Shown: positions 1 through 64,000 of the stretch, one piece after another
Numbering within the stretch: position 1 is the first letter of the stretch
Layout of the letters: every line of letters begins with the position of its first letter
Made by a program: the position numbers and the translations under genes
Notes under the pieces: model-generated
Told to the model about the DNA's origin: nothing
Databases searched by the model: none
Seen by the model: the letters and a program-made list of their open reading frames with translations, nothing else
Assembly (NCBI GenBank): GCA_964013535.1
Contig: CAXGWS010000002.1
Span: 42,509 to 106,508 of the forward strand
Direction: 5' to 3'
Origin: an uncultured Candidatus Poseidoniales archaeon
GTDB taxonomy: Archaea > Thermoplasmatota > Poseidoniia > Poseidoniales > Poseidoniaceae
DNA length: 64,000 bases

Positions 1-3000
1 GTAGCAAAAACAACCAGCACCGTTGCCTTCATCGTTCAAAATGGAAGAACACTTTCTTCAACAGTGCTGAACAACCTTGCCTCTTCGTGGGACTCAACAA
101 TTTATCCGACAATGACAACATATTACGGCAAGGATTACCAAGATGGAAGAGGTTTAGCGGCCCCAGACATAGACAATAATTGTCAAGTTCAAATTGTCAT
201 CTATGATATAGATGGAGCCTTCAACACTGGCGGATATTTTGCACCTTCTTTTGCCAGTTCACGCGAAGCCGTATTCATTGACTTTGCCGACATAACATTA
301 TCTTGGGGCAAATCAATTATTGCTCATGAACTACAACATCTATTACACAATGCTCAAGATCCATACGAAAATTTGTGGATAGATGAAGGCAATGCTGATG
401 TGGCGATTTACCTCTGTTTTGGACCCGACTCAACCTTAGTAAGTCACTTGAATCAATGGACACAATCTCCAGAATTGTCGATAAGGTGGTGGAATCAAAG
501 ATTTGCTGATTATGGTGCGGGTTTCATTTTCACAATGTACCTAGCAGACCACTTAGGCGGGGGCCCTGCCGTCCGTCAATTAGTTCAAGATTCATCGACA
601 GGAGGCGTTTCCGTCCAAAACCTAGCGCTTTCACCGCCTTCTGGCCAGCCGGGAATGATTGGTAGGACGATGAGTGAGATATTCGCTAATTTTTCAGTAG
701 CAGCGTTTTTGGATTCAGAACAGGGGATTTATGGCTTTTCTAATCTAGACCTTACTCCTACTTGCTCCTCAAGCTCCTTTTGTCGAGCTCAACCTACAGA
801 TGTTAACAGTGATTGGAGTGCACCATATTCCTCCACTGGTCACACAGTAGAAGGGTGGGGCCTCAGAGCTTTCAAATTCACTCCCGGTGCATCATCACCA
901 GCACCACTAACCATTAGACTTACAGCCGATGTAAGTCAATTTGATGGCGTAATAGTTACCAAGTCTATGGTCGACGGGTTGCTATCTGTCTCGGACTTAG
1001 ACTTCCAAAGTAACGTTGCTACCGCCCTAATTCCCGGTTTTGGTAATTTGACAGACGAAGTGTGGGCGATTACTTGGTATGGCAGCACCATTGCCGACTG
1101 TGATTATACCTCCTGTGGGTCATCATATCCACAAGGTACTGTTGATATTGAAGCCGCCAGAATAACTGCGCCTGCCACTCTGACAATCAATGCAACAGAT
1201 TTGACAGACCGAGATGGAGATGGTAACGATGATACAGTACAGGTCAACTTTGATGTCTTTTCAAACGCCTTTTTTGAAGACCTCGATGTTGAGACTAGGA
1301 TCGTAGATTCTCAAGGATTAGTTGTGGATGAAATCACTTCAAGAATCTCTGCGGGTGGAGGTGTCAATTCTAACAGCAATATTTGGTTCACCGCTCCATT
1401 CGATGAACAGTATACCGTAGAATTTGATATGTATGACATGATTGGGACTTTAGTTGATAGCGTTGCTACACAACCTTGGAATTTAGCCAATATGAGGCCA
1501 GTGGCCAACGGTACGGTGTCGACCAATGCCAGTCAAACATGGGAAAATATATTGTTTTCTGGCGGTGGATTTGATGCTTGGGGGCTGTCTCTTGATAACA
1601 ATACCTTGCCGTATTTGGACTCTCCAGTAGCATATGCTTGGGACTTTGATGATGGTATAAGTTCAAATCTTAAATCTCCGACAAGGTCGTATCAATCAAT
1701 TGGCACCTACAACGCAACACTGCGCATCATGGATCAAGGTAATACTTGGTCCGAGACGGACGTGATTACGATAAATGTAAGCGATGACTCGATTCCTCAA
1801 CCGATAATTACGGTGAATAATGTAGTAATAACAGACAATATTTCGATTCTTACCAACCAAATGATTCAATTTTCAGCCTCTAGGACAGTCGATAATGTTC
1901 CGATTCAAAATCTAGATTTCCAGTGGGAATGGGGTGACGGAACTTTCGATAACGGGCTTGGAGTTTATGTCGCTCAACATCAATGGGGCAGCATCGACAG
2001 TACTGTAGAAGCATACAATTTGACACTGTCAGTATTTGATGGCTTTAACACAGGAACAAAAAGCATTACTGTATTCGTTAACAATAGAGTTCCTTACCAA
2101 ATTTTTACTGACAATCTAACTACGTATACATATACATCCGTCACAATGCCCGATGTGTTTACAGATGACGACGGTTCAATAGTGAGCTTTGAGTGGGATT
2201 TTGCCGAGGGAGTAAACCTTGACGGTGGTATAACCGATCAAAACGATGATTTTGTGCAGACCTCGTCAACCTCGCCATATCCTGCACCTTCATGGAACTC
2301 ACCAGGAACGAAAACAGTCACACTGAAAGTAACCGATGACGATGGTAGTGAATCGGTAACTCAGTTATTTGTCGAAGTACTGAATCAAGTGCCAATCGCA
2401 GATTTCACTGTTAGGACTACTGAAGACGGAGAAACAATCGCCATCGATTTCAGAGCAGAAGATGGCTTTGTTGATGTTCCTTACACATTTGATGGAATCT
2501 CCTCGTATGACATTGATTCGACAAATGGAGACTCCACTGATTTAATTTTCAATTGGTCATTTGGTGACGGTGAGTATAGAGATAGTGCGATATCAACTTT
2601 CACATTTACCGAACCTGGAATACACCAAGTTTCGTTATTTGTGGTTGATGATTACGGTGCGCAGAGTTTAACGAAAACAATTACTGTTAGAGTTCAGAAT
2701 CCACTACCGATAATATCGGTTAGGATCTTGGATGGGTGGGTTGATGGTGAACAAATGGATCGTAATTCACCCCGTCCTGAAGGATTTATTCCTGATTATT
2801 GGACTCATACCTTTGATGGACAACAAAATACCTTCACAGCACCCGGTTATGCACTATACTTTGACTCAGAAGGGACTAGAGATGGTGATAGAAGATATGA
2901 GGGGCGATATTCACCGGTCCAAGACGAGAATAACTCTAATTGGAATGGTATTGTAGAATACACATGGGATTTTGGTGATGCAACACCACTATCAAAAGAA

Positions 3001-3825
3001 CCATCACCATGGCACTCATATGATAGTCCTGGGACTTATACAGTTACACTTACTGTAAGAGATTCATATGGGACTGGTGATGTAAGTAAGCAATCTTTTA
3101 CTATTGTTGTTGACGAACCTCCAGTAATCCGAGCAATAGCAATTCCTTCCGAAATTGTTGCTGGAGAATCGAGTTATCTTAGTGCTAATATTTCAGACAA
3201 TGAAATGGATAGCGGGATAATGATTTATCGTGATTTGAATATCGAAGACGGTTCGCTTTACGATAAAGATGAAACTTTGAATCCTGAATTGGTAGTTAGA
3301 TGGGATATTAACCTCGAGAAAGACACTAATAAAAATGGCATACTGAATGACGATTGGATTATACCCAAGGATAATGCTGTAAACTATCGAATCGCAGCCC
3401 TTTGGAATGAGTCAAATTCTTACACAATTATTGTTGAAGCATGTGATGGAATCGGAGTATGCGCAATCATGACCGAAGATGTTCAAGTCACTCCAAAACC
3501 AGACCCTCAACCATCATTATCGGACTTCGAACTGGAAGATTGGTCTTCATGGGTCAAGGATGCGGGTTCCGATTTGGCAACTTACATAGCATTGATTGCT
3601 GTAGCTCTTATTCTTGGTTGGTTAGTTTTGAGAGAATCGTCTGATGTAGAGGATGAGGCTAAGCAAGCGGCAGAATCCTATACCGATGTGGAGCATGTTG
3701 AAGTTCAAGGTGGACTGCTTGGTATGGATCAGCACACTCCTCCGCCAGCACCAGCGATATTGTCGAAGGAAGAACGACGAAGTGAAGATAGTGGTTATAT
3801 TAGGCCTCTACGCAGGAGAATTTGA
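1..3825 (+). CDS. Membrane-anchored PKD-repeat zinc metallopeptidase (gluzincin-like), 5' truncated by window
   Basis: Frame open back to base 1. HELQH zinc motif followed by WIDEG third ligand; several PKD-type repeats (YAWDFDDG, WEWGDG, WSFGDG, YTWDFGD...YTVTLTV); hydrophobic helix near C-terminus (YIALIAVALILGWLVL) and acidic tail. Confidence 0.8.
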   Translation, partial: VAKTTSTVAFIVQNGRTLSSTVLNNLASSWDSTIYPTMTTYYGKDYQDGRGLAAPDIDNNCQVQIVIYDIDGAFNTGGYFAPSFASSREAVFIDFADITLSWGKSIIAHELQHLLHNAQDPYENLWIDEGNADVAIYLCFGPDSTLVSHLNQWTQSPELSIRWWNQRFADYGAGFIFTMYLADHLGGGPAVRQLVQDSSTGGVSVQNLALSPPSGQPGMIGRTMSEIFANFSVAAFLDSEQGIYGFSNLDLTPTCSSSSFCRAQPTDVNSDWSAPYSSTGHTVEGWGLRAFKFTPGASSPAPLTIRLTADVSQFDGVIVTKSMVDGLLSVSDLDFQSNVATALIPGFGNLTDEVWAITWYGSTIADCDYTSCGSSYPQGTVDIEAARITAPATLTINATDLTDRDGDGNDDTVQVNFDVFSNAFFEDLDVETRIVDSQGLVVDEITSRISAGGGVNSNSNIWFTAPFDEQYTVEFDMYDMIGTLVDSVATQPWNLANMRPVANGTVSTNASQTWENILFSGGGFDAWGLSLDNNTLPYLDSPVAYAWDFDDGISSNLKSPTRSYQSIGTYNATLRIMDQGNTWSETDVITINVSDDSIPQPIITVNNVVITDNISILTNQMIQFSASRTVDNVPIQNLDFQWEWGDGTFDNGLGVYVAQHQWGSIDSTVEAYNLTLSVFDGFNTGTKSITVFVNNRVPYQIFTDNLTTYTYTSVTMPDVFTDDDGSIVSFEWDFAEGVNLDGGITDQNDDFVQTSSTSPYPAPSWNSPGTKTVTLKVTDDDGSESVTQLFVEVLNQVPIADFTVRTTEDGETIAIDFRAEDGFVDVPYTFDGISSYDIDSTNGDSTDLIFNWSFGDGEYRDSAISTFTFTEPGIHQVSLFVVDDYGAQSLTKTITVRVQNPLPIISVRILDGWVDGEQMDRNSPRPEGFIPDYWTHTFDGQQNTFTAPGYALYFDSEGTRDGDRRYEGRYSPVQDENNSNWNGIVEYTWDFGDATPLSKEPSPWHSYDSPGTYTVTLTVRDSYGTGDVSKQSFTIVVDEPPVIRAIAIPSEIVAGESSYLSANISDNEMDSGIMIYRDLNIEDGSLYDKDETLNPELVVRWDINLEKDTNKNGILNDDWIIPKDNAVNYRIAALWNESNSYTIIVEACDGIGVCAIMTEDVQVTPKPDPQPSLSDFELEDWSSWVKDAGSDLATYIALIAVALILGWLVLRESSDVEDEAKQAAESYTDVEHVEVQGGLLGMDQHTPPPAPAILSKEERRSEDSGYIRPLRRRI

Positions 3826-3864
3826 TAGTTATAATATTGAACTTAGTCAATATAGGACCCAGTA

Positions 3865-4959
3865 GTGATGGATATGAGCAAAAGATCAGTCATTGTATTG
3901 GTGTTGGTCTTTACTCTTCCAATGTTCGCAGTAAATGGCAACATGTTGGCAGTAAATGCCTCTGCGGCAGATGCATGTAGTGGAGATATAGAACCTATTA
4001 ACTGGAATCAAACCATTGGACGCTCAGCATTAGTGCCTCACTATAATTACTACAAAGGTTGGTTTGGTTACGATTACTACGAGGATGAAAAAGGCCGAGA
4101 CCACAACAGACCGTCTTATGAGCAAGAAACACTGCGTGAGAAAACGGCACTAAATCCAGAAGAAGAATGGATGTATGTCGAATTCGATAGGGGCACTCGT
4201 TTAGCACCATTGACGTCAAATTATCATACCACTATGTTGGTTGGCAATGATAGTATTGGCGCTTTGAGGGTCAATCTTTCCTCTCAGCATAGAACAACTG
4301 TCTGTATTTCAGTACAATCATTAAATCAAACTGATGATGATTATTCCGTCGATGTATATCTGCTGACAACCTCTGAATATTACAGGTACACTGAGTTGTA
4401 TTATACCTCTCACACCGAGGATAGTTTCTACAACGACCTTTCGGAGGTACTAAGCGATATATCGCCAGAATGGCGAAGTTTTGACTTCACAGGCTGGCGG
4501 TCTTACCGAGATGCCCATCAATATGAGTCAATTCAAGAGATCAACTTCGCTTTGAACTTGGATGGGCCGGAATCGTACACTCCGATTTTTGGTGGTGAGG
4601 AATGGCAGGATTTCTATATTGTAATTGATACATGGGACAATAATCATGACCGTGATGCAGTTGCACCAGACGTGGTTACAGCCGCCGATGTTACCATTAT
4701 AACAACAGAGAGATCATTCATCCTGCCCAATTACACTGTTGCAATAATCTTCTTATTGATGATCGTTGGTATGGTTATATTTCCTTTCATCCTCAATTCA
4801 AGATATATGAAAGCCGGATTAGAGGTTAACCAAACCGAACAAGAATCTGGTTTGGTGCCTTCGCTTGAGACTCAACCAGAAATTTCCCGGGAAGTGGATA
4901 GTATAGATGGTAGTTTGAAAGATTACCCTGAGATAATGAATGAAGATACTGGTGATTAG
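3865..4959 (+). CDS. Hypothetical secreted protein with C-terminal membrane anchor
   Basis: N-terminal signal-like hydrophobic stretch; TM segment VAIIFLLMIVGMVIFPFIL; acidic tail. Confidence 0.65.
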   Translation: MMDMSKRSVIVLVLVFTLPMFAVNGNMLAVNASAADACSGDIEPINWNQTIGRSALVPHYNYYKGWFGYDYYEDEKGRDHNRPSYEQETLREKTALNPEEEWMYVEFDRGTRLAPLTSNYHTTMLVGNDSIGALRVNLSSQHRTTVCISVQSLNQTDDDYSVDVYLLTTSEYYRYTELYYTSHTEDSFYNDLSEVLSDISPEWRSFDFTGWRSYRDAHQYESIQEINFALNLDGPESYTPIFGGEEWQDFYIVIDTWDNNHDRDAVAPDVVTAADVTIITTERSFILPNYTVAIIFLLMIVGMVIFPFILNSRYMKAGLEVNQTEQESGLVPSLETQPEISREVDSIDGSLKDYPEIMNEDTGD

Positions 4960-5753
4960 TATTCCATTAATGCCCAGGCATCCCTTAGGTCTCTTACGTT
5001 AATTAGACCTCTATCCGACAATCTGAAGTGGTTCATCATAGTAGCATAAACAATCTCCTGCTCAAGCACAGGGGCATGCAACCTTACCCAATCTCCACCA
5101 TTGCCTAATCCCATGAGAGAGTGGCTAGAGTCTTGTCCTATGAGGCTATTTGCTGCATCAAAAATCTGCAAAGCGTCTCGGTGGTTGCTGACGGTTGAGC
5201 AAAACTTCACTATGTCGCCTTGAGAAGAACTGTCTTTGACGATGTTAACTATCTCATCGGATTTAGGGGTAGATTTGGTTTCGTGAATAGAGGCGATAAC
5301 CTTGCAACCAGATTCTTTTGCCAATTTGAGTAATTTATCCCGAGCCTTCTTTTCGATAGATAATTCAAGGTCAATGAAGGTAACTTGTGATTTAATCCCT
5401 GCTTCAAGTATGTCCAATCTTTCATCCTCTGTGCCGGCAAAGAAACCTCCTTCTCTAACCGCTCTTGTTGTGAATATAACAGGCACAGGAATACCTTCTT
5501 TTAGAGTCTCGATAGCGCTCTCGACATCGATTTCAGAAAAATCCTTGACACCCCATTCTTCGATTGGGGGCATCTTTGTATATTCTTCTCCGTCATCGTT
5601 TACCATCGTTATCGGTTCGGGCTTGTTAAGATATAATTTATCGAATCTTACCTCGACATAATCAGCTCCAGCAATATTTGCTCGAGTCGCTTCATCAATC
5701 ATCTCTTCGACGGTGATTGCTTCCAGTGAGACACATACTTTTGGTTCTGCCAT
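4956..5753 (-). CDS. aroD: Type I 3-dehydroquinate dehydratase
   Basis: EVRFD, IFTTR..EGG, IDLEL, ASIHE, DIVKF, MG..G..RL motifs of type I DHQase. Confidence 0.85.
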   Translation of the reverse strand: MAEPKVCVSLEAITVEEMIDEATRANIAGADYVEVRFDKLYLNKPEPITMVNDDGEEYTKMPPIEEWGVKDFSEIDVESAIETLKEGIPVPVIFTTRAVREGGFFAGTEDERLDILEAGIKSQVTFIDLELSIEKKARDKLLKLAKESGCKVIASIHETKSTPKSDEIVNIVKDSSSQGDIVKFCSTVSNHRDALQIFDAANSLIGQDSSHSLMGLGNGGDWVRLHAPVLEQEIVYATMMNHFRLSDRGLINVRDLRDAWALMEY

Positions 5754-6032
5754 GGGTTGCCCAATTTGGATATCTTATTAATGCTCACGGCTATTATAGT
5801 AGAATTTTATTTCGAGAAACGCGTTATTGATGGCCATGTTTAGGTCTTGTTTTGACCTCTAATTTCACGAGTTTTGCACTACCTTAAAGTACCCCCTTCT
5901 CCGATAGACAATGGTAGGGGTTTTGACAGGCAAGTTTCGTGGTACAGCGGCCTAGTTGAGCAGTAGTAAAATTGGTAATTTCAGCCATGAAATATAACAA
6001 AATAATGTTGTTTTAATCCAAACTCGAGGTGA

Positions 6033-10740
<4,708 letters not shown>

Positions 10741-10810
10741 TTGAATATCGACGGATTCAAATTGAATAACCGATGTGGTTGAACCAACCCAAGCGCTGGT
10801 GGTGATTATT

Positions 10811-12067
10811 ATGGATACGAGCAAGTTGATTTACGACTGGAATGTAATCGATTACGAAATTAACAGAAATCCCGCTAATCATCCGCATGGTGTCTGGTTT
10901 GATGATGAAACGCTGAGAGATGGATTGCAAAGTCCCAGTGCAAGAAACCCTACGATTGACGAAAAGAAAGAATTGTTATCGTACATGGAGAATTTGGGAA
11001 TTCAGAAAGTAGACCTTGGTTTACCCGGAGCCGGTCCATTCCACCGTGAACACATTAATGCAATGCTATCACACATCATCGATAACGAATATCAAATCCG
11101 CCCGGGTGCCGCGGTTAGGACATTGATGCAGGATATTGAACCTCTTGTTGAAATGCAACAACAACACGGTATACAGATACAAGCATCGGCCTTCTTGGGA
11201 ACTAGTCCAATACGCCAATATACCGAGGGTTGGACTATGGAGAAACTAATTTCGACAATGGAAAAAGCGGTATCATATGCAGTCGAGAATGATGTCCCAG
11301 TTATGTTTGTCACGGAAGATACCACAAGGTCAAATCCAGATGATGTAAAAGCAATTTACCAGCGAGCCATGGAACTTGGAGTAAGAAGATTATGTGTTTG
11401 TGATACATGTGGTCACGTAACTCCAAATGGTGTAAAAAAACTGCTAAATTTTATCGATGAGGAAGTCATCAAGGATGGCGGCTATCAACGAAATGAAATC
11501 GAAGTTAATTGGCATGGGCACCAAGACCGTGGTTTGGGTGTTGCCAATAACATCGCAGCGGTAGAAGCAGGTGCTGATGTAATCCATGGTACCGCACTTG
11601 GAGTGGGTGAGAGGGCAGGTAATGCACCGCTTGACCAAACTCTTGTTAATTTGAAATTAATGGGAGTTATCGATAATGATCTAACATTATTAGATGAATA
11701 TATGAGAACAGCTAACAAATACATCGAAGTTCCCTTACCTAGAAATTATCCAGTGTTTGGTGAAGATGCTTTCGAGACGGGCACAGGAGTTCATGCATCA
11801 GCGGTTATTAAGGCGATGAAAAAAGGGGATGACTGGCTCGCTGACAGAGTTTATTCTGGAGTTCCAGCAGGTGACTTCGGACTAAAGCAAGTAATCAGAA
11901 TTGGCCACATGGCTGGGCGTTCAAACATAATTTGGTGGCTTGAACAAAACGGCTACGAAGTCAGCGATGAATTGGTTTCTCACTTGTTTGAGGTTGCTAA
12001 ATCTCAGAGAAGAAATATGCTAGATAGTGAAGTTGAAGCGGCAGTAGCGCAATTCAACAATCAGTGA
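10811..12067 (+). CDS. LeuA/homocitrate synthase family (DRE-TIM) condensing enzyme lacking the C-terminal regulatory domain
   Basis: DETLRDGLQ, HGHQDRG metal motif, GVGERAGN; start placed at ATG after GGTGA. Confidence 0.8.
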   Translation: MDTSKLIYDWNVIDYEINRNPANHPHGVWFDDETLRDGLQSPSARNPTIDEKKELLSYMENLGIQKVDLGLPGAGPFHREHINAMLSHIIDNEYQIRPGAAVRTLMQDIEPLVEMQQQHGIQIQASAFLGTSPIRQYTEGWTMEKLISTMEKAVSYAVENDVPVMFVTEDTTRSNPDDVKAIYQRAMELGVRRLCVCDTCGHVTPNGVKKLLNFIDEEVIKDGGYQRNEIEVNWHGHQDRGLGVANNIAAVEAGADVIHGTALGVGERAGNAPLDQTLVNLKLMGVIDNDLTLLDEYMRTANKYIEVPLPRNYPVFGEDAFETGTGVHASAVIKAMKKGDDWLADRVYSGVPAGDFGLKQVIRIGHMAGRSNIIWWLEQNGYEVSDELVSHLFEVAKSQRRNMLDSEVEAAVAQFNNQ

Positions 12068-13381
12068 TTATTCGAATTCTCGGTAAGTGTCGGGGTTCTT
12101 TTGATTAGAAACAGAATTAACCCATTCGCTATCGACACTACCACCACTCCACTCACCGTCTAGTGCGACCTCACTGATGTCGACTTCCTCACGCCATGAT
12201 GGTTTTTCATCTGATCCACATACAATGAATTTCCCCGACCCATCAATCTGTTGTTCTAATAGAGAGATATGCTTTGATACCGGAAGGAAATGACCAACAG
12301 GCATACCAGATGCAGTAAAAGGATTGGTTGCCGCTCCAATCAACAAACCATCCTCAGGAGCCACAATATCTACTGTTAATCCGGGAGTTGCAGGGTCAGA
12401 AATCGTTGCTATGACCTCTCCTTCACGCATAACCGAACCAGCAGAAACGAACATGTCCAATAATCCTCCCTCACCAGCTCTTAGCCACCTTGAACCACTC
12501 GCTAGCATTCTAAATCGAGGTCTGTTTGGTGTTCCGGGTATCATTCTAAGCGACCTGAGCACATTCAATACACCTTGGATTGCTACTTTCACAGTTGCAT
12601 TATCGATGAGATTTGCTCCACCACCTTCATAGGTTATTGCAGGTATGTCGTGTTCATTTGCCGCTTTACGAAGGGAACCGGATGGTGCTTTTGAGTCAAG
12701 TAATATTTCAATACCGAAAGCTTTGGCTAGGATGTTAGAGCCAGCATGTGCTAAATCAACTCTTATTTGCGGCATATTTGACCTGCCTTTTGCCGCACTG
12801 TGCAGGTCGATTATGGCATCGCTGTCCTTAAGTAAGTATTTCCATACTTGAGCAGCAACACGTCTTGTCGTAGAACCCTTGAAATCCCCAGGAAAATTCC
12901 TATTCAAGTCTCTTCCATCAGGGAAGTACCTTGATTTTCCACGATATCCCGGCAGGTTTACCACTGGAACAATACGGATTGTTCCTGCTAGTTGCTTTGG
13001 GTCCAGACTTTTGCCAATATCGGTAAATAAGTTAGACAACAAATGAGTGCATGCAGATGCACCAGTTAGTTCATCACCATGTATACCTCCTAGAATTGTG
13101 ATTGTTGGGCCGGGTCTTATTCCATGCAGAACTGTTACTGGTATTGGCCACGGATCTCCCAAATCAACCTCAAGTAACGGCAACGAAATAGTCCTAATAG
13201 TTCCGGTTTTGATGGTTTTACGAAAAAGTTTGATACTCCCCCAATCAGCAGTTCTATCCCACTCTGGACGGTCCTCGGTTTGGTGTGCTGCAAGGGCTTC
13301 TTGGATGGCCATTTTTCGACGCTTGGGCAACTCATGCGCGAGGCGTACTTTGGTTTTCTTGCGCTTTTTACCACCGCCCAT
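12068..13381 (-). CDS. Succinylglutamate desuccinylase/aspartoacylase family (M14-like) protein
   Basis: GGIHGDE, VVNLPG, DLNRNFPG, IIDLH, YEGG motifs; C-terminal barrel-like domain. Confidence 0.85.
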   Translation of the reverse strand: MGGGKKRKKTKVRLAHELPKRRKMAIQEALAAHQTEDRPEWDRTADWGSIKLFRKTIKTGTIRTISLPLLEVDLGDPWPIPVTVLHGIRPGPTITILGGIHGDELTGASACTHLLSNLFTDIGKSLDPKQLAGTIRIVPVVNLPGYRGKSRYFPDGRDLNRNFPGDFKGSTTRRVAAQVWKYLLKDSDAIIDLHSAAKGRSNMPQIRVDLAHAGSNILAKAFGIEILLDSKAPSGSLRKAANEHDIPAITYEGGGANLIDNATVKVAIQGVLNVLRSLRMIPGTPNRPRFRMLASGSRWLRAGEGGLLDMFVSAGSVMREGEVIATISDPATPGLTVDIVAPEDGLLIGAATNPFTASGMPVGHFLPVSKHISLLEQQIDGSGKFIVCGSDEKPSWREEVDISEVALDGEWSGGSVDSEWVNSVSNQKNPDTYREFE

Positions 13382-13470
13382 GCTTATCGGAGTCTCTCCT
13401 CGTCAATGAATGATGCGATTGCAGAGGATTCAAACGCAAGTAACAAAGACAATCACAAACTCGACCAATC

Positions 13471-13938
13471 ATGGCAGAAAAGAGTGTCCAGCAGGAGTAT
13501 GCGCCTAATTCAATTTGTTTTGGATGCGGTCCGGCAAATCTTGATGGCTTGAGAATTGAAAGCCATCGCATCGATAATGGACTGGTGATGGAATACCTAC
13601 CAAACGAATCGCATCAAGCATTTCCAGGTATGATTAATGGCGGGATAATCGGAACGTTGCTAGATTGTCATGGTAACTGGACTGCTGCTATTGCTTTAAT
13701 GGATACTCAGGGCCTTAATGAACCTCCATGTACAGTTACTGCATCGTACACAGTCAACTTGAGAAGACCTACTCCACTCGGAGAGAAATTAATAATTACC
13801 AGTCAAATCTCTGAAGTAGATGGTGACAAAGTAAGAGTGGAATTGCTCCTTGAAGCAGGTGGAAAAATCTGTGCAAGCGGCAAAGGGCTCTTTGTCGCTG
13901 TAAAAGAAGGACATCCAGCATATCACAGGTGGCATTGA
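13471..13938 (+). CDS. PaaI/hotdog-fold thioesterase
   Basis: CFGCG..N..GL, GMINGGIIGTLLD, LRRPTP motifs. Confidence 0.85.
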   Translation: MAEKSVQQEYAPNSICFGCGPANLDGLRIESHRIDNGLVMEYLPNESHQAFPGMINGGIIGTLLDCHGNWTAAIALMDTQGLNEPPCTVTASYTVNLRRPTPLGEKLIITSQISEVDGDKVRVELLLEAGGKICASGKGLFVAVKEGHPAYHRWH

Positions 13939-13942
13939 ACAC

Positions 13943-14473
13943 ATGGTAAAGCCAACTCACTTGCAAGAGATTCAACTCAATAACCTTAGAACATTGGTAA
14001 TCGAAATTATGAATGATATGGATACATGGAAAAATCATCAGTTGACTCCATTATATGACATAAAATTAGGGCTGCTCAGGAAAAACGCTACCCAGCGGCA
14101 CGGGGTTACAAGATGGCAAAAGGGAGTTTCTGCTAAAGAACTTGACATTACTAACGTCGATGTAATTGAATTGCATCCAGTATTGCTTGAAAAAGAGTGG
14201 AATGCCTATGCAGCATTTGTGTTACATCATGAATTTATTCATGCTCTAGGTTATAGAAATCACGACTCTACTTTCAGAGAGTTAGAATATTCATGGCCAG
14301 GGATAAATGCGGGGGATTTGGGGCCTAAATTCACCGAGTACCTCCGTAGGAAAACTGCAAAATGGCTATGGAAGTGTGACGAGTGTGATTATGAATTTCC
14401 TCGCAAGAAACCCAGCAATGGTAAGTACAAATGCAGGAAATGCCAATCAACATTAGTTGATGTCAAACTGTGA
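13943..14473 (+). CDS. SprT-like zinc metalloprotease with C-terminal zinc ribbon
   Basis: HHEFIH...H..F zinc motif followed by CDEC...CRKC. Confidence 0.7.
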   Translation: MVKPTHLQEIQLNNLRTLVIEIMNDMDTWKNHQLTPLYDIKLGLLRKNATQRHGVTRWQKGVSAKELDITNVDVIELHPVLLEKEWNAYAAFVLHHEFIHALGYRNHDSTFRELEYSWPGINAGDLGPKFTEYLRRKTAKWLWKCDECDYEFPRKKPSNGKYKCRKCQSTLVDVKL

Positions 14474-14474
14474 T

Positions 14475-15098
14475 TTACTTATCTGAACTGGCTTTTTTTG
14501 CTTTCTTTTCTGCAGTCTCGATTGCCTCATCAACATCCATATCAGCATCTTCTGCTGCTATCTTGATACTTGATTTCTCCTCTTCGGTAATTTCACCATC
14601 TTTGGCTGCAGAGCGCATTGCTGCTTCGACATTCATTCTCGCAGCATCCTCATCAGAGATTCCTAGTGCTGCTTGGAATGATTTGAGTTCATTTAGTTCC
14701 TCTTCTGTAATAACTCCATCTTCCCAAGCATCATCATAAGCTTTGAGCAGGAAATCACGATAAGTACCTGGATTTAACAACACGTCTCTTATTAAGCCAT
14801 GATTTGGACCAGAATCAGCCGATTCAGACATGTCGAGTATTGCGATAGATCTTCTTACCTCTTTTACTGCCATATCCTTTAGTCCATGTCCAGCCCAAAC
14901 AGCACCAGCAGCAACAACCGCAGCAGCAAACCATCTCATGATATTTTCATCAACAAGTTCACCGGGCTCGATTAAATGGAAAATTCCCAACACTGCCATG
15001 GCTGCACCACACATGACCTCGACCCAATCATTCAAGTCTGGTTCATCGTCAAATATTGACAATCTTTCTTCGACCATAGAATCTATGTCGTCGCTCAT
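14475..15098 (-). CDS. Two-TM membrane protein with TerB-like/EF-like acidic repeats
   Basis: Two hydrophobic helices; repeats AWEDGVITEEE and AAKDGEITEEE. Confidence 0.55.
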   Translation of the reverse strand: MSDDIDSMVEERLSIFDDEPDLNDWVEVMCGAAMAVLGIFHLIEPGELVDENIMRWFAAAVVAAGAVWAGHGLKDMAVKEVRRSIAILDMSESADSGPNHGLIRDVLLNPGTYRDFLLKAYDDAWEDGVITEEELNELKSFQAALGISDEDAARMNVEAAMRSAAKDGEITEEEKSSIKIAAEDADMDVDEAIETAEKKAKKASSDK

Positions 15099-15189
15099 GA
15101 ATGATATGCAGTAATCGAAAGGTCTTATTGATGTCGGAGTGAAATATTCGAGCGTTGTCCTTTTGGACTATTGGCAACACACCCGGTAC

Positions 15190-17778
15190 ATGGCAGGCAA
15201 AATAGTGTCAGTTAATGACCTAGATTTGCCACAAAAGGCACGTCGGTTTTTCACCCAAGAATGGGGGATTGAAAACCTACATCCACCTCAAGCGGAGGCC
15301 ATGGAGCCGGTTTTTTCTGGCAGTAATTCCTTGATTGCAATCCCAACTGCAAGTGGCAAATCGTTAATCGCTTATATCGCTATTTTACGCAAACTACTAC
15401 TTGATGAAATTGGCTCAAAAGCCGTCTACATAGTTCCTTTGAAAGCCCTTGCCACAGAGAAATATGAAGATTTATCCCAACTGGGGAAAGCCCTGAACCT
15501 AACTATTGGTCTTGGTATCGGAGACGCAACTTCAGAAGCAAAGAAGATTAACGAATGCGACATATTAGTCTGTACTTCGGAAAAATTAGATTCAATTATT
15601 AGAAATAGGTCAGAAGTTATGGCTAATGTTTCAATAATAATAGCCGACGAATTCCATCTGCTAAATGACGTTTCAAGAGGACCGACATTGGAGATAAACC
15701 TGACGAAACTTCGGTATCTTAGACCAACTGCCCAAATTATTGCACTCTCTGCTACAGTAGGTAATTGTGAGGAATTAGCGGCTTGGTTATCCGGGAAATT
15801 AATCATCTCCGATTGGCGTCCAGTTGCCCTCGAGTATAGTACATTCCACGATCTTCACTTAGAACCCAGGTTAGTCCAGTCATCAGCGATGTCAGCAGAA
15901 CCCAGCCAACTCAAACCACCAAGAGATTTGTCTGGCCCTAAATCTCATCCTACTTGGGTCGCGCTTAGCGATTCGATTGAACAACAAGGCCAATTATTAA
16001 TTTTCGTCGGAACAAGGAAAAGTGCAGAATCTGAAGCCCTTAAATTATCAAAGCGAGTACAAAAAAAGCTGGCAAAGGAGAATCTGCAAAAACTGGAAGA
16101 ATTCGCTATAGTTGCCAATTCTATAGAGGGTAATAGGCAGTCTGCGATGGCTGATAAATTAGTAGAATGTCTAAAAGGTGGAACTGCCTTTCACCATGCT
16201 GGATTGACCCACAAACAAAGGAAAATAATTGAAAAAGCCTTCAAAGATGGTGTAATTACATGCTTAACAGCCACGCCAACTCTTGCCGCAGGAGTTAATC
16301 TACCAGCGCGCAGAGTGTTGGTCAGGGACATAAAACGGTGGGATGACGGTATGAGTAGACCTCTACCTGTTATGGAGATTCGACAAATGCTTGGGAGAGC
16401 AGGCCGGCCAAAATACGATGATTATGGTGAAGCTTGGGTATTATGCAAAGGCACGGATGGTTGGGAAGTTGCAGATATGGTTAGTGAAAAATACTTCTTT
16501 GGTAATGTCGAGCCAATCATCTCCAAACTCGCTGGGGAACCAGCACTCAGGACTCATATTTTATCGGTAATTGCTACCGGAGGAATTCACCATCGAGGAG
16601 AAATAGGTGATTTCTTTGAAGCGACGTTCTTGGGGCATTCAACACCGAAGCACATCCTCAAAGAAAAAATCGACCAAACGATTGATTGGCTGATTGAAGA
16701 ACGCTTCATTCGAAAGTTAGGAGTCGATGAGCAATATACCATTAAACGAGCAGATTCTGTGGTCGATAAAAACGATGAATGGGATGACACAATCCCGCTT
16801 TGGGCTTCTGCGGCTAAATCGATAGCCGGAGTCGAAGTTACTGAACAATCTGGTTCAAATCCAACAACTAGATCATCGGCTTACAAACAACCTGAGTTTG
16901 GCTTTAGTCTGGCATCGAAACTCAATAATACCGGTGCATGGCAAGAAAAATCTGCCTCTAATGAAGTTGGCATGAAGTTTGAAGCAACTCCTATTGGTGA
17001 GCGAGTAACCCAACTTTATCTAGACCCATTATCAGCTTCCATAATTCGGACAGGATTGCGTAGAGCCGTAAGAAGAATAGTCAAAAATATTGGTCCAGTG
17101 ACGGAATTTGGGTTGCTTCATTTGGCAACCGCTACTCCCGATTTCACCTCATTATGGGCAAAAAACTCCGAGATGGAGGGCAATTCTAAGTTGTGGTTGA
17201 AGACTAACTCTGTTGAGGATGAATTGTTGTCTGATTCTAATTATGATGAAATGCTACTATCTAACATCAAATCTGCTTGGATGATTGAAATGTGGACTTT
17301 GGAAGATAACATACGTTCTATAGAGAAAGAATTAGATGTCAATCCAGGTGATATAAATTATCGTGTAGACATCATGGAGTGGTTGATGCATGCGTCTAGA
17401 GAAATAATTCTAACAGACGACGTATTCTCAGATGAGCATATGACACAAATCGCAGATATTGTCAAACAATTAGATATATTGAGATTAAGAGTCAGGCATG
17501 GTTGTAAAGCAGATTTACTTGCCTTGGTAAATATTCCTAATGTTGGCAGAATGAGGGCTAGGGAATTGTCAAAATTAGGGATAAGAACTCCTAGTGATGT
17601 AGCCAATATGACCAGCAGACAAATCTCTGAGGTTTTGAAAATTAGGGGCTGGGGCCCACAATTACTTGATAAGATCATTATTGAGGTAAATAAGGTGATG
17701 AAGAGGTCTTCCACCTCCGAAAAGAGAATTAGACAAGATGACATCCCTCTTGATAACGAAAGTGAAGCGGATTATTGA
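15190..17778 (+). CDS. hel308: Ski2-like DNA helicase Hel308
   Basis: PTASGKS, DEFH, LSAT, AFHHAGL, TLAAGVNLPARRV, QMLGRAGRP, RVRHG, GRMRAR; precedes cgi121 as in many archaea. Confidence 0.93.
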   Translation: MAGKIVSVNDLDLPQKARRFFTQEWGIENLHPPQAEAMEPVFSGSNSLIAIPTASGKSLIAYIAILRKLLLDEIGSKAVYIVPLKALATEKYEDLSQLGKALNLTIGLGIGDATSEAKKINECDILVCTSEKLDSIIRNRSEVMANVSIIIADEFHLLNDVSRGPTLEINLTKLRYLRPTAQIIALSATVGNCEELAAWLSGKLIISDWRPVALEYSTFHDLHLEPRLVQSSAMSAEPSQLKPPRDLSGPKSHPTWVALSDSIEQQGQLLIFVGTRKSAESEALKLSKRVQKKLAKENLQKLEEFAIVANSIEGNRQSAMADKLVECLKGGTAFHHAGLTHKQRKIIEKAFKDGVITCLTATPTLAAGVNLPARRVLVRDIKRWDDGMSRPLPVMEIRQMLGRAGRPKYDDYGEAWVLCKGTDGWEVADMVSEKYFFGNVEPIISKLAGEPALRTHILSVIATGGIHHRGEIGDFFEATFLGHSTPKHILKEKIDQTIDWLIEERFIRKLGVDEQYTIKRADSVVDKNDEWDDTIPLWASAAKSIAGVEVTEQSGSNPTTRSSAYKQPEFGFSLASKLNNTGAWQEKSASNEVGMKFEATPIGERVTQLYLDPLSASIIRTGLRRAVRRIVKNIGPVTEFGLLHLATATPDFTSLWAKNSEMEGNSKLWLKTNSVEDELLSDSNYDEMLLSNIKSAWMIEMWTLEDNIRSIEKELDVNPGDINYRVDIMEWLMHASREIILTDDVFSDEHMTQIADIVKQLDILRLRVRHGCKADLLALVNIPNVGRMRARELSKLGIRTPSDVANMTSRQISEVLKIRGWGPQLLDKIIIEVNKVMKRSSTSEKRIRQDDIPLDNESEADY

Positions 17779-17803
17779 AAAACTAAAGTTGTCAGCCTAG
17801 ATT

Positions 17804-18340
17804 ATGGAGATGCCAGATTTTCCCTGTTACAAGGTAGACATCTCAAATTGCTCCAGTGATTTGATTACGCAGTTTCTAAGTGCTAGAGAAAGCGAAAACT
17901 GGCTATTAATGGCTGAATATGCGGCATTTACGCAGCAACAATTGTGGACGGCTTGGCTACTGTCGCAAAGAGCCTTCAATCGAGGCACAGCTCTTGCAAG
18001 GTCGATTGATGCAGAATTTTTACGATACGTCGCTGGTACACATCATGTATCTGAAGCATTCAAAAAAGTTGGAATTAATCCTTCACACAAGTCGGCATGG
18101 ATAGTTTACTTGCCCCATAGTGAAAATAACGATGGTGAATTAAATCCTGATTTTGACGCAAAATCAATCGCAACCACCACAACCAAATTGTGCGAACAAC
18201 TGGGCATGTTGCAACTTTCCGGTAAGCCAGAAATAACCATTGCAGGAATAGAGAATTTGGGTTTCGACATTTCCGTGATAGATGAAAAAACAGAGGATTT
18301 AATCATCGGCTACACAATATCAACTAATCTAAATTCCTAA
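17804..18340 (+). CDS. cgi121: KEOPS complex subunit Cgi121-like protein
   Basis: ARSIDAEFLRYVAGTHHVSEAFKKVGI matches the Cgi121 core; hel308-cgi121 synteny. Confidence 0.75.
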   Translation: MEMPDFPCYKVDISNCSSDLITQFLSARESENWLLMAEYAAFTQQQLWTAWLLSQRAFNRGTALARSIDAEFLRYVAGTHHVSEAFKKVGINPSHKSAWIVYLPHSENNDGELNPDFDAKSIATTTTKLCEQLGMLQLSGKPEITIAGIENLGFDISVIDEKTEDLIIGYTISTNLNS

Positions 18341-18385
18341 TCAATCAAAAGAAGCATTCAAACACCTCAAACCACTGGGGTGTGC

Positions 18386-19828
18386 ATGGTGATTGCGAAG
18401 TCCCCCGATATAGACGTAACTGGAAGAAATCATCGGTACCTTGACATTGACAAAATAAACAACAGTCTCGACAAAGTAACCTCCGATGGAGCCAGCTACG
18501 CAGAGGTTAGATTAGTCGCTTACACAGATTACTCAGTCGCTATGCGTGATGGTAAATTGGAACGAGCGATACCCGGTCAGGAAATCGGTGCGACGATTAG
18601 AGTGCTTGCTGACGGTGCATGGGGTGTTCACTCGACAACCGATATCTCATCCCTTGAACAACAGATGAATCCAACATTAAGGTTGGCTCAGTCGGTTGCA
18701 GCAAGGCGGTCTCCTAAAGACCGAGCCATCAAGTTAGCCGAAGTGCCAATTATCGAAGATAGCATACACTGGACGCCAAAGAAAGACGTTCGTAATACTG
18801 AATTAAGCGAACGCTTGGAGCATATGAAATTGCTTGATTCATCAGCATCGGGGCACGACAATGTGGTATCTGTAACCTGTGGTTGGCATGATGAGCACAT
18901 CCATACTGAATTTTTGAGCAGTGAAGGAATGAACCGAACTTGGAGTTTTCAAAGGTCACTAATCAATGGTATGGTCACTGCGAGAGATGGCTCAGATGTA
19001 GTGTCATATCGTACAAGATTTGGCGGTGAAGGTGGCCTGGAATTAATTGAATCCTGCGATGTAAACCAATTAGGTGAAAATGCAAAAGTTTCCGCACTAA
19101 GACTACTCAAAGCCCAAAGAGCACCATCCGGTAAAATGCCACTAATCGCTGATCGAGACCTGACTGGAGTATACATTCACGAAGCCTTAGGTCATCCCTG
19201 TGAGGCAGATTTAGTTGCCGCAGGAGATTCTTGTTTGGATGGCAAATTAGGACAGAAGATAGGTAGTGATATTGTCACAGTAGTTGATGATCCAACAATT
19301 CGCAGCGGCTATGGAGCCCATCCAATCGACGATGAAGGATTGGATACCACGGAAAAATGTCTAATTAAAAATGGTGTGCTAACAGAATATCTAAACCATC
19401 GCGAAACCGCTGAACATTTTGGCATCAAACCAAATGCTGGCGCAAGAGCACAAGACGGCCTTCATCACCCCTTAGTTAGAATGTCAAATACGCTAATCCA
19501 CGGCGGAACTCACGCAGACCTTGATGAATTGGTAGAAGATATCGAATACGGCGTCTACGCCTGTGGCTCAAGAGGTGGCCAAGTTGATACTGGTCGAGGT
19601 TCATTCCAATTTGCCGCTCAAGAAGCATGGCTAATAGAGAATGGCGAAATCACAAATCCACTAAAGGATGTCAGCGTTAGTGGTCTGACGTTGCAGATTC
19701 TCAAAGATGTAGATGGTCTTACTAAAGACTCAAAATTAGCAGCCCCCGGTTTCTGTGGCAAAGGTCAAACAGTCCCAGTAGGTGATGGTGGGCCGATAAT
19801 GCGAATCAGTGAAGCCTTGGTGGGATGA
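18386..19828 (+). CDS. tldD: TldD family metalloprotease
   Basis: IHEALGHPCEAD, VDDPT, DDEG, RMSNT, CGKGQTVPVGDGGP. Confidence 0.93.
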   Translation: MVIAKSPDIDVTGRNHRYLDIDKINNSLDKVTSDGASYAEVRLVAYTDYSVAMRDGKLERAIPGQEIGATIRVLADGAWGVHSTTDISSLEQQMNPTLRLAQSVAARRSPKDRAIKLAEVPIIEDSIHWTPKKDVRNTELSERLEHMKLLDSSASGHDNVVSVTCGWHDEHIHTEFLSSEGMNRTWSFQRSLINGMVTARDGSDVVSYRTRFGGEGGLELIESCDVNQLGENAKVSALRLLKAQRAPSGKMPLIADRDLTGVYIHEALGHPCEADLVAAGDSCLDGKLGQKIGSDIVTVVDDPTIRSGYGAHPIDDEGLDTTEKCLIKNGVLTEYLNHRETAEHFGIKPNAGARAQDGLHHPLVRMSNTLIHGGTHADLDELVEDIEYGVYACGSRGGQVDTGRGSFQFAAQEAWLIENGEITNPLKDVSVSGLTLQILKDVDGLTKDSKLAAPGFCGKGQTVPVGDGGPIMRISEALVG

Positions 19829-21234
19829 ATTTGTTACCCGATAATGCTCTTGAAAGGTTACAAATGGGATGTAAATCTATTGGAGACAAATGTAATTCTC
19901 TAGGAATTAGTAGCTGGGAAATAGTTGCTAGTCAGTCTTATGGACATCAAATCGATATTGAAGGAGGCAAAATATCCTTAGCAGCTGGTGGTGGCGAAGG
20001 CGGCTATGGAATAAGAATTATTGAAGAAGGTAGATTTGGTTTTGCTTACTTGGTTGATGTTAATTCTGCTGAAACTGCGATTAACAGTGCATTATCTATC
20101 GCTAGAATGTCTCCATCAGTAGCCGGGTTTAACTTGCCAACTGAACAAGACGCAGAGAAAGTTGACGGTTTGTATGATAAATCCATAATCGAAATTGATT
20201 CTGAACACCTATTAACACAAGCAGATGCAATAATTTCGGAAGTCTCATCTCTTGACAAAAGAGCAGTAGTAACTGGTGGTGGGATTGCGGTAAGCGCAAA
20301 TGCCAGCGCAATTCTTACCAGTGAAGGAATTGAATCGGGAGGTTTGACAACCTCGCATGGCGTAGGTGTACAAGTATCTATAGACCAAAATGAACAATTA
20401 ACCTCTTCCTGGCAGAGTAGTTCAGCGCGTAATAAACTCGCAGAAATACCCGAATGTGTTGCTCGTGCAGTTGAATGGGCAAGACTAACAAGAGATCCAA
20501 TTAAAGTAGAATCTGTCAGTGATGAATCCCCAATTATCATGACCAGTGAAGGGTTCTCGCCATTATTTTCCGTCGTTGTTCCGAACGCCATCAGAGGTGA
20601 GAAACTCGCAAGAGAAGAATCATTTTGGTCAGGAAAAATGAATCAATCAGTGATGGCCCAAGATTTGAGTTTAACCGATGATGCAACAATTCAGGGCGGT
20701 AAATCATCTGGTGCAAGGGACGATGAAGGTGTTCCTACAAGAAAAAACAAATTAATAGAATCGGGAAAATTAGTTGGCTCCTTATGGTCAACAAGAGATG
20801 CTGCTCAGCAGGTTGCTGAAGGCAGAATTGAGGTGGCACAAAGCACCGGTTCAGCAATCAGGTCCGGTCATCAATCACCACCTATTTCGGGTTGTAGCAA
20901 CTTATTTTTAACCAGTAATCAAAAGGCATACAGCTTCCCTGATATGTTGGAGTTAATGGATGAGGGATACGTCGTGAACAGCGTCATGGGTGCCCATACT
21001 GCCAATCCGACGAGTGGCGATTTTTCGGTAACAACAAGTTCGATATTGCGAGTTGAAAATGGCGAAATAATTGGCCCAGTGAAGCAAGCAGGTGTCTCCG
21101 GTAATATGGCAAAGGCGCTGAATGGCAGGGTAATACTAGGTGATTCAGTAAGGCCACAAGGGTCATATTCATCCGGCACAATGTATGTTCCAAACGTCAT
21201 GCTCGCTGAAGGATTACGCGTAAATCCAGTTTGA
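19825..21234 (+). CDS. pmbA: PmbA/TldE family protein
   Basis: GRFGFA, DDEGVPT, GAHTANPTSGDFS; no HExxxH; overlaps the tldD stop. Confidence 0.88.
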   Translation: MNLLPDNALERLQMGCKSIGDKCNSLGISSWEIVASQSYGHQIDIEGGKISLAAGGGEGGYGIRIIEEGRFGFAYLVDVNSAETAINSALSIARMSPSVAGFNLPTEQDAEKVDGLYDKSIIEIDSEHLLTQADAIISEVSSLDKRAVVTGGGIAVSANASAILTSEGIESGGLTTSHGVGVQVSIDQNEQLTSSWQSSSARNKLAEIPECVARAVEWARLTRDPIKVESVSDESPIIMTSEGFSPLFSVVVPNAIRGEKLAREESFWSGKMNQSVMAQDLSLTDDATIQGGKSSGARDDEGVPTRKNKLIESGKLVGSLWSTRDAAQQVAEGRIEVAQSTGSAIRSGHQSPPISGCSNLFLTSNQKAYSFPDMLELMDEGYVVNSVMGAHTANPTSGDFSVTTSSILRVENGEIIGPVKQAGVSGNMAKALNGRVILGDSVRPQGSYSSGTMYVPNVMLAEGLRVNPV

Positions 21235-21377
21235 TTTTGCAGGGCATAATTTATTTCCTTTCGCCTACTATCTACTTCTACAGGAGGAAAAGGGAGTGTA
21301 TATTCTAAACCAAACCGCACAAGAGCCCGCAGGTATCCCAATAGATAGGGAACAAAGAACAAACCAAATCGTTAGAG

Positions 21378-23081
21378 GTGTTTTATTTGTCAGATGACAA
21401 ATATGAATCTCACATCAAAGCGGTACTGTCAGAATGTCCGGAAGCCGACACTGATGAGGTAAAAGCGGCGTTTGTAAAGTATGAAGAGGAATTTTATATT
21501 CCTCCTCAAGATGCTTTAAGGTCAATAATAAGAAGATTCCAAGGCGATAAAACACCAAAATCCTCAACCAGCTCAAATACCCAACCAAGACAAACAAAAA
21601 AGGTTGCATCGCTGTCTGAACTTAGTGGCTCAGATCGAGATGTTGAAATTGAGGTTGAAGTAATCTCTCACAACCTACGGGAGCAAACGATTAGAGGAGA
21701 GCAGAAACAGATAGCATTTGGCTTAATTGAGGATAATCCATGGGAGGAAAGTGGTACTAGAGTACGATGGGAATACAAGGATTGGGGCCCAAATTCGAAT
21801 ATTACGCCGGGTTCAGTAATTCGCATCGAAGGTGCATCGGTAAACGAATATCAAGGGCGTATGTCACTTAATATAAATCAAGGTGCTCGTATCGCGGTAT
21901 TAAGAGAAGGCACTAGACCAGTTCATCAACCCGGGGAGCCGATTGACATAGCATCGATTCCTAAGGATGGTTATATTTGCGTCGTTGGCAGAGTATTGTC
22001 ATCTAGAGAAGACCAAATACATAGGAAAGATGGTTCTGGTTCAATAGACGTTGTTAGGGGTCGAATTGCCGATGAAACAGGTACAATTGGGTTTCTTTCT
22101 TGGGAGCCGTTTAGCCATGAAGTTGGTAGTTTGATTAAGATTGATGGTGCTCAAGTTAGGACCTTTAGGGATACTCCTGAACTAAATTTTGGCAGAACGA
22201 CAAAAATAGAGTCATTCCATGATGCAAATTTTGCTGATGTTGAGAAACTAAATACTCACAGTATGAAAACCATCTCGCAATTAACTGACGGCTCAAGAGA
22301 TGTTGAAGCAGTAGTCCAAATTACTGAGTGGCAGAAAAGAAGTTTCACCAAAGATGGCGAAGAGAGATTTCTTTGGTCAGGACAAATCGCTGATCCTACC
22401 GGTCGCTGTAGGATGAGTGCTTGGCAAGAATTGCCCATTAGTGAAGCAGATTTACCGGTTACTGTCAAATTAAGTGGCGTCAGAGTTAGGGCGTGGCAAG
22501 GAATACCAGATATTACGGTAGACAAAGCAGAACAGGTTGAAATCCTAAAATCAACACCTTGGGACGAAGAAATAGATTTGGCAAATCACGTTGTTGATAT
22601 TGACCTAACTGAGATAGTAAATTCTGCAAGTAGGGTCGGTATCTCGACATCAGGTACGGTAGTTAGTATTAGAGAAGATTCTGGAATAATCCAACGCTGT
22701 GTCGACTGTCGAAGAGTGTTAAGAGATGGCGAGTGTAGTTTTGAGGGATGCGTAGGCAAGATGGAGTCTCAGCAAGATGTAAGGCTAAGGCTGGTTATCG
22801 ATAATGGAGAAGTAACTGCTTCCTTACTTATTAACAAGGATGCCGCTTTGGAGTTGTTGAATACTACTGAGGATAAGATGGCTGCTAACATCGACTCGGA
22901 AGGTAAAATGGAGTTTGTTCAATCTCTGCGTGATTATCTATTAGGCAGGAGCCTTGTTGTTAGTGGGCGGACTATAGTTGACGATCAAGGAGCCATGATT
23001 TTAGCTGATAATGCTAAACTGGAATCTGTAGATGCTGTTATGTTAGCGACAGAAGTTAGAACCAAATGGGGTGTTAACTGA
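21378..23081 (+). CDS. Replication protein A large subunit (multiple OB folds plus zinc finger)
   Basis: Repeated OB signatures (IADETGTIGFLSW, IADPTGRCRMSAW, LVIDNG); CxxC-x8-C zinc finger (CVDCRRVLRDGEC). Confidence 0.88.
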   Translation: MFYLSDDKYESHIKAVLSECPEADTDEVKAAFVKYEEEFYIPPQDALRSIIRRFQGDKTPKSSTSSNTQPRQTKKVASLSELSGSDRDVEIEVEVISHNLREQTIRGEQKQIAFGLIEDNPWEESGTRVRWEYKDWGPNSNITPGSVIRIEGASVNEYQGRMSLNINQGARIAVLREGTRPVHQPGEPIDIASIPKDGYICVVGRVLSSREDQIHRKDGSGSIDVVRGRIADETGTIGFLSWEPFSHEVGSLIKIDGAQVRTFRDTPELNFGRTTKIESFHDANFADVEKLNTHSMKTISQLTDGSRDVEAVVQITEWQKRSFTKDGEERFLWSGQIADPTGRCRMSAWQELPISEADLPVTVKLSGVRVRAWQGIPDITVDKAEQVEILKSTPWDEEIDLANHVVDIDLTEIVNSASRVGISTSGTVVSIREDSGIIQRCVDCRRVLRDGECSFEGCVGKMESQQDVRLRLVIDNGEVTASLLINKDAALELLNTTEDKMAANIDSEGKMEFVQSLRDYLLGRSLVVSGRTIVDDQGAMILADNAKLESVDAVMLATEVRTKWGVN

Positions 23082-24007
23082 TGCAATCCACTAGGTCTGT
23101 AAAGCGACAAGCAGCAACACCAATGTTTGCTTCAGAATACGGTGAATCAACACTATCAGAGAAAGGCTCTGGTGAATTCGACCCCTCATTTGTCGTGACG
23201 AAATTAGGCTCAAGGGTCAACCGAGTAATCGTAGCAGGGTTATTAGAAAGAATTGAAGGTAGAGACGTTGCTAATGGCTCAGTTATTTACCAAGGACAGT
23301 TAAGAGATCCATCTGGGATAAATTATTTCTCAGTGGGCGACTATGTTTCTGATTCAGTCAAAGAAACCACCATACAACTTTCTTCAAGACTAGAAAACGG
23401 AGAGCCAATCTTGCTGTTGATGATTGCGAAAACTAGGTTATACCAAACTGAAGAGGGAGCTATCTACACTTCCTTGAGGCCAGAAGAAATGTGCGTTATT
23501 GACGCCCAAAGATACGCCTCTTGGTTGGCAAAAACCTCCGACTCTATGATGAATAGAATGTCCAATTATATCTCTAGTTTGGATTACGAGGCTAATACGG
23601 AATCGTTGTCAAAGTCAGGAATGTCGGAACAGCAAATTTTGGGCCTAGTTTCTTCGAGAAATCACTATGGCGATGTTGACCTCGAACATTATCGATTAAA
23701 TGTGATGCAGGCTCTTGATATTGCTGAAGGAAAGTTAGACGCAGCAAGCAAGCCTGCTCCTCAACAATTACCGATTCATGAAAAACCAGCGGAGTCAAAT
23801 GATGGTGATGATAAACCAGATTTAGAAGCCGCAATTGTAGACATAATTACGAAGTTAGATCAAGGTGATGGTGTCGAATTTGAAACGGTATTAGTCAATG
23901 CAGAGGCCCGTGGATTCCAACGCTCTGTTGCTGAAGAAAAACTCGAAGAATTATCAGAAAACGGTACCGTACATGAGCCTGCATTCGGTTGGTTTAGATT
24001 AGTTTGA
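23081..24007 (+). CDS. RPA-associated subunit (Rpa2-like OB fold plus C-terminal winged helix)
   Basis: TKLGSRVNRVIVAG, RDPSG, SLRPE and terminal GTVHEP motifs; translationally coupled to RPA. Confidence 0.82.
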   Translation: MQSTRSVKRQAATPMFASEYGESTLSEKGSGEFDPSFVVTKLGSRVNRVIVAGLLERIEGRDVANGSVIYQGQLRDPSGINYFSVGDYVSDSVKETTIQLSSRLENGEPILLLMIAKTRLYQTEEGAIYTSLRPEEMCVIDAQRYASWLAKTSDSMMNRMSNYISSLDYEANTESLSKSGMSEQQILGLVSSRNHYGDVDLEHYRLNVMQALDIAEGKLDAASKPAPQQLPIHEKPAESNDGDDKPDLEAAIVDIITKLDQGDGVEFETVLVNAEARGFQRSVAEEKLEELSENGTVHEPAFGWFRLV

Positions 24008-24069
24008 GGAGAATTTTATCCCAACAACATTCAAGTCCTACATTGTCTGTGGTCGAAGCAGGTGGACTT

Positions 24070-24423
24070 ATGGCTGGAATGGATTTTTTTATTCGCCCCG
24101 CAACCGGAACAAGTAGTTCTGACTGGATAAGAATACATAATGCAGATATCAAAGTTAGATCTGCTAGAAGAATAACCAGGACGATAGTGCGTGGTCAAGA
24201 AGGTGACAACCTCCATGATGAGGGTTCAGAATCGACATTATACACTGTGTCAGGGGAGATGAAAATAGAGGAGTACAAGAAGATACTTGCAATGTATCGC
24301 TCCGGCCAACCATGCATTCACGACCCTTTTGAAGAGAGAGATGTGAAGGTAGTTTTCGCATCTATGGAATATGATGGTTCTAATGAAATGTTTACCTTTG
24401 AGTTCATTGAAGACATAGTTTGA
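24070..24423 (+). CDS. Small hypothetical protein resembling phage Mu DNA-circularisation N-domain / tail-tube-fold proteins
   Basis: RRITRTIVRGQEGDNLHDEGSESTLYTVSG...IHDPF...VKVV...FTFEFIED pattern, recognised by eye only; GGTGGA SD before ATG 24070. Confidence 0.45.
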   Translation: MAGMDFFIRPATGTSSSDWIRIHNADIKVRSARRITRTIVRGQEGDNLHDEGSESTLYTVSGEMKIEEYKKILAMYRSGQPCIHDPFEERDVKVVFASMEYDGSNEMFTFEFIEDIV

Positions 24424-24433
24424 GGGATATCAA

Positions 24434-25015
24434 TTGAGAAAATTGGACGAAAAGAAAGAAATTCTCTACGTCATCAGGACGCTAGATGTTCTAATGTCTT
24501 CTGGAGTAGGCCTTGAAGCTGCTCTTCACTCAATCGGAAAGGGGGGTTATGGTATAATCTCGAAGGATTTTTCAGCAATTATGAGTAAATTATCATCCGG
24601 CAAATCAAGAGGCTTAGAGTTTGAGATAAAAGCAATGATGAACAAGGCTGAGTCTGATGGTTACCGAAGGTTACTGAATACAATGTACACTAATTTGACT
24701 CAAAACACTGATTTGATAGAGACACTGAGAAAGCAAGGTAAGAGGATGGAGGAAGACAGAAATGAATCTGTTAACAAGTATATCGAGGATTTAGGAGGGG
24801 TTCCTGAAACATTATTATCAATCGGTATGATTGGGCCAATTATTCTTGCCATAGTCGGATTAGTTCCTCAAATTTTAGGCGATGGAGCCGAAGCAATAAT
24901 CGGTTCTATAGACCAAGGAATGATAAATTCAATTGTTAATGGTGGTTTGATGTTAACTGTCCTTGGCATGATATTAATTGGATTGAAGGCTCATACCAAA
25001 GACCCGGGGTTGTGA
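24434..25015 (+). CDS. Type II/IV secretion F-family (TadC/PilC-like) membrane platform protein
   Basis: SSGVGLEAAL...YGIISKDF motif; two TM helices. Confidence 0.8.
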   Translation: MRKLDEKKEILYVIRTLDVLMSSGVGLEAALHSIGKGGYGIISKDFSAIMSKLSSGKSRGLEFEIKAMMNKAESDGYRRLLNTMYTNLTQNTDLIETLRKQGKRMEEDRNESVNKYIEDLGGVPETLLSIGMIGPIILAIVGLVPQILGDGAEAIIGSIDQGMINSIVNGGLMLTVLGMILIGLKAHTKDPGL

Positions 25016-25016
25016 C

Positions 25017-25748
25017 ATGATATTCGATTTTATGGAATCTTTCAATGACAACATGTTTGTCTTGTTCCTATTTGTTATAGGAATAGCATGCGCAGCTGGA
25101 GGCATTCCCCCAATTATTGAAAGAAACCGTCGACGCGGTATTGAAAATCAGTTGCCTGGACTTCTAGAATCTCTATCTGATGCGGTGGGCGCTGGCCGAG
25201 GTTTGCAGGAAGCTATGCTAGAGCAAGGCAGGAATACTCCGGGAGTACTAGGAAAATTACTTACTGAAACTTTGGAAAGTAGTCACGCTTCTTCTTTCGA
25301 TGCAGCTTTATCCGCTTTTGCTTCCAAAACACGTTCTTCCCAAGTTCAACGAGTGATAGTTTTGATTGACACTGCTATACAACAAGATGCTCCACTACAA
25401 AATATCCTGTCTGACTTAGCCATGGATTATGAGAGGCTAAATGATTTAATGAACAAAAGAGAAAGTGAACTTGCAGGGCGAGGAATTCTCATCGTGTTGT
25501 TTGTCTGTATCGGGTTGCCGGTACTAATTGCCTTCATTGTCGGATTATTTGCACCGGCAAAATCGGGATACCAAATCAATGATTTCAACTCAACCTTTTC
25601 CAACTTCTTCGCAGTTGCCTCTGCCGTCGGTGCTCTTGTATCCGGGCGAATGATGGGTAGGATGCGAGATATGCTATGGTGGGTGCCGTTTTGGATGGCA
25701 ACATCAATGCTGTTGTATCTTGGCGCAGTCAAGATGATTGGAGGTTAA
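25017..25748 (+). CDS. Type II/IV secretion F-family (TadB/TadC-like) membrane protein
   Basis: IENQLPGLLESLSDAVGAGRGLQEAM; several TM helices. Confidence 0.82.
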   Translation: MIFDFMESFNDNMFVLFLFVIGIACAAGGIPPIIERNRRRGIENQLPGLLESLSDAVGAGRGLQEAMLEQGRNTPGVLGKLLTETLESSHASSFDAALSAFASKTRSSQVQRVIVLIDTAIQQDAPLQNILSDLAMDYERLNDLMNKRESELAGRGILIVLFVCIGLPVLIAFIVGLFAPAKSGYQINDFNSTFSNFFAVASAVGALVSGRMMGRMRDMLWWVPFWMATSMLLYLGAVKMIGG

Positions 25749-25751
25749 ACC

Positions 25752-26990
25752 ATGTCTGAAAAAATATTAGAACAATACGGAAGAGTTACGATTTATACTG
25801 AACCTAATCACCCATCCCCTATCTATCATGTGGATGGCACGATAGAGCCAAATCCATATGGAGATCTGGCGGTATTGTTGGAAGATGATAACCTTGAGGA
25901 GGTTATGTATAACGGTGGAACTCAATGTGTCAAAGTTGCACATAGAGATCACGGAATGTGTCGGACCAATGTCTGGATTGACGATGATAGCGGCATCCAA
26001 ATTGCCAAAAACATTGCTTCTTTTACCAATGTTCCATTGGGTGATGGCCCGGGTTTAGTACCAATATTTGACGGCAGATTACCAGATGGTTCGAGAGTTA
26101 ATGGAACCATACCACCAATCTCCCCGGATGGGCCAACTTTGACAATTCGTAAGTTTAGGGAAGATCCACTCACTATGCTTGATTTGATCAAGTTTGGTAC
26201 CGTAAATTCGCGTCTTGCAGCGATGATGTGGGTATGGATTGAGGGTCTAGATAGCCGACCGGCAAACTTCGTAATTGCCGGAGGTACAGGCTCAGGTAAG
26301 ACAACCACTCTAAATTGTCTTGGAATGTACATTCCATGGCATCGTCGTTTGTTAACAGTGGAAGATACAGCTGAATTGCAAGTTTACCATGACCACTGGC
26401 TTAGAATGGAGACACGAAGAGAACGCCCAGATGGAACCCCAGAAGTCGACATGAATGATTGTTTGAAATCTAGTTTGAGGATGCGTCCTGATAGAATTAT
26501 TGTTGGTGAAGTTCGAGGTCCGGAAGCCGCTACATTGCTTACCGCTATGAACACTGGTCACGATGGTTCATTTGGTTCTCTGCACGCTAATACTGCCCAA
26601 GAAACGGTAACTAGAATGATTAATCCGCCTATGTTAGTGCCGCCAATTATGTTGACAGGTCTTGACTTAATCATTATTCAGGCAAGGCTTCATGTTAATG
26701 GTAAAACAGCTAGAAAGATTACTGAAGTCGCAGAAATCGCTGGTATGGAAGGAACGAAACCTAGATTGAATATCATCTGGAAATATAATCCCGTTAATGA
26801 CAGAATCGAGGAAACAGGAATTCCATCTAAACTAAGAGAAGTAATTTGTCAAGCAGCAGGAGTAACTCCTGACGTCTTTGAAAAACACGTCACACAAAGG
26901 CAGAAGATTTTGGAGGACTTGCTGAATAGAGATATCCGTGACATTCAAACAGTTACTCAGGTTATCCAAAACTTCTATGCTACAAGGTAG
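25752..26990 (+). CDS. CpaF/TadA (PilB-like) secretion/pilus assembly ATPase
   Basis: DGRLPDGSRV, TIRKF, Walker A GGTGSGKTT, VEDTAEL, LRMRPDRIIVGEVRG, AMNTGH, LHAN. Confidence 0.95.
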   Translation: MSEKILEQYGRVTIYTEPNHPSPIYHVDGTIEPNPYGDLAVLLEDDNLEEVMYNGGTQCVKVAHRDHGMCRTNVWIDDDSGIQIAKNIASFTNVPLGDGPGLVPIFDGRLPDGSRVNGTIPPISPDGPTLTIRKFREDPLTMLDLIKFGTVNSRLAAMMWVWIEGLDSRPANFVIAGGTGSGKTTTLNCLGMYIPWHRRLLTVEDTAELQVYHDHWLRMETRRERPDGTPEVDMNDCLKSSLRMRPDRIIVGEVRGPEAATLLTAMNTGHDGSFGSLHANTAQETVTRMINPPMLVPPIMLTGLDLIIIQARLHVNGKTARKITEVAEIAGMEGTKPRLNIIWKYNPVNDRIEETGIPSKLREVICQAAGVTPDVFEKHVTQRQKILEDLLNRDIRDIQTVTQVIQNFYATR

Positions 26991-26992
26991 AT

Positions 26993-28762
26993 TTAACCAC
27001 GTAGTCTTGCAAGAATATCGTCGATATGATTGATTTTCTCTCTAGCAGATTTTACTCTGTCTCCAGCATCGCTTAGTTCTTCATCTTCATTGATTATATC
27101 ACTTGATATTGGTGAGTCCTTGGGTTTGAAACTGTCTGCGAGGGTTTTCAATTCTGTGATTATTGAGTCAACCTCAGTTTCTGAGACAATAACTCCAGGG
27201 GCAATTTTAGGTATTTCAGATGGGGAGATAAATCCTAACTCTGAGCCGATTATTCCCGCAGATGCAAGAACTTTCGGGCGCAAAGCCGGAGTGTTGACAT
27301 CATAACCTCGTGATTCTAGGAATCTTATGATTAAGGCTTGTTGAGATTCTGTGAAAGAACCCTCAGAAGATTCCATTACGGTCTCTACTAATTGTTCGAA
27401 TGCGATGATGTTTTTCTCTAATCTGTCGATTACTCTTCTCTCCTCAGGTGAGTGGTGAACACTGCCGTGATGGAGTATTTTGAGAACTCTGTTGCGACGG
27501 GCAATGTTTGGATCTTGTAATCCCTCGGCCTCTGATAAGTCAATGTGTAGGTCAAAAAGAGCGTGGAGTCTACCTGATATGCTGGGTATTCTCAAATCCA
27601 AACCCATTGATTTAGCAATTTCTTCAAATGCCATTCTTGCCTTAACCAAATCTCCATTATGTAAATCAATTGTATTAGACAATTGGTCCCTAAGCGAGCT
27701 TCTAGAATTTTCAAATTGCCTGATTGCCTCACGTTCGGACCAAGAGTTGGGCATGCTATTTATCGCATCTTTTTCTGATTCTATCTTGAATTCTAATTTC
27801 ATAATCATATCAGTTAAGTAAGCACGTACTGACATGACCTCAACAGGAATTCCGTGGTTGCCTAAACTAGTTATGAAGGCTTCAAAATCTTGGCTGTTAG
27901 CAGTGGAACTTACAGTCAAGAAATCTCTTGCAGCGGATTCAATCTCTGGCAATCTTGCTTCAACTTCGATTATTGCTGCTTCCCTTTCTAAAGTATCAAT
28001 TTCGGTTTCGGCAACTATACTAGGGGCTATTTGATTCATTTGTGGCACTAATTCTTCCTGTTCGAAGCCACTATTCGCTGACTTTAGTGCATCGTCAATT
28101 GAGTTAGAAACATCAATTCTAGAGATGTCAAGTCCATCATCAGCCAAGTTATTTCTCAACTCAGATTCATCTTCAAAACTCCAGCCTTCAGGGTGCTGTT
28201 CGATGAATTTCTCTACAGAATCTTGAATATTAATCGTTGGTGAATCTTCATCTTCAGATGGATTAGGTATAATTATCTTGGATTTTGCATTGTCATTTTT
28301 ACGCTTGAGTGATTTTTTCACCTTACCCCAAGAACCTTGTTGAGACGCCAATACTCCGGCAACCCTTACCAATAGTGTTTGCTTATCGCCTGTTAGAGGT
28401 AACTCTAGGGTTTTGCAAAGTGCATGTATTTCCTGTTTATTCATATTATCAAGATTTTCAGCGGTTAGCAACTTTGGATCTTCATACAGATGTAGGTAGA
28501 GTCGCTGTCGCCTTTCTCTAATTGATCCAGATTTTTTCAGTCCAAAAACGCCGAGAATTTCACCTAGATTCTTATTTTTGATATTTTTTATATTGTCAGT
28601 CGACAAATCCCAGTCTGACAAAACAAGATTTTTGATTAGTCTTGCTCTAACAACTTCAACGGGTCCAGTTTTTGGCAGGTCACCGACAGCAGCCATCTCT
28701 TTTAGGCGGTCAAATTTGGCTTGATATAATTCGCAAAGAAGGTCAACCTTGTTCGTCAACAT
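26993..28762 (-). CDS. Protein with three N-terminal SAP-like DNA-binding motifs and a large helical C-terminal region
   Basis: LKEMA..GDLPKTG..V.ARL; LGEIL..FGLKKSG..R.RL; IHALCK.LELPLTGDKQTLLVRV; ATG at 28762 after GGTGG SD. Confidence 0.65.
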   Translation of the reverse strand: MLTNKVDLLCELYQAKFDRLKEMAAVGDLPKTGPVEVVRARLIKNLVLSDWDLSTDNIKNIKNKNLGEILGVFGLKKSGSIRERRQRLYLHLYEDPKLLTAENLDNMNKQEIHALCKTLELPLTGDKQTLLVRVAGVLASQQGSWGKVKKSLKRKNDNAKSKIIIPNPSEDEDSPTINIQDSVEKFIEQHPEGWSFEDESELRNNLADDGLDISRIDVSNSIDDALKSANSGFEQEELVPQMNQIAPSIVAETEIDTLEREAAIIEVEARLPEIESAARDFLTVSSTANSQDFEAFITSLGNHGIPVEVMSVRAYLTDMIMKLEFKIESEKDAINSMPNSWSEREAIRQFENSRSSLRDQLSNTIDLHNGDLVKARMAFEEIAKSMGLDLRIPSISGRLHALFDLHIDLSEAEGLQDPNIARRNRVLKILHHGSVHHSPEERRVIDRLEKNIIAFEQLVETVMESSEGSFTESQQALIIRFLESRGYDVNTPALRPKVLASAGIIGSELGFISPSEIPKIAPGVIVSETEVDSIITELKTLADSFKPKDSPISSDIINEDEELSDAGDRVKSAREKINHIDDILARLRG

Positions 28763-28911
28763 ACCACCTTGTTCGATATGCGTACAAAGCAGTATATGTG
28801 GTTTCGCTATCATGGGATGATTTTTTTTTGGTTTTTCGAGGGTTTGGTGCTTCCGCAAAGGTATTGTACACATGGCATTTATCGGTAGTCGAAGGCACCT
28901 TGGTGATGACC

Positions 28912-29484
28912 ATGAGTAGGAGTTTCAAATCTGCTAAAAGTGCAATTAAGGATACCAATTCCTTAGTTGATTCATTATCGGAGACGGTAAGGAATGATTT
29001 CAAGAAAAATCTGGGCAGTCTAGAAGATGCTTTATCACAGCGGATGAATGAGGCTGAGAAAGCAATTTTAGAATCATCCAAAGCAAGAGAGGCGATGGTT
29101 GCTGGGATTGGCAGCATGAAGAAAGCAGTTGAAAAAGCTCAGAGAAGATTCTCAAAAAACAATAATTTGGAAGAATTAAAGTCAACTATGGTAGAATTGT
29201 TTGCAGATATTAATCGCTTGAAGACCGCCAATGAAAAAATCTCATCGGACATATCTCTAGTTTTGCATCCTAATATGTCCGCAGTCGAAGCAGTGGAAAG
29301 ATTCGCTTCGGACCTTCAAAGGTTTGCAGGCACATGGGAGAGAATTGCAAGAGATATCGATCAATCAATAACTGATCTTTGTGATGATCAAACGCCTTCA
29401 GAGTTAATTGATTTAGAGAATTACATCTCTAGCCAAGGTTTCGATAAATTAGTTGCAGATAGGTTAAATGTTGAGTCAGAGTAG
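28912..29484 (+). CDS. Hypothetical alpha-helical/coiled-coil protein
   Basis: Heptad-like charged helical sequence; GGTGA SD before ATG; divergent from the SAP gene. Confidence 0.6.
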   Translation: MSRSFKSAKSAIKDTNSLVDSLSETVRNDFKKNLGSLEDALSQRMNEAEKAILESSKAREAMVAGIGSMKKAVEKAQRRFSKNNNLEELKSTMVELFADINRLKTANEKISSDISLVLHPNMSAVEAVERFASDLQRFAGTWERIARDIDQSITDLCDDQTPSELIDLENYISSQGFDKLVADRLNVESE

Positions 29485-29485
29485 C

Positions 29486-30640
29486 TCATAATTCAAGTAA
29501 ACCCGGCTTAGCTTGTTTATATTCGTCAGGTAGTCCACTAATCAATCGTTTTAATTCATCATGTTCTTGTTGTAGTAAATCAATCAAAAATTTAGTTTCC
29601 TTGATCAAGACATTCTTACCTCGTTCATACTTATTGTCGTGCAGAGGCTCAATACGAATCATCTCTAGGGACACATCGCTATCTTTGCCTATGATTTCAA
29701 GATAAATACAGATTCTTGGACCAGGTATTACATCTCTAGATGGATTCCATTTTGTTCTTGAATCACGGCCTTTCTTTGAACTTGGAATCAAATAATTTTC
29801 ACCAATTTTTAATGCGTAAGAATCATCGATTAATTTCGCATATTGTTTTAGGATTGTTGACAATTTCTTCTGTTCGACGAATAATCCAGATATTGGTTTA
29901 ATCTCATTACTCATTGATTCATAAATTGAGTTTTCAATTTCAAAACAGGTTCTAGCGGCTGTATCATTCAAAGTTTCAATGGCCTGTGAAGGAAATCCAC
30001 TTCTTGATACCAAGATAGTAAAACCTTCAAGTGGAGGTGGAATAAATGTCGACCGCTCAAATTCTTGAGATGGTTTTTCTCTCTGCATACCCAGAGTATG
30101 TCTTCGTACTCGAGTTTTCAACTGGCTGAATTCGCCTCTTGAAATGACATAGCCGTCGATAATTCCTTGCTCTCGGAAATCTTCCATAATTGTTAATTGT
30201 CTTTCAATGTCAACTTCTGCGGGTTCTAGTGTTAACCCATGTTCACTAACTAATCTATCGAATGTGTAAATCTCCAAATCATTTCGCATTCTCGATAATT
30301 GTCTAGCAATTAATTCCTTATTACAGACAACTTTTGCACCGTAAGGAAGGTATTCTGGTTTATCGTCTGCGACCAAAACCCATGTAGGCTCCCTTCGAGG
30401 CAAAAATGCTGAAATTTGTAGTCCTTCAACATCCATAGTTTTCCACTGCTGTATACTCATTGCTAACAAATCAGCAGTGCCCTTTCGCAATGTTTCAATA
30501 GCAACTTCCATATGTGGTATTTCGGTCATTTTGAAATTAAATAGGTCTCTATTTGTAACAATTAAATTTTCAACTTGGAGCCTTACCCCGTCGAAATTAG
30601 AGGGTGTAGTCAAAACCTCAAGTTTTGGCTTGTCTTCCAC
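29486..30640 (-). CDS. HemC (porphobilinogen deaminase)-fold protein, catalytic residues degenerate
   Basis: LRKGTADLLAMS, FLPRREPTWVLV, LPYGAKV, RQL.RMRNDL, GIIDGYVIS, FIPPPLEG, LND are colinear with HemC; the VHSxKD and GGC motifs are absent. Confidence 0.6.
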   Translation of the reverse strand: MEDKPKLEVLTTPSNFDGVRLQVENLIVTNRDLFNFKMTEIPHMEVAIETLRKGTADLLAMSIQQWKTMDVEGLQISAFLPRREPTWVLVADDKPEYLPYGAKVVCNKELIARQLSRMRNDLEIYTFDRLVSEHGLTLEPAEVDIERQLTIMEDFREQGIIDGYVISRGEFSQLKTRVRRHTLGMQREKPSQEFERSTFIPPPLEGFTILVSRSGFPSQAIETLNDTAARTCFEIENSIYESMSNEIKPISGLFVEQKKLSTILKQYAKLIDDSYALKIGENYLIPSSKKGRDSRTKWNPSRDVIPGPRICIYLEIIGKDSDVSLEMIRIEPLHDNKYERGKNVLIKETKFLIDLLQQEHDELKRLISGLPDEYKQAKPGLLEL

Positions 30641-30722
30641 ACTTTCACCTCGGCTCGGAGTTCTCCGAACAGGCTATGGGCGTAGACCATTGGTTAAGAA
30701 GGGCACCCCACTAGGCTATCCC

Positions 30723-31700
30723 ATGGCGCAGATTGATACGGGGGTTGAACAAGGTCTAGACAATCTCCGCCAACAGATTGATACAGCGCTAGAAGAAATG
30801 ATAGCATCGAGGATTGACTCAGGTGAAGTTGTCGAATTGTCTGGTAGAGTTCTTCTCGCCGGTGGAAAGCGTCTTAGGCCAATAATGATGTGCTTATCTT
30901 ATGAGATTGCAGGAGGTCGAGATTTATCAAAAATAATGCCGCTTGCTATGGCTTTTGAATTCCTTCACACAGCAACTCTAGTCCACGATGACATCAATGA
31001 TGGCGCAACACACAGAAGGGGAATACCAACTATTCACGAAACTGCTGGGCTATCAAAGGCAATTATTGCTGGCGATTGGCTGTTTGTTCAAGGATATGCG
31101 CTTGGAGGGCAATACAATCAAGATATTGTAACAAATATTGCCAACTGTTGTTCGAGTATTGCAGTTTCCGAATTTTCCCAAATCGATCACATTCAGAATC
31201 TAAAAACCTCCCCAGAGGATTATATCAGTATCGTTAAGGGGAAAACAGCTGGTCCTTTTGCGTCAGGTTGTCGAAGTGCTGGTATTGTAGCCGAGGCAAC
31301 ACAAGAACAACTAATGGCCCTCGAAGAATTCGGAAATGAAATAGGAATTGCCTACCAGTTGGTTGATGATTTATTGGATTTACTGGGCGACGAACAAATA
31401 GGCAAACCTCGCGGAACCGATGTTCATGAAGGTAAGATGACACTTCCATTAATCCATTCTTTGACATTATCTCATGGAAAAGATAGAGATAGGTTAGCAG
31501 AAATTATCAATAATTTCGATGATGAGTTATTTGATGAGTTAATCCAACTGCTGGAAAAATCAGATAGTTTCAATTACACAAAGATTCTCATCAATAATCA
31601 CTTCGAAAGAGCAATTAATCATCTAAATGCATTCCCCAAATCTAATGCCAAACTATTATTGGAAAATGTTGCAGAATACGCAACGACTAGGAAATTGTAG
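30723..31700 (+). CDS. trans-polyprenyl diphosphate synthase, probably longer-chain than GGPP
   Basis: GGKRLRP, FARM LVHDDIND..RRG, GKTA, SARM QLVDDLLD, EGKMTLP; Ala at position -5 of FARM (bulky in short-chain enzymes). Confidence 0.9.
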   Translation: MAQIDTGVEQGLDNLRQQIDTALEEMIASRIDSGEVVELSGRVLLAGGKRLRPIMMCLSYEIAGGRDLSKIMPLAMAFEFLHTATLVHDDINDGATHRRGIPTIHETAGLSKAIIAGDWLFVQGYALGGQYNQDIVTNIANCCSSIAVSEFSQIDHIQNLKTSPEDYISIVKGKTAGPFASGCRSAGIVAEATQEQLMALEEFGNEIGIAYQLVDDLLDLLGDEQIGKPRGTDVHEGKMTLPLIHSLTLSHGKDRDRLAEIINNFDDELFDELIQLLEKSDSFNYTKILINNHFERAINHLNAFPKSNAKLLLENVAEYATTRKL

Positions 31701-31780
31701 AATCAATTGAGTTGTAATATTTACCAATTTAACGACTTAACAGCCGGTTGATTCAAGTTAGATGATGTCTACGGTTAGAC

Positions 31781-32275
31781 ATGGACAAAGGGCGCATTTG
31801 TGAGGATGACGCAGTCAGTCCAGTGATTGCAACGGTCTTACTACTTGCAATAACTGTCATGTTATCTAGCATGGTTTTTGTTATGATGCAAGGTGCAATT
31901 AACTCGGTGGAAAAATCAGAACCCGAAATAACAGTCAGCGTAAAAGGGCTATCGAATGGTTTTCATGTCGTTAGAATCACCAGCTTAGATCAAGCACTCG
32001 ACCCAGCCCGCTTGGAATATCAAATTTATGATGAGAACGATTTGAATTCAAAACAACATAGTGGTTTTGTTGACGACCCTGATGTTTATGGAGTAGTTGG
32101 GTCTAATGTTTCATTCCATGACCGAGACGCTGGCTACTCAGTGACACAAGGAGATTACTTTGTTATTGATTCAGAAACAATCGGCTCTAAGGACGGTACT
32201 TGGAGCATGAAATTGATTGACCAGAGCTCAGACAAATTGCTATTTGATGTAAAACTGGTCTTAATTGAAGACTAA
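31781..32275 (+). CDS. Archaeal type IV pilin
   Basis: Class III signal peptide EDDA/VSPVIATVLLLAITV. Confidence 0.88.
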   Translation: MDKGRICEDDAVSPVIATVLLLAITVMLSSMVFVMMQGAINSVEKSEPEITVSVKGLSNGFHVVRITSLDQALDPARLEYQIYDENDLNSKQHSGFVDDPDVYGVVGSNVSFHDRDAGYSVTQGDYFVIDSETIGSKDGTWSMKLIDQSSDKLLFDVKLVLIED

Positions 32276-33270
32276 CCGCCAATAAAGTGCATTTCTACGG
32301 GCTTTGAAATTCGTATAGAGTTTCTTATTTCGGAGTATCTATCCTCACGTTTTTGCCATAAAGCAACCACGGCATTTCGTAGGTCATCTTCATCTGCCCC
32401 CATCTTAATTAGTGATTTCAAATCATGTCCTCGTTCAGAAAACAGACAGGTATACAATTTACCGTTTGCAGAGATTCTTGCCCTAGTGCATGATTTACAA
32501 AATGGATTAGATATCGACTCAATAAAGCCTATTTCATAACCATCATTTAGTCTCCATCGATTAGCAACCTCACCGTATTTAGCGTCTGGTGCAGGAGTTA
32601 AATTTTCAAATTCTGAAGCAATTATTGACCTTATCTCCTCACCAGAGATAACTTGTTCTGGATTCCAATCTTTAGTTCCTCCAACATCCATATATTCGAT
32701 AAATCTAACAATGACATTCAATCTATAGAATAGTCGTGTGATGGGTAATATCTGTGATTCATTGAAACCCTTGATGATAACAGTGTTTACTTTGACTTTC
32801 AAATCCGAGGCCAGAGCAGTTTTTATTCCAGTTATGATTTGTGTCGAGGAGATCTTTGAGTTTGAAATATCTTGAACTATCTCATCTTCAATTCCATCTA
32901 GACTAACGGTAACTCTGTCCAATCCTGAATTTGCGAGTTGCTGCGCGAATTTCCCCAGTAAACTGCCATTAGTTGTCATTGCAATGTCCAAATTTGGGCC
33001 ACAATTTCTAATCATTGAGATTAGTTTACAGATGTCTTTTCGCAACAGTGGTTCACCACCAGTAATTCTAACTTTTTCTAGACCAAGCGGCAGCATCGCC
33101 TTGACTAATAGTACAATGTCTTCAAAACTCAAAATATCACTGCGTGGTAGAAATTTGTGGTCGTTACCGAATTGGTCTGGAGGCATACAATAATTGCAAC
33201 GAAAGTTGCACCTGTCAGTGATTGAAATACGCAAATCTTTCAGAGGTCTTCCAAGAGTGTCCCCCGTCAT
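32272..33270 (-). CDS. moaA: GTP 3',8-cyclase (molybdopterin biosynthesis)
   Basis: CNFRCNYC, TGGEPLLR, FCKSCTRAR...YTCLF, C-terminal IGG. Confidence 0.95.
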   Translation of the reverse strand: MTGDTLGRPLKDLRISITDRCNFRCNYCMPPDQFGNDHKFLPRSDILSFEDIVLLVKAMLPLGLEKVRITGGEPLLRKDICKLISMIRNCGPNLDIAMTTNGSLLGKFAQQLANSGLDRVTVSLDGIEDEIVQDISNSKISSTQIITGIKTALASDLKVKVNTVIIKGFNESQILPITRLFYRLNVIVRFIEYMDVGGTKDWNPEQVISGEEIRSIIASEFENLTPAPDAKYGEVANRWRLNDGYEIGFIESISNPFCKSCTRARISANGKLYTCLFSERGHDLKSLIKMGADEDDLRNAVVALWQKREDRYSEIRNSIRISKPVEMHFIGG

Positions 33271-33343
33271 GCCGCAAACTAAGTGATTGAGGTTATTCAA
33301 CTGTTTTACAAGCATTGATGTTTAATGACTTGTAGGGCGATGT

Positions 33344-34666
33344 GTGAGTGTCCAGCATGATAGTTCTGTTGAGGATTCATTTTCCGATATGCAGCATATT
33401 CCAAAACTAGAACTACAGCACGTCGATTTCGCATTGCCTCCATCGAAAAGCCATTTAATTAGATTACTTGCTTTGGGTGCATTAAATCAGGAAAAAGTCG
33501 TCTTTAATTTAGTTGGAAAACCAGGAAAAGATGTATTTTCTATGGTCAAATCGCTTCAGTCACTTGGAATCAATGTTTCAACCCGAGAGACTGATTCAAG
33601 TGTGCAAATTAGTATTGAAGGCGGCAATTATCAATCATTTTCGACTCAACAACAATTATCAGTCAATTGTGGAAATTCGGGAACTACGCTTAGAATAATT
33701 ATGGGTTTAATCGCTTCAATGCAGCAAAAAGTAACGGTGATTGGAGATGATTCTTTATCTGTAAGAGAAAATGAGTCGCTAATCAAATCTTTAATCGATA
33801 GCGGAGTAAAGATTGAAAAAATAGGTAACAATAACCTCCCGATAGAAATTACCGGACCAATTTTTGATGGTAGTACTAAAGATCAAAACGTATTGTTAGA
33901 TTGTAGCAAATCTAGCCAACCGCTATCGGCATGGATGATTGCTAGTGCTAACTTCCATTGCGATGTGCAAATCGAATTAGTTGGTAAAACCGTATCAAAC
34001 CGCCATTATCGACTCACGCAAGAATTGTGTAACCAATTTGGCGCTAGTATTAATCAAGACCTTAACAAATATAATATTCCCAAATGGGAGGTTCAAATGC
34101 CTCAATATTACAATGTTCCAGGTGATGCATCTATGGCTAGCTTCGCAATCCTGCTCTCTATGGTACAAAACTGTCCTGTTCAAGTAAAGAATTGGCCGGA
34201 GCAAAAAGACGCTCTAGGTTGCGAAATATTGCATGAAATGGCACCTAGTTTGGGTATTATTTGGGAAAACAGTGTTATTGTTGGTTCAAATAATGGCGAA
34301 TATGCTACATATGATTTGACTGATTGCAACGACTTAATCACTCCACTTGCTGCGATTTTGGCAATATCTTCTGGCGGAGAAATTAGCGGCATTTCGCACA
34401 CGGTATACAAAGAAAGTAATAGAATTGAGAAGACTATTGAACTGATGGATTGTTTTGGTTTGAAGGTCAGCAATAACCAAGGGCGCCTAGTTATCGATGG
34501 TGGTCAAATTCCAGTTGTGCCAAAAGTACCAGTTCACTGTCATAATGACCATAGAATATTCATGACTGCAGCAATAATGATGTCTAAGTTTGGTGGAGAT
34601 TTAATTGGTAAAGGATTACATGCAATTGCAGACGAGTCATTTCTTCATCGAATCGGCATTGAATAG
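33344..34666 (+). CDS. aroA: 3-phosphoshikimate 1-carboxyvinyltransferase (EPSP synthase), divergent
   Basis: PPSKS..R, CGNSGTTLR, SSQ..SA, VPGD.S, KESNRI, DHRI.M; start uncertain (33344 GTG or 33389 ATG). Confidence 0.85.
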   Translation: MSVQHDSSVEDSFSDMQHIPKLELQHVDFALPPSKSHLIRLLALGALNQEKVVFNLVGKPGKDVFSMVKSLQSLGINVSTRETDSSVQISIEGGNYQSFSTQQQLSVNCGNSGTTLRIIMGLIASMQQKVTVIGDDSLSVRENESLIKSLIDSGVKIEKIGNNNLPIEITGPIFDGSTKDQNVLLDCSKSSQPLSAWMIASANFHCDVQIELVGKTVSNRHYRLTQELCNQFGASINQDLNKYNIPKWEVQMPQYYNVPGDASMASFAILLSMVQNCPVQVKNWPEQKDALGCEILHEMAPSLGIIWENSVIVGSNNGEYATYDLTDCNDLITPLAAILAISSGGEISGISHTVYKESNRIEKTIELMDCFGLKVSNNQGRLVIDGGQIPVVPKVPVHCHNDHRIFMTAAIMMSKFGGDLIGKGLHAIADESFLHRIGIE

Positions 34667-34670
34667 AAAA

Positions 34671-36656
34671 CTATCCGTGACGACCGAAATGGTGGTCCAA
34701 TGAGTCAATATTTATTCTTAGTGCTGTAGGCCGCCCATGAACACAAGCCCAAGGATTCGGTATTCTCTTCATATCTTGAATCAATCTACGCATTTCTGAA
34801 ATAGTCAGCTTTTCATTAGCTTTTACCGCACCTCTGCAAGCATTCATGAAAGCAATATGATCTCTTAATTTCTCTAGAGTTTCAAGAGGTGCTCCATCCT
34901 CTGACAAATCTTGCAGTAAATCCTTGAAAATTTGTTCAATGTCTTGCCCTTTAATGAATAGTGGATGTGAGATTATTGTCGCTGAGTTTTTATCTATGGT
35001 GACCTTAAATCCCATTGCTGATAGTTGTTCTATAGAGCCTTCAATTACTTGTTTTTGTACTGGATTAATTTCTATGACAATCGGTGCGATCAGGTTTTGC
35101 GCAGCCCAATGCTGTTCTGATTGTTTCAGTCTTTCATACCTAACCCTTTCATGTAACGCATGTTGGTCAATAAGTAGTAACTCATCGTTTGACTGAACGA
35201 TAATGTAAGAATCTGCAAATTGAGCGAGTGGTTCCATGTCACCGATTGAATTTTCTTCTCCACGCAGTTCCTCTTCCTCTAGCGGGGACATCGAGATTCC
35301 GTTATGCGAATGTCGGTGTAAATCCCTTTCAGCGCTAGATAGTGCAGGTGAAATCGGTTTCTTTGGTAATCCTGGGAGAGTTTCTTGTGGCGTTTCTGAT
35401 TTTGAAATGGGTCGTGATTTTTCTGCTTTTTTTAGTTCATCTGCCTTATCACCTGTTAGGTTTAGTTGGGTTCCAGCAGCTATAGCCCACGCTGGTACCT
35501 CGCTTTGGATTGGCTTAAACTGGCTGAAATCATCATTTACTTTTGATGCAGTCTTAGTTTCAAAAAGAGAATCTTGTATCGGTTTTACATTTCGGTTTAA
35601 TGATGATAATCCAATAATACTACCATCTCCTTCTGGTTCAGTTGCCACATTTTCCAAAGTGTAAGCAATTGCTCTCTCAAGTCTTTCAAGAACTCTCCAA
35701 GAGTGTTTTAGACGCACCTCTCGTTTGGTTGGGTGGACATTAACATCAACTTCTGAGGCAGGAATGTTAAGTGATAGTACGGCTACTGGATGTCTTCCTT
35801 GCATCAATCTGGTCTTGTAACCTCGTCTTATCGCTTGATGAAATGGCCCTGAAGCGACTGGCCGTTCGTTGATTAAGATGTAAACCTCATCACCTTTCCC
35901 TCTAGTTATATCTGGAGTACTTATCCAACCAGACCAACTTTCACTGCCAGGGACGTCGATGTCTTTTGCCGGACTTTGTAATTCAATTAGTTGAGATGCT
36001 TGACCTCCAAGAATATCATAGAGCCGATCAGCCGTGTTATCTGATTTTGGAATATTTAGTATTGTCTTTTCGTCTGAAATTAACTTAAAACCAACTCCGT
36101 TATTTGAAATTGCATGGGATACAATGACGTCAACAATTTTGGCATTTTCCGTTGCAGGCCTTCTTTGGAAAGATAATCTTGCAGGCGTATTTTTGAAAAT
36201 ATTCTTGACAGAAACTATGGTTCCAAAAGACATTCCGTGAGACTCAACCGCACCTTTTTTACCGAAATCAACAACAATACCGTAACCCTCAGAGTCACTG
36301 GTTTTGCTAGCAACAAATAATTCAGATACCACTCCGATACTGGCTAATGCTTCACCTCGAAATCCCATAGTATATATCTCATTCAAATCACTGAATGTAC
36401 TAAGTTTTGAGGTAGCATGCCGGTCAACTGATAAAGCGATATCATCTTTGACGATTCCAGAGCCATTATCGACTACTTTAATTAAATCAAAACCGCCTCT
36501 TTCAATGAAAACATCGATTTGGTTCGCATTTGCATCTAGACTATTTTCTAATAATTCCTTCACTACTTGTGCTGGCCGTTCAACAACTTCACCAGCAGCG
36601 ATATGGCCAATAGTTTCTGCATCAAGTTGAGAGATTCTACTACTACGATTTGTCAT
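34671..36656 (-). CDS. mutL: DNA mismatch repair protein MutL
   Basis: IAAGEVVERP, KELLENSLDA, GFRGEAL, DVNVHPTKREV; endonuclease motif DQHALHERVRYE; ACR; CVHGRP. Confidence 0.97.
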   Translation of the reverse strand: MTNRSSRISQLDAETIGHIAAGEVVERPAQVVKELLENSLDANANQIDVFIERGGFDLIKVVDNGSGIVKDDIALSVDRHATSKLSTFSDLNEIYTMGFRGEALASIGVVSELFVASKTSDSEGYGIVVDFGKKGAVESHGMSFGTIVSVKNIFKNTPARLSFQRRPATENAKIVDVIVSHAISNNGVGFKLISDEKTILNIPKSDNTADRLYDILGGQASQLIELQSPAKDIDVPGSESWSGWISTPDITRGKGDEVYILINERPVASGPFHQAIRRGYKTRLMQGRHPVAVLSLNIPASEVDVNVHPTKREVRLKHSWRVLERLERAIAYTLENVATEPEGDGSIIGLSSLNRNVKPIQDSLFETKTASKVNDDFSQFKPIQSEVPAWAIAAGTQLNLTGDKADELKKAEKSRPISKSETPQETLPGLPKKPISPALSSAERDLHRHSHNGISMSPLEEEELRGEENSIGDMEPLAQFADSYIIVQSNDELLLIDQHALHERVRYERLKQSEQHWAAQNLIAPIVIEINPVQKQVIEGSIEQLSAMGFKVTIDKNSATIISHPLFIKGQDIEQIFKDLLQDLSEDGAPLETLEKLRDHIAFMNACRGAVKANEKLTISEMRRLIQDMKRIPNPWACVHGRPTALRINIDSLDHHFGRHG

Positions 36657-36657
36657 G

Positions 36658-39303
36658 TTAATCCTCCAACATTGATTTTGCTTCGTAGAGTGCATCCATG
36701 GCGTCTCTTGGGGACATATTGTCCAAATCTAAGTCTTTTAGGAATGAGAATAGTTGGGTTTCTTCAAGGGATGTAAGTTTATGCTCACTTCCATCCTTGG
36801 CCATTGAAGCAGCGGCAAAATATCCCATTAAACTCGTTTGACCAACTTCTCTTGCAATTGGTGATGAAGAGTCTCCAGCCTTGGCTCCGTATGCTTGCTG
36901 TTCTAAGAATTGAAGTAAATCCGATGCTCTCTCAACCACGCTACGTGGCAATCCAGCCAACGCTCCAACTTGTATCCCATAGGATTCATCGCATGGTCCA
37001 TCAGCAATAGTATGCAAAAATTTCAATTTTCCGTTAACTTGTGAGACTTGAACATGGATATTCTTTAAAATTTCAATGTCTTTTTCCAAGCCAACAAGTT
37101 GATGATAATGGGTCGCAAATAATGTTCTTGACTGGATTCTATTGCATATGTCTTCAGTGACAGACCAAGCGATAGATAAACCATCGAATGTAGATGTTCC
37201 ACGGCCAATTTCATCTAACAAAACCAATGAATTCTTTGTTGCCTTGCGAAGAATATGTGCCACTTCAATCATCTCCATCATGAATGTTGAACGACCTCTT
37301 TTCAGATCATCACTTGCCCCAACTCTCGTGAAGATTCTGTCGACTAAACCTAGCCTTGCTGATTCTGCTGGAACATAGCTGCCAGACTGAGCTAAAATCG
37401 AAATTAATGCTGCGGTTCTCAGATACGTCGATTTTCCACCCATGTTTGGTCCGGTAATCAACAAGAATCGGTTTTTTTTGTCCATAACAATGTCGTTGGC
37501 AACAAAACCATGATTTTGTTCTAGGACGGGGTGTCTTGATTGTTTTATGTTGATTGTTGAATCATCAACCATTTTTGGCTTATTCCAATTTCTCTTGCGG
37601 GCAACTGTTGCAAAACATTGCAGAACATCTATGGCCGCAATTTTGCCAGCAATTTCAGCCAATGTCGATGAATTCTTTCGACATTCGTCTCTTAGATTTT
37701 GGAACAGTGAATATTCTATTTGTTTTATTTTTGAGTCCGCAGACATCAATAAGTCATCCCTTTCCATTAATTCCTCGGTAGTAAATCTCGAACCATTGGT
37801 CATCTGTTGTTTTCGAATCCAATTTTCTGGAACTTTTTCTAAATGAGAATTTGTCACTTCAATAAACCAGCCTATTTGGCGATTGGACTTGACCTTGAGA
37901 GAGGGTATTTCTAACTCCTTTCGCAACTGTGTTTCCAAATTTTTGAACCATTGATAACCATCCATTGATATCTCACGTAATTCGTCTAATTCAATATTAA
38001 CGCCCTTCCTAATGATTCCTCCGTCCCTTAATCCTAGTGGGAGTTCATCATTCAGCGTCCTAATTATGTGTTCTGCCATATCTGACAGAGCCGTCAAATT
38101 TTCGCTAAGATGAGTCAACAGAACATCACTAGCATCAAGACATATTTGAGAAATTGCTGGCATCCTTTCTAATGCTAATGCAGTTGCAAGCAGGTCTCTC
38201 GCATTACTTCGATTGTATGCTAACTGTGTTGAGAGTCTTTCAATATCCCTCAAACCTGCTAAATTCTTTCTTAGCATATCTAATCGTTTAGATGATGATT
38301 TCAGAATCTTAACTGCATTGTGTCTTAGTTCTATTGCTTCAACTTGATGTAGCGGCCTCAATAACCATGTCTTCAATAGTCTTCGACCCATCGCGGTGCG
38401 ACAGAAATTCATACTTGATACCAAACTACCTTCATACTCGCCTGAAAGGGTACTGGTAATCTCCAAGTTCCTCAAAGTTGTTTGGTCAACGATCAAATGT
38501 CCGGTTTCCTCGACGATATGCAAATCGCGCAACGGGATATCATCTTTGAAATGAACCTCGGCGAGATAATCTGCCGCAAAACCGGCTGCTTCGATGGAAA
38601 GTGGCGAATTATCTAGATCCAAATGGCCTAGATCAGATACTTCTAGGAGTGATTCAAGTCGTTCAAGCCGTCTTTTTTTGTTCACGCTGTGTTGTGATAT
38701 AACGCAATTATCCAAGTTTGCAAAAATGGCACAAAGCTCTGAATTTTCAGCATCTTTAGGCGAAATTACGATTTCTGCGGGATTCCACCTTAGTAACTCA
38801 TCCTCTAAACTGCTGAACCGTTCATTATCCATCCAAGTCGAGGCCCATGACTCTCCAGTGGAAGAATCAATAACAGCCATGCTCAATGAGGATTTAGACA
38901 GAACCACTGAACTCAGTACAGAGCGCTCATCAGTCGCCAGCAAAGACTCTTCATACAGGCTACCAGGGGTGTAAATTCTCGTAACGACTCTTTCGAGCAA
39001 TTTCGCTCCTTCACGCAACTCTTGCTCTTGTTCAGCAACGGTTACCTTGAAGCCGGACTTTAGCATAATCTTGAGATTATCTTCCAAAGCATGCCACGGG
39101 AAGCCAGCCATTGGTATTGGCTGTGCAGCATTTTTATCGCGTGAGGTAAGAGCAAGGCCTAGAACAGGCGCGGCTACTTCAGCATCTTCGTGAAATAACT
39201 CGTAAAAGTCACCCATTCGGAAAAAGAGAATGGTTCCGGGATGTTCATGTTTTATTTCCATGAATTGGTCCATCATTGTTCTCTTCGACAATATAGTCAC
39301 CAC
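36658..39303 (-). CDS. mutS: DNA mismatch repair protein MutS (MutS1)
   Basis: FFRMGDFYELF, ITGPNMGGKSTY, STFMMEM, LDEIGRGTST, ATHYH, SYGI. Confidence 0.97.
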   Translation of the reverse strand: MVTILSKRTMMDQFMEIKHEHPGTILFFRMGDFYELFHEDAEVAAPVLGLALTSRDKNAAQPIPMAGFPWHALEDNLKIMLKSGFKVTVAEQEQELREGAKLLERVVTRIYTPGSLYEESLLATDERSVLSSVVLSKSSLSMAVIDSSTGESWASTWMDNERFSSLEDELLRWNPAEIVISPKDAENSELCAIFANLDNCVISQHSVNKKRRLERLESLLEVSDLGHLDLDNSPLSIEAAGFAADYLAEVHFKDDIPLRDLHIVEETGHLIVDQTTLRNLEITSTLSGEYEGSLVSSMNFCRTAMGRRLLKTWLLRPLHQVEAIELRHNAVKILKSSSKRLDMLRKNLAGLRDIERLSTQLAYNRSNARDLLATALALERMPAISQICLDASDVLLTHLSENLTALSDMAEHIIRTLNDELPLGLRDGGIIRKGVNIELDELREISMDGYQWFKNLETQLRKELEIPSLKVKSNRQIGWFIEVTNSHLEKVPENWIRKQQMTNGSRFTTEELMERDDLLMSADSKIKQIEYSLFQNLRDECRKNSSTLAEIAGKIAAIDVLQCFATVARKRNWNKPKMVDDSTINIKQSRHPVLEQNHGFVANDIVMDKKNRFLLITGPNMGGKSTYLRTAALISILAQSGSYVPAESARLGLVDRIFTRVGASDDLKRGRSTFMMEMIEVAHILRKATKNSLVLLDEIGRGTSTFDGLSIAWSVTEDICNRIQSRTLFATHYHQLVGLEKDIEILKNIHVQVSQVNGKLKFLHTIADGPCDESYGIQVGALAGLPRSVVERASDLLQFLEQQAYGAKAGDSSSPIAREVGQTSLMGYFAAASMAKDGSEHKLTSLEETQLFSFLKDLDLDNMSPRDAMDALYEAKSMLED

Positions 39304-39386
39304 ACATCGCAGGGTTTGACTCTCATAGACCGTAGCAAATGAAGGTTGTCAAAACATTTGGTGTTGTGTGTTGATTTTGCTGAAGA

Positions 39387-40577
39387 TTATTGTTTAAATT
39401 TATCATATATATTAACTGCCATAACTGCAAACATTATCAGTGAAATTACAATGAATGATAAATTGATGAAGCCACTACCAGATTCTATAGAACCTAAGGC
39501 TGATGTGTCAAATGTAAGTACCTTTGGTGAACCATTTTCATCAATGCCATGTAGATGTACAATAGTTCCGTCGAATCCAGCAGCCTCGACATTAATTGGT
39601 ATGTCATGTGGCAGGTTCTCTACACTCCACGAATCCCCCGAGAATCTCAATACTGAACTGGAATCTTGGCCATTAAACAACCAAGCGCTGTCACATTTGT
39701 CAGATGCTGCAGCAACACTCGAATAATCCATGGTCTCGAAATCTCCAGTTTGATAGTTTAGGATTATGGTCTCATGACTTCCAGCGATGACAAACTGTTC
39801 GTTATTTAGCTTGAGTGCAGTGTGATACTCACCGTATTCTCCAATATGTAAGTCATCTATCATTGGTGCTGTGTAACCACCATTCCAAAGCACCTTAGCC
39901 CATACTGGTTTGAGATTTGGTGCAGCAGGACTCTCTCCACCAGAAGTGGCTGGGGCGTTATAGATGCCAGTTGCAATCCACTGTTGGTCCGAAACGTGTG
40001 CCAAATTATCCCATATGACATTCTCATTATTTGGGGTGATAGAACTGGTTATACCAGTCGTATTTAGCCCTCTAATACTATTGACGCTATCGGTTTCTTG
40101 GGTAATCATAAGGAATCTCTGTGGGTCAGTTTTTGATTGTGTAATATCAATAACGCCAAAATTATCAACTCCGAAATTAGTTTCATACTCATATGTCTGT
40201 AAATTTTCGATCAAAATTACTTTCTCTAAACCGTTTGTGACTAGAACGCTTGAGTTTTCTATGGTTGTGATTTGAGAAATTCTGCTAACATCAAATTGTG
40301 AATCTTTATCCATTATGACATTAATTGAACCGGATTCTATCGCAATCAATTGATAGTTGCCATCTGAATATGTTGAAGCAACTGCGGACGTATCGTCGGA
40401 ATAAGTGATTTCCATCACTCGGTGTTCTGCTCCAAATTCATTTTCAGTGAGATCAACGCCTGGTAAGTGAGTAGTTCCTTTGATTAATACCGCTCCTAAA
40501 ATTACAAAAATAAAGAATCCTGAAATAGCCAGCCACTGATGCTCTGATTCCTGTTGGAGAATCTTACGCCACACCAT
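39387..40577 (-). CDS. Hypothetical membrane protein (N- and C-terminal TM helices, beta-rich middle)
   Basis: Hydrophobic segments at both ends; long ORF. Confidence 0.55.
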   Translation of the reverse strand: MVWRKILQQESEHQWLAISGFFIFVILGAVLIKGTTHLPGVDLTENEFGAEHRVMEITYSDDTSAVASTYSDGNYQLIAIESGSINVIMDKDSQFDVSRISQITTIENSSVLVTNGLEKVILIENLQTYEYETNFGVDNFGVIDITQSKTDPQRFLMITQETDSVNSIRGLNTTGITSSITPNNENVIWDNLAHVSDQQWIATGIYNAPATSGGESPAAPNLKPVWAKVLWNGGYTAPMIDDLHIGEYGEYHTALKLNNEQFVIAGSHETIILNYQTGDFETMDYSSVAAASDKCDSAWLFNGQDSSSVLRFSGDSWSVENLPHDIPINVEAAGFDGTIVHLHGIDENGSPKVLTFDTSALGSIESGSGFINLSFIVISLIMFAVMAVNIYDKFKQ

Positions 40578-40721
40578 AACCGTCGCCCGCAAACATAGGT
40601 TGCAATATCTAGCATTTTATTGTTGCAGGCTACGTCGCCGATTTTTTCTGTTTAGTCTTTGTTGGCCATGCGGAGAAGTCATAAAGGGAACATGATTCGC
40701 AGGAATGCTTGGAGGACTAAC

Positions 40722-41261
40722 ATGGCACGTAAACCAGCATCAATGTATCGAAGACTGAAGGGTCCTGCATATACTCGACGTAAGTATATTGGCGGTGTTC
40801 CAAATAACAGAATTCACCAATTTCACGTTGGAAACCGCCGTGCTGCAGAGACAGGACAGTTTTCAGTAATAGTTGAACTAATTGCAGATACTGACTGCCA
40901 AATTAGGCATACTGCACTCGAGGCAGCTCGTGTTATCTCAAATTCAACAATCAGGAAACAAGCAGGTGCTCAAGGATATGCACTAAGAGTCCACACATAC
41001 CCACACCACGTCCTAAGAGAAAACAAGCAAGCAACAGGTGCTGGTGCTGACCGTGTCTCGCAGGGAATGCGCTGTGCATTTGGAAAGAATGTCGGAACTG
41101 CTGCCCGAGTAAAGCGAGGACAAAGAGTAATTTCGATTCAAGTAGACCCTGAGTTCTACCTAACTGCTAGAGATGCTCTTAGAAAGGCGAGCATGAAGTT
41201 CCCAACTCCATGTACAATCAAACTCATCAAAGGCCACGAACATCTCAAAGGTCTCATTTGA
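40722..41261 (+). CDS. rpl10e: 50S ribosomal protein L10e (uL16)
   Basis: MARKPASMYR, YTRRKYIGG, QIRHTALEAAR, HVLRENKQATGAGADR..GMR.AFGK; GGAGG SD. Confidence 0.97.
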   Translation: MARKPASMYRRLKGPAYTRRKYIGGVPNNRIHQFHVGNRRAAETGQFSVIVELIADTDCQIRHTALEAARVISNSTIRKQAGAQGYALRVHTYPHHVLRENKQATGAGADRVSQGMRCAFGKNVGTAARVKRGQRVISIQVDPEFYLTARDALRKASMKFPTPCTIKLIKGHEHLKGLI

Positions 41262-41277
41262 TTATTGTAACAGAATG

Positions 41278-41302
41278 ATTACACTCTTTTTTGGAGTGTA
41301 AT
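41278..41302 (+). terminator. Intergenic hairpin (possible terminator or RNA processing/stability element)
   Basis: Perfect 9-bp inverted repeat ATTACACTC / GAGTGTAAT around TTTTTTG, between rpl10e and ABCE1. Confidence 0.45.
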
Positions 41303-41342
41303 TGAAAAACAACGTATGTTTAGATTAGTTTGAGGGAAGAAT

Positions 41343-43115
41343 ATGCGCATTGCAGTCTTGATAGAAGACCGTTGTAAGCCAAATAGCAACGCATATGATT
41401 ACTTGAAAAAATGGGCAGGATCCTGTGGCGGCGAGTGCATACAAGTTATTGGTGACAAATGCAAGATTTTGGAAAGTGCTTGTCCCCCCTGTATCGTGCG
41501 AGCAAAACACTGCCCTGATGACGCCGTGGTAATAATAAATCTACCAGCTGAGTTAGAGACAGATATGGTGCATCGATATTCACTAAATGGGTTTAGGCTG
41601 TTTAAACTTCCAACACCGTCGAAAGACAGCGTAGTAGGGATACTTGGTCCAAATGGTATGGGTAAATCAACCGCAATCAATGCATTATCGGGACGAATGG
41701 TGCCAAATTTAGGAGACTGGGCAAATAAATCTCCGGATTGGGAAAGCATAATTGAAACCTTACCTAGGGGTGAATTACGGGATTTTTTAATTGCCGTTAA
41801 AGAGCAGAAGATTACTATTGCAGTAAAACCGCAAAATGTCGATAAAATCCCCAAAAAGATAGACGGAACTGTTGGTGACTTGCTGTCTAAGGTTGACGAG
41901 CGAGGTATATTTGAGGAGATCACAAACGAGCTTGGACTGAATCATTTGTTGGATCGTAAAGTAAAACAATTGTCCGGAGGAGAACTTCAGAGAATGGCAA
42001 TATGTGCGACTTTAATGAAGGATGCAGATGTTTACTTCTTTGATGAGCCTTCGTCTTACCTTGACATCCACCAGAGGATGAAAATCGTCAAGATAATACA
42101 AAAACTTGCTACGACAAAACGAGTAATAGTCATCGAACACGATTTAGCGGTACTCGATGTTTTGGCAGACTTGGTCCACATAGTCTACGGGAAGAAAGGG
42201 GCATTTGGGGTATTTACCCCTGCTCGAACAACCAGACAAGCAATAAATTCCTATCTCGATGGCTACCTCACAGAACAAAATGTGAGAATACGAAGTAAGC
42301 CAATCAAATTTTTACTTCACAGGGACCGAAATACCTCTGTTGGAAATCAAATTGTGTCATGGGCAGGGTTGAAGAAAAGCCTTGGAGATTTCAACTTCAG
42401 TGCTGAAGAGGGTGCACTACACAGAGGGGAAGTAGTTGGTGTAGTTGGTCCAAACGGTACGGGTAAATCTACTATGATGAAGATACTTGCAGGGCTTATT
42501 GAGTACGATGATGGATGGGTTGAAAACACACCAACTGTTTCTTACAAGCCACAGCATATTGATGTAGATATGGATTGCAGCGTCCAGCTCTGGCTTGATA
42601 GTGAAATCGGCGCTAAGTGGCGTAGCGGAGAATTTAATGTCAATGTAATCAAAGCCTTAGGGGTTGATCAATTATTGCCTAAACGAGTAAAGAAACTGTC
42701 CGGTGGAGAGCGTCAAGCTGTATCAATTGCCATTTGTCTTGGACGTGATGCAGACTTGTACTTGTTAGATGAGCCATCAGCTCACCTTGATGCGAATGCT
42801 AGAATGGAAGCAGCCAAAGCGATTCGAAGAACCATGGAATCAAACGAAAAGTCAGCATTTGTCATCGATCACGATGTTTATTTCATAGACATACTAAGTG
42901 ACTCTTTGTTGGTTTTTGAAGGGGATGGTGGACAATATGGTAAGGCCACTGGACCATTCAGCCTAAGAGACGGTATGAACCGATTTTTGAAGGGAGTCAA
43001 TATCACCTTTAGGCGAGATCATGATTCTAAACGCCCAAGGATAAACAAGTTGGAAAGCCGCAAAGACCGTGAGCAACAATCTTCAGGAGATTACTACTCA
43101 TTTGAATCGAAATAG
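41343..43115 (+). CDS. rli: Ribosome recycling factor ABCE1 (RLI) with atypical N-terminal Cys pattern
   Basis: MRIAV, INLP, HRY..NGFRLF.LP.P; two ABC cassettes (GPNGMGKST, LSGGELQR, GPNGTGKST, LSGGERQ); GMNRFL..ITFRRD...RPRINK. Confidence 0.95.
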   Translation: MRIAVLIEDRCKPNSNAYDYLKKWAGSCGGECIQVIGDKCKILESACPPCIVRAKHCPDDAVVIINLPAELETDMVHRYSLNGFRLFKLPTPSKDSVVGILGPNGMGKSTAINALSGRMVPNLGDWANKSPDWESIIETLPRGELRDFLIAVKEQKITIAVKPQNVDKIPKKIDGTVGDLLSKVDERGIFEEITNELGLNHLLDRKVKQLSGGELQRMAICATLMKDADVYFFDEPSSYLDIHQRMKIVKIIQKLATTKRVIVIEHDLAVLDVLADLVHIVYGKKGAFGVFTPARTTRQAINSYLDGYLTEQNVRIRSKPIKFLLHRDRNTSVGNQIVSWAGLKKSLGDFNFSAEEGALHRGEVVGVVGPNGTGKSTMMKILAGLIEYDDGWVENTPTVSYKPQHIDVDMDCSVQLWLDSEIGAKWRSGEFNVNVIKALGVDQLLPKRVKKLSGGERQAVSIAICLGRDADLYLLDEPSAHLDANARMEAAKAIRRTMESNEKSAFVIDHDVYFIDILSDSLLVFEGDGGQYGKATGPFSLRDGMNRFLKGVNITFRRDHDSKRPRINKLESRKDREQQSSGDYYSFESK

Positions 43116-43123
43116 GTGAGATT

Positions 43124-44854
43124 ATGCCGTTTGGAACACCGCCATCAGGAGGGCCACTAAGCAGAAGCCGAACTAGAATTTCTGCGTCATCACTCACGAA
43201 GTACCTGAGATGCCCTCAGCAGTTTTTCCTAACCAATAAATTAGGTCTATCGAGTCCGAAATCGATTTCGCAAATACTAGGAATAGTTTTGGAAGATTCA
43301 CTATGTTCAATCCTAATGAGGAGGCCAGTAAGTATTAACTCACTCGAAGAATTAGAATCATGGTGCTATGAATTAGCCGAACATGAAGCAGTTAACTGCT
43401 ACGAATTGGGTAAGCAAAGGTGGGACTCAACAATGTGGCAAAATTCTACGCAAAGTTGGAATGATGTAACTGTTGAGGAGTTGTCGAGAAAAATAAAAAA
43501 TGGCTTGAAATTATTCCTAAAAGAGGTAAAAAATTGTTTTAATTCAAATGGTGGACCATATTTAGCGGATTTTAGATCGGGTACTACGCCCTTCAAAATC
43601 CCAAGTCCGTCATGGGGCGATGAACCGATTTTTCCTATTCCGGACAAGGTTAGAAATTTTGGCATGAGGACTTGGGCTAAAGATGAACCAATGACTTGGC
43701 AGGCTGCAGGTGAGCCAATTACTTGGGTAGAAGCTTGGGAAATTGCAAGGCCATGGGTAAAAGATCCTAGAGTTCACCAACCTCAAAGACTGTTTCATCC
43801 TGATGGATGGGCAGCAGGTGAATTAGATTTAGTTTTGAGATGGGATGGTAAAATTAGATTGATCGACATAAAGTCGGGAAGTCCATCTTCAAAGTTCGCC
43901 GAATCTCTGATTCACCAACTGAATTTCTATGCGTGGTTGTGGCATGAAACGCATGACAATGAGCCTGTTGAAAAAATTGAAGGTTGGTATTTAGACGGGC
44001 CTGAAATCGTAGAATTCGCAGTCCCCTCGCTTGATGAGTTCCAGGACCTCGGTGCGAAATATCGCAATATTCACCGAGAGATGCTTGATTTGGGTGAAGG
44101 ACCGGTTAAATTCCCGGACAGTTACCCATCTCCTTGTACTCAATCTGCTGGATGCTTTTGGTGTTCATTCGGTAACAAAGACTATGATTATGAATCAGAT
44201 TATTTGAGTGAATTAGAAAATACCGAGATAGCAATCACATCTCCAAGCCAGAACATTGGAGATATCCAGTCTAGAGTCAACATCAAAGGAAAATTCACGG
44301 GCCAGTGGGGTCCTCTGCCTAATCATTATGCTGAACCGGTTTTAGGTGCAATGGTGAGCGTCTCTGGAACTCAAATCACCATTGAAGAAAGTGAGCCTAA
44401 TGGCTTTCCATCTCTGCATGATTTCTCAGACGGAGAGGTGCTAATAATCGATGCATTACCTGGTGTTTGGCGCGGTAACCCAAGACTCTATCTTGACAAC
44501 AAAAGTAAGATTGTTCCGATTAAATCGAGTAACATTGAGGATTTAGAGGCTTATGAGATCACTAGAGTTGGTTTGATGAGAACTAGGGCAAATATTGAAG
44601 GAGTTATTGTTTCTATAGACAAAAGAACCGGCGTTAGGTTAGATGAAAAGCCTTGGTCAATGCTAAATTTACATTTATGGGATGGAAATCATGTCGTCGA
44701 AGTAGTTGCTTTTGGTTCGAGCATAACTAGTCAAATGTTATCGCTAAGGCCCGGTGAAAAAATTAAGATCATTTCAGCAGAGTTAGGTTGGAGGTCGGGA
44801 TTGCCACAATTGAGAATCGATCAACGCTCAACCAGAATTATCAATCTAGATTAA
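43124..44854 (+). CDS. RecB/AddB/Cas4-like PD-(D/E)XK nuclease fused to C-terminal OB folds (paralog A)
   Basis: ISASSL..Y.RCP, GELDLV, IDIKSG, QLNFY, C-x5-CxxC; C-terminal OB-like NIEGVIVSI...LHLWDGN..VEVVAFG...LRPGEKIKI. Confidence 0.8.
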   Translation: MPFGTPPSGGPLSRSRTRISASSLTKYLRCPQQFFLTNKLGLSSPKSISQILGIVLEDSLCSILMRRPVSINSLEELESWCYELAEHEAVNCYELGKQRWDSTMWQNSTQSWNDVTVEELSRKIKNGLKLFLKEVKNCFNSNGGPYLADFRSGTTPFKIPSPSWGDEPIFPIPDKVRNFGMRTWAKDEPMTWQAAGEPITWVEAWEIARPWVKDPRVHQPQRLFHPDGWAAGELDLVLRWDGKIRLIDIKSGSPSSKFAESLIHQLNFYAWLWHETHDNEPVEKIEGWYLDGPEIVEFAVPSLDEFQDLGAKYRNIHREMLDLGEGPVKFPDSYPSPCTQSAGCFWCSFGNKDYDYESDYLSELENTEIAITSPSQNIGDIQSRVNIKGKFTGQWGPLPNHYAEPVLGAMVSVSGTQITIEESEPNGFPSLHDFSDGEVLIIDALPGVWRGNPRLYLDNKSKIVPIKSSNIEDLEAYEITRVGLMRTRANIEGVIVSIDKRTGVRLDEKPWSMLNLHLWDGNHVVEVVAFGSSITSQMLSLRPGEKIKIISAELGWRSGLPQLRIDQRSTRIINLD

Positions 44855-44891
44855 GGTAGATTTGAAATGGGTTAACCATAAACCCCGAAGC

Positions 44892-46721
44892 ATGCCGGTT
44901 TCTGAAGTGGATGCTGAGTTAGACTCAGTGGGACCATATAACCGATTATCGGCAAGTCAAGTAAACTCCTACAGAGCATGCAAGAGAATGTGGTTTTATG
45001 AGAAAGTTTTGAAATTTAAAATTCGGCAAATTCCGGTACTATACGTTGGTAGGGCCGTGGAAGACGCCATTTGCAAAACCCTCAAAGAATCTCCGCTGTT
45101 GTTATTGTCAAATGCCTCAGAACATACTTTAGCAAAAATTCCATTGAATGATGACGGAAAACCATCAAGAAATGAAGGTAATACTTGGCCAGCAAATAGG
45201 ATAATCCCCTTGGAAGAATCACAAGTACCAAAATCATTTGAAGCGATTCATAAATGGGCTAAACAACGGGTTGAAGCACATTTGAAAACCTCATTATCAG
45301 TTGTTAGGAAAGACTGGGAAAGACAGGAAAGGAAGTCTGGAGACTGGTCCGAAGTTGATTTTGACTATTGTTTGCAAATGTGTATCAATGCTCTGAATTT
45401 TCATATGGCAGAGGTTGAACGATGCTACGCAAATATAGACCAACAGACCTTGACGAATTGGCGTAACGGTAAGCGCGAATATTGGCCTTCACCCGATGGT
45501 TTTGGATTTCAATTACCCGGTAAACACCCTTTGGCTGCTCGAGGAGAAATAACTGTATGCGAAGCTTGGGAAATTGCTCGTCCGTGGTTTGTCGAGCCGG
45601 AGGCGGGCCAATTTAGCATGAATGCAATACATCCTGATTACTGGTTCCAAGGCGAATATGATCTAGTTTATCGGTGGGATGGTAATATCAAAATCGTTGA
45701 TATTAAAGCAAGTAAAGGAATTGGCGACCGGTCTGGTGACTATATCGAACAGCTTAGAATGTATGCTATGTTATGGTGGGTTACACATGATAAGACACAG
45801 TTAGTATCCGACTTAGAAATTTGGTACCTGGGGGCGAATGTGGTGAAACCAATCCCAATTCCAACTGAATCTGAAATGTCTGTTTTAGAGGAAGAATTAG
45901 GTGCCTTGTGGAATGAGATAAAGAATCAAAAAATCTCTATAGAAAACTGTCCTGCACAACCTTCTGCAGTAAGGGGTTTTACTGAGGGAGGTGTTGCAGT
46001 AAATCCTCCAAAAGATCAAGTCCGCTGTGATAGATGTGACTGGACCAAATTCTGTGCTGGAGGCCAAGGTGATGAGTATCGTGAAGCAATGGAAGAGTAT
46101 TCCTTACCAGGGCTACTAACTCCGATAAGACCTGTTTCATTCCAGGATTTAAATGTCAGATTCAGTTTGGCGGCCACCGTAGATTCGGTGAATTACCGAG
46201 AAGATAACTTCCCCGAAATTAAAATCATTCAAAATGGCTATCGTGCAAGCATCGACATAAAGGTTGGGAAGAATCAAGATGGTTCCCAAACTTATCCCGA
46301 AGGGTTGACAAAAAATGACACAATATATCTTCATAATGTGATAATTAACTCCAACTTTCGCGGTGAATTAGTCGCCAAAGTAGACCCGTTGGCAAAAATA
46401 ACCAATTCAGCGAAAGGCTCTGACTGCTCGGATAAATTGCTTGATTTTAGAGCTAGGTGGGATATTGTTGGAAAACTAGCGTACAAGTTTAATCGTTCAG
46501 GAATTGGTAGAAATGGGCGAGAATGGCATCGTAAAGGCATGGTAATTTTCGACAAGAATCGTTCAATAAAAATTTCAGGGTGGTCAAATGATTGGGGGCA
46601 TCAGTATGATATGGCAGATGAGGGAGATTACGTACTGTTATCTAACATTGAACTTGATGCATGGGCTGACCAGTTGCGTGGGCAGATAGGGAGGAATTCT
46701 CGAATGGATGTGGTAAACTAA
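44892..46721 (+). CDS. RecB/AddB/Cas4-like PD-(D/E)XK nuclease fused to C-terminal OB folds (paralog B)
   Basis: LSASQV..Y.AC, GEYDLV, VDIKAS, QLRMY, CDRCDWTKFC; C-terminal OB-like DIVGKL...GMVIFDKN.SIKISGW...EGDYVLLSN. Confidence 0.8.
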   Translation: MPVSEVDAELDSVGPYNRLSASQVNSYRACKRMWFYEKVLKFKIRQIPVLYVGRAVEDAICKTLKESPLLLLSNASEHTLAKIPLNDDGKPSRNEGNTWPANRIIPLEESQVPKSFEAIHKWAKQRVEAHLKTSLSVVRKDWERQERKSGDWSEVDFDYCLQMCINALNFHMAEVERCYANIDQQTLTNWRNGKREYWPSPDGFGFQLPGKHPLAARGEITVCEAWEIARPWFVEPEAGQFSMNAIHPDYWFQGEYDLVYRWDGNIKIVDIKASKGIGDRSGDYIEQLRMYAMLWWVTHDKTQLVSDLEIWYLGANVVKPIPIPTESEMSVLEEELGALWNEIKNQKISIENCPAQPSAVRGFTEGGVAVNPPKDQVRCDRCDWTKFCAGGQGDEYREAMEEYSLPGLLTPIRPVSFQDLNVRFSLAATVDSVNYREDNFPEIKIIQNGYRASIDIKVGKNQDGSQTYPEGLTKNDTIYLHNVIINSNFRGELVAKVDPLAKITNSAKGSDCSDKLLDFRARWDIVGKLAYKFNRSGIGRNGREWHRKGMVIFDKNRSIKISGWSNDWGHQYDMADEGDYVLLSNIELDAWADQLRGQIGRNSRMDVVN

Positions 46722-46922
46722 TCATCCACCAGATGAGACCGTTGTAACCAATAATTCAATGTCATTTTTGATTATCGTTGATAGTGGTATGATTTGATCT
46801 TCAAAACTTACCACAACAGTAGATGGCATAATGTCACATTTTACTAATGCGTCGCGTAATTTTATTTGGTCCTTAAACTCAAGATTCTTCTCATGATCAC
46901 GGCCATGGAATCGAATCAGCAT
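46722..46922 (-). CDS. MoaD/ThiS/SAMP family ubiquitin-like protein
   Basis: 66 aa beta-grasp-like sequence ending VSSGG. Confidence 0.75.
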   Translation of the reverse strand: MLIRFHGRDHEKNLEFKDQIKLRDALVKCDIMPSTVVVSFEDQIIPLSTIIKNDIELLVTTVSSGG

Positions 46923-46974
46923 ATTTCTCCGTACAGCACCATGCTTATGACTGTGGCGCTAAAGGGAGATTTAG

Positions 46975-47056
46975 GCCGAGATCGCATAGCCCGGTATTGC
47001 GGTGGATTCGAAATCCACTGTCGTAAGACGCGGGGGTTCAAATCCCTCTCTCGGCG
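46975..47056 (+). tRNA. tRNA-Ser (anticodon CGA)
   Basis: Acceptor GCCGAGA/TCTCGGC with discriminator G; anticodon arm GTGGA-TTCGAAA-TCCAC; long variable arm GTCGTAAGAC; T arm GGGGG-TTCAAAT-CCCTC; CCA not encoded. Confidence 0.95.
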
Positions 47057-47058
47057 CC

Positions 47059-47814
47059 TCACATGTAGAATGCGTCATGTGTTTGAGTTAATTCTGCAAC
47101 GAGGTCATCTTGATTGCTTGGTGATATTTCTTTCAATTTCTCAATTAATTTTTTATTAGCATCTTTAGGTATCACTAGATTAAGCCCGAACCAGTGGTCA
47201 ATAGAAGTGAGTAGATTTTGTGAAGCAATAATGTCGCCACTAGAACCAATTGTAGTCGCAATTGCACATGCTGAATTGATTCCATATACCGGGCCGAGTG
47301 ATGAAAGTAATGCTGCCATTCCAATCGCTCCAGAACTGGGCTCATCTCTTCGGACATTTGCTCCACGAGATTCTAAATCTACTCGGTAGGCACTACTGCT
47401 TGGAACAATGAAGATCTCTTTCCTTGCTGCATCATCAACCATTCCAGCTAAAACCACCAATTCGGTTAATTGATTATGCTTCAGCAAATCAAGTATCTCT
47501 CTAGCCATTAGTCCCTGATTATTTGGCTCGAGCGGTTGAGAGGTTCCAGTAATTGTGATTAAGCAATCGCTATCGGAGTATTGGATCATTTTTACTGATA
47601 AATGGGGTGGAGATAACAAGCCGTCTTCGTCTAAAGTTGCCAGTGGAGGCAGTGCGGTATGATGCAATCTAGCAACTTCTTGTGCTTCATTAGTTGAATT
47701 GAGTGCATCGATTGCTGCTTTGCCAATATTACCGACTCCAGGTAGAGAGAATAGACATAGGTTGGCATTATTCAGGTTATCATACCCGTTACGCCACTCA
47801 ATAATCAAACTCAT
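47059..47814 (-). CDS. PAC2 family proteasome assembly chaperone
   Basis: LPGVGNIGK.A motif; conserved position after nop10; C-terminal FYM. Confidence 0.8.
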   Translation of the reverse strand: MSLIIEWRNGYDNLNNANLCLFSLPGVGNIGKAAIDALNSTNEAQEVARLHHTALPPLATLDEDGLLSPPHLSVKMIQYSDSDCLITITGTSQPLEPNNQGLMAREILDLLKHNQLTELVVLAGMVDDAARKEIFIVPSSSAYRVDLESRGANVRRDEPSSGAIGMAALLSSLGPVYGINSACAIATTIGSSGDIIASQNLLTSIDHWFGLNLVIPKDANKKLIEKLKEISPSNQDDLVAELTQTHDAFYM

Positions 47815-47901
47815 ACTAACTTAATCATTCAATCAGCAGTATAATGTTTGACATAAATCATAAACAAATCTTACGATTTCGCCACCAATGAGTGGATACC
47901 G

Positions 47902-48138
47902 TCACTCTTCTTCTTGATTGACATCTCGAAGTTCGTCAATATTGGCCAACTTAGGTAAAGATTCTAGCCACTCCTCGGACTCGACATTATACATTTTACG
48001 ACGTATGTTTGCTCTTTGGTCTTCAGGCGACCATTTCATCGGTGCTGCTGCATTTGCAGTTCCGTCACAATGGGGACAATCGCGTTGCAAAGTCCATGCA
48101 CTACATTGAGTGCAATACTGCAACAACTGCCTTGCCAT
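47902..48138 (-). CDS. nop10: H/ACA RNP protein Nop10
   Basis: CxxC..WTL...CPxC...P.KWSPED..A.IRR; follows aIF2-alpha. Confidence 0.85.
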   Translation of the reverse strand: MARQLLQYCTQCSAWTLQRDCPHCDGTANAAAPMKWSPEDQRANIRRKMYNVESEEWLESLPKLANIDELRDVNQEEE

Positions 48139-48177
48139 GACTTTGCCTGTAGGTTATTGTTTATGATAAAGTCGGTA

Positions 48178-48963
48178 TTAATCGCGATAACTAGCCGCTT
48201 GTCCACCATTATCTTCCATTGTGGTAACAATTGTGTTGCTCACTTCTACCCACAGATCTTCAGCGGTTTTGAAATCTGGTGCTTTCAATACAATTCTGTA
48301 CTCTGGCGCACCATCATAAAAGCACATGACTGAAATTTCATCTTCTTCGGAGGTGTAATTTTCCGCAGACTGTAAAGCATCTCTAATAACTTCAACACCA
48401 TTCTCAATATTGATAGATAGATTTAGGCTGCCTTTTATTTCGACAAATGGTGGAATAATATTTTCTATTGCGATTTCAATGAATTCTTTTATCCATTCAC
48501 CCTCAAAACCTGCATCAATAATTGAAGACTCATTCATTGCTGCTTCTTCAAAGGATGCGTATAGTGTCCCGAATGCTGAGATTAAATCTTCACTCATAGT
48601 GTTTCTCGTAGATTCGTCCCAGCCGACTTTATCACCTAATACTTTCAGAAGTTGAAATGACCTTTGTTCGTTTTTCCATTCCTGTAGCCTGTCCCTTCGA
48701 CGCTCCTCGGATACAGATTTTAGTGATAGTTCTAAGGAAGAACCATCTTTTTTTGTGCGCATCACTTTACAGATTAATCGTTGTCCATCACGCACAAAGG
48801 TTCTGATGTTTTTTACCCAACCGCTGGCGATTTCTCCGATAAAAATGAAACCCTCTAAACCGGGATATTCGTCAAAATCGACGTAAACTCCGTTTTGTTT
48901 AACATTCTTTACTGTTACAACAACAAGTTCTCCTTCTTCAGGAGTATTGACTTGGTCACTCAT
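48178..48963 (-). CDS. Translation initiation factor aIF2 alpha subunit
   Basis: PEEGELVV, S1 domain (EIASGWVKNIR), LSLK.V, GAPEYRI..APDFKTAE. Confidence 0.95.
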   Translation of the reverse strand: MSDQVNTPEEGELVVVTVKNVKQNGVYVDFDEYPGLEGFIFIGEIASGWVKNIRTFVRDGQRLICKVMRTKKDGSSLELSLKSVSEERRRDRLQEWKNEQRSFQLLKVLGDKVGWDESTRNTMSEDLISAFGTLYASFEEAAMNESSIIDAGFEGEWIKEFIEIAIENIIPPFVEIKGSLNLSINIENGVEVIRDALQSAENYTSEEDEISVMCFYDGAPEYRIVLKAPDFKTAEDLWVEVSNTIVTTMEDNGGQAASYRD

Positions 48964-48978
48964 GGAGGCTCAGCCTCC
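48964..48978 (-). promoter_or_regulatory. Hairpin sequestering the Shine-Dalgarno of aIF2-alpha
   Basis: Minus strand reads TGA-GGAGGC-TGA-GCCTCC-ATG; the whole spacer is an inverted repeat. Confidence 0.5.
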
Positions 48979-49149
48979 TCATTCCATAGCTTCGAGCATC
49001 TTGCAGCCGACGAGTTTGGCTTTTCCACCGGATGGAGCAGTTAGTGTTGCTCCACAAACCGAGCATGAAATTACAGTGGTTGCTCTTGAGTAAATGACTG
49101 ACTCAGATCCACAATCTTTGCATGTTACTTTGATAAATTTTCCAGACAT
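48979..49149 (-). CDS. rps27e: 30S ribosomal protein S27e (missed by ORF track, 56 aa)
   Basis: Translated by hand: MSGKFIKVTCKDCGSESVIYSRATTVISCSVCGATLTAPSGGKAKLVGCKMLEAME; lies between rpl44e and aIF2-alpha. Confidence 0.95.
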   Translation of the reverse strand: MSGKFIKVTCKDCGSESVIYSRATTVISCSVCGATLTAPSGGKAKLVGCKMLEAME

Positions 49150-49158
49150 TTAATCACC

Positions 49159-49443
49159 TCATTTGTCAACTAATTCGAATTTCTTTGCTCTTTGACAGGA
49201 GGCGTAGTGAGCCTTACCAGTCTCAGTGCATCTATACAAGATATTTACTCGTTTGGTGGGTTTCTCTCTGCCGTCCGGTTTTGGCCTTGGGAAACCACGG
49301 TAACCAGCCATAACCTTTCGGAATCTTCTCTGACCCCACTTAAGTTCAGAAGCACGCTTTTTCTTGACGCGCTCGACTGTATGCATCGTGTGCTTACCAG
49401 CCGATGGACTGTAGCGCTTGATTTGACGAGGCATCTTGACCAT
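49159..49443 (-). CDS. rpl44e: 50S ribosomal protein L44e
   Basis: HTMHTVE, SELKWGQRRF, GYRGFPRP, KPTKRV; most zinc-finger cysteines replaced. Confidence 0.93.
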   Translation of the reverse strand: MVKMPRQIKRYSPSAGKHTMHTVERVKKKRASELKWGQRRFRKVMAGYRGFPRPKPDGREKPTKRVNILYRCTETGKAHYASCQRAKKFELVDK

Positions 49444-49574
49444 GGTACCACCTTGAGCATTCGACCCACTAAGGTCGGGTATTTAGAAACTCCGTATGAT
49501 TTTCATTTAGAAAACAGACGACTGAACCAATAATTAGGGGATGAAATAATTAATCCGTTGGCATACCAAGGCTC

Positions 49575-50366
49575 ATGGATGAGGTGCTGAAGGCTGCCGT
49601 CTTCTTTTGGCTGCCTTTCGCCCTGGTTCCCTTTGGCGTTTGGGTAGCACAAATAAAATCGGCAAAAATCACTGATAAACTCGGCTACCTGGTAGCTGTT
49701 GTTGGAGGTATTTTAGTGCTGGCTAGTCCTTGGACTGTGCCCGAATCACCATCAAGTGCGGTAGGGCAATTAATCGGTTTCATAGTTGGCCCGGTAATAT
49801 TGATTCTTTTCGGCTTGTTCAATATTGCATATTCGGGTAATGTCCCCGTGGGGCGACTTTCAACTCGAGACAGATATTTCGGTTTGTTGTCGTTCATACT
49901 TGGAATAATCTGGCTATCACTTATGCATTGGTGGGAACTTACTCCAGTTGTTGATGGTGGTGAAATAAACCCATATTGGTTGGTATTCTTACCAAACTTA
50001 CTGTTATCTCTGACTTGTCTTGCCATGGCGGGTGGCCTTGCGATGATCGCATTCGGTGATTCAAGAACTAACGAATCAAAATATCTTTTTTCGGCCTCTG
50101 CTCTTTCGTTCACTTTCATAATTTGTGCAATGAATTTTGATTCACCAAAACTCGAAGCAATATCATTTAGGGAGTATGTGTGGTTATCTATTGCGGACCT
50201 AATCGGCATTCTAATCGGCGCCGTACTAGCCATACTATCGTTTGCTCTAGTTATTTTCATCTACGAAAAAAGCATACCCTCTCCAGAATCTATTGATGCG
50301 CCAAATGCTGAAGAATTGGCCCATGTGTCCGAGGTTATAACCCAAAATATTGGAGGTGATGAGTGA
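49575..50366 (+). CDS. Hypothetical multi-pass membrane protein
   Basis: About 7 hydrophobic segments. Confidence 0.6.
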   Translation: MDEVLKAAVFFWLPFALVPFGVWVAQIKSAKITDKLGYLVAVVGGILVLASPWTVPESPSSAVGQLIGFIVGPVILILFGLFNIAYSGNVPVGRLSTRDRYFGLLSFILGIIWLSLMHWWELTPVVDGGEINPYWLVFLPNLLLSLTCLAMAGGLAMIAFGDSRTNESKYLFSASALSFTFIICAMNFDSPKLEAISFREYVWLSIADLIGILIGAVLAILSFALVIFIYEKSIPSPESIDAPNAEELAHVSEVITQNIGGDE

Positions 50367-50848
50367 TGGAAAATCAGACAAAACCTTCAGCAAAGGTAGT
50401 TCTTGTTGGTCTACTATTTCCGGTAATATTCATCGTTGCTTTGGATTATTCATTAAACGGTAGCATACCAAATTTCGGTATTGAGGAACTAAATCCAAGA
50501 ATAGCTAATTCAGCCTTGACTGCATTTATTCTATTCTCGACTTTTTTATTGGGCAATATGTTCTTCTATGGCGAGTCTAGAAATCGGCCACTAGCACCAA
50601 TTTTTAGTATGGCTATAGCTGTAATGGTTGGAATCCTTGCAACAATATTCTTCATTAATCAAGGTCCAATGTTGTTAGAAGGTAATGGTTCTGTACGTGC
50701 TCAGTTAGTGTACAATATAGCTCACACTATTGTTTCAATTATCGCCCTGTCTGTATCAGGATTAGTGACTCTTGGTATGATGTTTTCAGCGATAACAAAC
50801 TCCCCTTCCAAAATTGATAATTTCAATTTTGCCGCTGAAGAGGAGTGA
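50363..50848 (+). CDS. Hypothetical membrane protein (about 4 TM)
   Basis: Hydrophobic segments; coupled to the upstream gene with GGAGGTGA SD. Confidence 0.6.
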   Translation: MMENQTKPSAKVVLVGLLFPVIFIVALDYSLNGSIPNFGIEELNPRIANSALTAFILFSTFLLGNMFFYGESRNRPLAPIFSMAIAVMVGILATIFFINQGPMLLEGNGSVRAQLVYNIAHTIVSIIALSVSGLVTLGMMFSAITNSPSKIDNFNFAAEEE

Positions 50849-50907
50849 ATTCTTCTCCGTTTATTTCATAAAGTATTGGTAGGTGGCCGAAACGCTGAGG
50901 TGAGATT

Positions 50908-51087
50908 ATGTCAAAAGGTACACCATCTATGGGCCGTCGTCAAAAGACTACACACATTAGATGTAGAAGATGCGGCAGAAACGCTTACCACAAGCAAAAA
51001 GGCGTATGCGCAGCATGCGGATATGGAGCAACTGCTAAGATGCGCAAGTACAGTTGGTCAAAGAAATCTCATCGCCCCAAGGCCTAA
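50908..51087 (+). CDS. rpl37e: 50S ribosomal protein L37e (missed by ORF track, 59 aa)
   Basis: Translated by hand: [59 protein letters not shown]; GAGGTGA SD. Confidence 0.96.
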
Positions 51088-51155
51088 TTATTCACCATGT
51101 TGGAATGAAGAAATCCTTCCAAACAATCATTTGCTAATTGACTTGTGGTGATACT

Positions 51156-52694
51156 GTGTGCGGTATAATTGGTGTAGTCGGTCGACAAGGTTACCATGTC
51201 AACCAACTAATTTACGACGGTTTGACCGTGTTGCAGCATCGTGGCCAAGATGCGGCAGGAATAATGACCGAGTATGATGGACAGTTTAGACTAAGGAAGT
51301 CCAATGGATTGGTTTCAAACATATTTTACACAAGACACATGCAAAGACTCCAAGGCCATATCGGAATTGGTCATGTCCGTTATCCAACTGCAGGTACCTC
51401 TTCAAAAGCAGAATCTCAACCGCTTTACGTTAATTCACCGTATGGCTTGTCCATTGCTCACAATGGTAACTTAACCAATGCAGCTGAATTGAAGAAAATT
51501 CTACAAGACAAGTATTTTCGACACATGAATACCCGTAGCGATTCAGAAATCCTGTTGAACATTCTCGCGGTTGAACTTAACAAATATTCGTCTGACTTAT
51601 CGATTGAAGGCGCCCCACATTTGGATATTGAAACTGTATTTAATGCAATCAATGCCTTGAATTCATATGTCAAAGGCGGTTATGCCTGTGTTTCTATGAT
51701 TTCTGGTTATGGATTGTTGGCTTTTAGAGATCCAAATGGCATAAGACCTCTTATCTTCGGAAAACGAGAATCAGATGATGGTACTGAGTGGATTGTAGGT
51801 AGCGAATCGGTTGCGATTACTGCCTTAGGCTTCGAAGTTGTTAGGGATGTTAAACCAGGTGAGGCGATTTTCATTTCATCATCTGGTCACTTATTCAATA
51901 GAATGTGTGCAGAAGAAACAAGTCACAACCCATGTGTGTTTGAATATGTTTATTTTGCAAGACCTGATTCTGTTATTGATGGAATCTCGGTTTACGAAGC
52001 AAGATTGAATCAAGGTAAAGTGTTAGCAGAGCGTATCATCTCTGAATGGCCGGAAAATGATATTGATGCGGTTATTCCAGTTCCTGACTCAGGCCGGGTA
52101 GCAGCTCTCCAAATGGCCAGCACTCTCGGTGTCCCTTATCGTGAAGGGTTCGTAAAGAACCGTTATGTTGGTCGTACTTTCATTATGCCAGGACAAGCAC
52201 TTAGAGAAAAATCCGTGCGAAGAAAACTGAACACTATTGATAATGAATTCAAGAATAAAAACGTACTTTTAGTTGACGATTCAATAGTCCGTGGTACCAC
52301 CAGTAAACAAATTGTTGAAATGGCTAGAGAAGCGGGCGCGACTAAGGTTTACTTTGCTTCGGCAGCACCACCAGTGAGATTTCCAAACGTCTACGGAATA
52401 GATATGCCCGCAACATCTGAATTTGTAGCCAATGGCAGAACGGTTGAAGAAGTAAATCAGCACATAAAATCTGACAGGCTGTTCTATCAAACAATAGAGG
52501 ACTTAGAAAGATCTACTCACAATAAAGATTCCTCACACATCTCATTTGATTCAAGTTGCTTCACTGGTGTTTACGTAACAGGAGACATCTCTGATGAATA
52601 TTTGGCGCAATTACACGAACAACGTAATGATGGCGCAAAAAATGTTGATGATGAGGATGACGAAATACTCGACATTCACAATGATACCAACTAA
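51156..52694 (+). CDS. purF: Amidophosphoribosyltransferase (E. coli-like type)
   Basis: GTG start giving N-terminal Cys (CGIIG); [44 protein letters not shown]. Confidence 0.96.
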
Positions 52695-52740
52695 AACTTG
52701 TAAAAGTGAAGTTAATGATGTCCAGTATCGAGGGTTCATC

Positions 52741-54294
52741 ATGCTGACACGTGAGGTTCGAGTTGCTTCTCGTCCCCAAGCAACGGTAGTTGCTCTTGCT
52801 GTATCAGCTGACGGTCAATCAATGGCTTGGGGTGAAAATGATGGTACTATTATGGTTGTTAGCAGCGATAAAACCTCAACATCATGCTCTATAGAAGGAA
52901 GCATACGAGGTCTAATTATCATAGATAAATTAGTGATTGTAGCAGATGACGCGTTCGGTTTGACAGCCGTTGACTTGGGCTGTCAAACCGTGTGGGATTG
53001 TGCGATTCCAGCGGGCTTATCATTGATTGAGGAATGTGGCGAATTCATCGCAGCAGTTGACAATTTGGGAAGATTAACAACTATCAGTTATGATGGAAAA
53101 GTGATCAAATCGGACTTAGAGTTCACCTCAGTCATAAAATTACTGAGGTTTAATTTAGGCGTCGTAATTGTTCAAGAAGACGGTTCAGTGTTCTTTTTTG
53201 ACGGCGAAGATGTAGTTTGGAAAAGGCCCTCACGTGGTGAAGTGGGGGAAGCGATAACAGCTATTGGCACCACGGCAAGGAACCACCTTGTCATCGGCAG
53301 AGAAGGATACGCCTTGGTCCCGGGTGAGGAAGAAGCATTAGAAATTGAGGTTTGGGACCTGTCTAACAGTGATTTGCTTATTCGTCAAGAAATAAAAAAT
53401 CGTCTGTTGTGTATTGATTCAAATAACTCACAAACATATCTAGGATTAGACAGCGGGGCAATTCACCAAATCGGGCTAACAAATGGTGCGGAGTACAAAT
53501 TATCAGAGGTAATATTTGATTGTAAATTTCCAATCAAAACCATTGATGTGTTGGATGATGTCGTCCTCGCAGGTTCATGGTTCTATGTTCACGGAGTTAA
53601 TCTGGCAGGGGAAAATTGGATGGTAGAACATCAGGGGATTATTCAATACACTGCTTACTGTAAGTCTGCGAATATTTTCTACTTTGCTGGAGACGATCAA
53701 AATGATTACACAAATCCCGAGCCAATCGGGGTCATCGACTTAGCTTCCCAATTAATCGATATGGACAAATCTGAGTTAACCTCATGGTTTGATTTGGAAC
53801 CTCAACCAGATGTTTTGAGTTCTGAAGAAATCTACTCTGATGACGAAAAACTTGCATCTCTAATCATGGATGATGAAGATAACAAAAAGTTGGTTGGTAA
53901 GCAAGAATTTGCTTCACTACTGTCGGCCTTGGAAGAAGATAGCGATACAGAATCTCATGAAGTAGATGAGTCTAATGATAACTCTCTAGATTTGTTAAAT
54001 GAATTATTGGATGATGTTCAAACAGCGGCTATGCCTATTGCTAATGCGGGAGATGACACCGTATATCATGCCGAGGAAGATGGCAGCTGCATTGTATTAT
54101 TGGACAGCAGTAAGACTACTGGCGACCGAGCAAGAGTTTCGAGTTATTCTTGGATTGATGAAGCAGGGAAAGAAGTTTCAAATCTGCCTAAATTCCGCGC
54201 TAAACTAAATACCGGAATTTATCGTTTTGAGTTGAGAATCTTAGATGATGAAGGGAATTCAACATCAGACTCAGTAAGCATAGAGGTGGTTTGA
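52741..54294 (+). CDS. Beta-propeller (WD40/PQQ-like) protein with acidic linker and C-terminal PKD domain
   Basis: Repeated beta-blade pattern; PIANAGDD...LLDSS...SYSW...YRFELRILDDEG PKD signature. Confidence 0.6.
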   Translation: MLTREVRVASRPQATVVALAVSADGQSMAWGENDGTIMVVSSDKTSTSCSIEGSIRGLIIIDKLVIVADDAFGLTAVDLGCQTVWDCAIPAGLSLIEECGEFIAAVDNLGRLTTISYDGKVIKSDLEFTSVIKLLRFNLGVVIVQEDGSVFFFDGEDVVWKRPSRGEVGEAITAIGTTARNHLVIGREGYALVPGEEEALEIEVWDLSNSDLLIRQEIKNRLLCIDSNNSQTYLGLDSGAIHQIGLTNGAEYKLSEVIFDCKFPIKTIDVLDDVVLAGSWFYVHGVNLAGENWMVEHQGIIQYTAYCKSANIFYFAGDDQNDYTNPEPIGVIDLASQLIDMDKSELTSWFDLEPQPDVLSSEEIYSDDEKLASLIMDDEDNKKLVGKQEFASLLSALEEDSDTESHEVDESNDNSLDLLNELLDDVQTAAMPIANAGDDTVYHAEEDGSCIVLLDSSKTTGDRARVSSYSWIDEAGKEVSNLPKFRAKLNTGIYRFELRILDDEGNSTSDSVSIEVV

Positions 54295-54295
54295 A

Positions 54296-55051
54296 ATGGA
54301 GTCGAGTAATTTGTGGATAGAGTCATTTGTTGTTGGGGCTTTAGCCATGAGGTGTTCAGTGATTACAGATTTGTCTACCGGTGACACTGTAATAATCGAT
54401 GGCGGAGCAGAGGCATCAAGATTAATTTCATGGATCAATGAATTTTCTGGGCAAGGTCCAGATTGGTCTAACGGTCCTTCATCATTTGAACAACTAGGAG
54501 AATATGGTTTGAATTCAAGGACAGTAGTTGCATTGGTTAACACCCATGCACATTTTGACCATTCCGGAGAGATTCCAATATTGCTTGAAGAGTACAAAGT
54601 TAGTTGGTACTTACATAAGGATGACTTTTACTTACAGACCTTAGCACAAGCGTCTGGTAGACGGTGGGGATTTGAATTGCCAGAACCAGCAATTGCTGAT
54701 GAGTTATTGCATGATGGAATGGAACTAAATTTAGGCTCTTTATGGTTCAAGATTCTCCACACGCCTGGGCACACATTAGGTGGTTGCTGCATATTAGTTG
54801 ATGTTGATGATGGACCGGATCAATTGTTCGCTGGAGACACCCTGTTTGCGGGTTCTGTAGGGAGAACAGATTTGCCCAATAGTGGAGGTGATTTCAATCT
54901 ACTATCCAACTCGATAGTGACAAAGTTGTGGCCTCTAGACCCGGCAACCATTGTTCACCCAGGTCACGGTCCAACCACGACAATCGGTGTTGAAAAGGCA
55001 ACAAACCCGTATGTGGGCATAAATAGCCCGGCGCTAGGCAAGTATCACTAA
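54296..55051 (+). CDS. MBL-fold metallo-hydrolase (glyoxalase II-like)
   Basis: THAHFDH, HTPGHT, AGDTLF, GRTD, PGHG. Confidence 0.9.
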   Translation: MESSNLWIESFVVGALAMRCSVITDLSTGDTVIIDGGAEASRLISWINEFSGQGPDWSNGPSSFEQLGEYGLNSRTVVALVNTHAHFDHSGEIPILLEEYKVSWYLHKDDFYLQTLAQASGRRWGFELPEPAIADELLHDGMELNLGSLWFKILHTPGHTLGGCCILVDVDDGPDQLFAGDTLFAGSVGRTDLPNSGGDFNLLSNSIVTKLWPLDPATIVHPGHGPTTTIGVEKATNPYVGINSPALGKYH

Positions 55052-55984
55052 TCAGCCAAGTAGTCCGGATAGTGAACTGCTTAGAACGGGCAGGGCATCT
55101 TCCCATGTAGCAACTATACCGTAATCGGCATGCTGGAATATAGGCGCATCTGCATCTTTATTTATCGCTACAATATACTTGGATGAGCGCATACCTGCTA
55201 AGTGTTGTATAGCGCCTGAAATTCCAACCGCAATGTAGAGGTTTGGATTGACAGTTTTGCCGGTTTGACCAACCTGCATCGAATGTGGGATTTCGTCCCA
55301 AGTATCTACTGCCGCTCTCGAAGCACCTACTGCAGCACCAAGTTTGTCTGCAATCTCTTCGAGGTGACTGAAGTTTGCTGGTGTTCCCATACCACGGCCA
55401 CCAGAGATGATAATGTTAGCTTCTGAAACATCTAGCCTTTGTGAAGCCCTTTGGACCATTTCTTTCAATGCAGTTGCAACATTACCAGTAGTATCGATTA
55501 CTTGGACTTCGCAATTTCCGGTATTATCAGCAGGGGCAAATACGTTGGCTCTTACACTGATCGCAGTATTCCCGCTGACGCTGACATTTTGTATTGCTTT
55601 CCCTGAATAAATTGGTGTAGATAGAGTAGTTCCTTCAATTTCAATTACATCCTGTATAACCGATATAGAACGTCGTGCTGCAAGTCTAGCCGCCAAATCC
55701 TTTGATTGTGCTGATGCGGCTGTTATGATTATGCCACTGGGTGCTACAGCATCAATTGCCTCTGCCCACGCTGATGCGTCGTAATTAGCAAAGACATCGG
55801 ACTTTGCGGCGATTACTTTTGATGCTCCGGCTATGTTAGAGGCTTCATTTGCTACCGATGATTCGGTGCATGGGACTACAATTGTACAGTTTGAACCAAG
55901 TTTGCTGGCTGCTGTGACAAGTTCGTTGGTTGTGCTACTTATTTTTCCTTTTGATAGTTCTGCGATTACTACTGTTTCTGTCAT
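55052..55984 (-). CDS. etfA: Electron transfer flavoprotein alpha subunit
   Basis: SGGRG, VGASRAAVD, QVGQTGK, GISGAIQHLAGM, AINKD..APIF. Confidence 0.96.
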   Translation of the reverse strand: MTETVVIAELSKGKISSTTNELVTAASKLGSNCTIVVPCTESSVANEASNIAGASKVIAAKSDVFANYDASAWAEAIDAVAPSGIIITAASAQSKDLAARLAARRSISVIQDVIEIEGTTLSTPIYSGKAIQNVSVSGNTAISVRANVFAPADNTGNCEVQVIDTTGNVATALKEMVQRASQRLDVSEANIIISGGRGMGTPANFSHLEEIADKLGAAVGASRAAVDTWDEIPHSMQVGQTGKTVNPNLYIAVGISGAIQHLAGMRSSKYIVAINKDADAPIFQHADYGIVATWEDALPVLSSSLSGLLG

Positions 55985-55993
55985 TATATCACC

Positions 55994-56731
55994 TCAAATT
56001 ATGTTTGCCTCATCCCTCAATAGTTGAGCCACAGTTTGGGCGGCATCTCCGCCTTCGAATTTCTTACCAGCGGGTTTTGCTGGTGGCATTACCTGTGATA
56101 CGATAGTAACGCTTGATGCTGGTGGACTGACCGCTTTGACATCAACTTGAGCACGCTTTGCCATCATTATACCTTTGACATTTGATTTACGTACTTTGAT
56201 AGAGCCCTTATCGCAACTTACCACGGCAGGTAGGCTGACGTCAATGATAGCGTTACCACCCTCTGCAGGACTGGTCACCGTCAAACCGCCATCAAAACTG
56301 ATTTCGGTAACGTTGGAAACAGAACTCCATCCCAATCTTTCTGCAATACCTGGCCCGGTAGAGCCTGCGCCAGTGTCGGCCGCAGATTTGCCGCAGTAAA
56401 CAACATCATAACCACCAGAGGAGATCTCTTCTGCAAGTACCGATTGTAAACTGTTCGAGTCCATGTAGCCATCGGCATCTAGTCGGACGATGTTGTCTAC
56501 GCCTAGTGCTTTGACACCCTTGAGAACTTTGTCGGCACCCGCACCGCCTAGTGTGATTGCCGTAACTGTGCCACCACCAGATTCTTTGTGCTGAAGAGCG
56601 TTTTCGACTGCGAATTCATCATAAGGACTTATATCCATTTTAACAGTTGATAGGTCGACCATATCCCCTGCAATTTGTATTTTTGAATTTGTATCAGGGA
56701 CTTGTTTAACGAGTACAGCAATATTTACCAT
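55994..56731 (-). CDS. etfB: Electron transfer flavoprotein beta subunit
   Basis: VKQVPD, PYDEFAVE.AL, CGK.AAD, LPAVV, KGIMMAK. Confidence 0.93.
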   Translation of the reverse strand: MVNIAVLVKQVPDTNSKIQIAGDMVDLSTVKMDISPYDEFAVENALQHKESGGGTVTAITLGGAGADKVLKGVKALGVDNIVRLDADGYMDSNSLQSVLAEEISSGGYDVVYCGKSAADTGAGSTGPGIAERLGWSSVSNVTEISFDGGLTVTSPAEGGNAIIDVSLPAVVSCDKGSIKVRKSNVKGIMMAKRAQVDVKAVSPPASSVTIVSQVMPPAKPAGKKFEGGDAAQTVAQLLRDEANII

Positions 56732-56816
56732 GGTAACACCAATGTGTTCTCCTGTGGAACTCGATTGATGAACATTTGTATTCAAAGAGAAGTGCAAAAA
56801 GTTCTGTTTTGGTTTG

Positions 56817-57968
56817 TCATTTCTTGTTTATGATTTCCGTCACTTTATCCAGTAGTTCGGGATTTGATTCAAAGTGCTTGTCTATTACTTCTAAGCCTCT
56901 TGATATGCCATCTGCGACTCCGAGCTTTGCATCAAGCGGATGGAGTGTTCCATCCATGACCGCTGTTCGGAATTCCTCTAAGTTGGTCCATGTACTGGGC
57001 TCACCGAATTTGGGGTTTGGTGTAACTACTAATTCCCCGAATTCTGGGAAAATAACGTGTTCAGCAAGTTCGTAAATTGGTGAATTTTCGTCTTCTGGAT
57101 TTAGATAAGCATGCTTTTGCATTTTTTTCCTAAGTTGCTTGGGCTTGTCATGGATTAGTATTGCTCCACCGGGATCAGATTTACTCATCTTGTGGTCAAA
57201 ACTCTCCATTCGTGAGCCGCTCGACTTCAAAGAGGATATTATTGGGGTATGAAGACAAGTTGCTTTCTTCCAACCATACTTGCTTGCTACATCTCGCATG
57301 AACATGTGTGCCTTCCTTTGGTCCATGCCGCCAATAGCAATATCAATGCCTAATTCAAAGATGTCGCTTGCCTGCATTGCAGGGTAGAAGAATTTAGACA
57401 AATCGTGGTCTGAGGATGCTTCATCTCTACCCATTATTGTGAATGTTTTTCTAACCATAGCCAAAGTCGCACCTTTTGAACAACGAAGTACTCTAGCCCA
57501 GTAGTCCCCATTATCCATCAATTCAGATGCATAAGAAAATCTCAATTCACCAGGGCCTTCTCCCTCTGGTGGATAGTCGAGTAATGCTCTGAATGTTTCT
57601 TCCATGTACCGGGCAGTGAGTTGAATATTCTCCATGCTGCCGTTGAACTTATCGTTAATCCAAGCGTGCCAGTCCGCTAAGAAAATTAAGACATTAACAT
57701 CCGCTTCTAACATTCTTTTGAGCTGTAATGACAAAACTTTCCATCCAATATGCGCTTTGCCGGATGGTTCAAAGCCAACATAACACCGTAGAACTCCGTC
57801 ACCTCCGGCGCTCACTCCGTCTGCGATGCAATCTACCAGATAATCTAAACCGACGGTTTCTTCAACGCAACTAATAATTTTGTGAACCCTTTGAATTTGA
57901 GATTGATTCAACTCCCCAAGTCTCGGGCACCGCTCTTGATATTGAAGCATCATCTGTTCAATATCCAT
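56817..57968 (-). CDS. tyrS: Tyrosyl-tRNA synthetase (archaeal type)
   Basis: YVGFEPSG..HIG, ADWHAWIN, YPAMQ.SD, GGMDQRKAH, KMSKS, LHPLDAK. Confidence 0.95.
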   Translation of the reverse strand: MDIEQMMLQYQERCPRLGELNQSQIQRVHKIISCVEETVGLDYLVDCIADGVSAGGDGVLRCYVGFEPSGKAHIGWKVLSLQLKRMLEADVNVLIFLADWHAWINDKFNGSMENIQLTARYMEETFRALLDYPPEGEGPGELRFSYASELMDNGDYWARVLRCSKGATLAMVRKTFTIMGRDEASSDHDLSKFFYPAMQASDIFELGIDIAIGGMDQRKAHMFMRDVASKYGWKKATCLHTPIISSLKSSGSRMESFDHKMSKSDPGGAILIHDKPKQLRKKMQKHAYLNPEDENSPIYELAEHVIFPEFGELVVTPNPKFGEPSTWTNLEEFRTAVMDGTLHPLDAKLGVADGISRGLEVIDKHFESNPELLDKVTEIINKK

Positions 57969-57978
57969 GTGCAACACC

Positions 57979-58503
57979 TCAAAATAAATCATTGAGTTTC
58001 TTTACTTTCCCTTCAGAAGGAGCCTCTCCGTTCTCAATCATAGTTTCCAATTCGGCTATCATTGCGAATGCTTTTTCTTTTACTTCTTCGGTTAATTTTG
58101 TGCTCATTTCCATTGATTTATGTGCCATCTTAATTGCTGACTTCGCCTTGGAAAACTTCTTTGCTTCTTCCTTTGCTTTGTCACCTCTTTGCTTAGCATT
58201 GTATCCAGTGGCTTGGTCTAAGAATCCTGACCAGCGCTTGCGTGACTCCATGGCTTGTTCTCTACCGCCGTCACTGCCGAGAAAATCTCCGAGAGCCTCT
58301 CCTTTCAACTGTTCAACATCAACGACTAATTTTCCGTCTTTATCAAAATGTCCGCTGACACGAGTCAAAATACCGAATGACGCCGTGAATTCTCCATCGG
58401 AGTTAGCATTGACGCCATCAAAATATTCCGTTGCTAATTTAGCAAGTCCTGCATTTCCACCAATCTGTTTTACCAGCCCACGCTTTACTGAGAATTTCTC
58501 CAT
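57979..58503 (-). CDS. Conserved archaeal protein (DUF5611-like) with helical C-terminal extension
   Basis: F.VKRG at the start, ASFGIL, RKRWSGFLDQATGYNAKQR motif. Confidence 0.6.
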   Translation of the reverse strand: MEKFSVKRGLVKQIGGNAGLAKLATEYFDGVNANSDGEFTASFGILTRVSGHFDKDGKLVVDVEQLKGEALGDFLGSDGGREQAMESRKRWSGFLDQATGYNAKQRGDKAKEEAKKFSKAKSAIKMAHKSMEMSTKLTEEVKEKAFAMIAELETMIENGEAPSEGKVKKLNDLF

Positions 58504-58592
58504 GAGCATGGCCAAACCACCATTGAACATAAGGCTCACCGTCAAAAATGGTAGAAGAGAAAAGTTTTGATTGAGCACTTTGTGGACAACTT

Positions 58593-59789
58593 ATGCGAGT
58601 CAACTTTGTTTTGCCAGTATCCTTGATACTGATTCTTCTGCTTCCAATTGTGCTTGCAGAGAGCAAACAAGTCGAGTTATCTATAGAAACTTCGATTGCA
58701 GATTACGATGTTGGTATAAATACGGCTGCGATATCGCCTGATAGAAATACAGTGCTATTAATCGGTTCTGAAGGATATGTACACTTGATTTCGGCTAGAA
58801 ATGCCGGAGACCGCTCAATGGATGTCGAACTCAACAGCGCAAGAAATGATGACTTCAATGATGTTGCTTGGCATCCTAGAGGGGAAGCAGCACTAATCGC
58901 TGGAGATTTTGGTACTGCGATGAGGTATGAGAAGATAGATCACAGCATTACCATCGTAAACGGTACAGGCGCAATTTTGGGTAGAGATATGAGTGCAGTA
59001 GAGTGGCGAACTAGTGGTGATTATGCGTATTTCGGTGGAAAAGATGGTTCTGTTTGGCGGTTTTCTGAGGGCACAGGGTTCCTAAATTTAGGTAATGATG
59101 CCAACTCAGCAATTACCGGAATATCTTGCCATGGGAATTATGATTTATGCGTTGTATCCTCAATTTCTAACGGATTAGGCGTGATAGGGCCGACTCACAA
59201 TGTCACGTGGATAAGTGGAACCAAAACCGATACTTGGATTGATGTTGATTGTCCAGATGTTCAATTAAACGAATGTGTTGCATTTGGTAGTGGGTTGCGA
59301 ATGATTTTGATAGAACTCAACACCGTTGACCATTCAAAATCGACAGTTGGAGATATGGTTGAATATCGAACCCTTGAAGGGGATTTTATTGCCGCATCAA
59401 ATGGCTACGGAAGTACTTCAATCATCTACCTAGCGCCGTCCGGCACCGTTAGGTATGACCCGCTGAATGATGAAGCTAAGATTCAAATTTCATCGACTCA
59501 ACTTGCGGAATGGGATTCAGTGGTTGCAGGTCGCCAGATTTCATATGTCTGGGAGACGGGTTTTAACACCGGTTTCGTTATCACATCAAACGGCAACTTA
59601 GTATCGTTCGAACCGTACCAAATCAAGATAGAAAATACCATGTTAACAACAATTATTCTTGTTGCGGTTTCTGTTTCCGTGCCTGGTGTGATATTGGGAT
59701 TAATTTACATGAACAGTCCTTTCCTGCAACGAAAATATAAGCAATTGAGGAGAAAAACCAGGAAAAAAGAAACCTCCAAACGTAGTTAG
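58593..59789 (+). CDS. Secreted beta-propeller (WD40-like) protein with C-terminal TM anchor
   Basis: Signal peptide; AISPD, VAWHPRG, VEWRTSG blade motifs; TM followed by basic tail. Confidence 0.65.
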   Translation: MRVNFVLPVSLILILLLPIVLAESKQVELSIETSIADYDVGINTAAISPDRNTVLLIGSEGYVHLISARNAGDRSMDVELNSARNDDFNDVAWHPRGEAALIAGDFGTAMRYEKIDHSITIVNGTGAILGRDMSAVEWRTSGDYAYFGGKDGSVWRFSEGTGFLNLGNDANSAITGISCHGNYDLCVVSSISNGLGVIGPTHNVTWISGTKTDTWIDVDCPDVQLNECVAFGSGLRMILIELNTVDHSKSTVGDMVEYRTLEGDFIAASNGYGSTSIIYLAPSGTVRYDPLNDEAKIQISSTQLAEWDSVVAGRQISYVWETGFNTGFVITSNGNLVSFEPYQIKIENTMLTTIILVAVSVSVPGVILGLIYMNSPFLQRKYKQLRRKTRKKETSKRS

Positions 59790-59831
59790 GTTATTGAAGC
59801 GCCTATGTTCCCGTAGAACTGGGGAGAACGA

Positions 59832-61007
59832 ATGGAGCAATTTGAAGGGCTCGACTTTTACGACATTGAAAGCCTATTGACAGAAGAAGAAATTATGATT
59901 AGAGACATGGTACGGGATTGGGTAGACGAAGAAGTCCTACCCAAGATTGAACATGCCTGTGAGGAGGGTGTTTTCCCTGACGAGTGGCGAGTTGCTTTAG
60001 GCGAGATGGGTGTTTTAGGTGCCCCGCTCAAGGGCTACGGTTGTCCAGGTTTGTCGTATGTTGCATACGGGCTTATCTGTCAGGAATTAGAAAGAGGGGA
60101 CTCAGGGCTACGCTCGTTTGCCTCAGTTCAAGGCTCCTTGGCTATGTACCCAATTTGGGACTTTGGTACAGAGGAACAAAAGAATCATTATTTACCAAAA
60201 TTAGCTTCAGGCGAAATGGTTGGATGCTTTGGACTAACCGAACCGGATTATGGTTCTAATCCAGGTGACATGATAACCAAGGCTGAAGATATGGGTGACC
60301 ACTATTTGCTAAACGGTGCGAAGATGTGGATTACCAATGGTACAATTGCTGATGTTGCTGTAGTTTGGGCCAAACTTGATGGTGTAATCAAAGGCTTCAT
60401 TGTTGAGAAGGGCGATGAGGGCTTCAGCGCACCAGAGATGAAAGGCAAGCACTCACTAAAAGCATCAGTAACCAGTGAGTTAGTATTCCAAGATTGTAAG
60501 ATTCCAAAGGATCGTATTTTACCCGGGGTCAAGGGACTCAAAGGACCATTCTCGTGTCTAAATAACGCTCGATATGGTATCTCTTGGGGTGCTTTGGGTG
60601 CTGCTATGGCATGTTTCCACAGCGCTAAAACCTACTCGCTATCGAGAATCCAATTCGGTGTGCCAATTGCTTCATTCCAACTGATACAGAATAAATTGGC
60701 TTGGATGTTGAGAGAAATCACCAAAGGTCAATTGCTAGCGTATCATCTAGGCAAGAAGAAAGATGATGGCACGTGGTTCAATGAACAGATATCTCTCGCA
60801 AAGATGAACAATGTAGACATAGCTCTTGAAATTGCTAGAACTGCAAGAGATATTCACGGTGCCAACGGTATCTTGGACGAGTATCCTGTCATGCGACACA
60901 TGGCAAATCTAGAATCGGTAAAAACCTATGAAGGAACTCATGACATTCACAACTTGATATTGGGACGCTACATCACTGGAATTCAGTCATTTACCCGAAC
61001 TCAGTAG
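59832..61007 (+). CDS. Acyl-CoA dehydrogenase, glutaryl-CoA dehydrogenase-like
   Basis: ELERGDSGLRS, GCFGLTEPD.GS, GAKMWITN, CLNNARYGISWG, TYEGTHDIH; near etfAB. Confidence 0.9.
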   Translation: MEQFEGLDFYDIESLLTEEEIMIRDMVRDWVDEEVLPKIEHACEEGVFPDEWRVALGEMGVLGAPLKGYGCPGLSYVAYGLICQELERGDSGLRSFASVQGSLAMYPIWDFGTEEQKNHYLPKLASGEMVGCFGLTEPDYGSNPGDMITKAEDMGDHYLLNGAKMWITNGTIADVAVVWAKLDGVIKGFIVEKGDEGFSAPEMKGKHSLKASVTSELVFQDCKIPKDRILPGVKGLKGPFSCLNNARYGISWGALGAAMACFHSAKTYSLSRIQFGVPIASFQLIQNKLAWMLREITKGQLLAYHLGKKKDDGTWFNEQISLAKMNNVDIALEIARTARDIHGANGILDEYPVMRHMANLESVKTYEGTHDIHNLILGRYITGIQSFTRTQ

Positions 61008-61009
61008 AA

Positions 61010-62305
61010 TCATACTGACGGTAATAGACCAAGTCTTGCAAGACCATTCCACAGCGGGTCTAGTATTCTGGGTAACATTCTGTGCCTAACATAGACTGCA
61101 GCAGCTAAACTCATCTTCTGTAATTTGTTTAATTTGACGCGCTTAGTGAATACATCACCCTGTTCCTTCTCTATTTGGCGCAGGATTTTATCGTAAAATG
61201 CTATCATTGCAGCGGGTGAATATCTAGTTCGTCTTGGTAGGAGAGGTAGGAGTTGTCTTGCTTCCTCAAGATAGGTTCTAGCCCGTCTTGCGTAGTGATA
61301 GCAATATGGCTCCCAGGTTTTATTCAAGACGACTTTACCATCAAGTTCCGATTCTTGAATGCCATTTTTCTCCAATTCGTCTAGCGGGAGATAGACTCTA
61401 TCCCTTTCAATGTCTTCACCAACATCTCTCAAAACATTGGTGAGTTGCATAAAAATACCCCATGATTCGGCATACTTTTTGGCCATCGGATCATTGTAGC
61501 CATATATTTCGATGCACATTAAACCAACAACAGACGCAACGCGATAGCAGTAGTCATATAATTCATCGAAGGTCCGGTAACGATTATTGTAAAGATCATC
61601 TTCCATCCCGGAGATTAAGTCATCGAATACATTTCTTGGTATGCCATATCTATCGACGGTATCCTTTAGGGCGAGGAAAACCGGGTCAGTTGAGTATACA
61701 TCCGTGTAGCATGTTGACAGTTTTTTTCGGAAGAAAAACAACTGAGTAATCTTGTTCAGGTAGGAGTCTTGGTCGAGTATAGTTCCACGGTTTTGTAGCG
61801 CTTCTAATTGTTCGCGATAAGCGACTGCTTCAGGATCGGTTTGACCAACACTACCGGGAAATCTGTCGGCCCAGTCACCATCAGCTATGTCATCTGCCCT
61901 GCGGCAAAATGCATAGACAGCACACATTGCGAGTCTTTGTTCATCAGGCAAATACTTGAATGAGTGATAGAAATTTCCGGCCTCTTGAATAGTTAGTTTC
62001 TCACAGTACTGATACGCTAGTTTCAGTAATTCTTGTGGTGGTTGTTCTGACCAAATTGGAGCATCTAGATTTCGAAACGGGTCGACCAATTCGTTTTTCT
62101 CTGTAATGCCGATGAATGCGACACCTTCTCTGAGTGCTTCCATGGCGGTAACGCTAACTGCTTTGACAGCATCTCTCGCTAAAACAACACCAGCCCGTAG
62201 TCGGTCCAAGGTCGTTATTTTTTCTGATTCGGCATCGGTTTCTCTTGACTTTGCATTTCCTTGGAGGGGAAATAACAAATCCAAAGGTTTCCGGCGCTCT
62301 AGCAT
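61010..62305 (-). CDS. Phytoene/presqualene synthase family protein (CrtB/HpnD-like)
   Basis: NFYHSF..LP, YAFCRRADDIAD, YCYRVASVVGL, QLTNVLRDVGED..RDRVYLP. Confidence 0.88.
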   Translation of the reverse strand: MLERRKPLDLLFPLQGNAKSRETDAESEKITTLDRLRAGVVLARDAVKAVSVTAMEALREGVAFIGITEKNELVDPFRNLDAPIWSEQPPQELLKLAYQYCEKLTIQEAGNFYHSFKYLPDEQRLAMCAVYAFCRRADDIADGDWADRFPGSVGQTDPEAVAYREQLEALQNRGTILDQDSYLNKITQLFFFRKKLSTCYTDVYSTDPVFLALKDTVDRYGIPRNVFDDLISGMEDDLYNNRYRTFDELYDYCYRVASVVGLMCIEIYGYNDPMAKKYAESWGIFMQLTNVLRDVGEDIERDRVYLPLDELEKNGIQESELDGKVVLNKTWEPYCYHYARRARTYLEEARQLLPLLPRRTRYSPAAMIAFYDKILRQIEKEQGDVFTKRVKLNKLQKMSLAAAVYVRHRMLPRILDPLWNGLARLGLLPSV

Positions 62306-62442
62306 CGCTATCGAATTGCTGTAGTAGTTCTTCTTTTTTATTGCTTTGCAAAAAAGCATCAGTCTCGTTAGACAAAATAACCGTCTATTAATATCTCAAT
62401 AGTGTAATAATAATTTATGTAAGTAATTAATTACATGCATTA

Positions 62443-63471
62443 CTAATCTTTTAATGGAACATCTTTATTCTTTTCCAGCAACCTCTTAACCCCGCCTGGG
62501 ATAAGCAGCGCACGTAATAATTTTCTTGCGTAGGATTTTATTTCATCACGAGTGACTTTTATTCTATCTGATGAATCAAGGATATTTCCATCCCTCAGTA
62601 GGGTGACAGTTCTTTGTCCAATTAACACTGGAAGCATACAGGAGGCTTTGAGCCTAAACTGGGTTTCAGGAATCATTTTGATATATTCTACCGCTTCATC
62701 TAAATGTTCATTTGTCAAGTCTAAGTATTCGTCATATAGTGGTCTAAATCGATCAATGTTGCTAGCATCCATTAAGTCTTCAGGTGTTAAGCCGTGCTTT
62801 GATAATTCATCTCTAGGGATGTAACAACGGCCAAATCGAAGGTCTTCTGGTATGTCTCTCAAGATATTAATCATCTGTAATGCTTTTCCGAATCTAGTTC
62901 CTTTTTCGAAAAACAAATCCTGCCTCTCGTTCGGCATTGTAATTAAATGTGCTAATGACATTTTAGTCCAGAATACCCCAACGCAGCCAGCAACCCTGTA
63001 GGTGTAATCGTCCAACTGCTGATTATTTTCTAACGCAGAAATTTCTCCACCTTCTTTTGCTGTACCAAATCGTTCTAAATCTAGTACTTGTCCACCGATT
63101 ATAATCTCTAGACATTCAAGCATTCTTGCTTGGTCCCCCTCATCATAAACCTGCAATCCTTTGACAACATCTTCAACATTTTTGAGTAATTCAGCTTCAT
63201 GAGGATTATCTTGAATTTGGGCAAGGTGAGTAAAGTCAGGAAGTTTTTTTGAGCGAGCCTGAGCAAAATCATTGTAGCCATTGATAATTTTGAGAAGGTC
63301 TTGAGTATCACCTTGCTTAGAGTCTGCAATAGTATCTGCAACTCTAGCAAGAAGATACAGGAGGCCGATTTGTCCTCTTACTTTTTTTGGTAGATATTTT
63401 AGTGTTGGGTAAAAAGAACGCGAAGTGGTTTTCAGCAACTCATCAATTTTTTCGTTGATTAGTACCGACAC
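62443..63471 (-). CDS. Squalene synthase-like (FDFT1-type) head-to-head prenyltransferase
   Basis: TSRSF flap motif, YLLARVADTIAD, YTYRVAGCVG, LQMINILRD..ED...GRCYIP, SCMLP, IKVTR. Confidence 0.85.
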   Translation of the reverse strand: MSVLINEKIDELLKTTSRSFYPTLKYLPKKVRGQIGLLYLLARVADTIADSKQGDTQDLLKIINGYNDFAQARSKKLPDFTHLAQIQDNPHEAELLKNVEDVVKGLQVYDEGDQARMLECLEIIIGGQVLDLERFGTAKEGGEISALENNQQLDDYTYRVAGCVGVFWTKMSLAHLITMPNERQDLFFEKGTRFGKALQMINILRDIPEDLRFGRCYIPRDELSKHGLTPEDLMDASNIDRFRPLYDEYLDLTNEHLDEAVEYIKMIPETQFRLKASCMLPVLIGQRTVTLLRDGNILDSSDRIKVTRDEIKSYARKLLRALLIPGGVKRLLEKNKDVPLKD

Positions 63472-63660
63472 ATTATCCCTCCAGATTACGCCAAGAACAC
63501 ATTGTTATTGATGCTATGGTAGGCTATGATTGAGAATTTTTATGCTTATCTACTGGTCTAAATAAATCAATATTCTCAGGCGAAAACTAACTAATATTGT
63601 GGGGTAAATCATAGTAAGACTTTATTGGGAATCAACTCACCGTTAGGTTGAGGGGATTAA

Positions 63661-64000
63661 ATGCAGTGCGACTCTTGTGGCGAAGAGATACCAGCAGACA
63701 GCATATTTTGCCCGGAATGTGGTGCTAGACAAGACCTATCGAGAGCTGGTGGTTTTACAGCATCCAACTCAATAGGTCTATCAGGACAAGAAATCACTGG
63801 AGGTCGGAATTTTGGAGTAGTCTCGGGTGAGGCAATTCGACAGCAAAGAGAAATGTCTGTTTCAGATCCAAACGCCGTCTCGCCCGAATTGATGAGGCAA
63901 ATTGCCCAAAGCATGCAAAATCAGCAAAATATTCCACCAGCGGGTAATTTCCCACCACAGGGCTATCAAAATAATATGAATCAACAACCAAATGTGAATC
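63661..64000 (+). CDS. Zinc-ribbon domain protein with Q/N/P-rich linker, 3' truncated
   Basis: Translated by hand: MQCDSCGEEIPADSIFCPECGARQ...; GAGGGG SD; frame open to the window end; not in the ORF track. Confidence 0.8.
   Translation, partial: MQCDSCGEEIPADSIFCPECGARQDLSRAGGFTASNSIGLSGQEITGGRNFGVVSGEAIRQQREMSVSDPNAVSPELMRQIAQSMQNQQNIPPAGNFPPQGYQNNMNQQPNVN

Follow-up and report, generated by a model that had tools for sequence, protein, structure and literature searches.

Putative Cas4/RecB-class nucleases fused to tandem RPA-like OB folds, encoded by adjacent paralogous genes in Poseidoniales archaea

Among the archaea of the surface ocean, Poseidoniales belong to the most abundant; to our knowledge, none has been cultured, and their DNA metabolism is therefore known only from genomes. 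A stretch of 64,000 nt from one of these genomes (hereafter “the window”, meaning the whole stretch analyzed) contains two neighboring genes, A and B, and raises the question of what their products do. A first-pass annotation had read them as Cas4/RecB-class nucleases fused to RPA-like OB folds that form a helicase-less heterodimer, possibly active in the quality control of RNA or ribosomes. The reading that we favor, with moderate confidence in it as a whole, is that A and B are paralogs from an ancient duplication, proposed to be housekeeping DNA nucleases that work without a motor on single-stranded DNA (ssDNA) ends or flaps, B being the core enzyme present in every lineage and A an accessory paralog.

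ABCE1, A and B, with the parts of A and B described here, lie on the forward strand. Two adjacent, co-oriented open reading frames were found, as annotated, for A (43124–44854, 576 aa) and B (44892–46721, 609 aa), each predicted to encode an Fe-S PD-(D/E)XK nuclease followed by two OB folds. The frame of B is open from a TTG at 44862 (619-aa reading); we use the ATG at 44892, which is conserved among orthologs and used in public gene calls, M1 and P2 being nearly invariant in both paralogs. The two proteins align by BLASTP over ~360 residues at 25% identity (E = 3e-30), with the match confined to the N-terminal nuclease part. Every shared motif quoted at first pass was located in both: SAS..Y..C (aa 20–30 in each), G..ED (aa 53–58 in each), EAWEIARPW (A 203–211; B 224–232), HPD.W..GE.DLV.RWDG.I...DIK (A 225–250; B 247–272), QL..Y..LW (A 265–273; B 287–295) and GWYL/IWYL. 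The DNA stretch said to be common to the two genes is also real, a direct repeat of 27 nt at 43730 and 45561 with 85% identity.

The nuclease domains occupy aa 1–372 of A (43124–44239) and aa 1–412 of B (44892–46127), and both exceed the gathering cut-off of 22 bits for PF12705 (PDDEXK_1, RecB/AddB/Cas4-like nucleases), A with 56.3 bits (5.8e-15) and B with 49 bits (1e-12, over aa 28–398 of the 619-aa reading). In A, long helical inserts separate motif I from motif II (helices 74–102 and 117–140 in the AF2 model). The catalytic core comprises D235, D248-x-K250 and Q265xxxY269 in A (43796–43942) and D257, D270-x-K272 and Q287xxxY291 in B (45630–45776). These RecB-family residues, already pointed out in both proteins by the first-pass annotation, are invariant in all 268 full-length homologs (133 A-type and 135 B-type), and E57 is kept in 131/133 and 134/135, respectively. 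Judged by these residues, both A and B look active. The absence of a helicase from the two proteins was confirmed as well, a Pfam search of A and B returning no helicase family at E ≤ 1.

When a nuclease-only profile built from 28 sequences was compared with solved structures, the only nuclease matched was Cas4 of Pyrobaculum calidifontis (4r5q, E = 8.9e-4), colinear in three blocks (N-terminal Cys; D..K..QxxxY; CxxCx5C); no Dna2 or Exo5 chain in the PDB was matched even at E ≤ 10. This Cas4 shares with A and B the N-terminal Cys, the D, D/ExK and QxxxY residues and the C-terminal CxxCx5C, the last in rearranged form in A. The Cas4 family cut-off is nevertheless not reached (TIGR00372, 18.5 bits for A and 23.3 for B against 65), and PF01930 (Cas4) is not among the Pfam matches of either protein. 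In contrast to Cas4, A and B have a nuclease domain about twice as large, with helical inserts, and carry two OB folds in the same chain. Foldseek comparison of the B nuclease with viral models recovered RecB/Cas4-family exonucleases at target TM-scores of 0.44–0.65 (for example R4TI04, 5.2e-6, target TM-score 0.61), and there were weak matches to PHROG exonuclease families.

Each protein also carries a set of four cysteines, formed in A by C30 (43211–43213) with C338, C344 and C347 (aa 338–347; 44135–44164) and in B by C30 (44979–44981) with C379, C382 and C388 (aa 379–388; 46026–46055). The patterns had been correctly described as an N-terminal Cys in both proteins with a rearranged Cx5CxxC in A and a canonical CxxCx5C in B. 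The canonical form occurs in 135/135 B-type homologs. The 133 A-type homologs comprise 71 with Cx5CxxC, nine with CxxCx5C, 50 in which a pattern search found CxxC only, and three without a pattern; A orthologs of the f2/f3 type (f1, f2 and f3 denote families of Poseidoniales) retain CxxCx5C. One of the CxxC-only proteins (P0087) has its upstream Cys at x6, and the three without a pattern are two truncated sequences and one lacking all four Cys. C30 is kept in 128/133 A-type and 131/135 B-type homologs. All four cysteines were lost together in the A ortholog P0250, as expected for ligands of one cluster. Their placement resembles that of the [4Fe-4S] site of the Cas4/RecB/AddB class and suggests putative Fe-S binding.

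The C-terminal parts had been expected to hold OB folds resembling the RPA of the same genome, and a structural check found two in each protein. The AF2 models (pLDDT 89.2 for A and 91.9 for B; pTM 0.87 for both) each contain two beta-barrels. In A, OB fold 1 spans aa 385–465 (44276–44518; AF2 strands and Foldseek match to RPA70 DBD-A/B) and OB fold 2 aa 488–574 (44585–44845; AF2 model and family profile); in B, they span aa 423–505 (46158–46406; AF2 model and Foldseek match to RPA70 DBD-A/B) and aa 523–607 (46458–46712; AF2 model and Foldseek). The top Foldseek matches, all at probability 1.00, are RPA70 DBD-A/B (4gop_C, 3.1e-9 for A and 2.4e-10 for B; 1jmc_A, 2.9e-8 and 2.6e-8), Pyrococcus abyssi RPA, Teb1, POT1 and HIN domains; whole-model TM-scores are low (0.12–0.13) because ~230 of ~600 residues align. 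OB fold 2 of B also matches baculovirus LEF-3 and phage SSB models.

Sequence profiles point in the same direction. The family profile matches P. abyssi RPA (8aa9) at 4.5e-8, on OB fold 2, and Sulfolobus SSB at 6e-4, and the genome’s own RPA (21378–23081) aligns with it at an hhalign probability of 91.8% (E = 7e-7). Two aromatic positions coincide with P. abyssi RPA, a W/F of the family lying at the Y of ‘IIYDD’ and an F/W at the W of ‘VLWD’; these residues may take part in ssDNA binding. A and B thus share with RPA a tandem OB fold with detectable sequence similarity in OB fold 2, but they have two OB folds only, fused to an enzyme, and are not free ssDNA-coating proteins; the zinc-finger DBD-C and the winged-helix part of RPA showed no counterpart in either. 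Taken together, Pfam, catalytic residues and AF2/Foldseek support the first-pass interpretation as Cas4/RecB-class nucleases fused to tandem RPA-like OB folds. The presence of HIN domains among the Foldseek matches leaves the ssDNA specificity of A and B uncertain, since HIN-type tandem OB folds bind double-stranded DNA.

We propose that each chain combines a Cas4/RecB/AddB-class nuclease, enlarged by helical inserts and equipped with four cysteines, with an OB pair of the RPA70 DBD-A/B kind. The OB pair would grip a stretch of ssDNA and feed its end or flap into the nuclease site, and ends, flaps or gaps could be cut without a motor and without free RPA as a guide. The family would then trim ssDNA, which we consider probable from the sequence relationships. 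In eukaryotes, the corresponding job is done by Dna2 and Exo5 together with RPA, and Dna2 itself also contains an OB domain. The presumed likeness lies in coupling OB-fold ssDNA binding to an Fe-S PD-(D/E)XK nuclease that attacks ssDNA at ends or flaps; however, the RPA-like module is in the same chain in A and B and a separate partner in eukaryotes, and no helicase domain follows the nuclease as it does in Dna2. Where both paralogs exist, A and B may split tasks between them (by polarity or substrate, for example) or bind each other. One characterized archaeal solo-Cas4, that of Methanosarcina mazei, is described as a large oligomer that prefers supercoiled double-stranded DNA and binds ssDNA weakly (PMC12501428), a preference that would count against an ssDNA substrate for A and B.

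To what extent is the pair a fixed feature of these archaea? A search with protein A matched 118/121 Poseidoniales genomes, including all 56 of high quality, and a search with protein B gave no match in 237 other Thermoplasmatota genomes. With a full-length profile, 100/102 Poseidoniales genomes were matched at E ≤ 3e-120, the best match outside the order being 3.5e-13. Among the genomes searched, the full-length family therefore appears to be restricted to Poseidoniales (Marine Group II archaea). The phylogeny of A and B follows the genome families, with an A clade (11 rows) and a B clade (17 rows) each at SH-aLRT 100, and the family is a vertically inherited core gene. It appears to be an order-specific core gene whose single-chain product unites a predicted Fe-S nuclease of the Cas4/RecB type with an RPA-like module for ssDNA binding.

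The two paralogs are not equally persistent. In f3, the second large family of Poseidoniales, 25 of the 39 sampled genomes have a single match to the family profile. G027, a genome on a single 1.6-Mb contig, gave one match with each of three different queries. At the six single-match loci examined the gene is B-type and catalytically intact, and these six rows form one clade (SH-aLRT 99) nested inside B. A single loss removed A from the small-genome genera of this family, and B therefore works alone there and does not need A. Conversely, A was never found without B in the genomes examined, and A orthologs have diverged to ~30–36% identity across families. This one-time loss in streamlined genomes is a natural experiment on the contribution of the second paralog.

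These distributions bear on whether A and B instead pair obligatorily, giving a heterodimer that has two nucleases and four OB folds and resects DNA ends as a helicase-less analog of AddAB/AdnAB, each subunit serving one strand or polarity. Such a complex would fit the adjacency and common orientation of A and B in 21/21 pair loci (25–120 nt apart), the lack of A-only cases among the genomes examined, and the retention of catalytic residues in both, as in the two nucleases of AddAB. A parallel is offered by the paralogous Cas4/Csa1 pairs of type I-A systems, for which both members are reported as essential and a complex has been suggested (PMC5704561). AddAB and AdnAB likewise place two related Fe-S/RecB-type nuclease subunits side by side and keep both active, but neither A nor B contains a helicase (SF1) or helicase-like domain, and B often occurs without A. 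The B-type gene standing alone and intact, as one clade nested in B, in 25/39 f3 genomes (by match count) argues against an obligatory partner for B, and on this point the first-pass heterodimer is weakened, although conservation of the pair holds. We regard the obligate complex as unlikely, if still a serious competitor.

The term “helicase-less system” also needs qualification, since it is accurate for the A and B proteins themselves but the genome encodes an AddAB-like helicase-nuclease elsewhere, to which nothing links A and B. This separate operon encodes a protein of 1243 aa that ends in PDDEXK_1 and one of 1613 aa that has UvrD and UvrD_C domains; in the host genome UvrD-helicase matches lie only on one contig (C22), and a relative of the helicase subunit is present in 80/81 sampled Poseidoniales genomes. 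A and B are therefore not alone in end processing, resection does not call for a second machine, and no missing function forces their assignment. A MutS-like gene was also identified in the genome, by reading its translation only. If the ssDNA mechanism holds, A and B would stand beside bacterial-type machinery (the AddAB-like operon and the MutS-like gene), add an unrecognized component to archaeal replication and repair, and provide a compact natural model of ssDNA binding that directs a threading nuclease.

Relatedness to Cas4 raises the further question of whether A and B, like solo-Cas4 or DruK, serve as a defense or anti-mobile-element pair by degrading invading DNA. PADLOC models of Cas4 and DruK match weakly (best 9.1e-7), and a defense function is on record for solo-Cas4 and for accessory nucleases of the Cas4 family such as ACE1. 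Against this, the family is near-universal and occupies a constant chromosomal position, surrounded by housekeeping genes, throughout the order, its phylogeny tracks the genome families, and the patchy distribution and island context typical of defense systems were not seen. No relative was found on IMG/VR viral contigs, and a search of the host genome (92.7% complete) found no Cas1 (PF01867). The annotated lack of cas context stands, the immediate neighbors being ABCE1 and PAC2; unlike CRISPR-associated Cas4, A and B are without cas genes and represent a core gene of one order. A defense role is accordingly very hard to credit.

It remains to account for the housekeeping neighbors of the preferred ssDNA nucleases. 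Directly upstream of A lies ABCE1, a twin-ABC ATPase (41343–43115; Pfam ABC_tran 2.7e-41, two stretches), whose stop at 43115 is separated from the start of A at 43124 by the 8 nt noted at first pass, with a GGTGA Shine-Dalgarno-like word; the two genes are probably in the same operon. The order ABCE1-A-B is conserved in 21/21 pair loci, and the ABCE1-A distance is 0–20 nt in the pair lineages of f1, f2 and f3. Further neighbors are rpl10e upstream and PAC2, aIF2-alpha and L44e downstream. At the six B-only loci, the genes preceding B are pdxT-like and radical-SAM-like (labels from reading translations), and B remains beside PAC2, aIF2-alpha and L44e. ABCE1 is not adjacent to B at these loci and is located elsewhere in the five such genomes searched.

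This setting could mean that A and B work together with ABCE1 in the quality control of RNA or ribosomes, with ssRNA held by the OB folds and mRNA or rRNA cut by the nuclease where ribosomes stall or are recycled. The 0–20 nt spacing, maintained despite the divergence of A, speaks for it, as do the translation genes nearby and one RNA-library contig (42942–43215) that bridges the ABCE1/A junction, although contigs cannot show a single transcript. However, every relative detected acts on DNA, whether it matches the nuclease (Cas4, RecB/AddB-type and phage exonucleases) or the OB pair (RPA, SSB, POT1, Teb1 and LEF-3), the six B-only loci lack the ABCE1 neighbor, so that the link is not needed for B, and the rpl10e link was seen only in f1 (4/4 loci, versus 0/6 f2/f3 pair loci). 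Moreover, archaeal replication genes are found within clusters of translation genes although their products do not act on RNA (PMC2643942). The first-pass suggestion of such a role drew on the ABCE1 adjacency only, and we set it aside as improbable. A narrower version takes the ABCE1-A spacing kept throughout the order as functional and makes A, together with B, a ribosome-associated nuclease that ABCE1 recruits or co-assembles with, its OB folds re-purposed for ssRNA, to cut mRNA or rRNA at stalled ribosomes. It seems if anything slightly less probable; if true, it would make A/B an archaeal counterpart of Cue2/SmrB-type rescue endonucleases, derived from a Cas4-type DNA nuclease.

For the ssDNA nucleases that we favor, the tight ABCE1-A spacing is not explained by action on DNA; it could reflect a translation link or only growth-coupled expression. 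Metatranscriptome contigs from four runs of one study cover parts of both A and B, with DNA carry-over possible. In the two B-only genomes read at the ABCE1 locus, ABCE1 is followed by a grpE-like gene (label from its translation).

Genes A and B, adjacent sister genes that each encode a Cas4/RecB-type nuclease domain followed by two RPA-like OB folds, represent a real, conserved and uncharacterised family whose members are labeled in databases merely as 'PD-(D/E)XK nuclease family protein' or 'hypothetical.' They follow rpl10e (40659-41261) and ABCE1 (41343-43115), all on the forward strand of the window. Gene A (43124-44854, 576 aa) begins 8 nt after ABCE1, in a gap containing a GGTGA word, and gene B follows after a further 37 nt. 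The frame of B is open from a TTG at 44862 and encodes 609 aa from the ATG at 44892. The ATG fits the public gene calls in B's own cluster (609 aa), and a Met-Pro start is nearly invariant among orthologues of both A and B. A tRNA-Ser(CGA) gene (46975-47058, forward strand) lies ~250 nt 3' of B, before a convergent PAC2-family gene on the opposite strand (Pfam, 6.7e-22); the genes beyond PAC2 read, in translation alone, as aIF2-alpha and L44e.

Both proteins pass the Pfam PDDEXK_1 model (A 56.3 bits, B 49 bits; cut-off 22), and both score well below the curated Cas4 cut-off of 65 (A 18.5 bits, B 23.3 bits). Single-sequence searches of the PDB gave only a marginal match for A (RPA at E 0.18) and nothing meaningful for B, and profiles were needed. 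With a nuclease-only profile built from 28 sequences, the single solved nuclease matched was Cas4 of Pyrobaculum calidifontis (4r5q, E 8.9e-4), via three colinear blocks comprising the N-terminal cysteine, the D..K..QxxxY core and the C-terminal CxxCx5C. Weak matches were obtained to PADLOC Cas4/DruK models and PHROG exonuclease families, and a protein atlas yielded no clusters beyond those of the family itself and generic PDDEXK_1 ones. Compared with predicted viral structures, the model of B matched exonucleases of the RecB and Cas4 families from archaeal and bacterial viruses, among them R4TI04 (E 5.2e-6, target TM-score 0.61) and, at a target TM-score of 0.51, a Cas4-family exonuclease of a Streptomyces phage. 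In the AlphaFold2 models the nuclease domain spans ~370-410 residues; long helices between motifs I and II bring it to about double the size of Cas4. We describe A and B as PDDEXK_1 members that are related to Cas4, yet fall outside it both by the curated model and by gene context.

Among the 268 full-length homologues that we aligned (133 A type, 135 B type; sequences outside 500-720 aa excluded), none has lost the catalytic D, DxK or QxxxY residues. Nearly as constant are the motif-I glutamate (131/133 A-type and 134/135 B-type proteins) and the N-terminal cysteine (128/133 and 131/135). The C-terminal cluster takes the form CxxCx5C in every B-type protein (135/135); among the 133 A types it is CxxCx5C in nine, Cx5CxxC in 71, CxxC only by pattern search in 50, and missing in three. 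One of the 50, P0087, has the upstream cysteine at x6 in the alignment. The three A types without a cluster are two truncated sequences and P0250, an orthologue of 606 aa in which all four cluster cysteines are gone together (the N-terminal cysteine replaced by glycine, the C-terminal cluster region deleted) while the catalytic residues are intact; it may be a natural Fe-S-free variant. Given the conserved catalytic residues and cysteine sets, both paralogues appear to be active enzymes whose four-cysteine site, of the Cas4/AddB type, would bind metal.

BLAST shows A and B to be paralogues over the N-terminal 330-360 residues, at 25% identity and E 3e-30. The motifs listed for the pair in the first-pass annotation were all located in both proteins, the two cysteine patterns are present as well (Cx5CxxC in A, CxxCx5C in B), and the DNA stretch that it described as shared is a 27-nt direct repeat, 85% identical. 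The C-termini of the two proteins give no BLAST alignment to each other within the source genome; it is via orthologues that they align, as A matches B-type proteins of other genomes across residues 72-574.

The guess that these C-termini are OB folds proved right, with structure models, Foldseek, the family profile and a comparison to the window's own RPA in agreement. Models computed from family alignments (pLDDT 89.2 for A and 91.9 for B; pTM 0.87 each) contain two beta-barrels per protein, at residues 385-465 and 488-574 of A and 423-505 and 523-607 of B. The top Foldseek match in the PDB is the RPA70 DBD-A/B tandem (4gop_C, 3.1e-9 for A and 2.4e-10 for B; 1jmc_A, 2.9e-8 and 2.6e-8), followed by Pyrococcus abyssi RPA, HIN-200 domains, Teb1 and POT1, all tandem OB proteins. 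Whole-model-normalised TM-scores are low (0.12-0.13) because the alignment takes in only ~230 of ~600 residues and the barrels are placed differently relative to each other. As the matches listed in these whole-model searches were tandem-OB proteins, the nuclease domain is left unranked against Dna2, AddB, Exo5 and Cas4. The family profile matches P. abyssi RPA (4.5e-8) and Sulfolobus SSB (6e-4), and hhalign relates it to the RPA encoded at 21378-23081 with a probability of 91.8% (E 7e-7). This RPA-like gene (567 aa) is sub-threshold for Pfam Ssb-like_OB (20.1 bits, cut-off 24) and is directly followed, within 21378-24007 on the forward strand, by a 308-aa gene that has no Pfam match.

The family is close to universal in Poseidoniales, the only order in which it was found at full length. 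A relative of protein A occurs in 118 of 121 sampled Poseidoniales genomes, including 56/56 high-quality ones, and the three genomes lacking a match are 83-88% complete. The full-length profile recovers 100/102 sampled Poseidoniales at E <= 3e-120, the exceptions being genomes G073 (7e-5) and G078 (none), which are 87 and 88% complete. Protein B had no match in 237 other Thermoplasmatota genomes, eight of them from the sister family of the same class, and none of ten genomes of a same-class family (f4) matched the full-length profile. Outside the order, this profile gave weak matches in 164/299 genomes of the phylum (best 3.5e-13). A HMMER pass over 1.84 billion representative proteins yielded only 152 at E <= 0.001, many of them fragments, and its distant full-length matches were confined to the nuclease core. 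From 185,579 species genomes, the best 80 of 402 relatives are titled Candidatus Poseidoniaceae/Poseidoniales or carry older labels for such MAGs. The 27 pattern matches among IMG/VR viral contigs included no relative. Two contigs with A orthologues (L109 and L110, 52% identity) belong to MAGs named 'uncultured Rhodobiaceae bacterium' and 'Salipiger bermudensis'; these are probably archaeal contigs mis-binned into bacterial MAGs.

The pair is conserved at most of the loci compared, without being universal. A tblastn comparison took in 27 loci, 11 of the same genus and the other 16 from 15 further genera, with family genes gathered by BLAST-based collection. In 21 of these, which come from family f1, family f2 and six genera of the second large family, f3, A and B are neighbors on one strand with 25-120 nt between them, and ABCE1 immediately precedes A (0-20 nt). 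Only in f1 are rpl10e and a MutS-like gene also upstream (4/4 f1 loci outside the genus vs. 0/6 f2/f3 pair loci). The MutS-like gene is two genes upstream of ABCE1 in f1 loci; in the window, an 881-aa ORF at 36658-39303 (reverse strand) looks, in translation alone, like a bacterial-type MutS.

The remaining six loci carry a single gene, and all are from f3 genera with small genomes (1.2-1.6 Mb). This gene is closer to B than to A (33 vs. 27% identity) and is still near PAC2, aIF2-alpha and L44e, and in all five single-gene genomes searched ABCE1 is distant from B or on a different contig. In the B-only loci, B is preceded by genes whose translations read as pdxT-like and radical-SAM, and in two ABCE1 loci that were read (L043, L044) the gene after ABCE1 is, by the same kind of evidence, grpE-like. 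The ancestral ABCE1-A-B block is broken in these genera (L016-L019, L028, L029, L043-L046). More broadly, 25 of 39 f3 genomes, among them G027 (one 1.6-Mb contig), have a single family-profile match, although match counts are not copy numbers; three different queries agree on the single matches.

In a maximum likelihood tree of 28 proteins (IQ-TREE quick search, LG+G4, SH-aLRT only), an A clade (11 rows) and a B clade (17 rows) separate with support of 100 each; the program flagged a meeting of long branches between one B row and the A rows. The six single genes form one clade (99) within B, whose sister group (97) is made up of the B genes of two genera that have kept A. The duplication that gave A and B therefore predates the divergence of the Poseidoniales families, A was lost a single time, and across much of the order B works by itself. 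The first-pass annotation had proposed a heterodimer of A and B; a complex prediction run on the nuclease domains (A 1-372, B 1-412) scored 0.00, which counts neither for nor against binding.

That proposal also described the pair as helicase-less, which is true of the two proteins but not of the organism. Contig C22 of the source genome encodes an AddAB-like operon on the reverse strand (6340-10071 and 1502-6343 of locus L040, 4-nt overlap): a 1243-aa protein with a C-terminal PDDEXK_1 domain and a 1613-aa protein with UvrD, UvrD_C and a weak terminal PDDEXK_1. A relative of the AddA-like helicase subunit was found in 80/81 sampled Poseidoniales genomes. Thus, A and B need not be the end-resection machine of this organism. 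The two operon proteins are among four further frames of the genome that match PDDEXK_1; the other two are stand-alone proteins of 415 and 398 aa, encoded on the reverse strands of contigs C8 and C10 (1657-2904 of locus L041 and 1727-2923 of L042). In the 398-aa protein, a Cas_Cas4 (DUF83) domain occupies part of the C-terminal half, and ~240 N-terminal residues have no domain assignment. Neither NurA nor Cas1 was found in the source genome, which is 92.7% complete, and a DUF87 search for HerA gave one match, in an 824-aa frame.

RPA70 DBD-A/B forms the high-affinity ssDNA-binding core of RPA. Cas4, AddB, RecB, Dna2 and Exo5 cleave DNA, for the most part as single strands that reach the active site end first (described in part in PMC5704561). 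Most simply, a nuclease and a DBD-A/B-like pair in one chain would constitute an ssDNA-directed nuclease with a built-in guide, in which the OB pair would hold the strand for the nuclease to trim at its end or at a flap. As A and B have no motor, the single strand would have to come from elsewhere; replication, a helicase and the AddAB-like enzyme are candidate sources. We lean toward regarding A and B as DNA nucleases acting on single-stranded substrates and place them in replication or repair, where they would trim flaps, gaps or ends; for any one pathway our confidence is far lower. The absence of a helicase sets them apart from AddAB, AdnAB and Dna2 as systems, and their closest functional likeness is to Dna2 or Exo5 working with RPA.

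Several points call for caution. HIN-type tandem OB folds bind dsDNA, and to our knowledge the only characterised archaeal solo-Cas4 is that of Methanosarcina mazei. This enzyme prefers supercoiled dsDNA (PMC12501428). Moreover, the coupling of ABCE1 and A is unexplained by an ssDNA nuclease. A role in RNA or ribosome quality control had been offered as an alternative. However, archaeal replication genes are on record in conserved clusters with translation genes, including the L44E-S27E-aIF2alpha-Nop10 group (PMC2643942), which here is found just downstream of A and B, and therefore the neighborhood alone is no pointer to RNA.

Our literature search turned up no paper on a Marine Group II protein in which OB folds are joined to a Cas4/RecB-type nuclease, though supplements might list the family, and 'OB-fold' does not occur in the main text of the Cas4 phylogenomics paper (PMC5704561). 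Added here are the non-universality of the pair, the single loss of A with B kept, and the retention of an AddAB-like enzyme in the order.

Metatranscriptome data from four runs of one marine study (assembled contigs only) contained small word shares of the stretch (0.06-0.18). Contigs were found for parts of rpl10e and ABCE1, for 43417-43660 in A and for 45561-45706, 46052-46237 and 46453-46691 in B; uncovered stretches, including most of 43810-45520, carry no information on expression. The ABCE1/A junction is spanned by one 276-nt contig (42942-43215). These contigs are compatible with transcription and with an ABCE1-A transcript, and prove neither since DNA carry-over is possible and contigs are not single molecules.

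Gene A also contains a 27-nt tandem duplication (43675-43726; 1.9 copies, 80% matches) just upstream of the direct repeat that it shares with B and just before the EAWEIARPW motif, coding for two similar nine-residue stretches.
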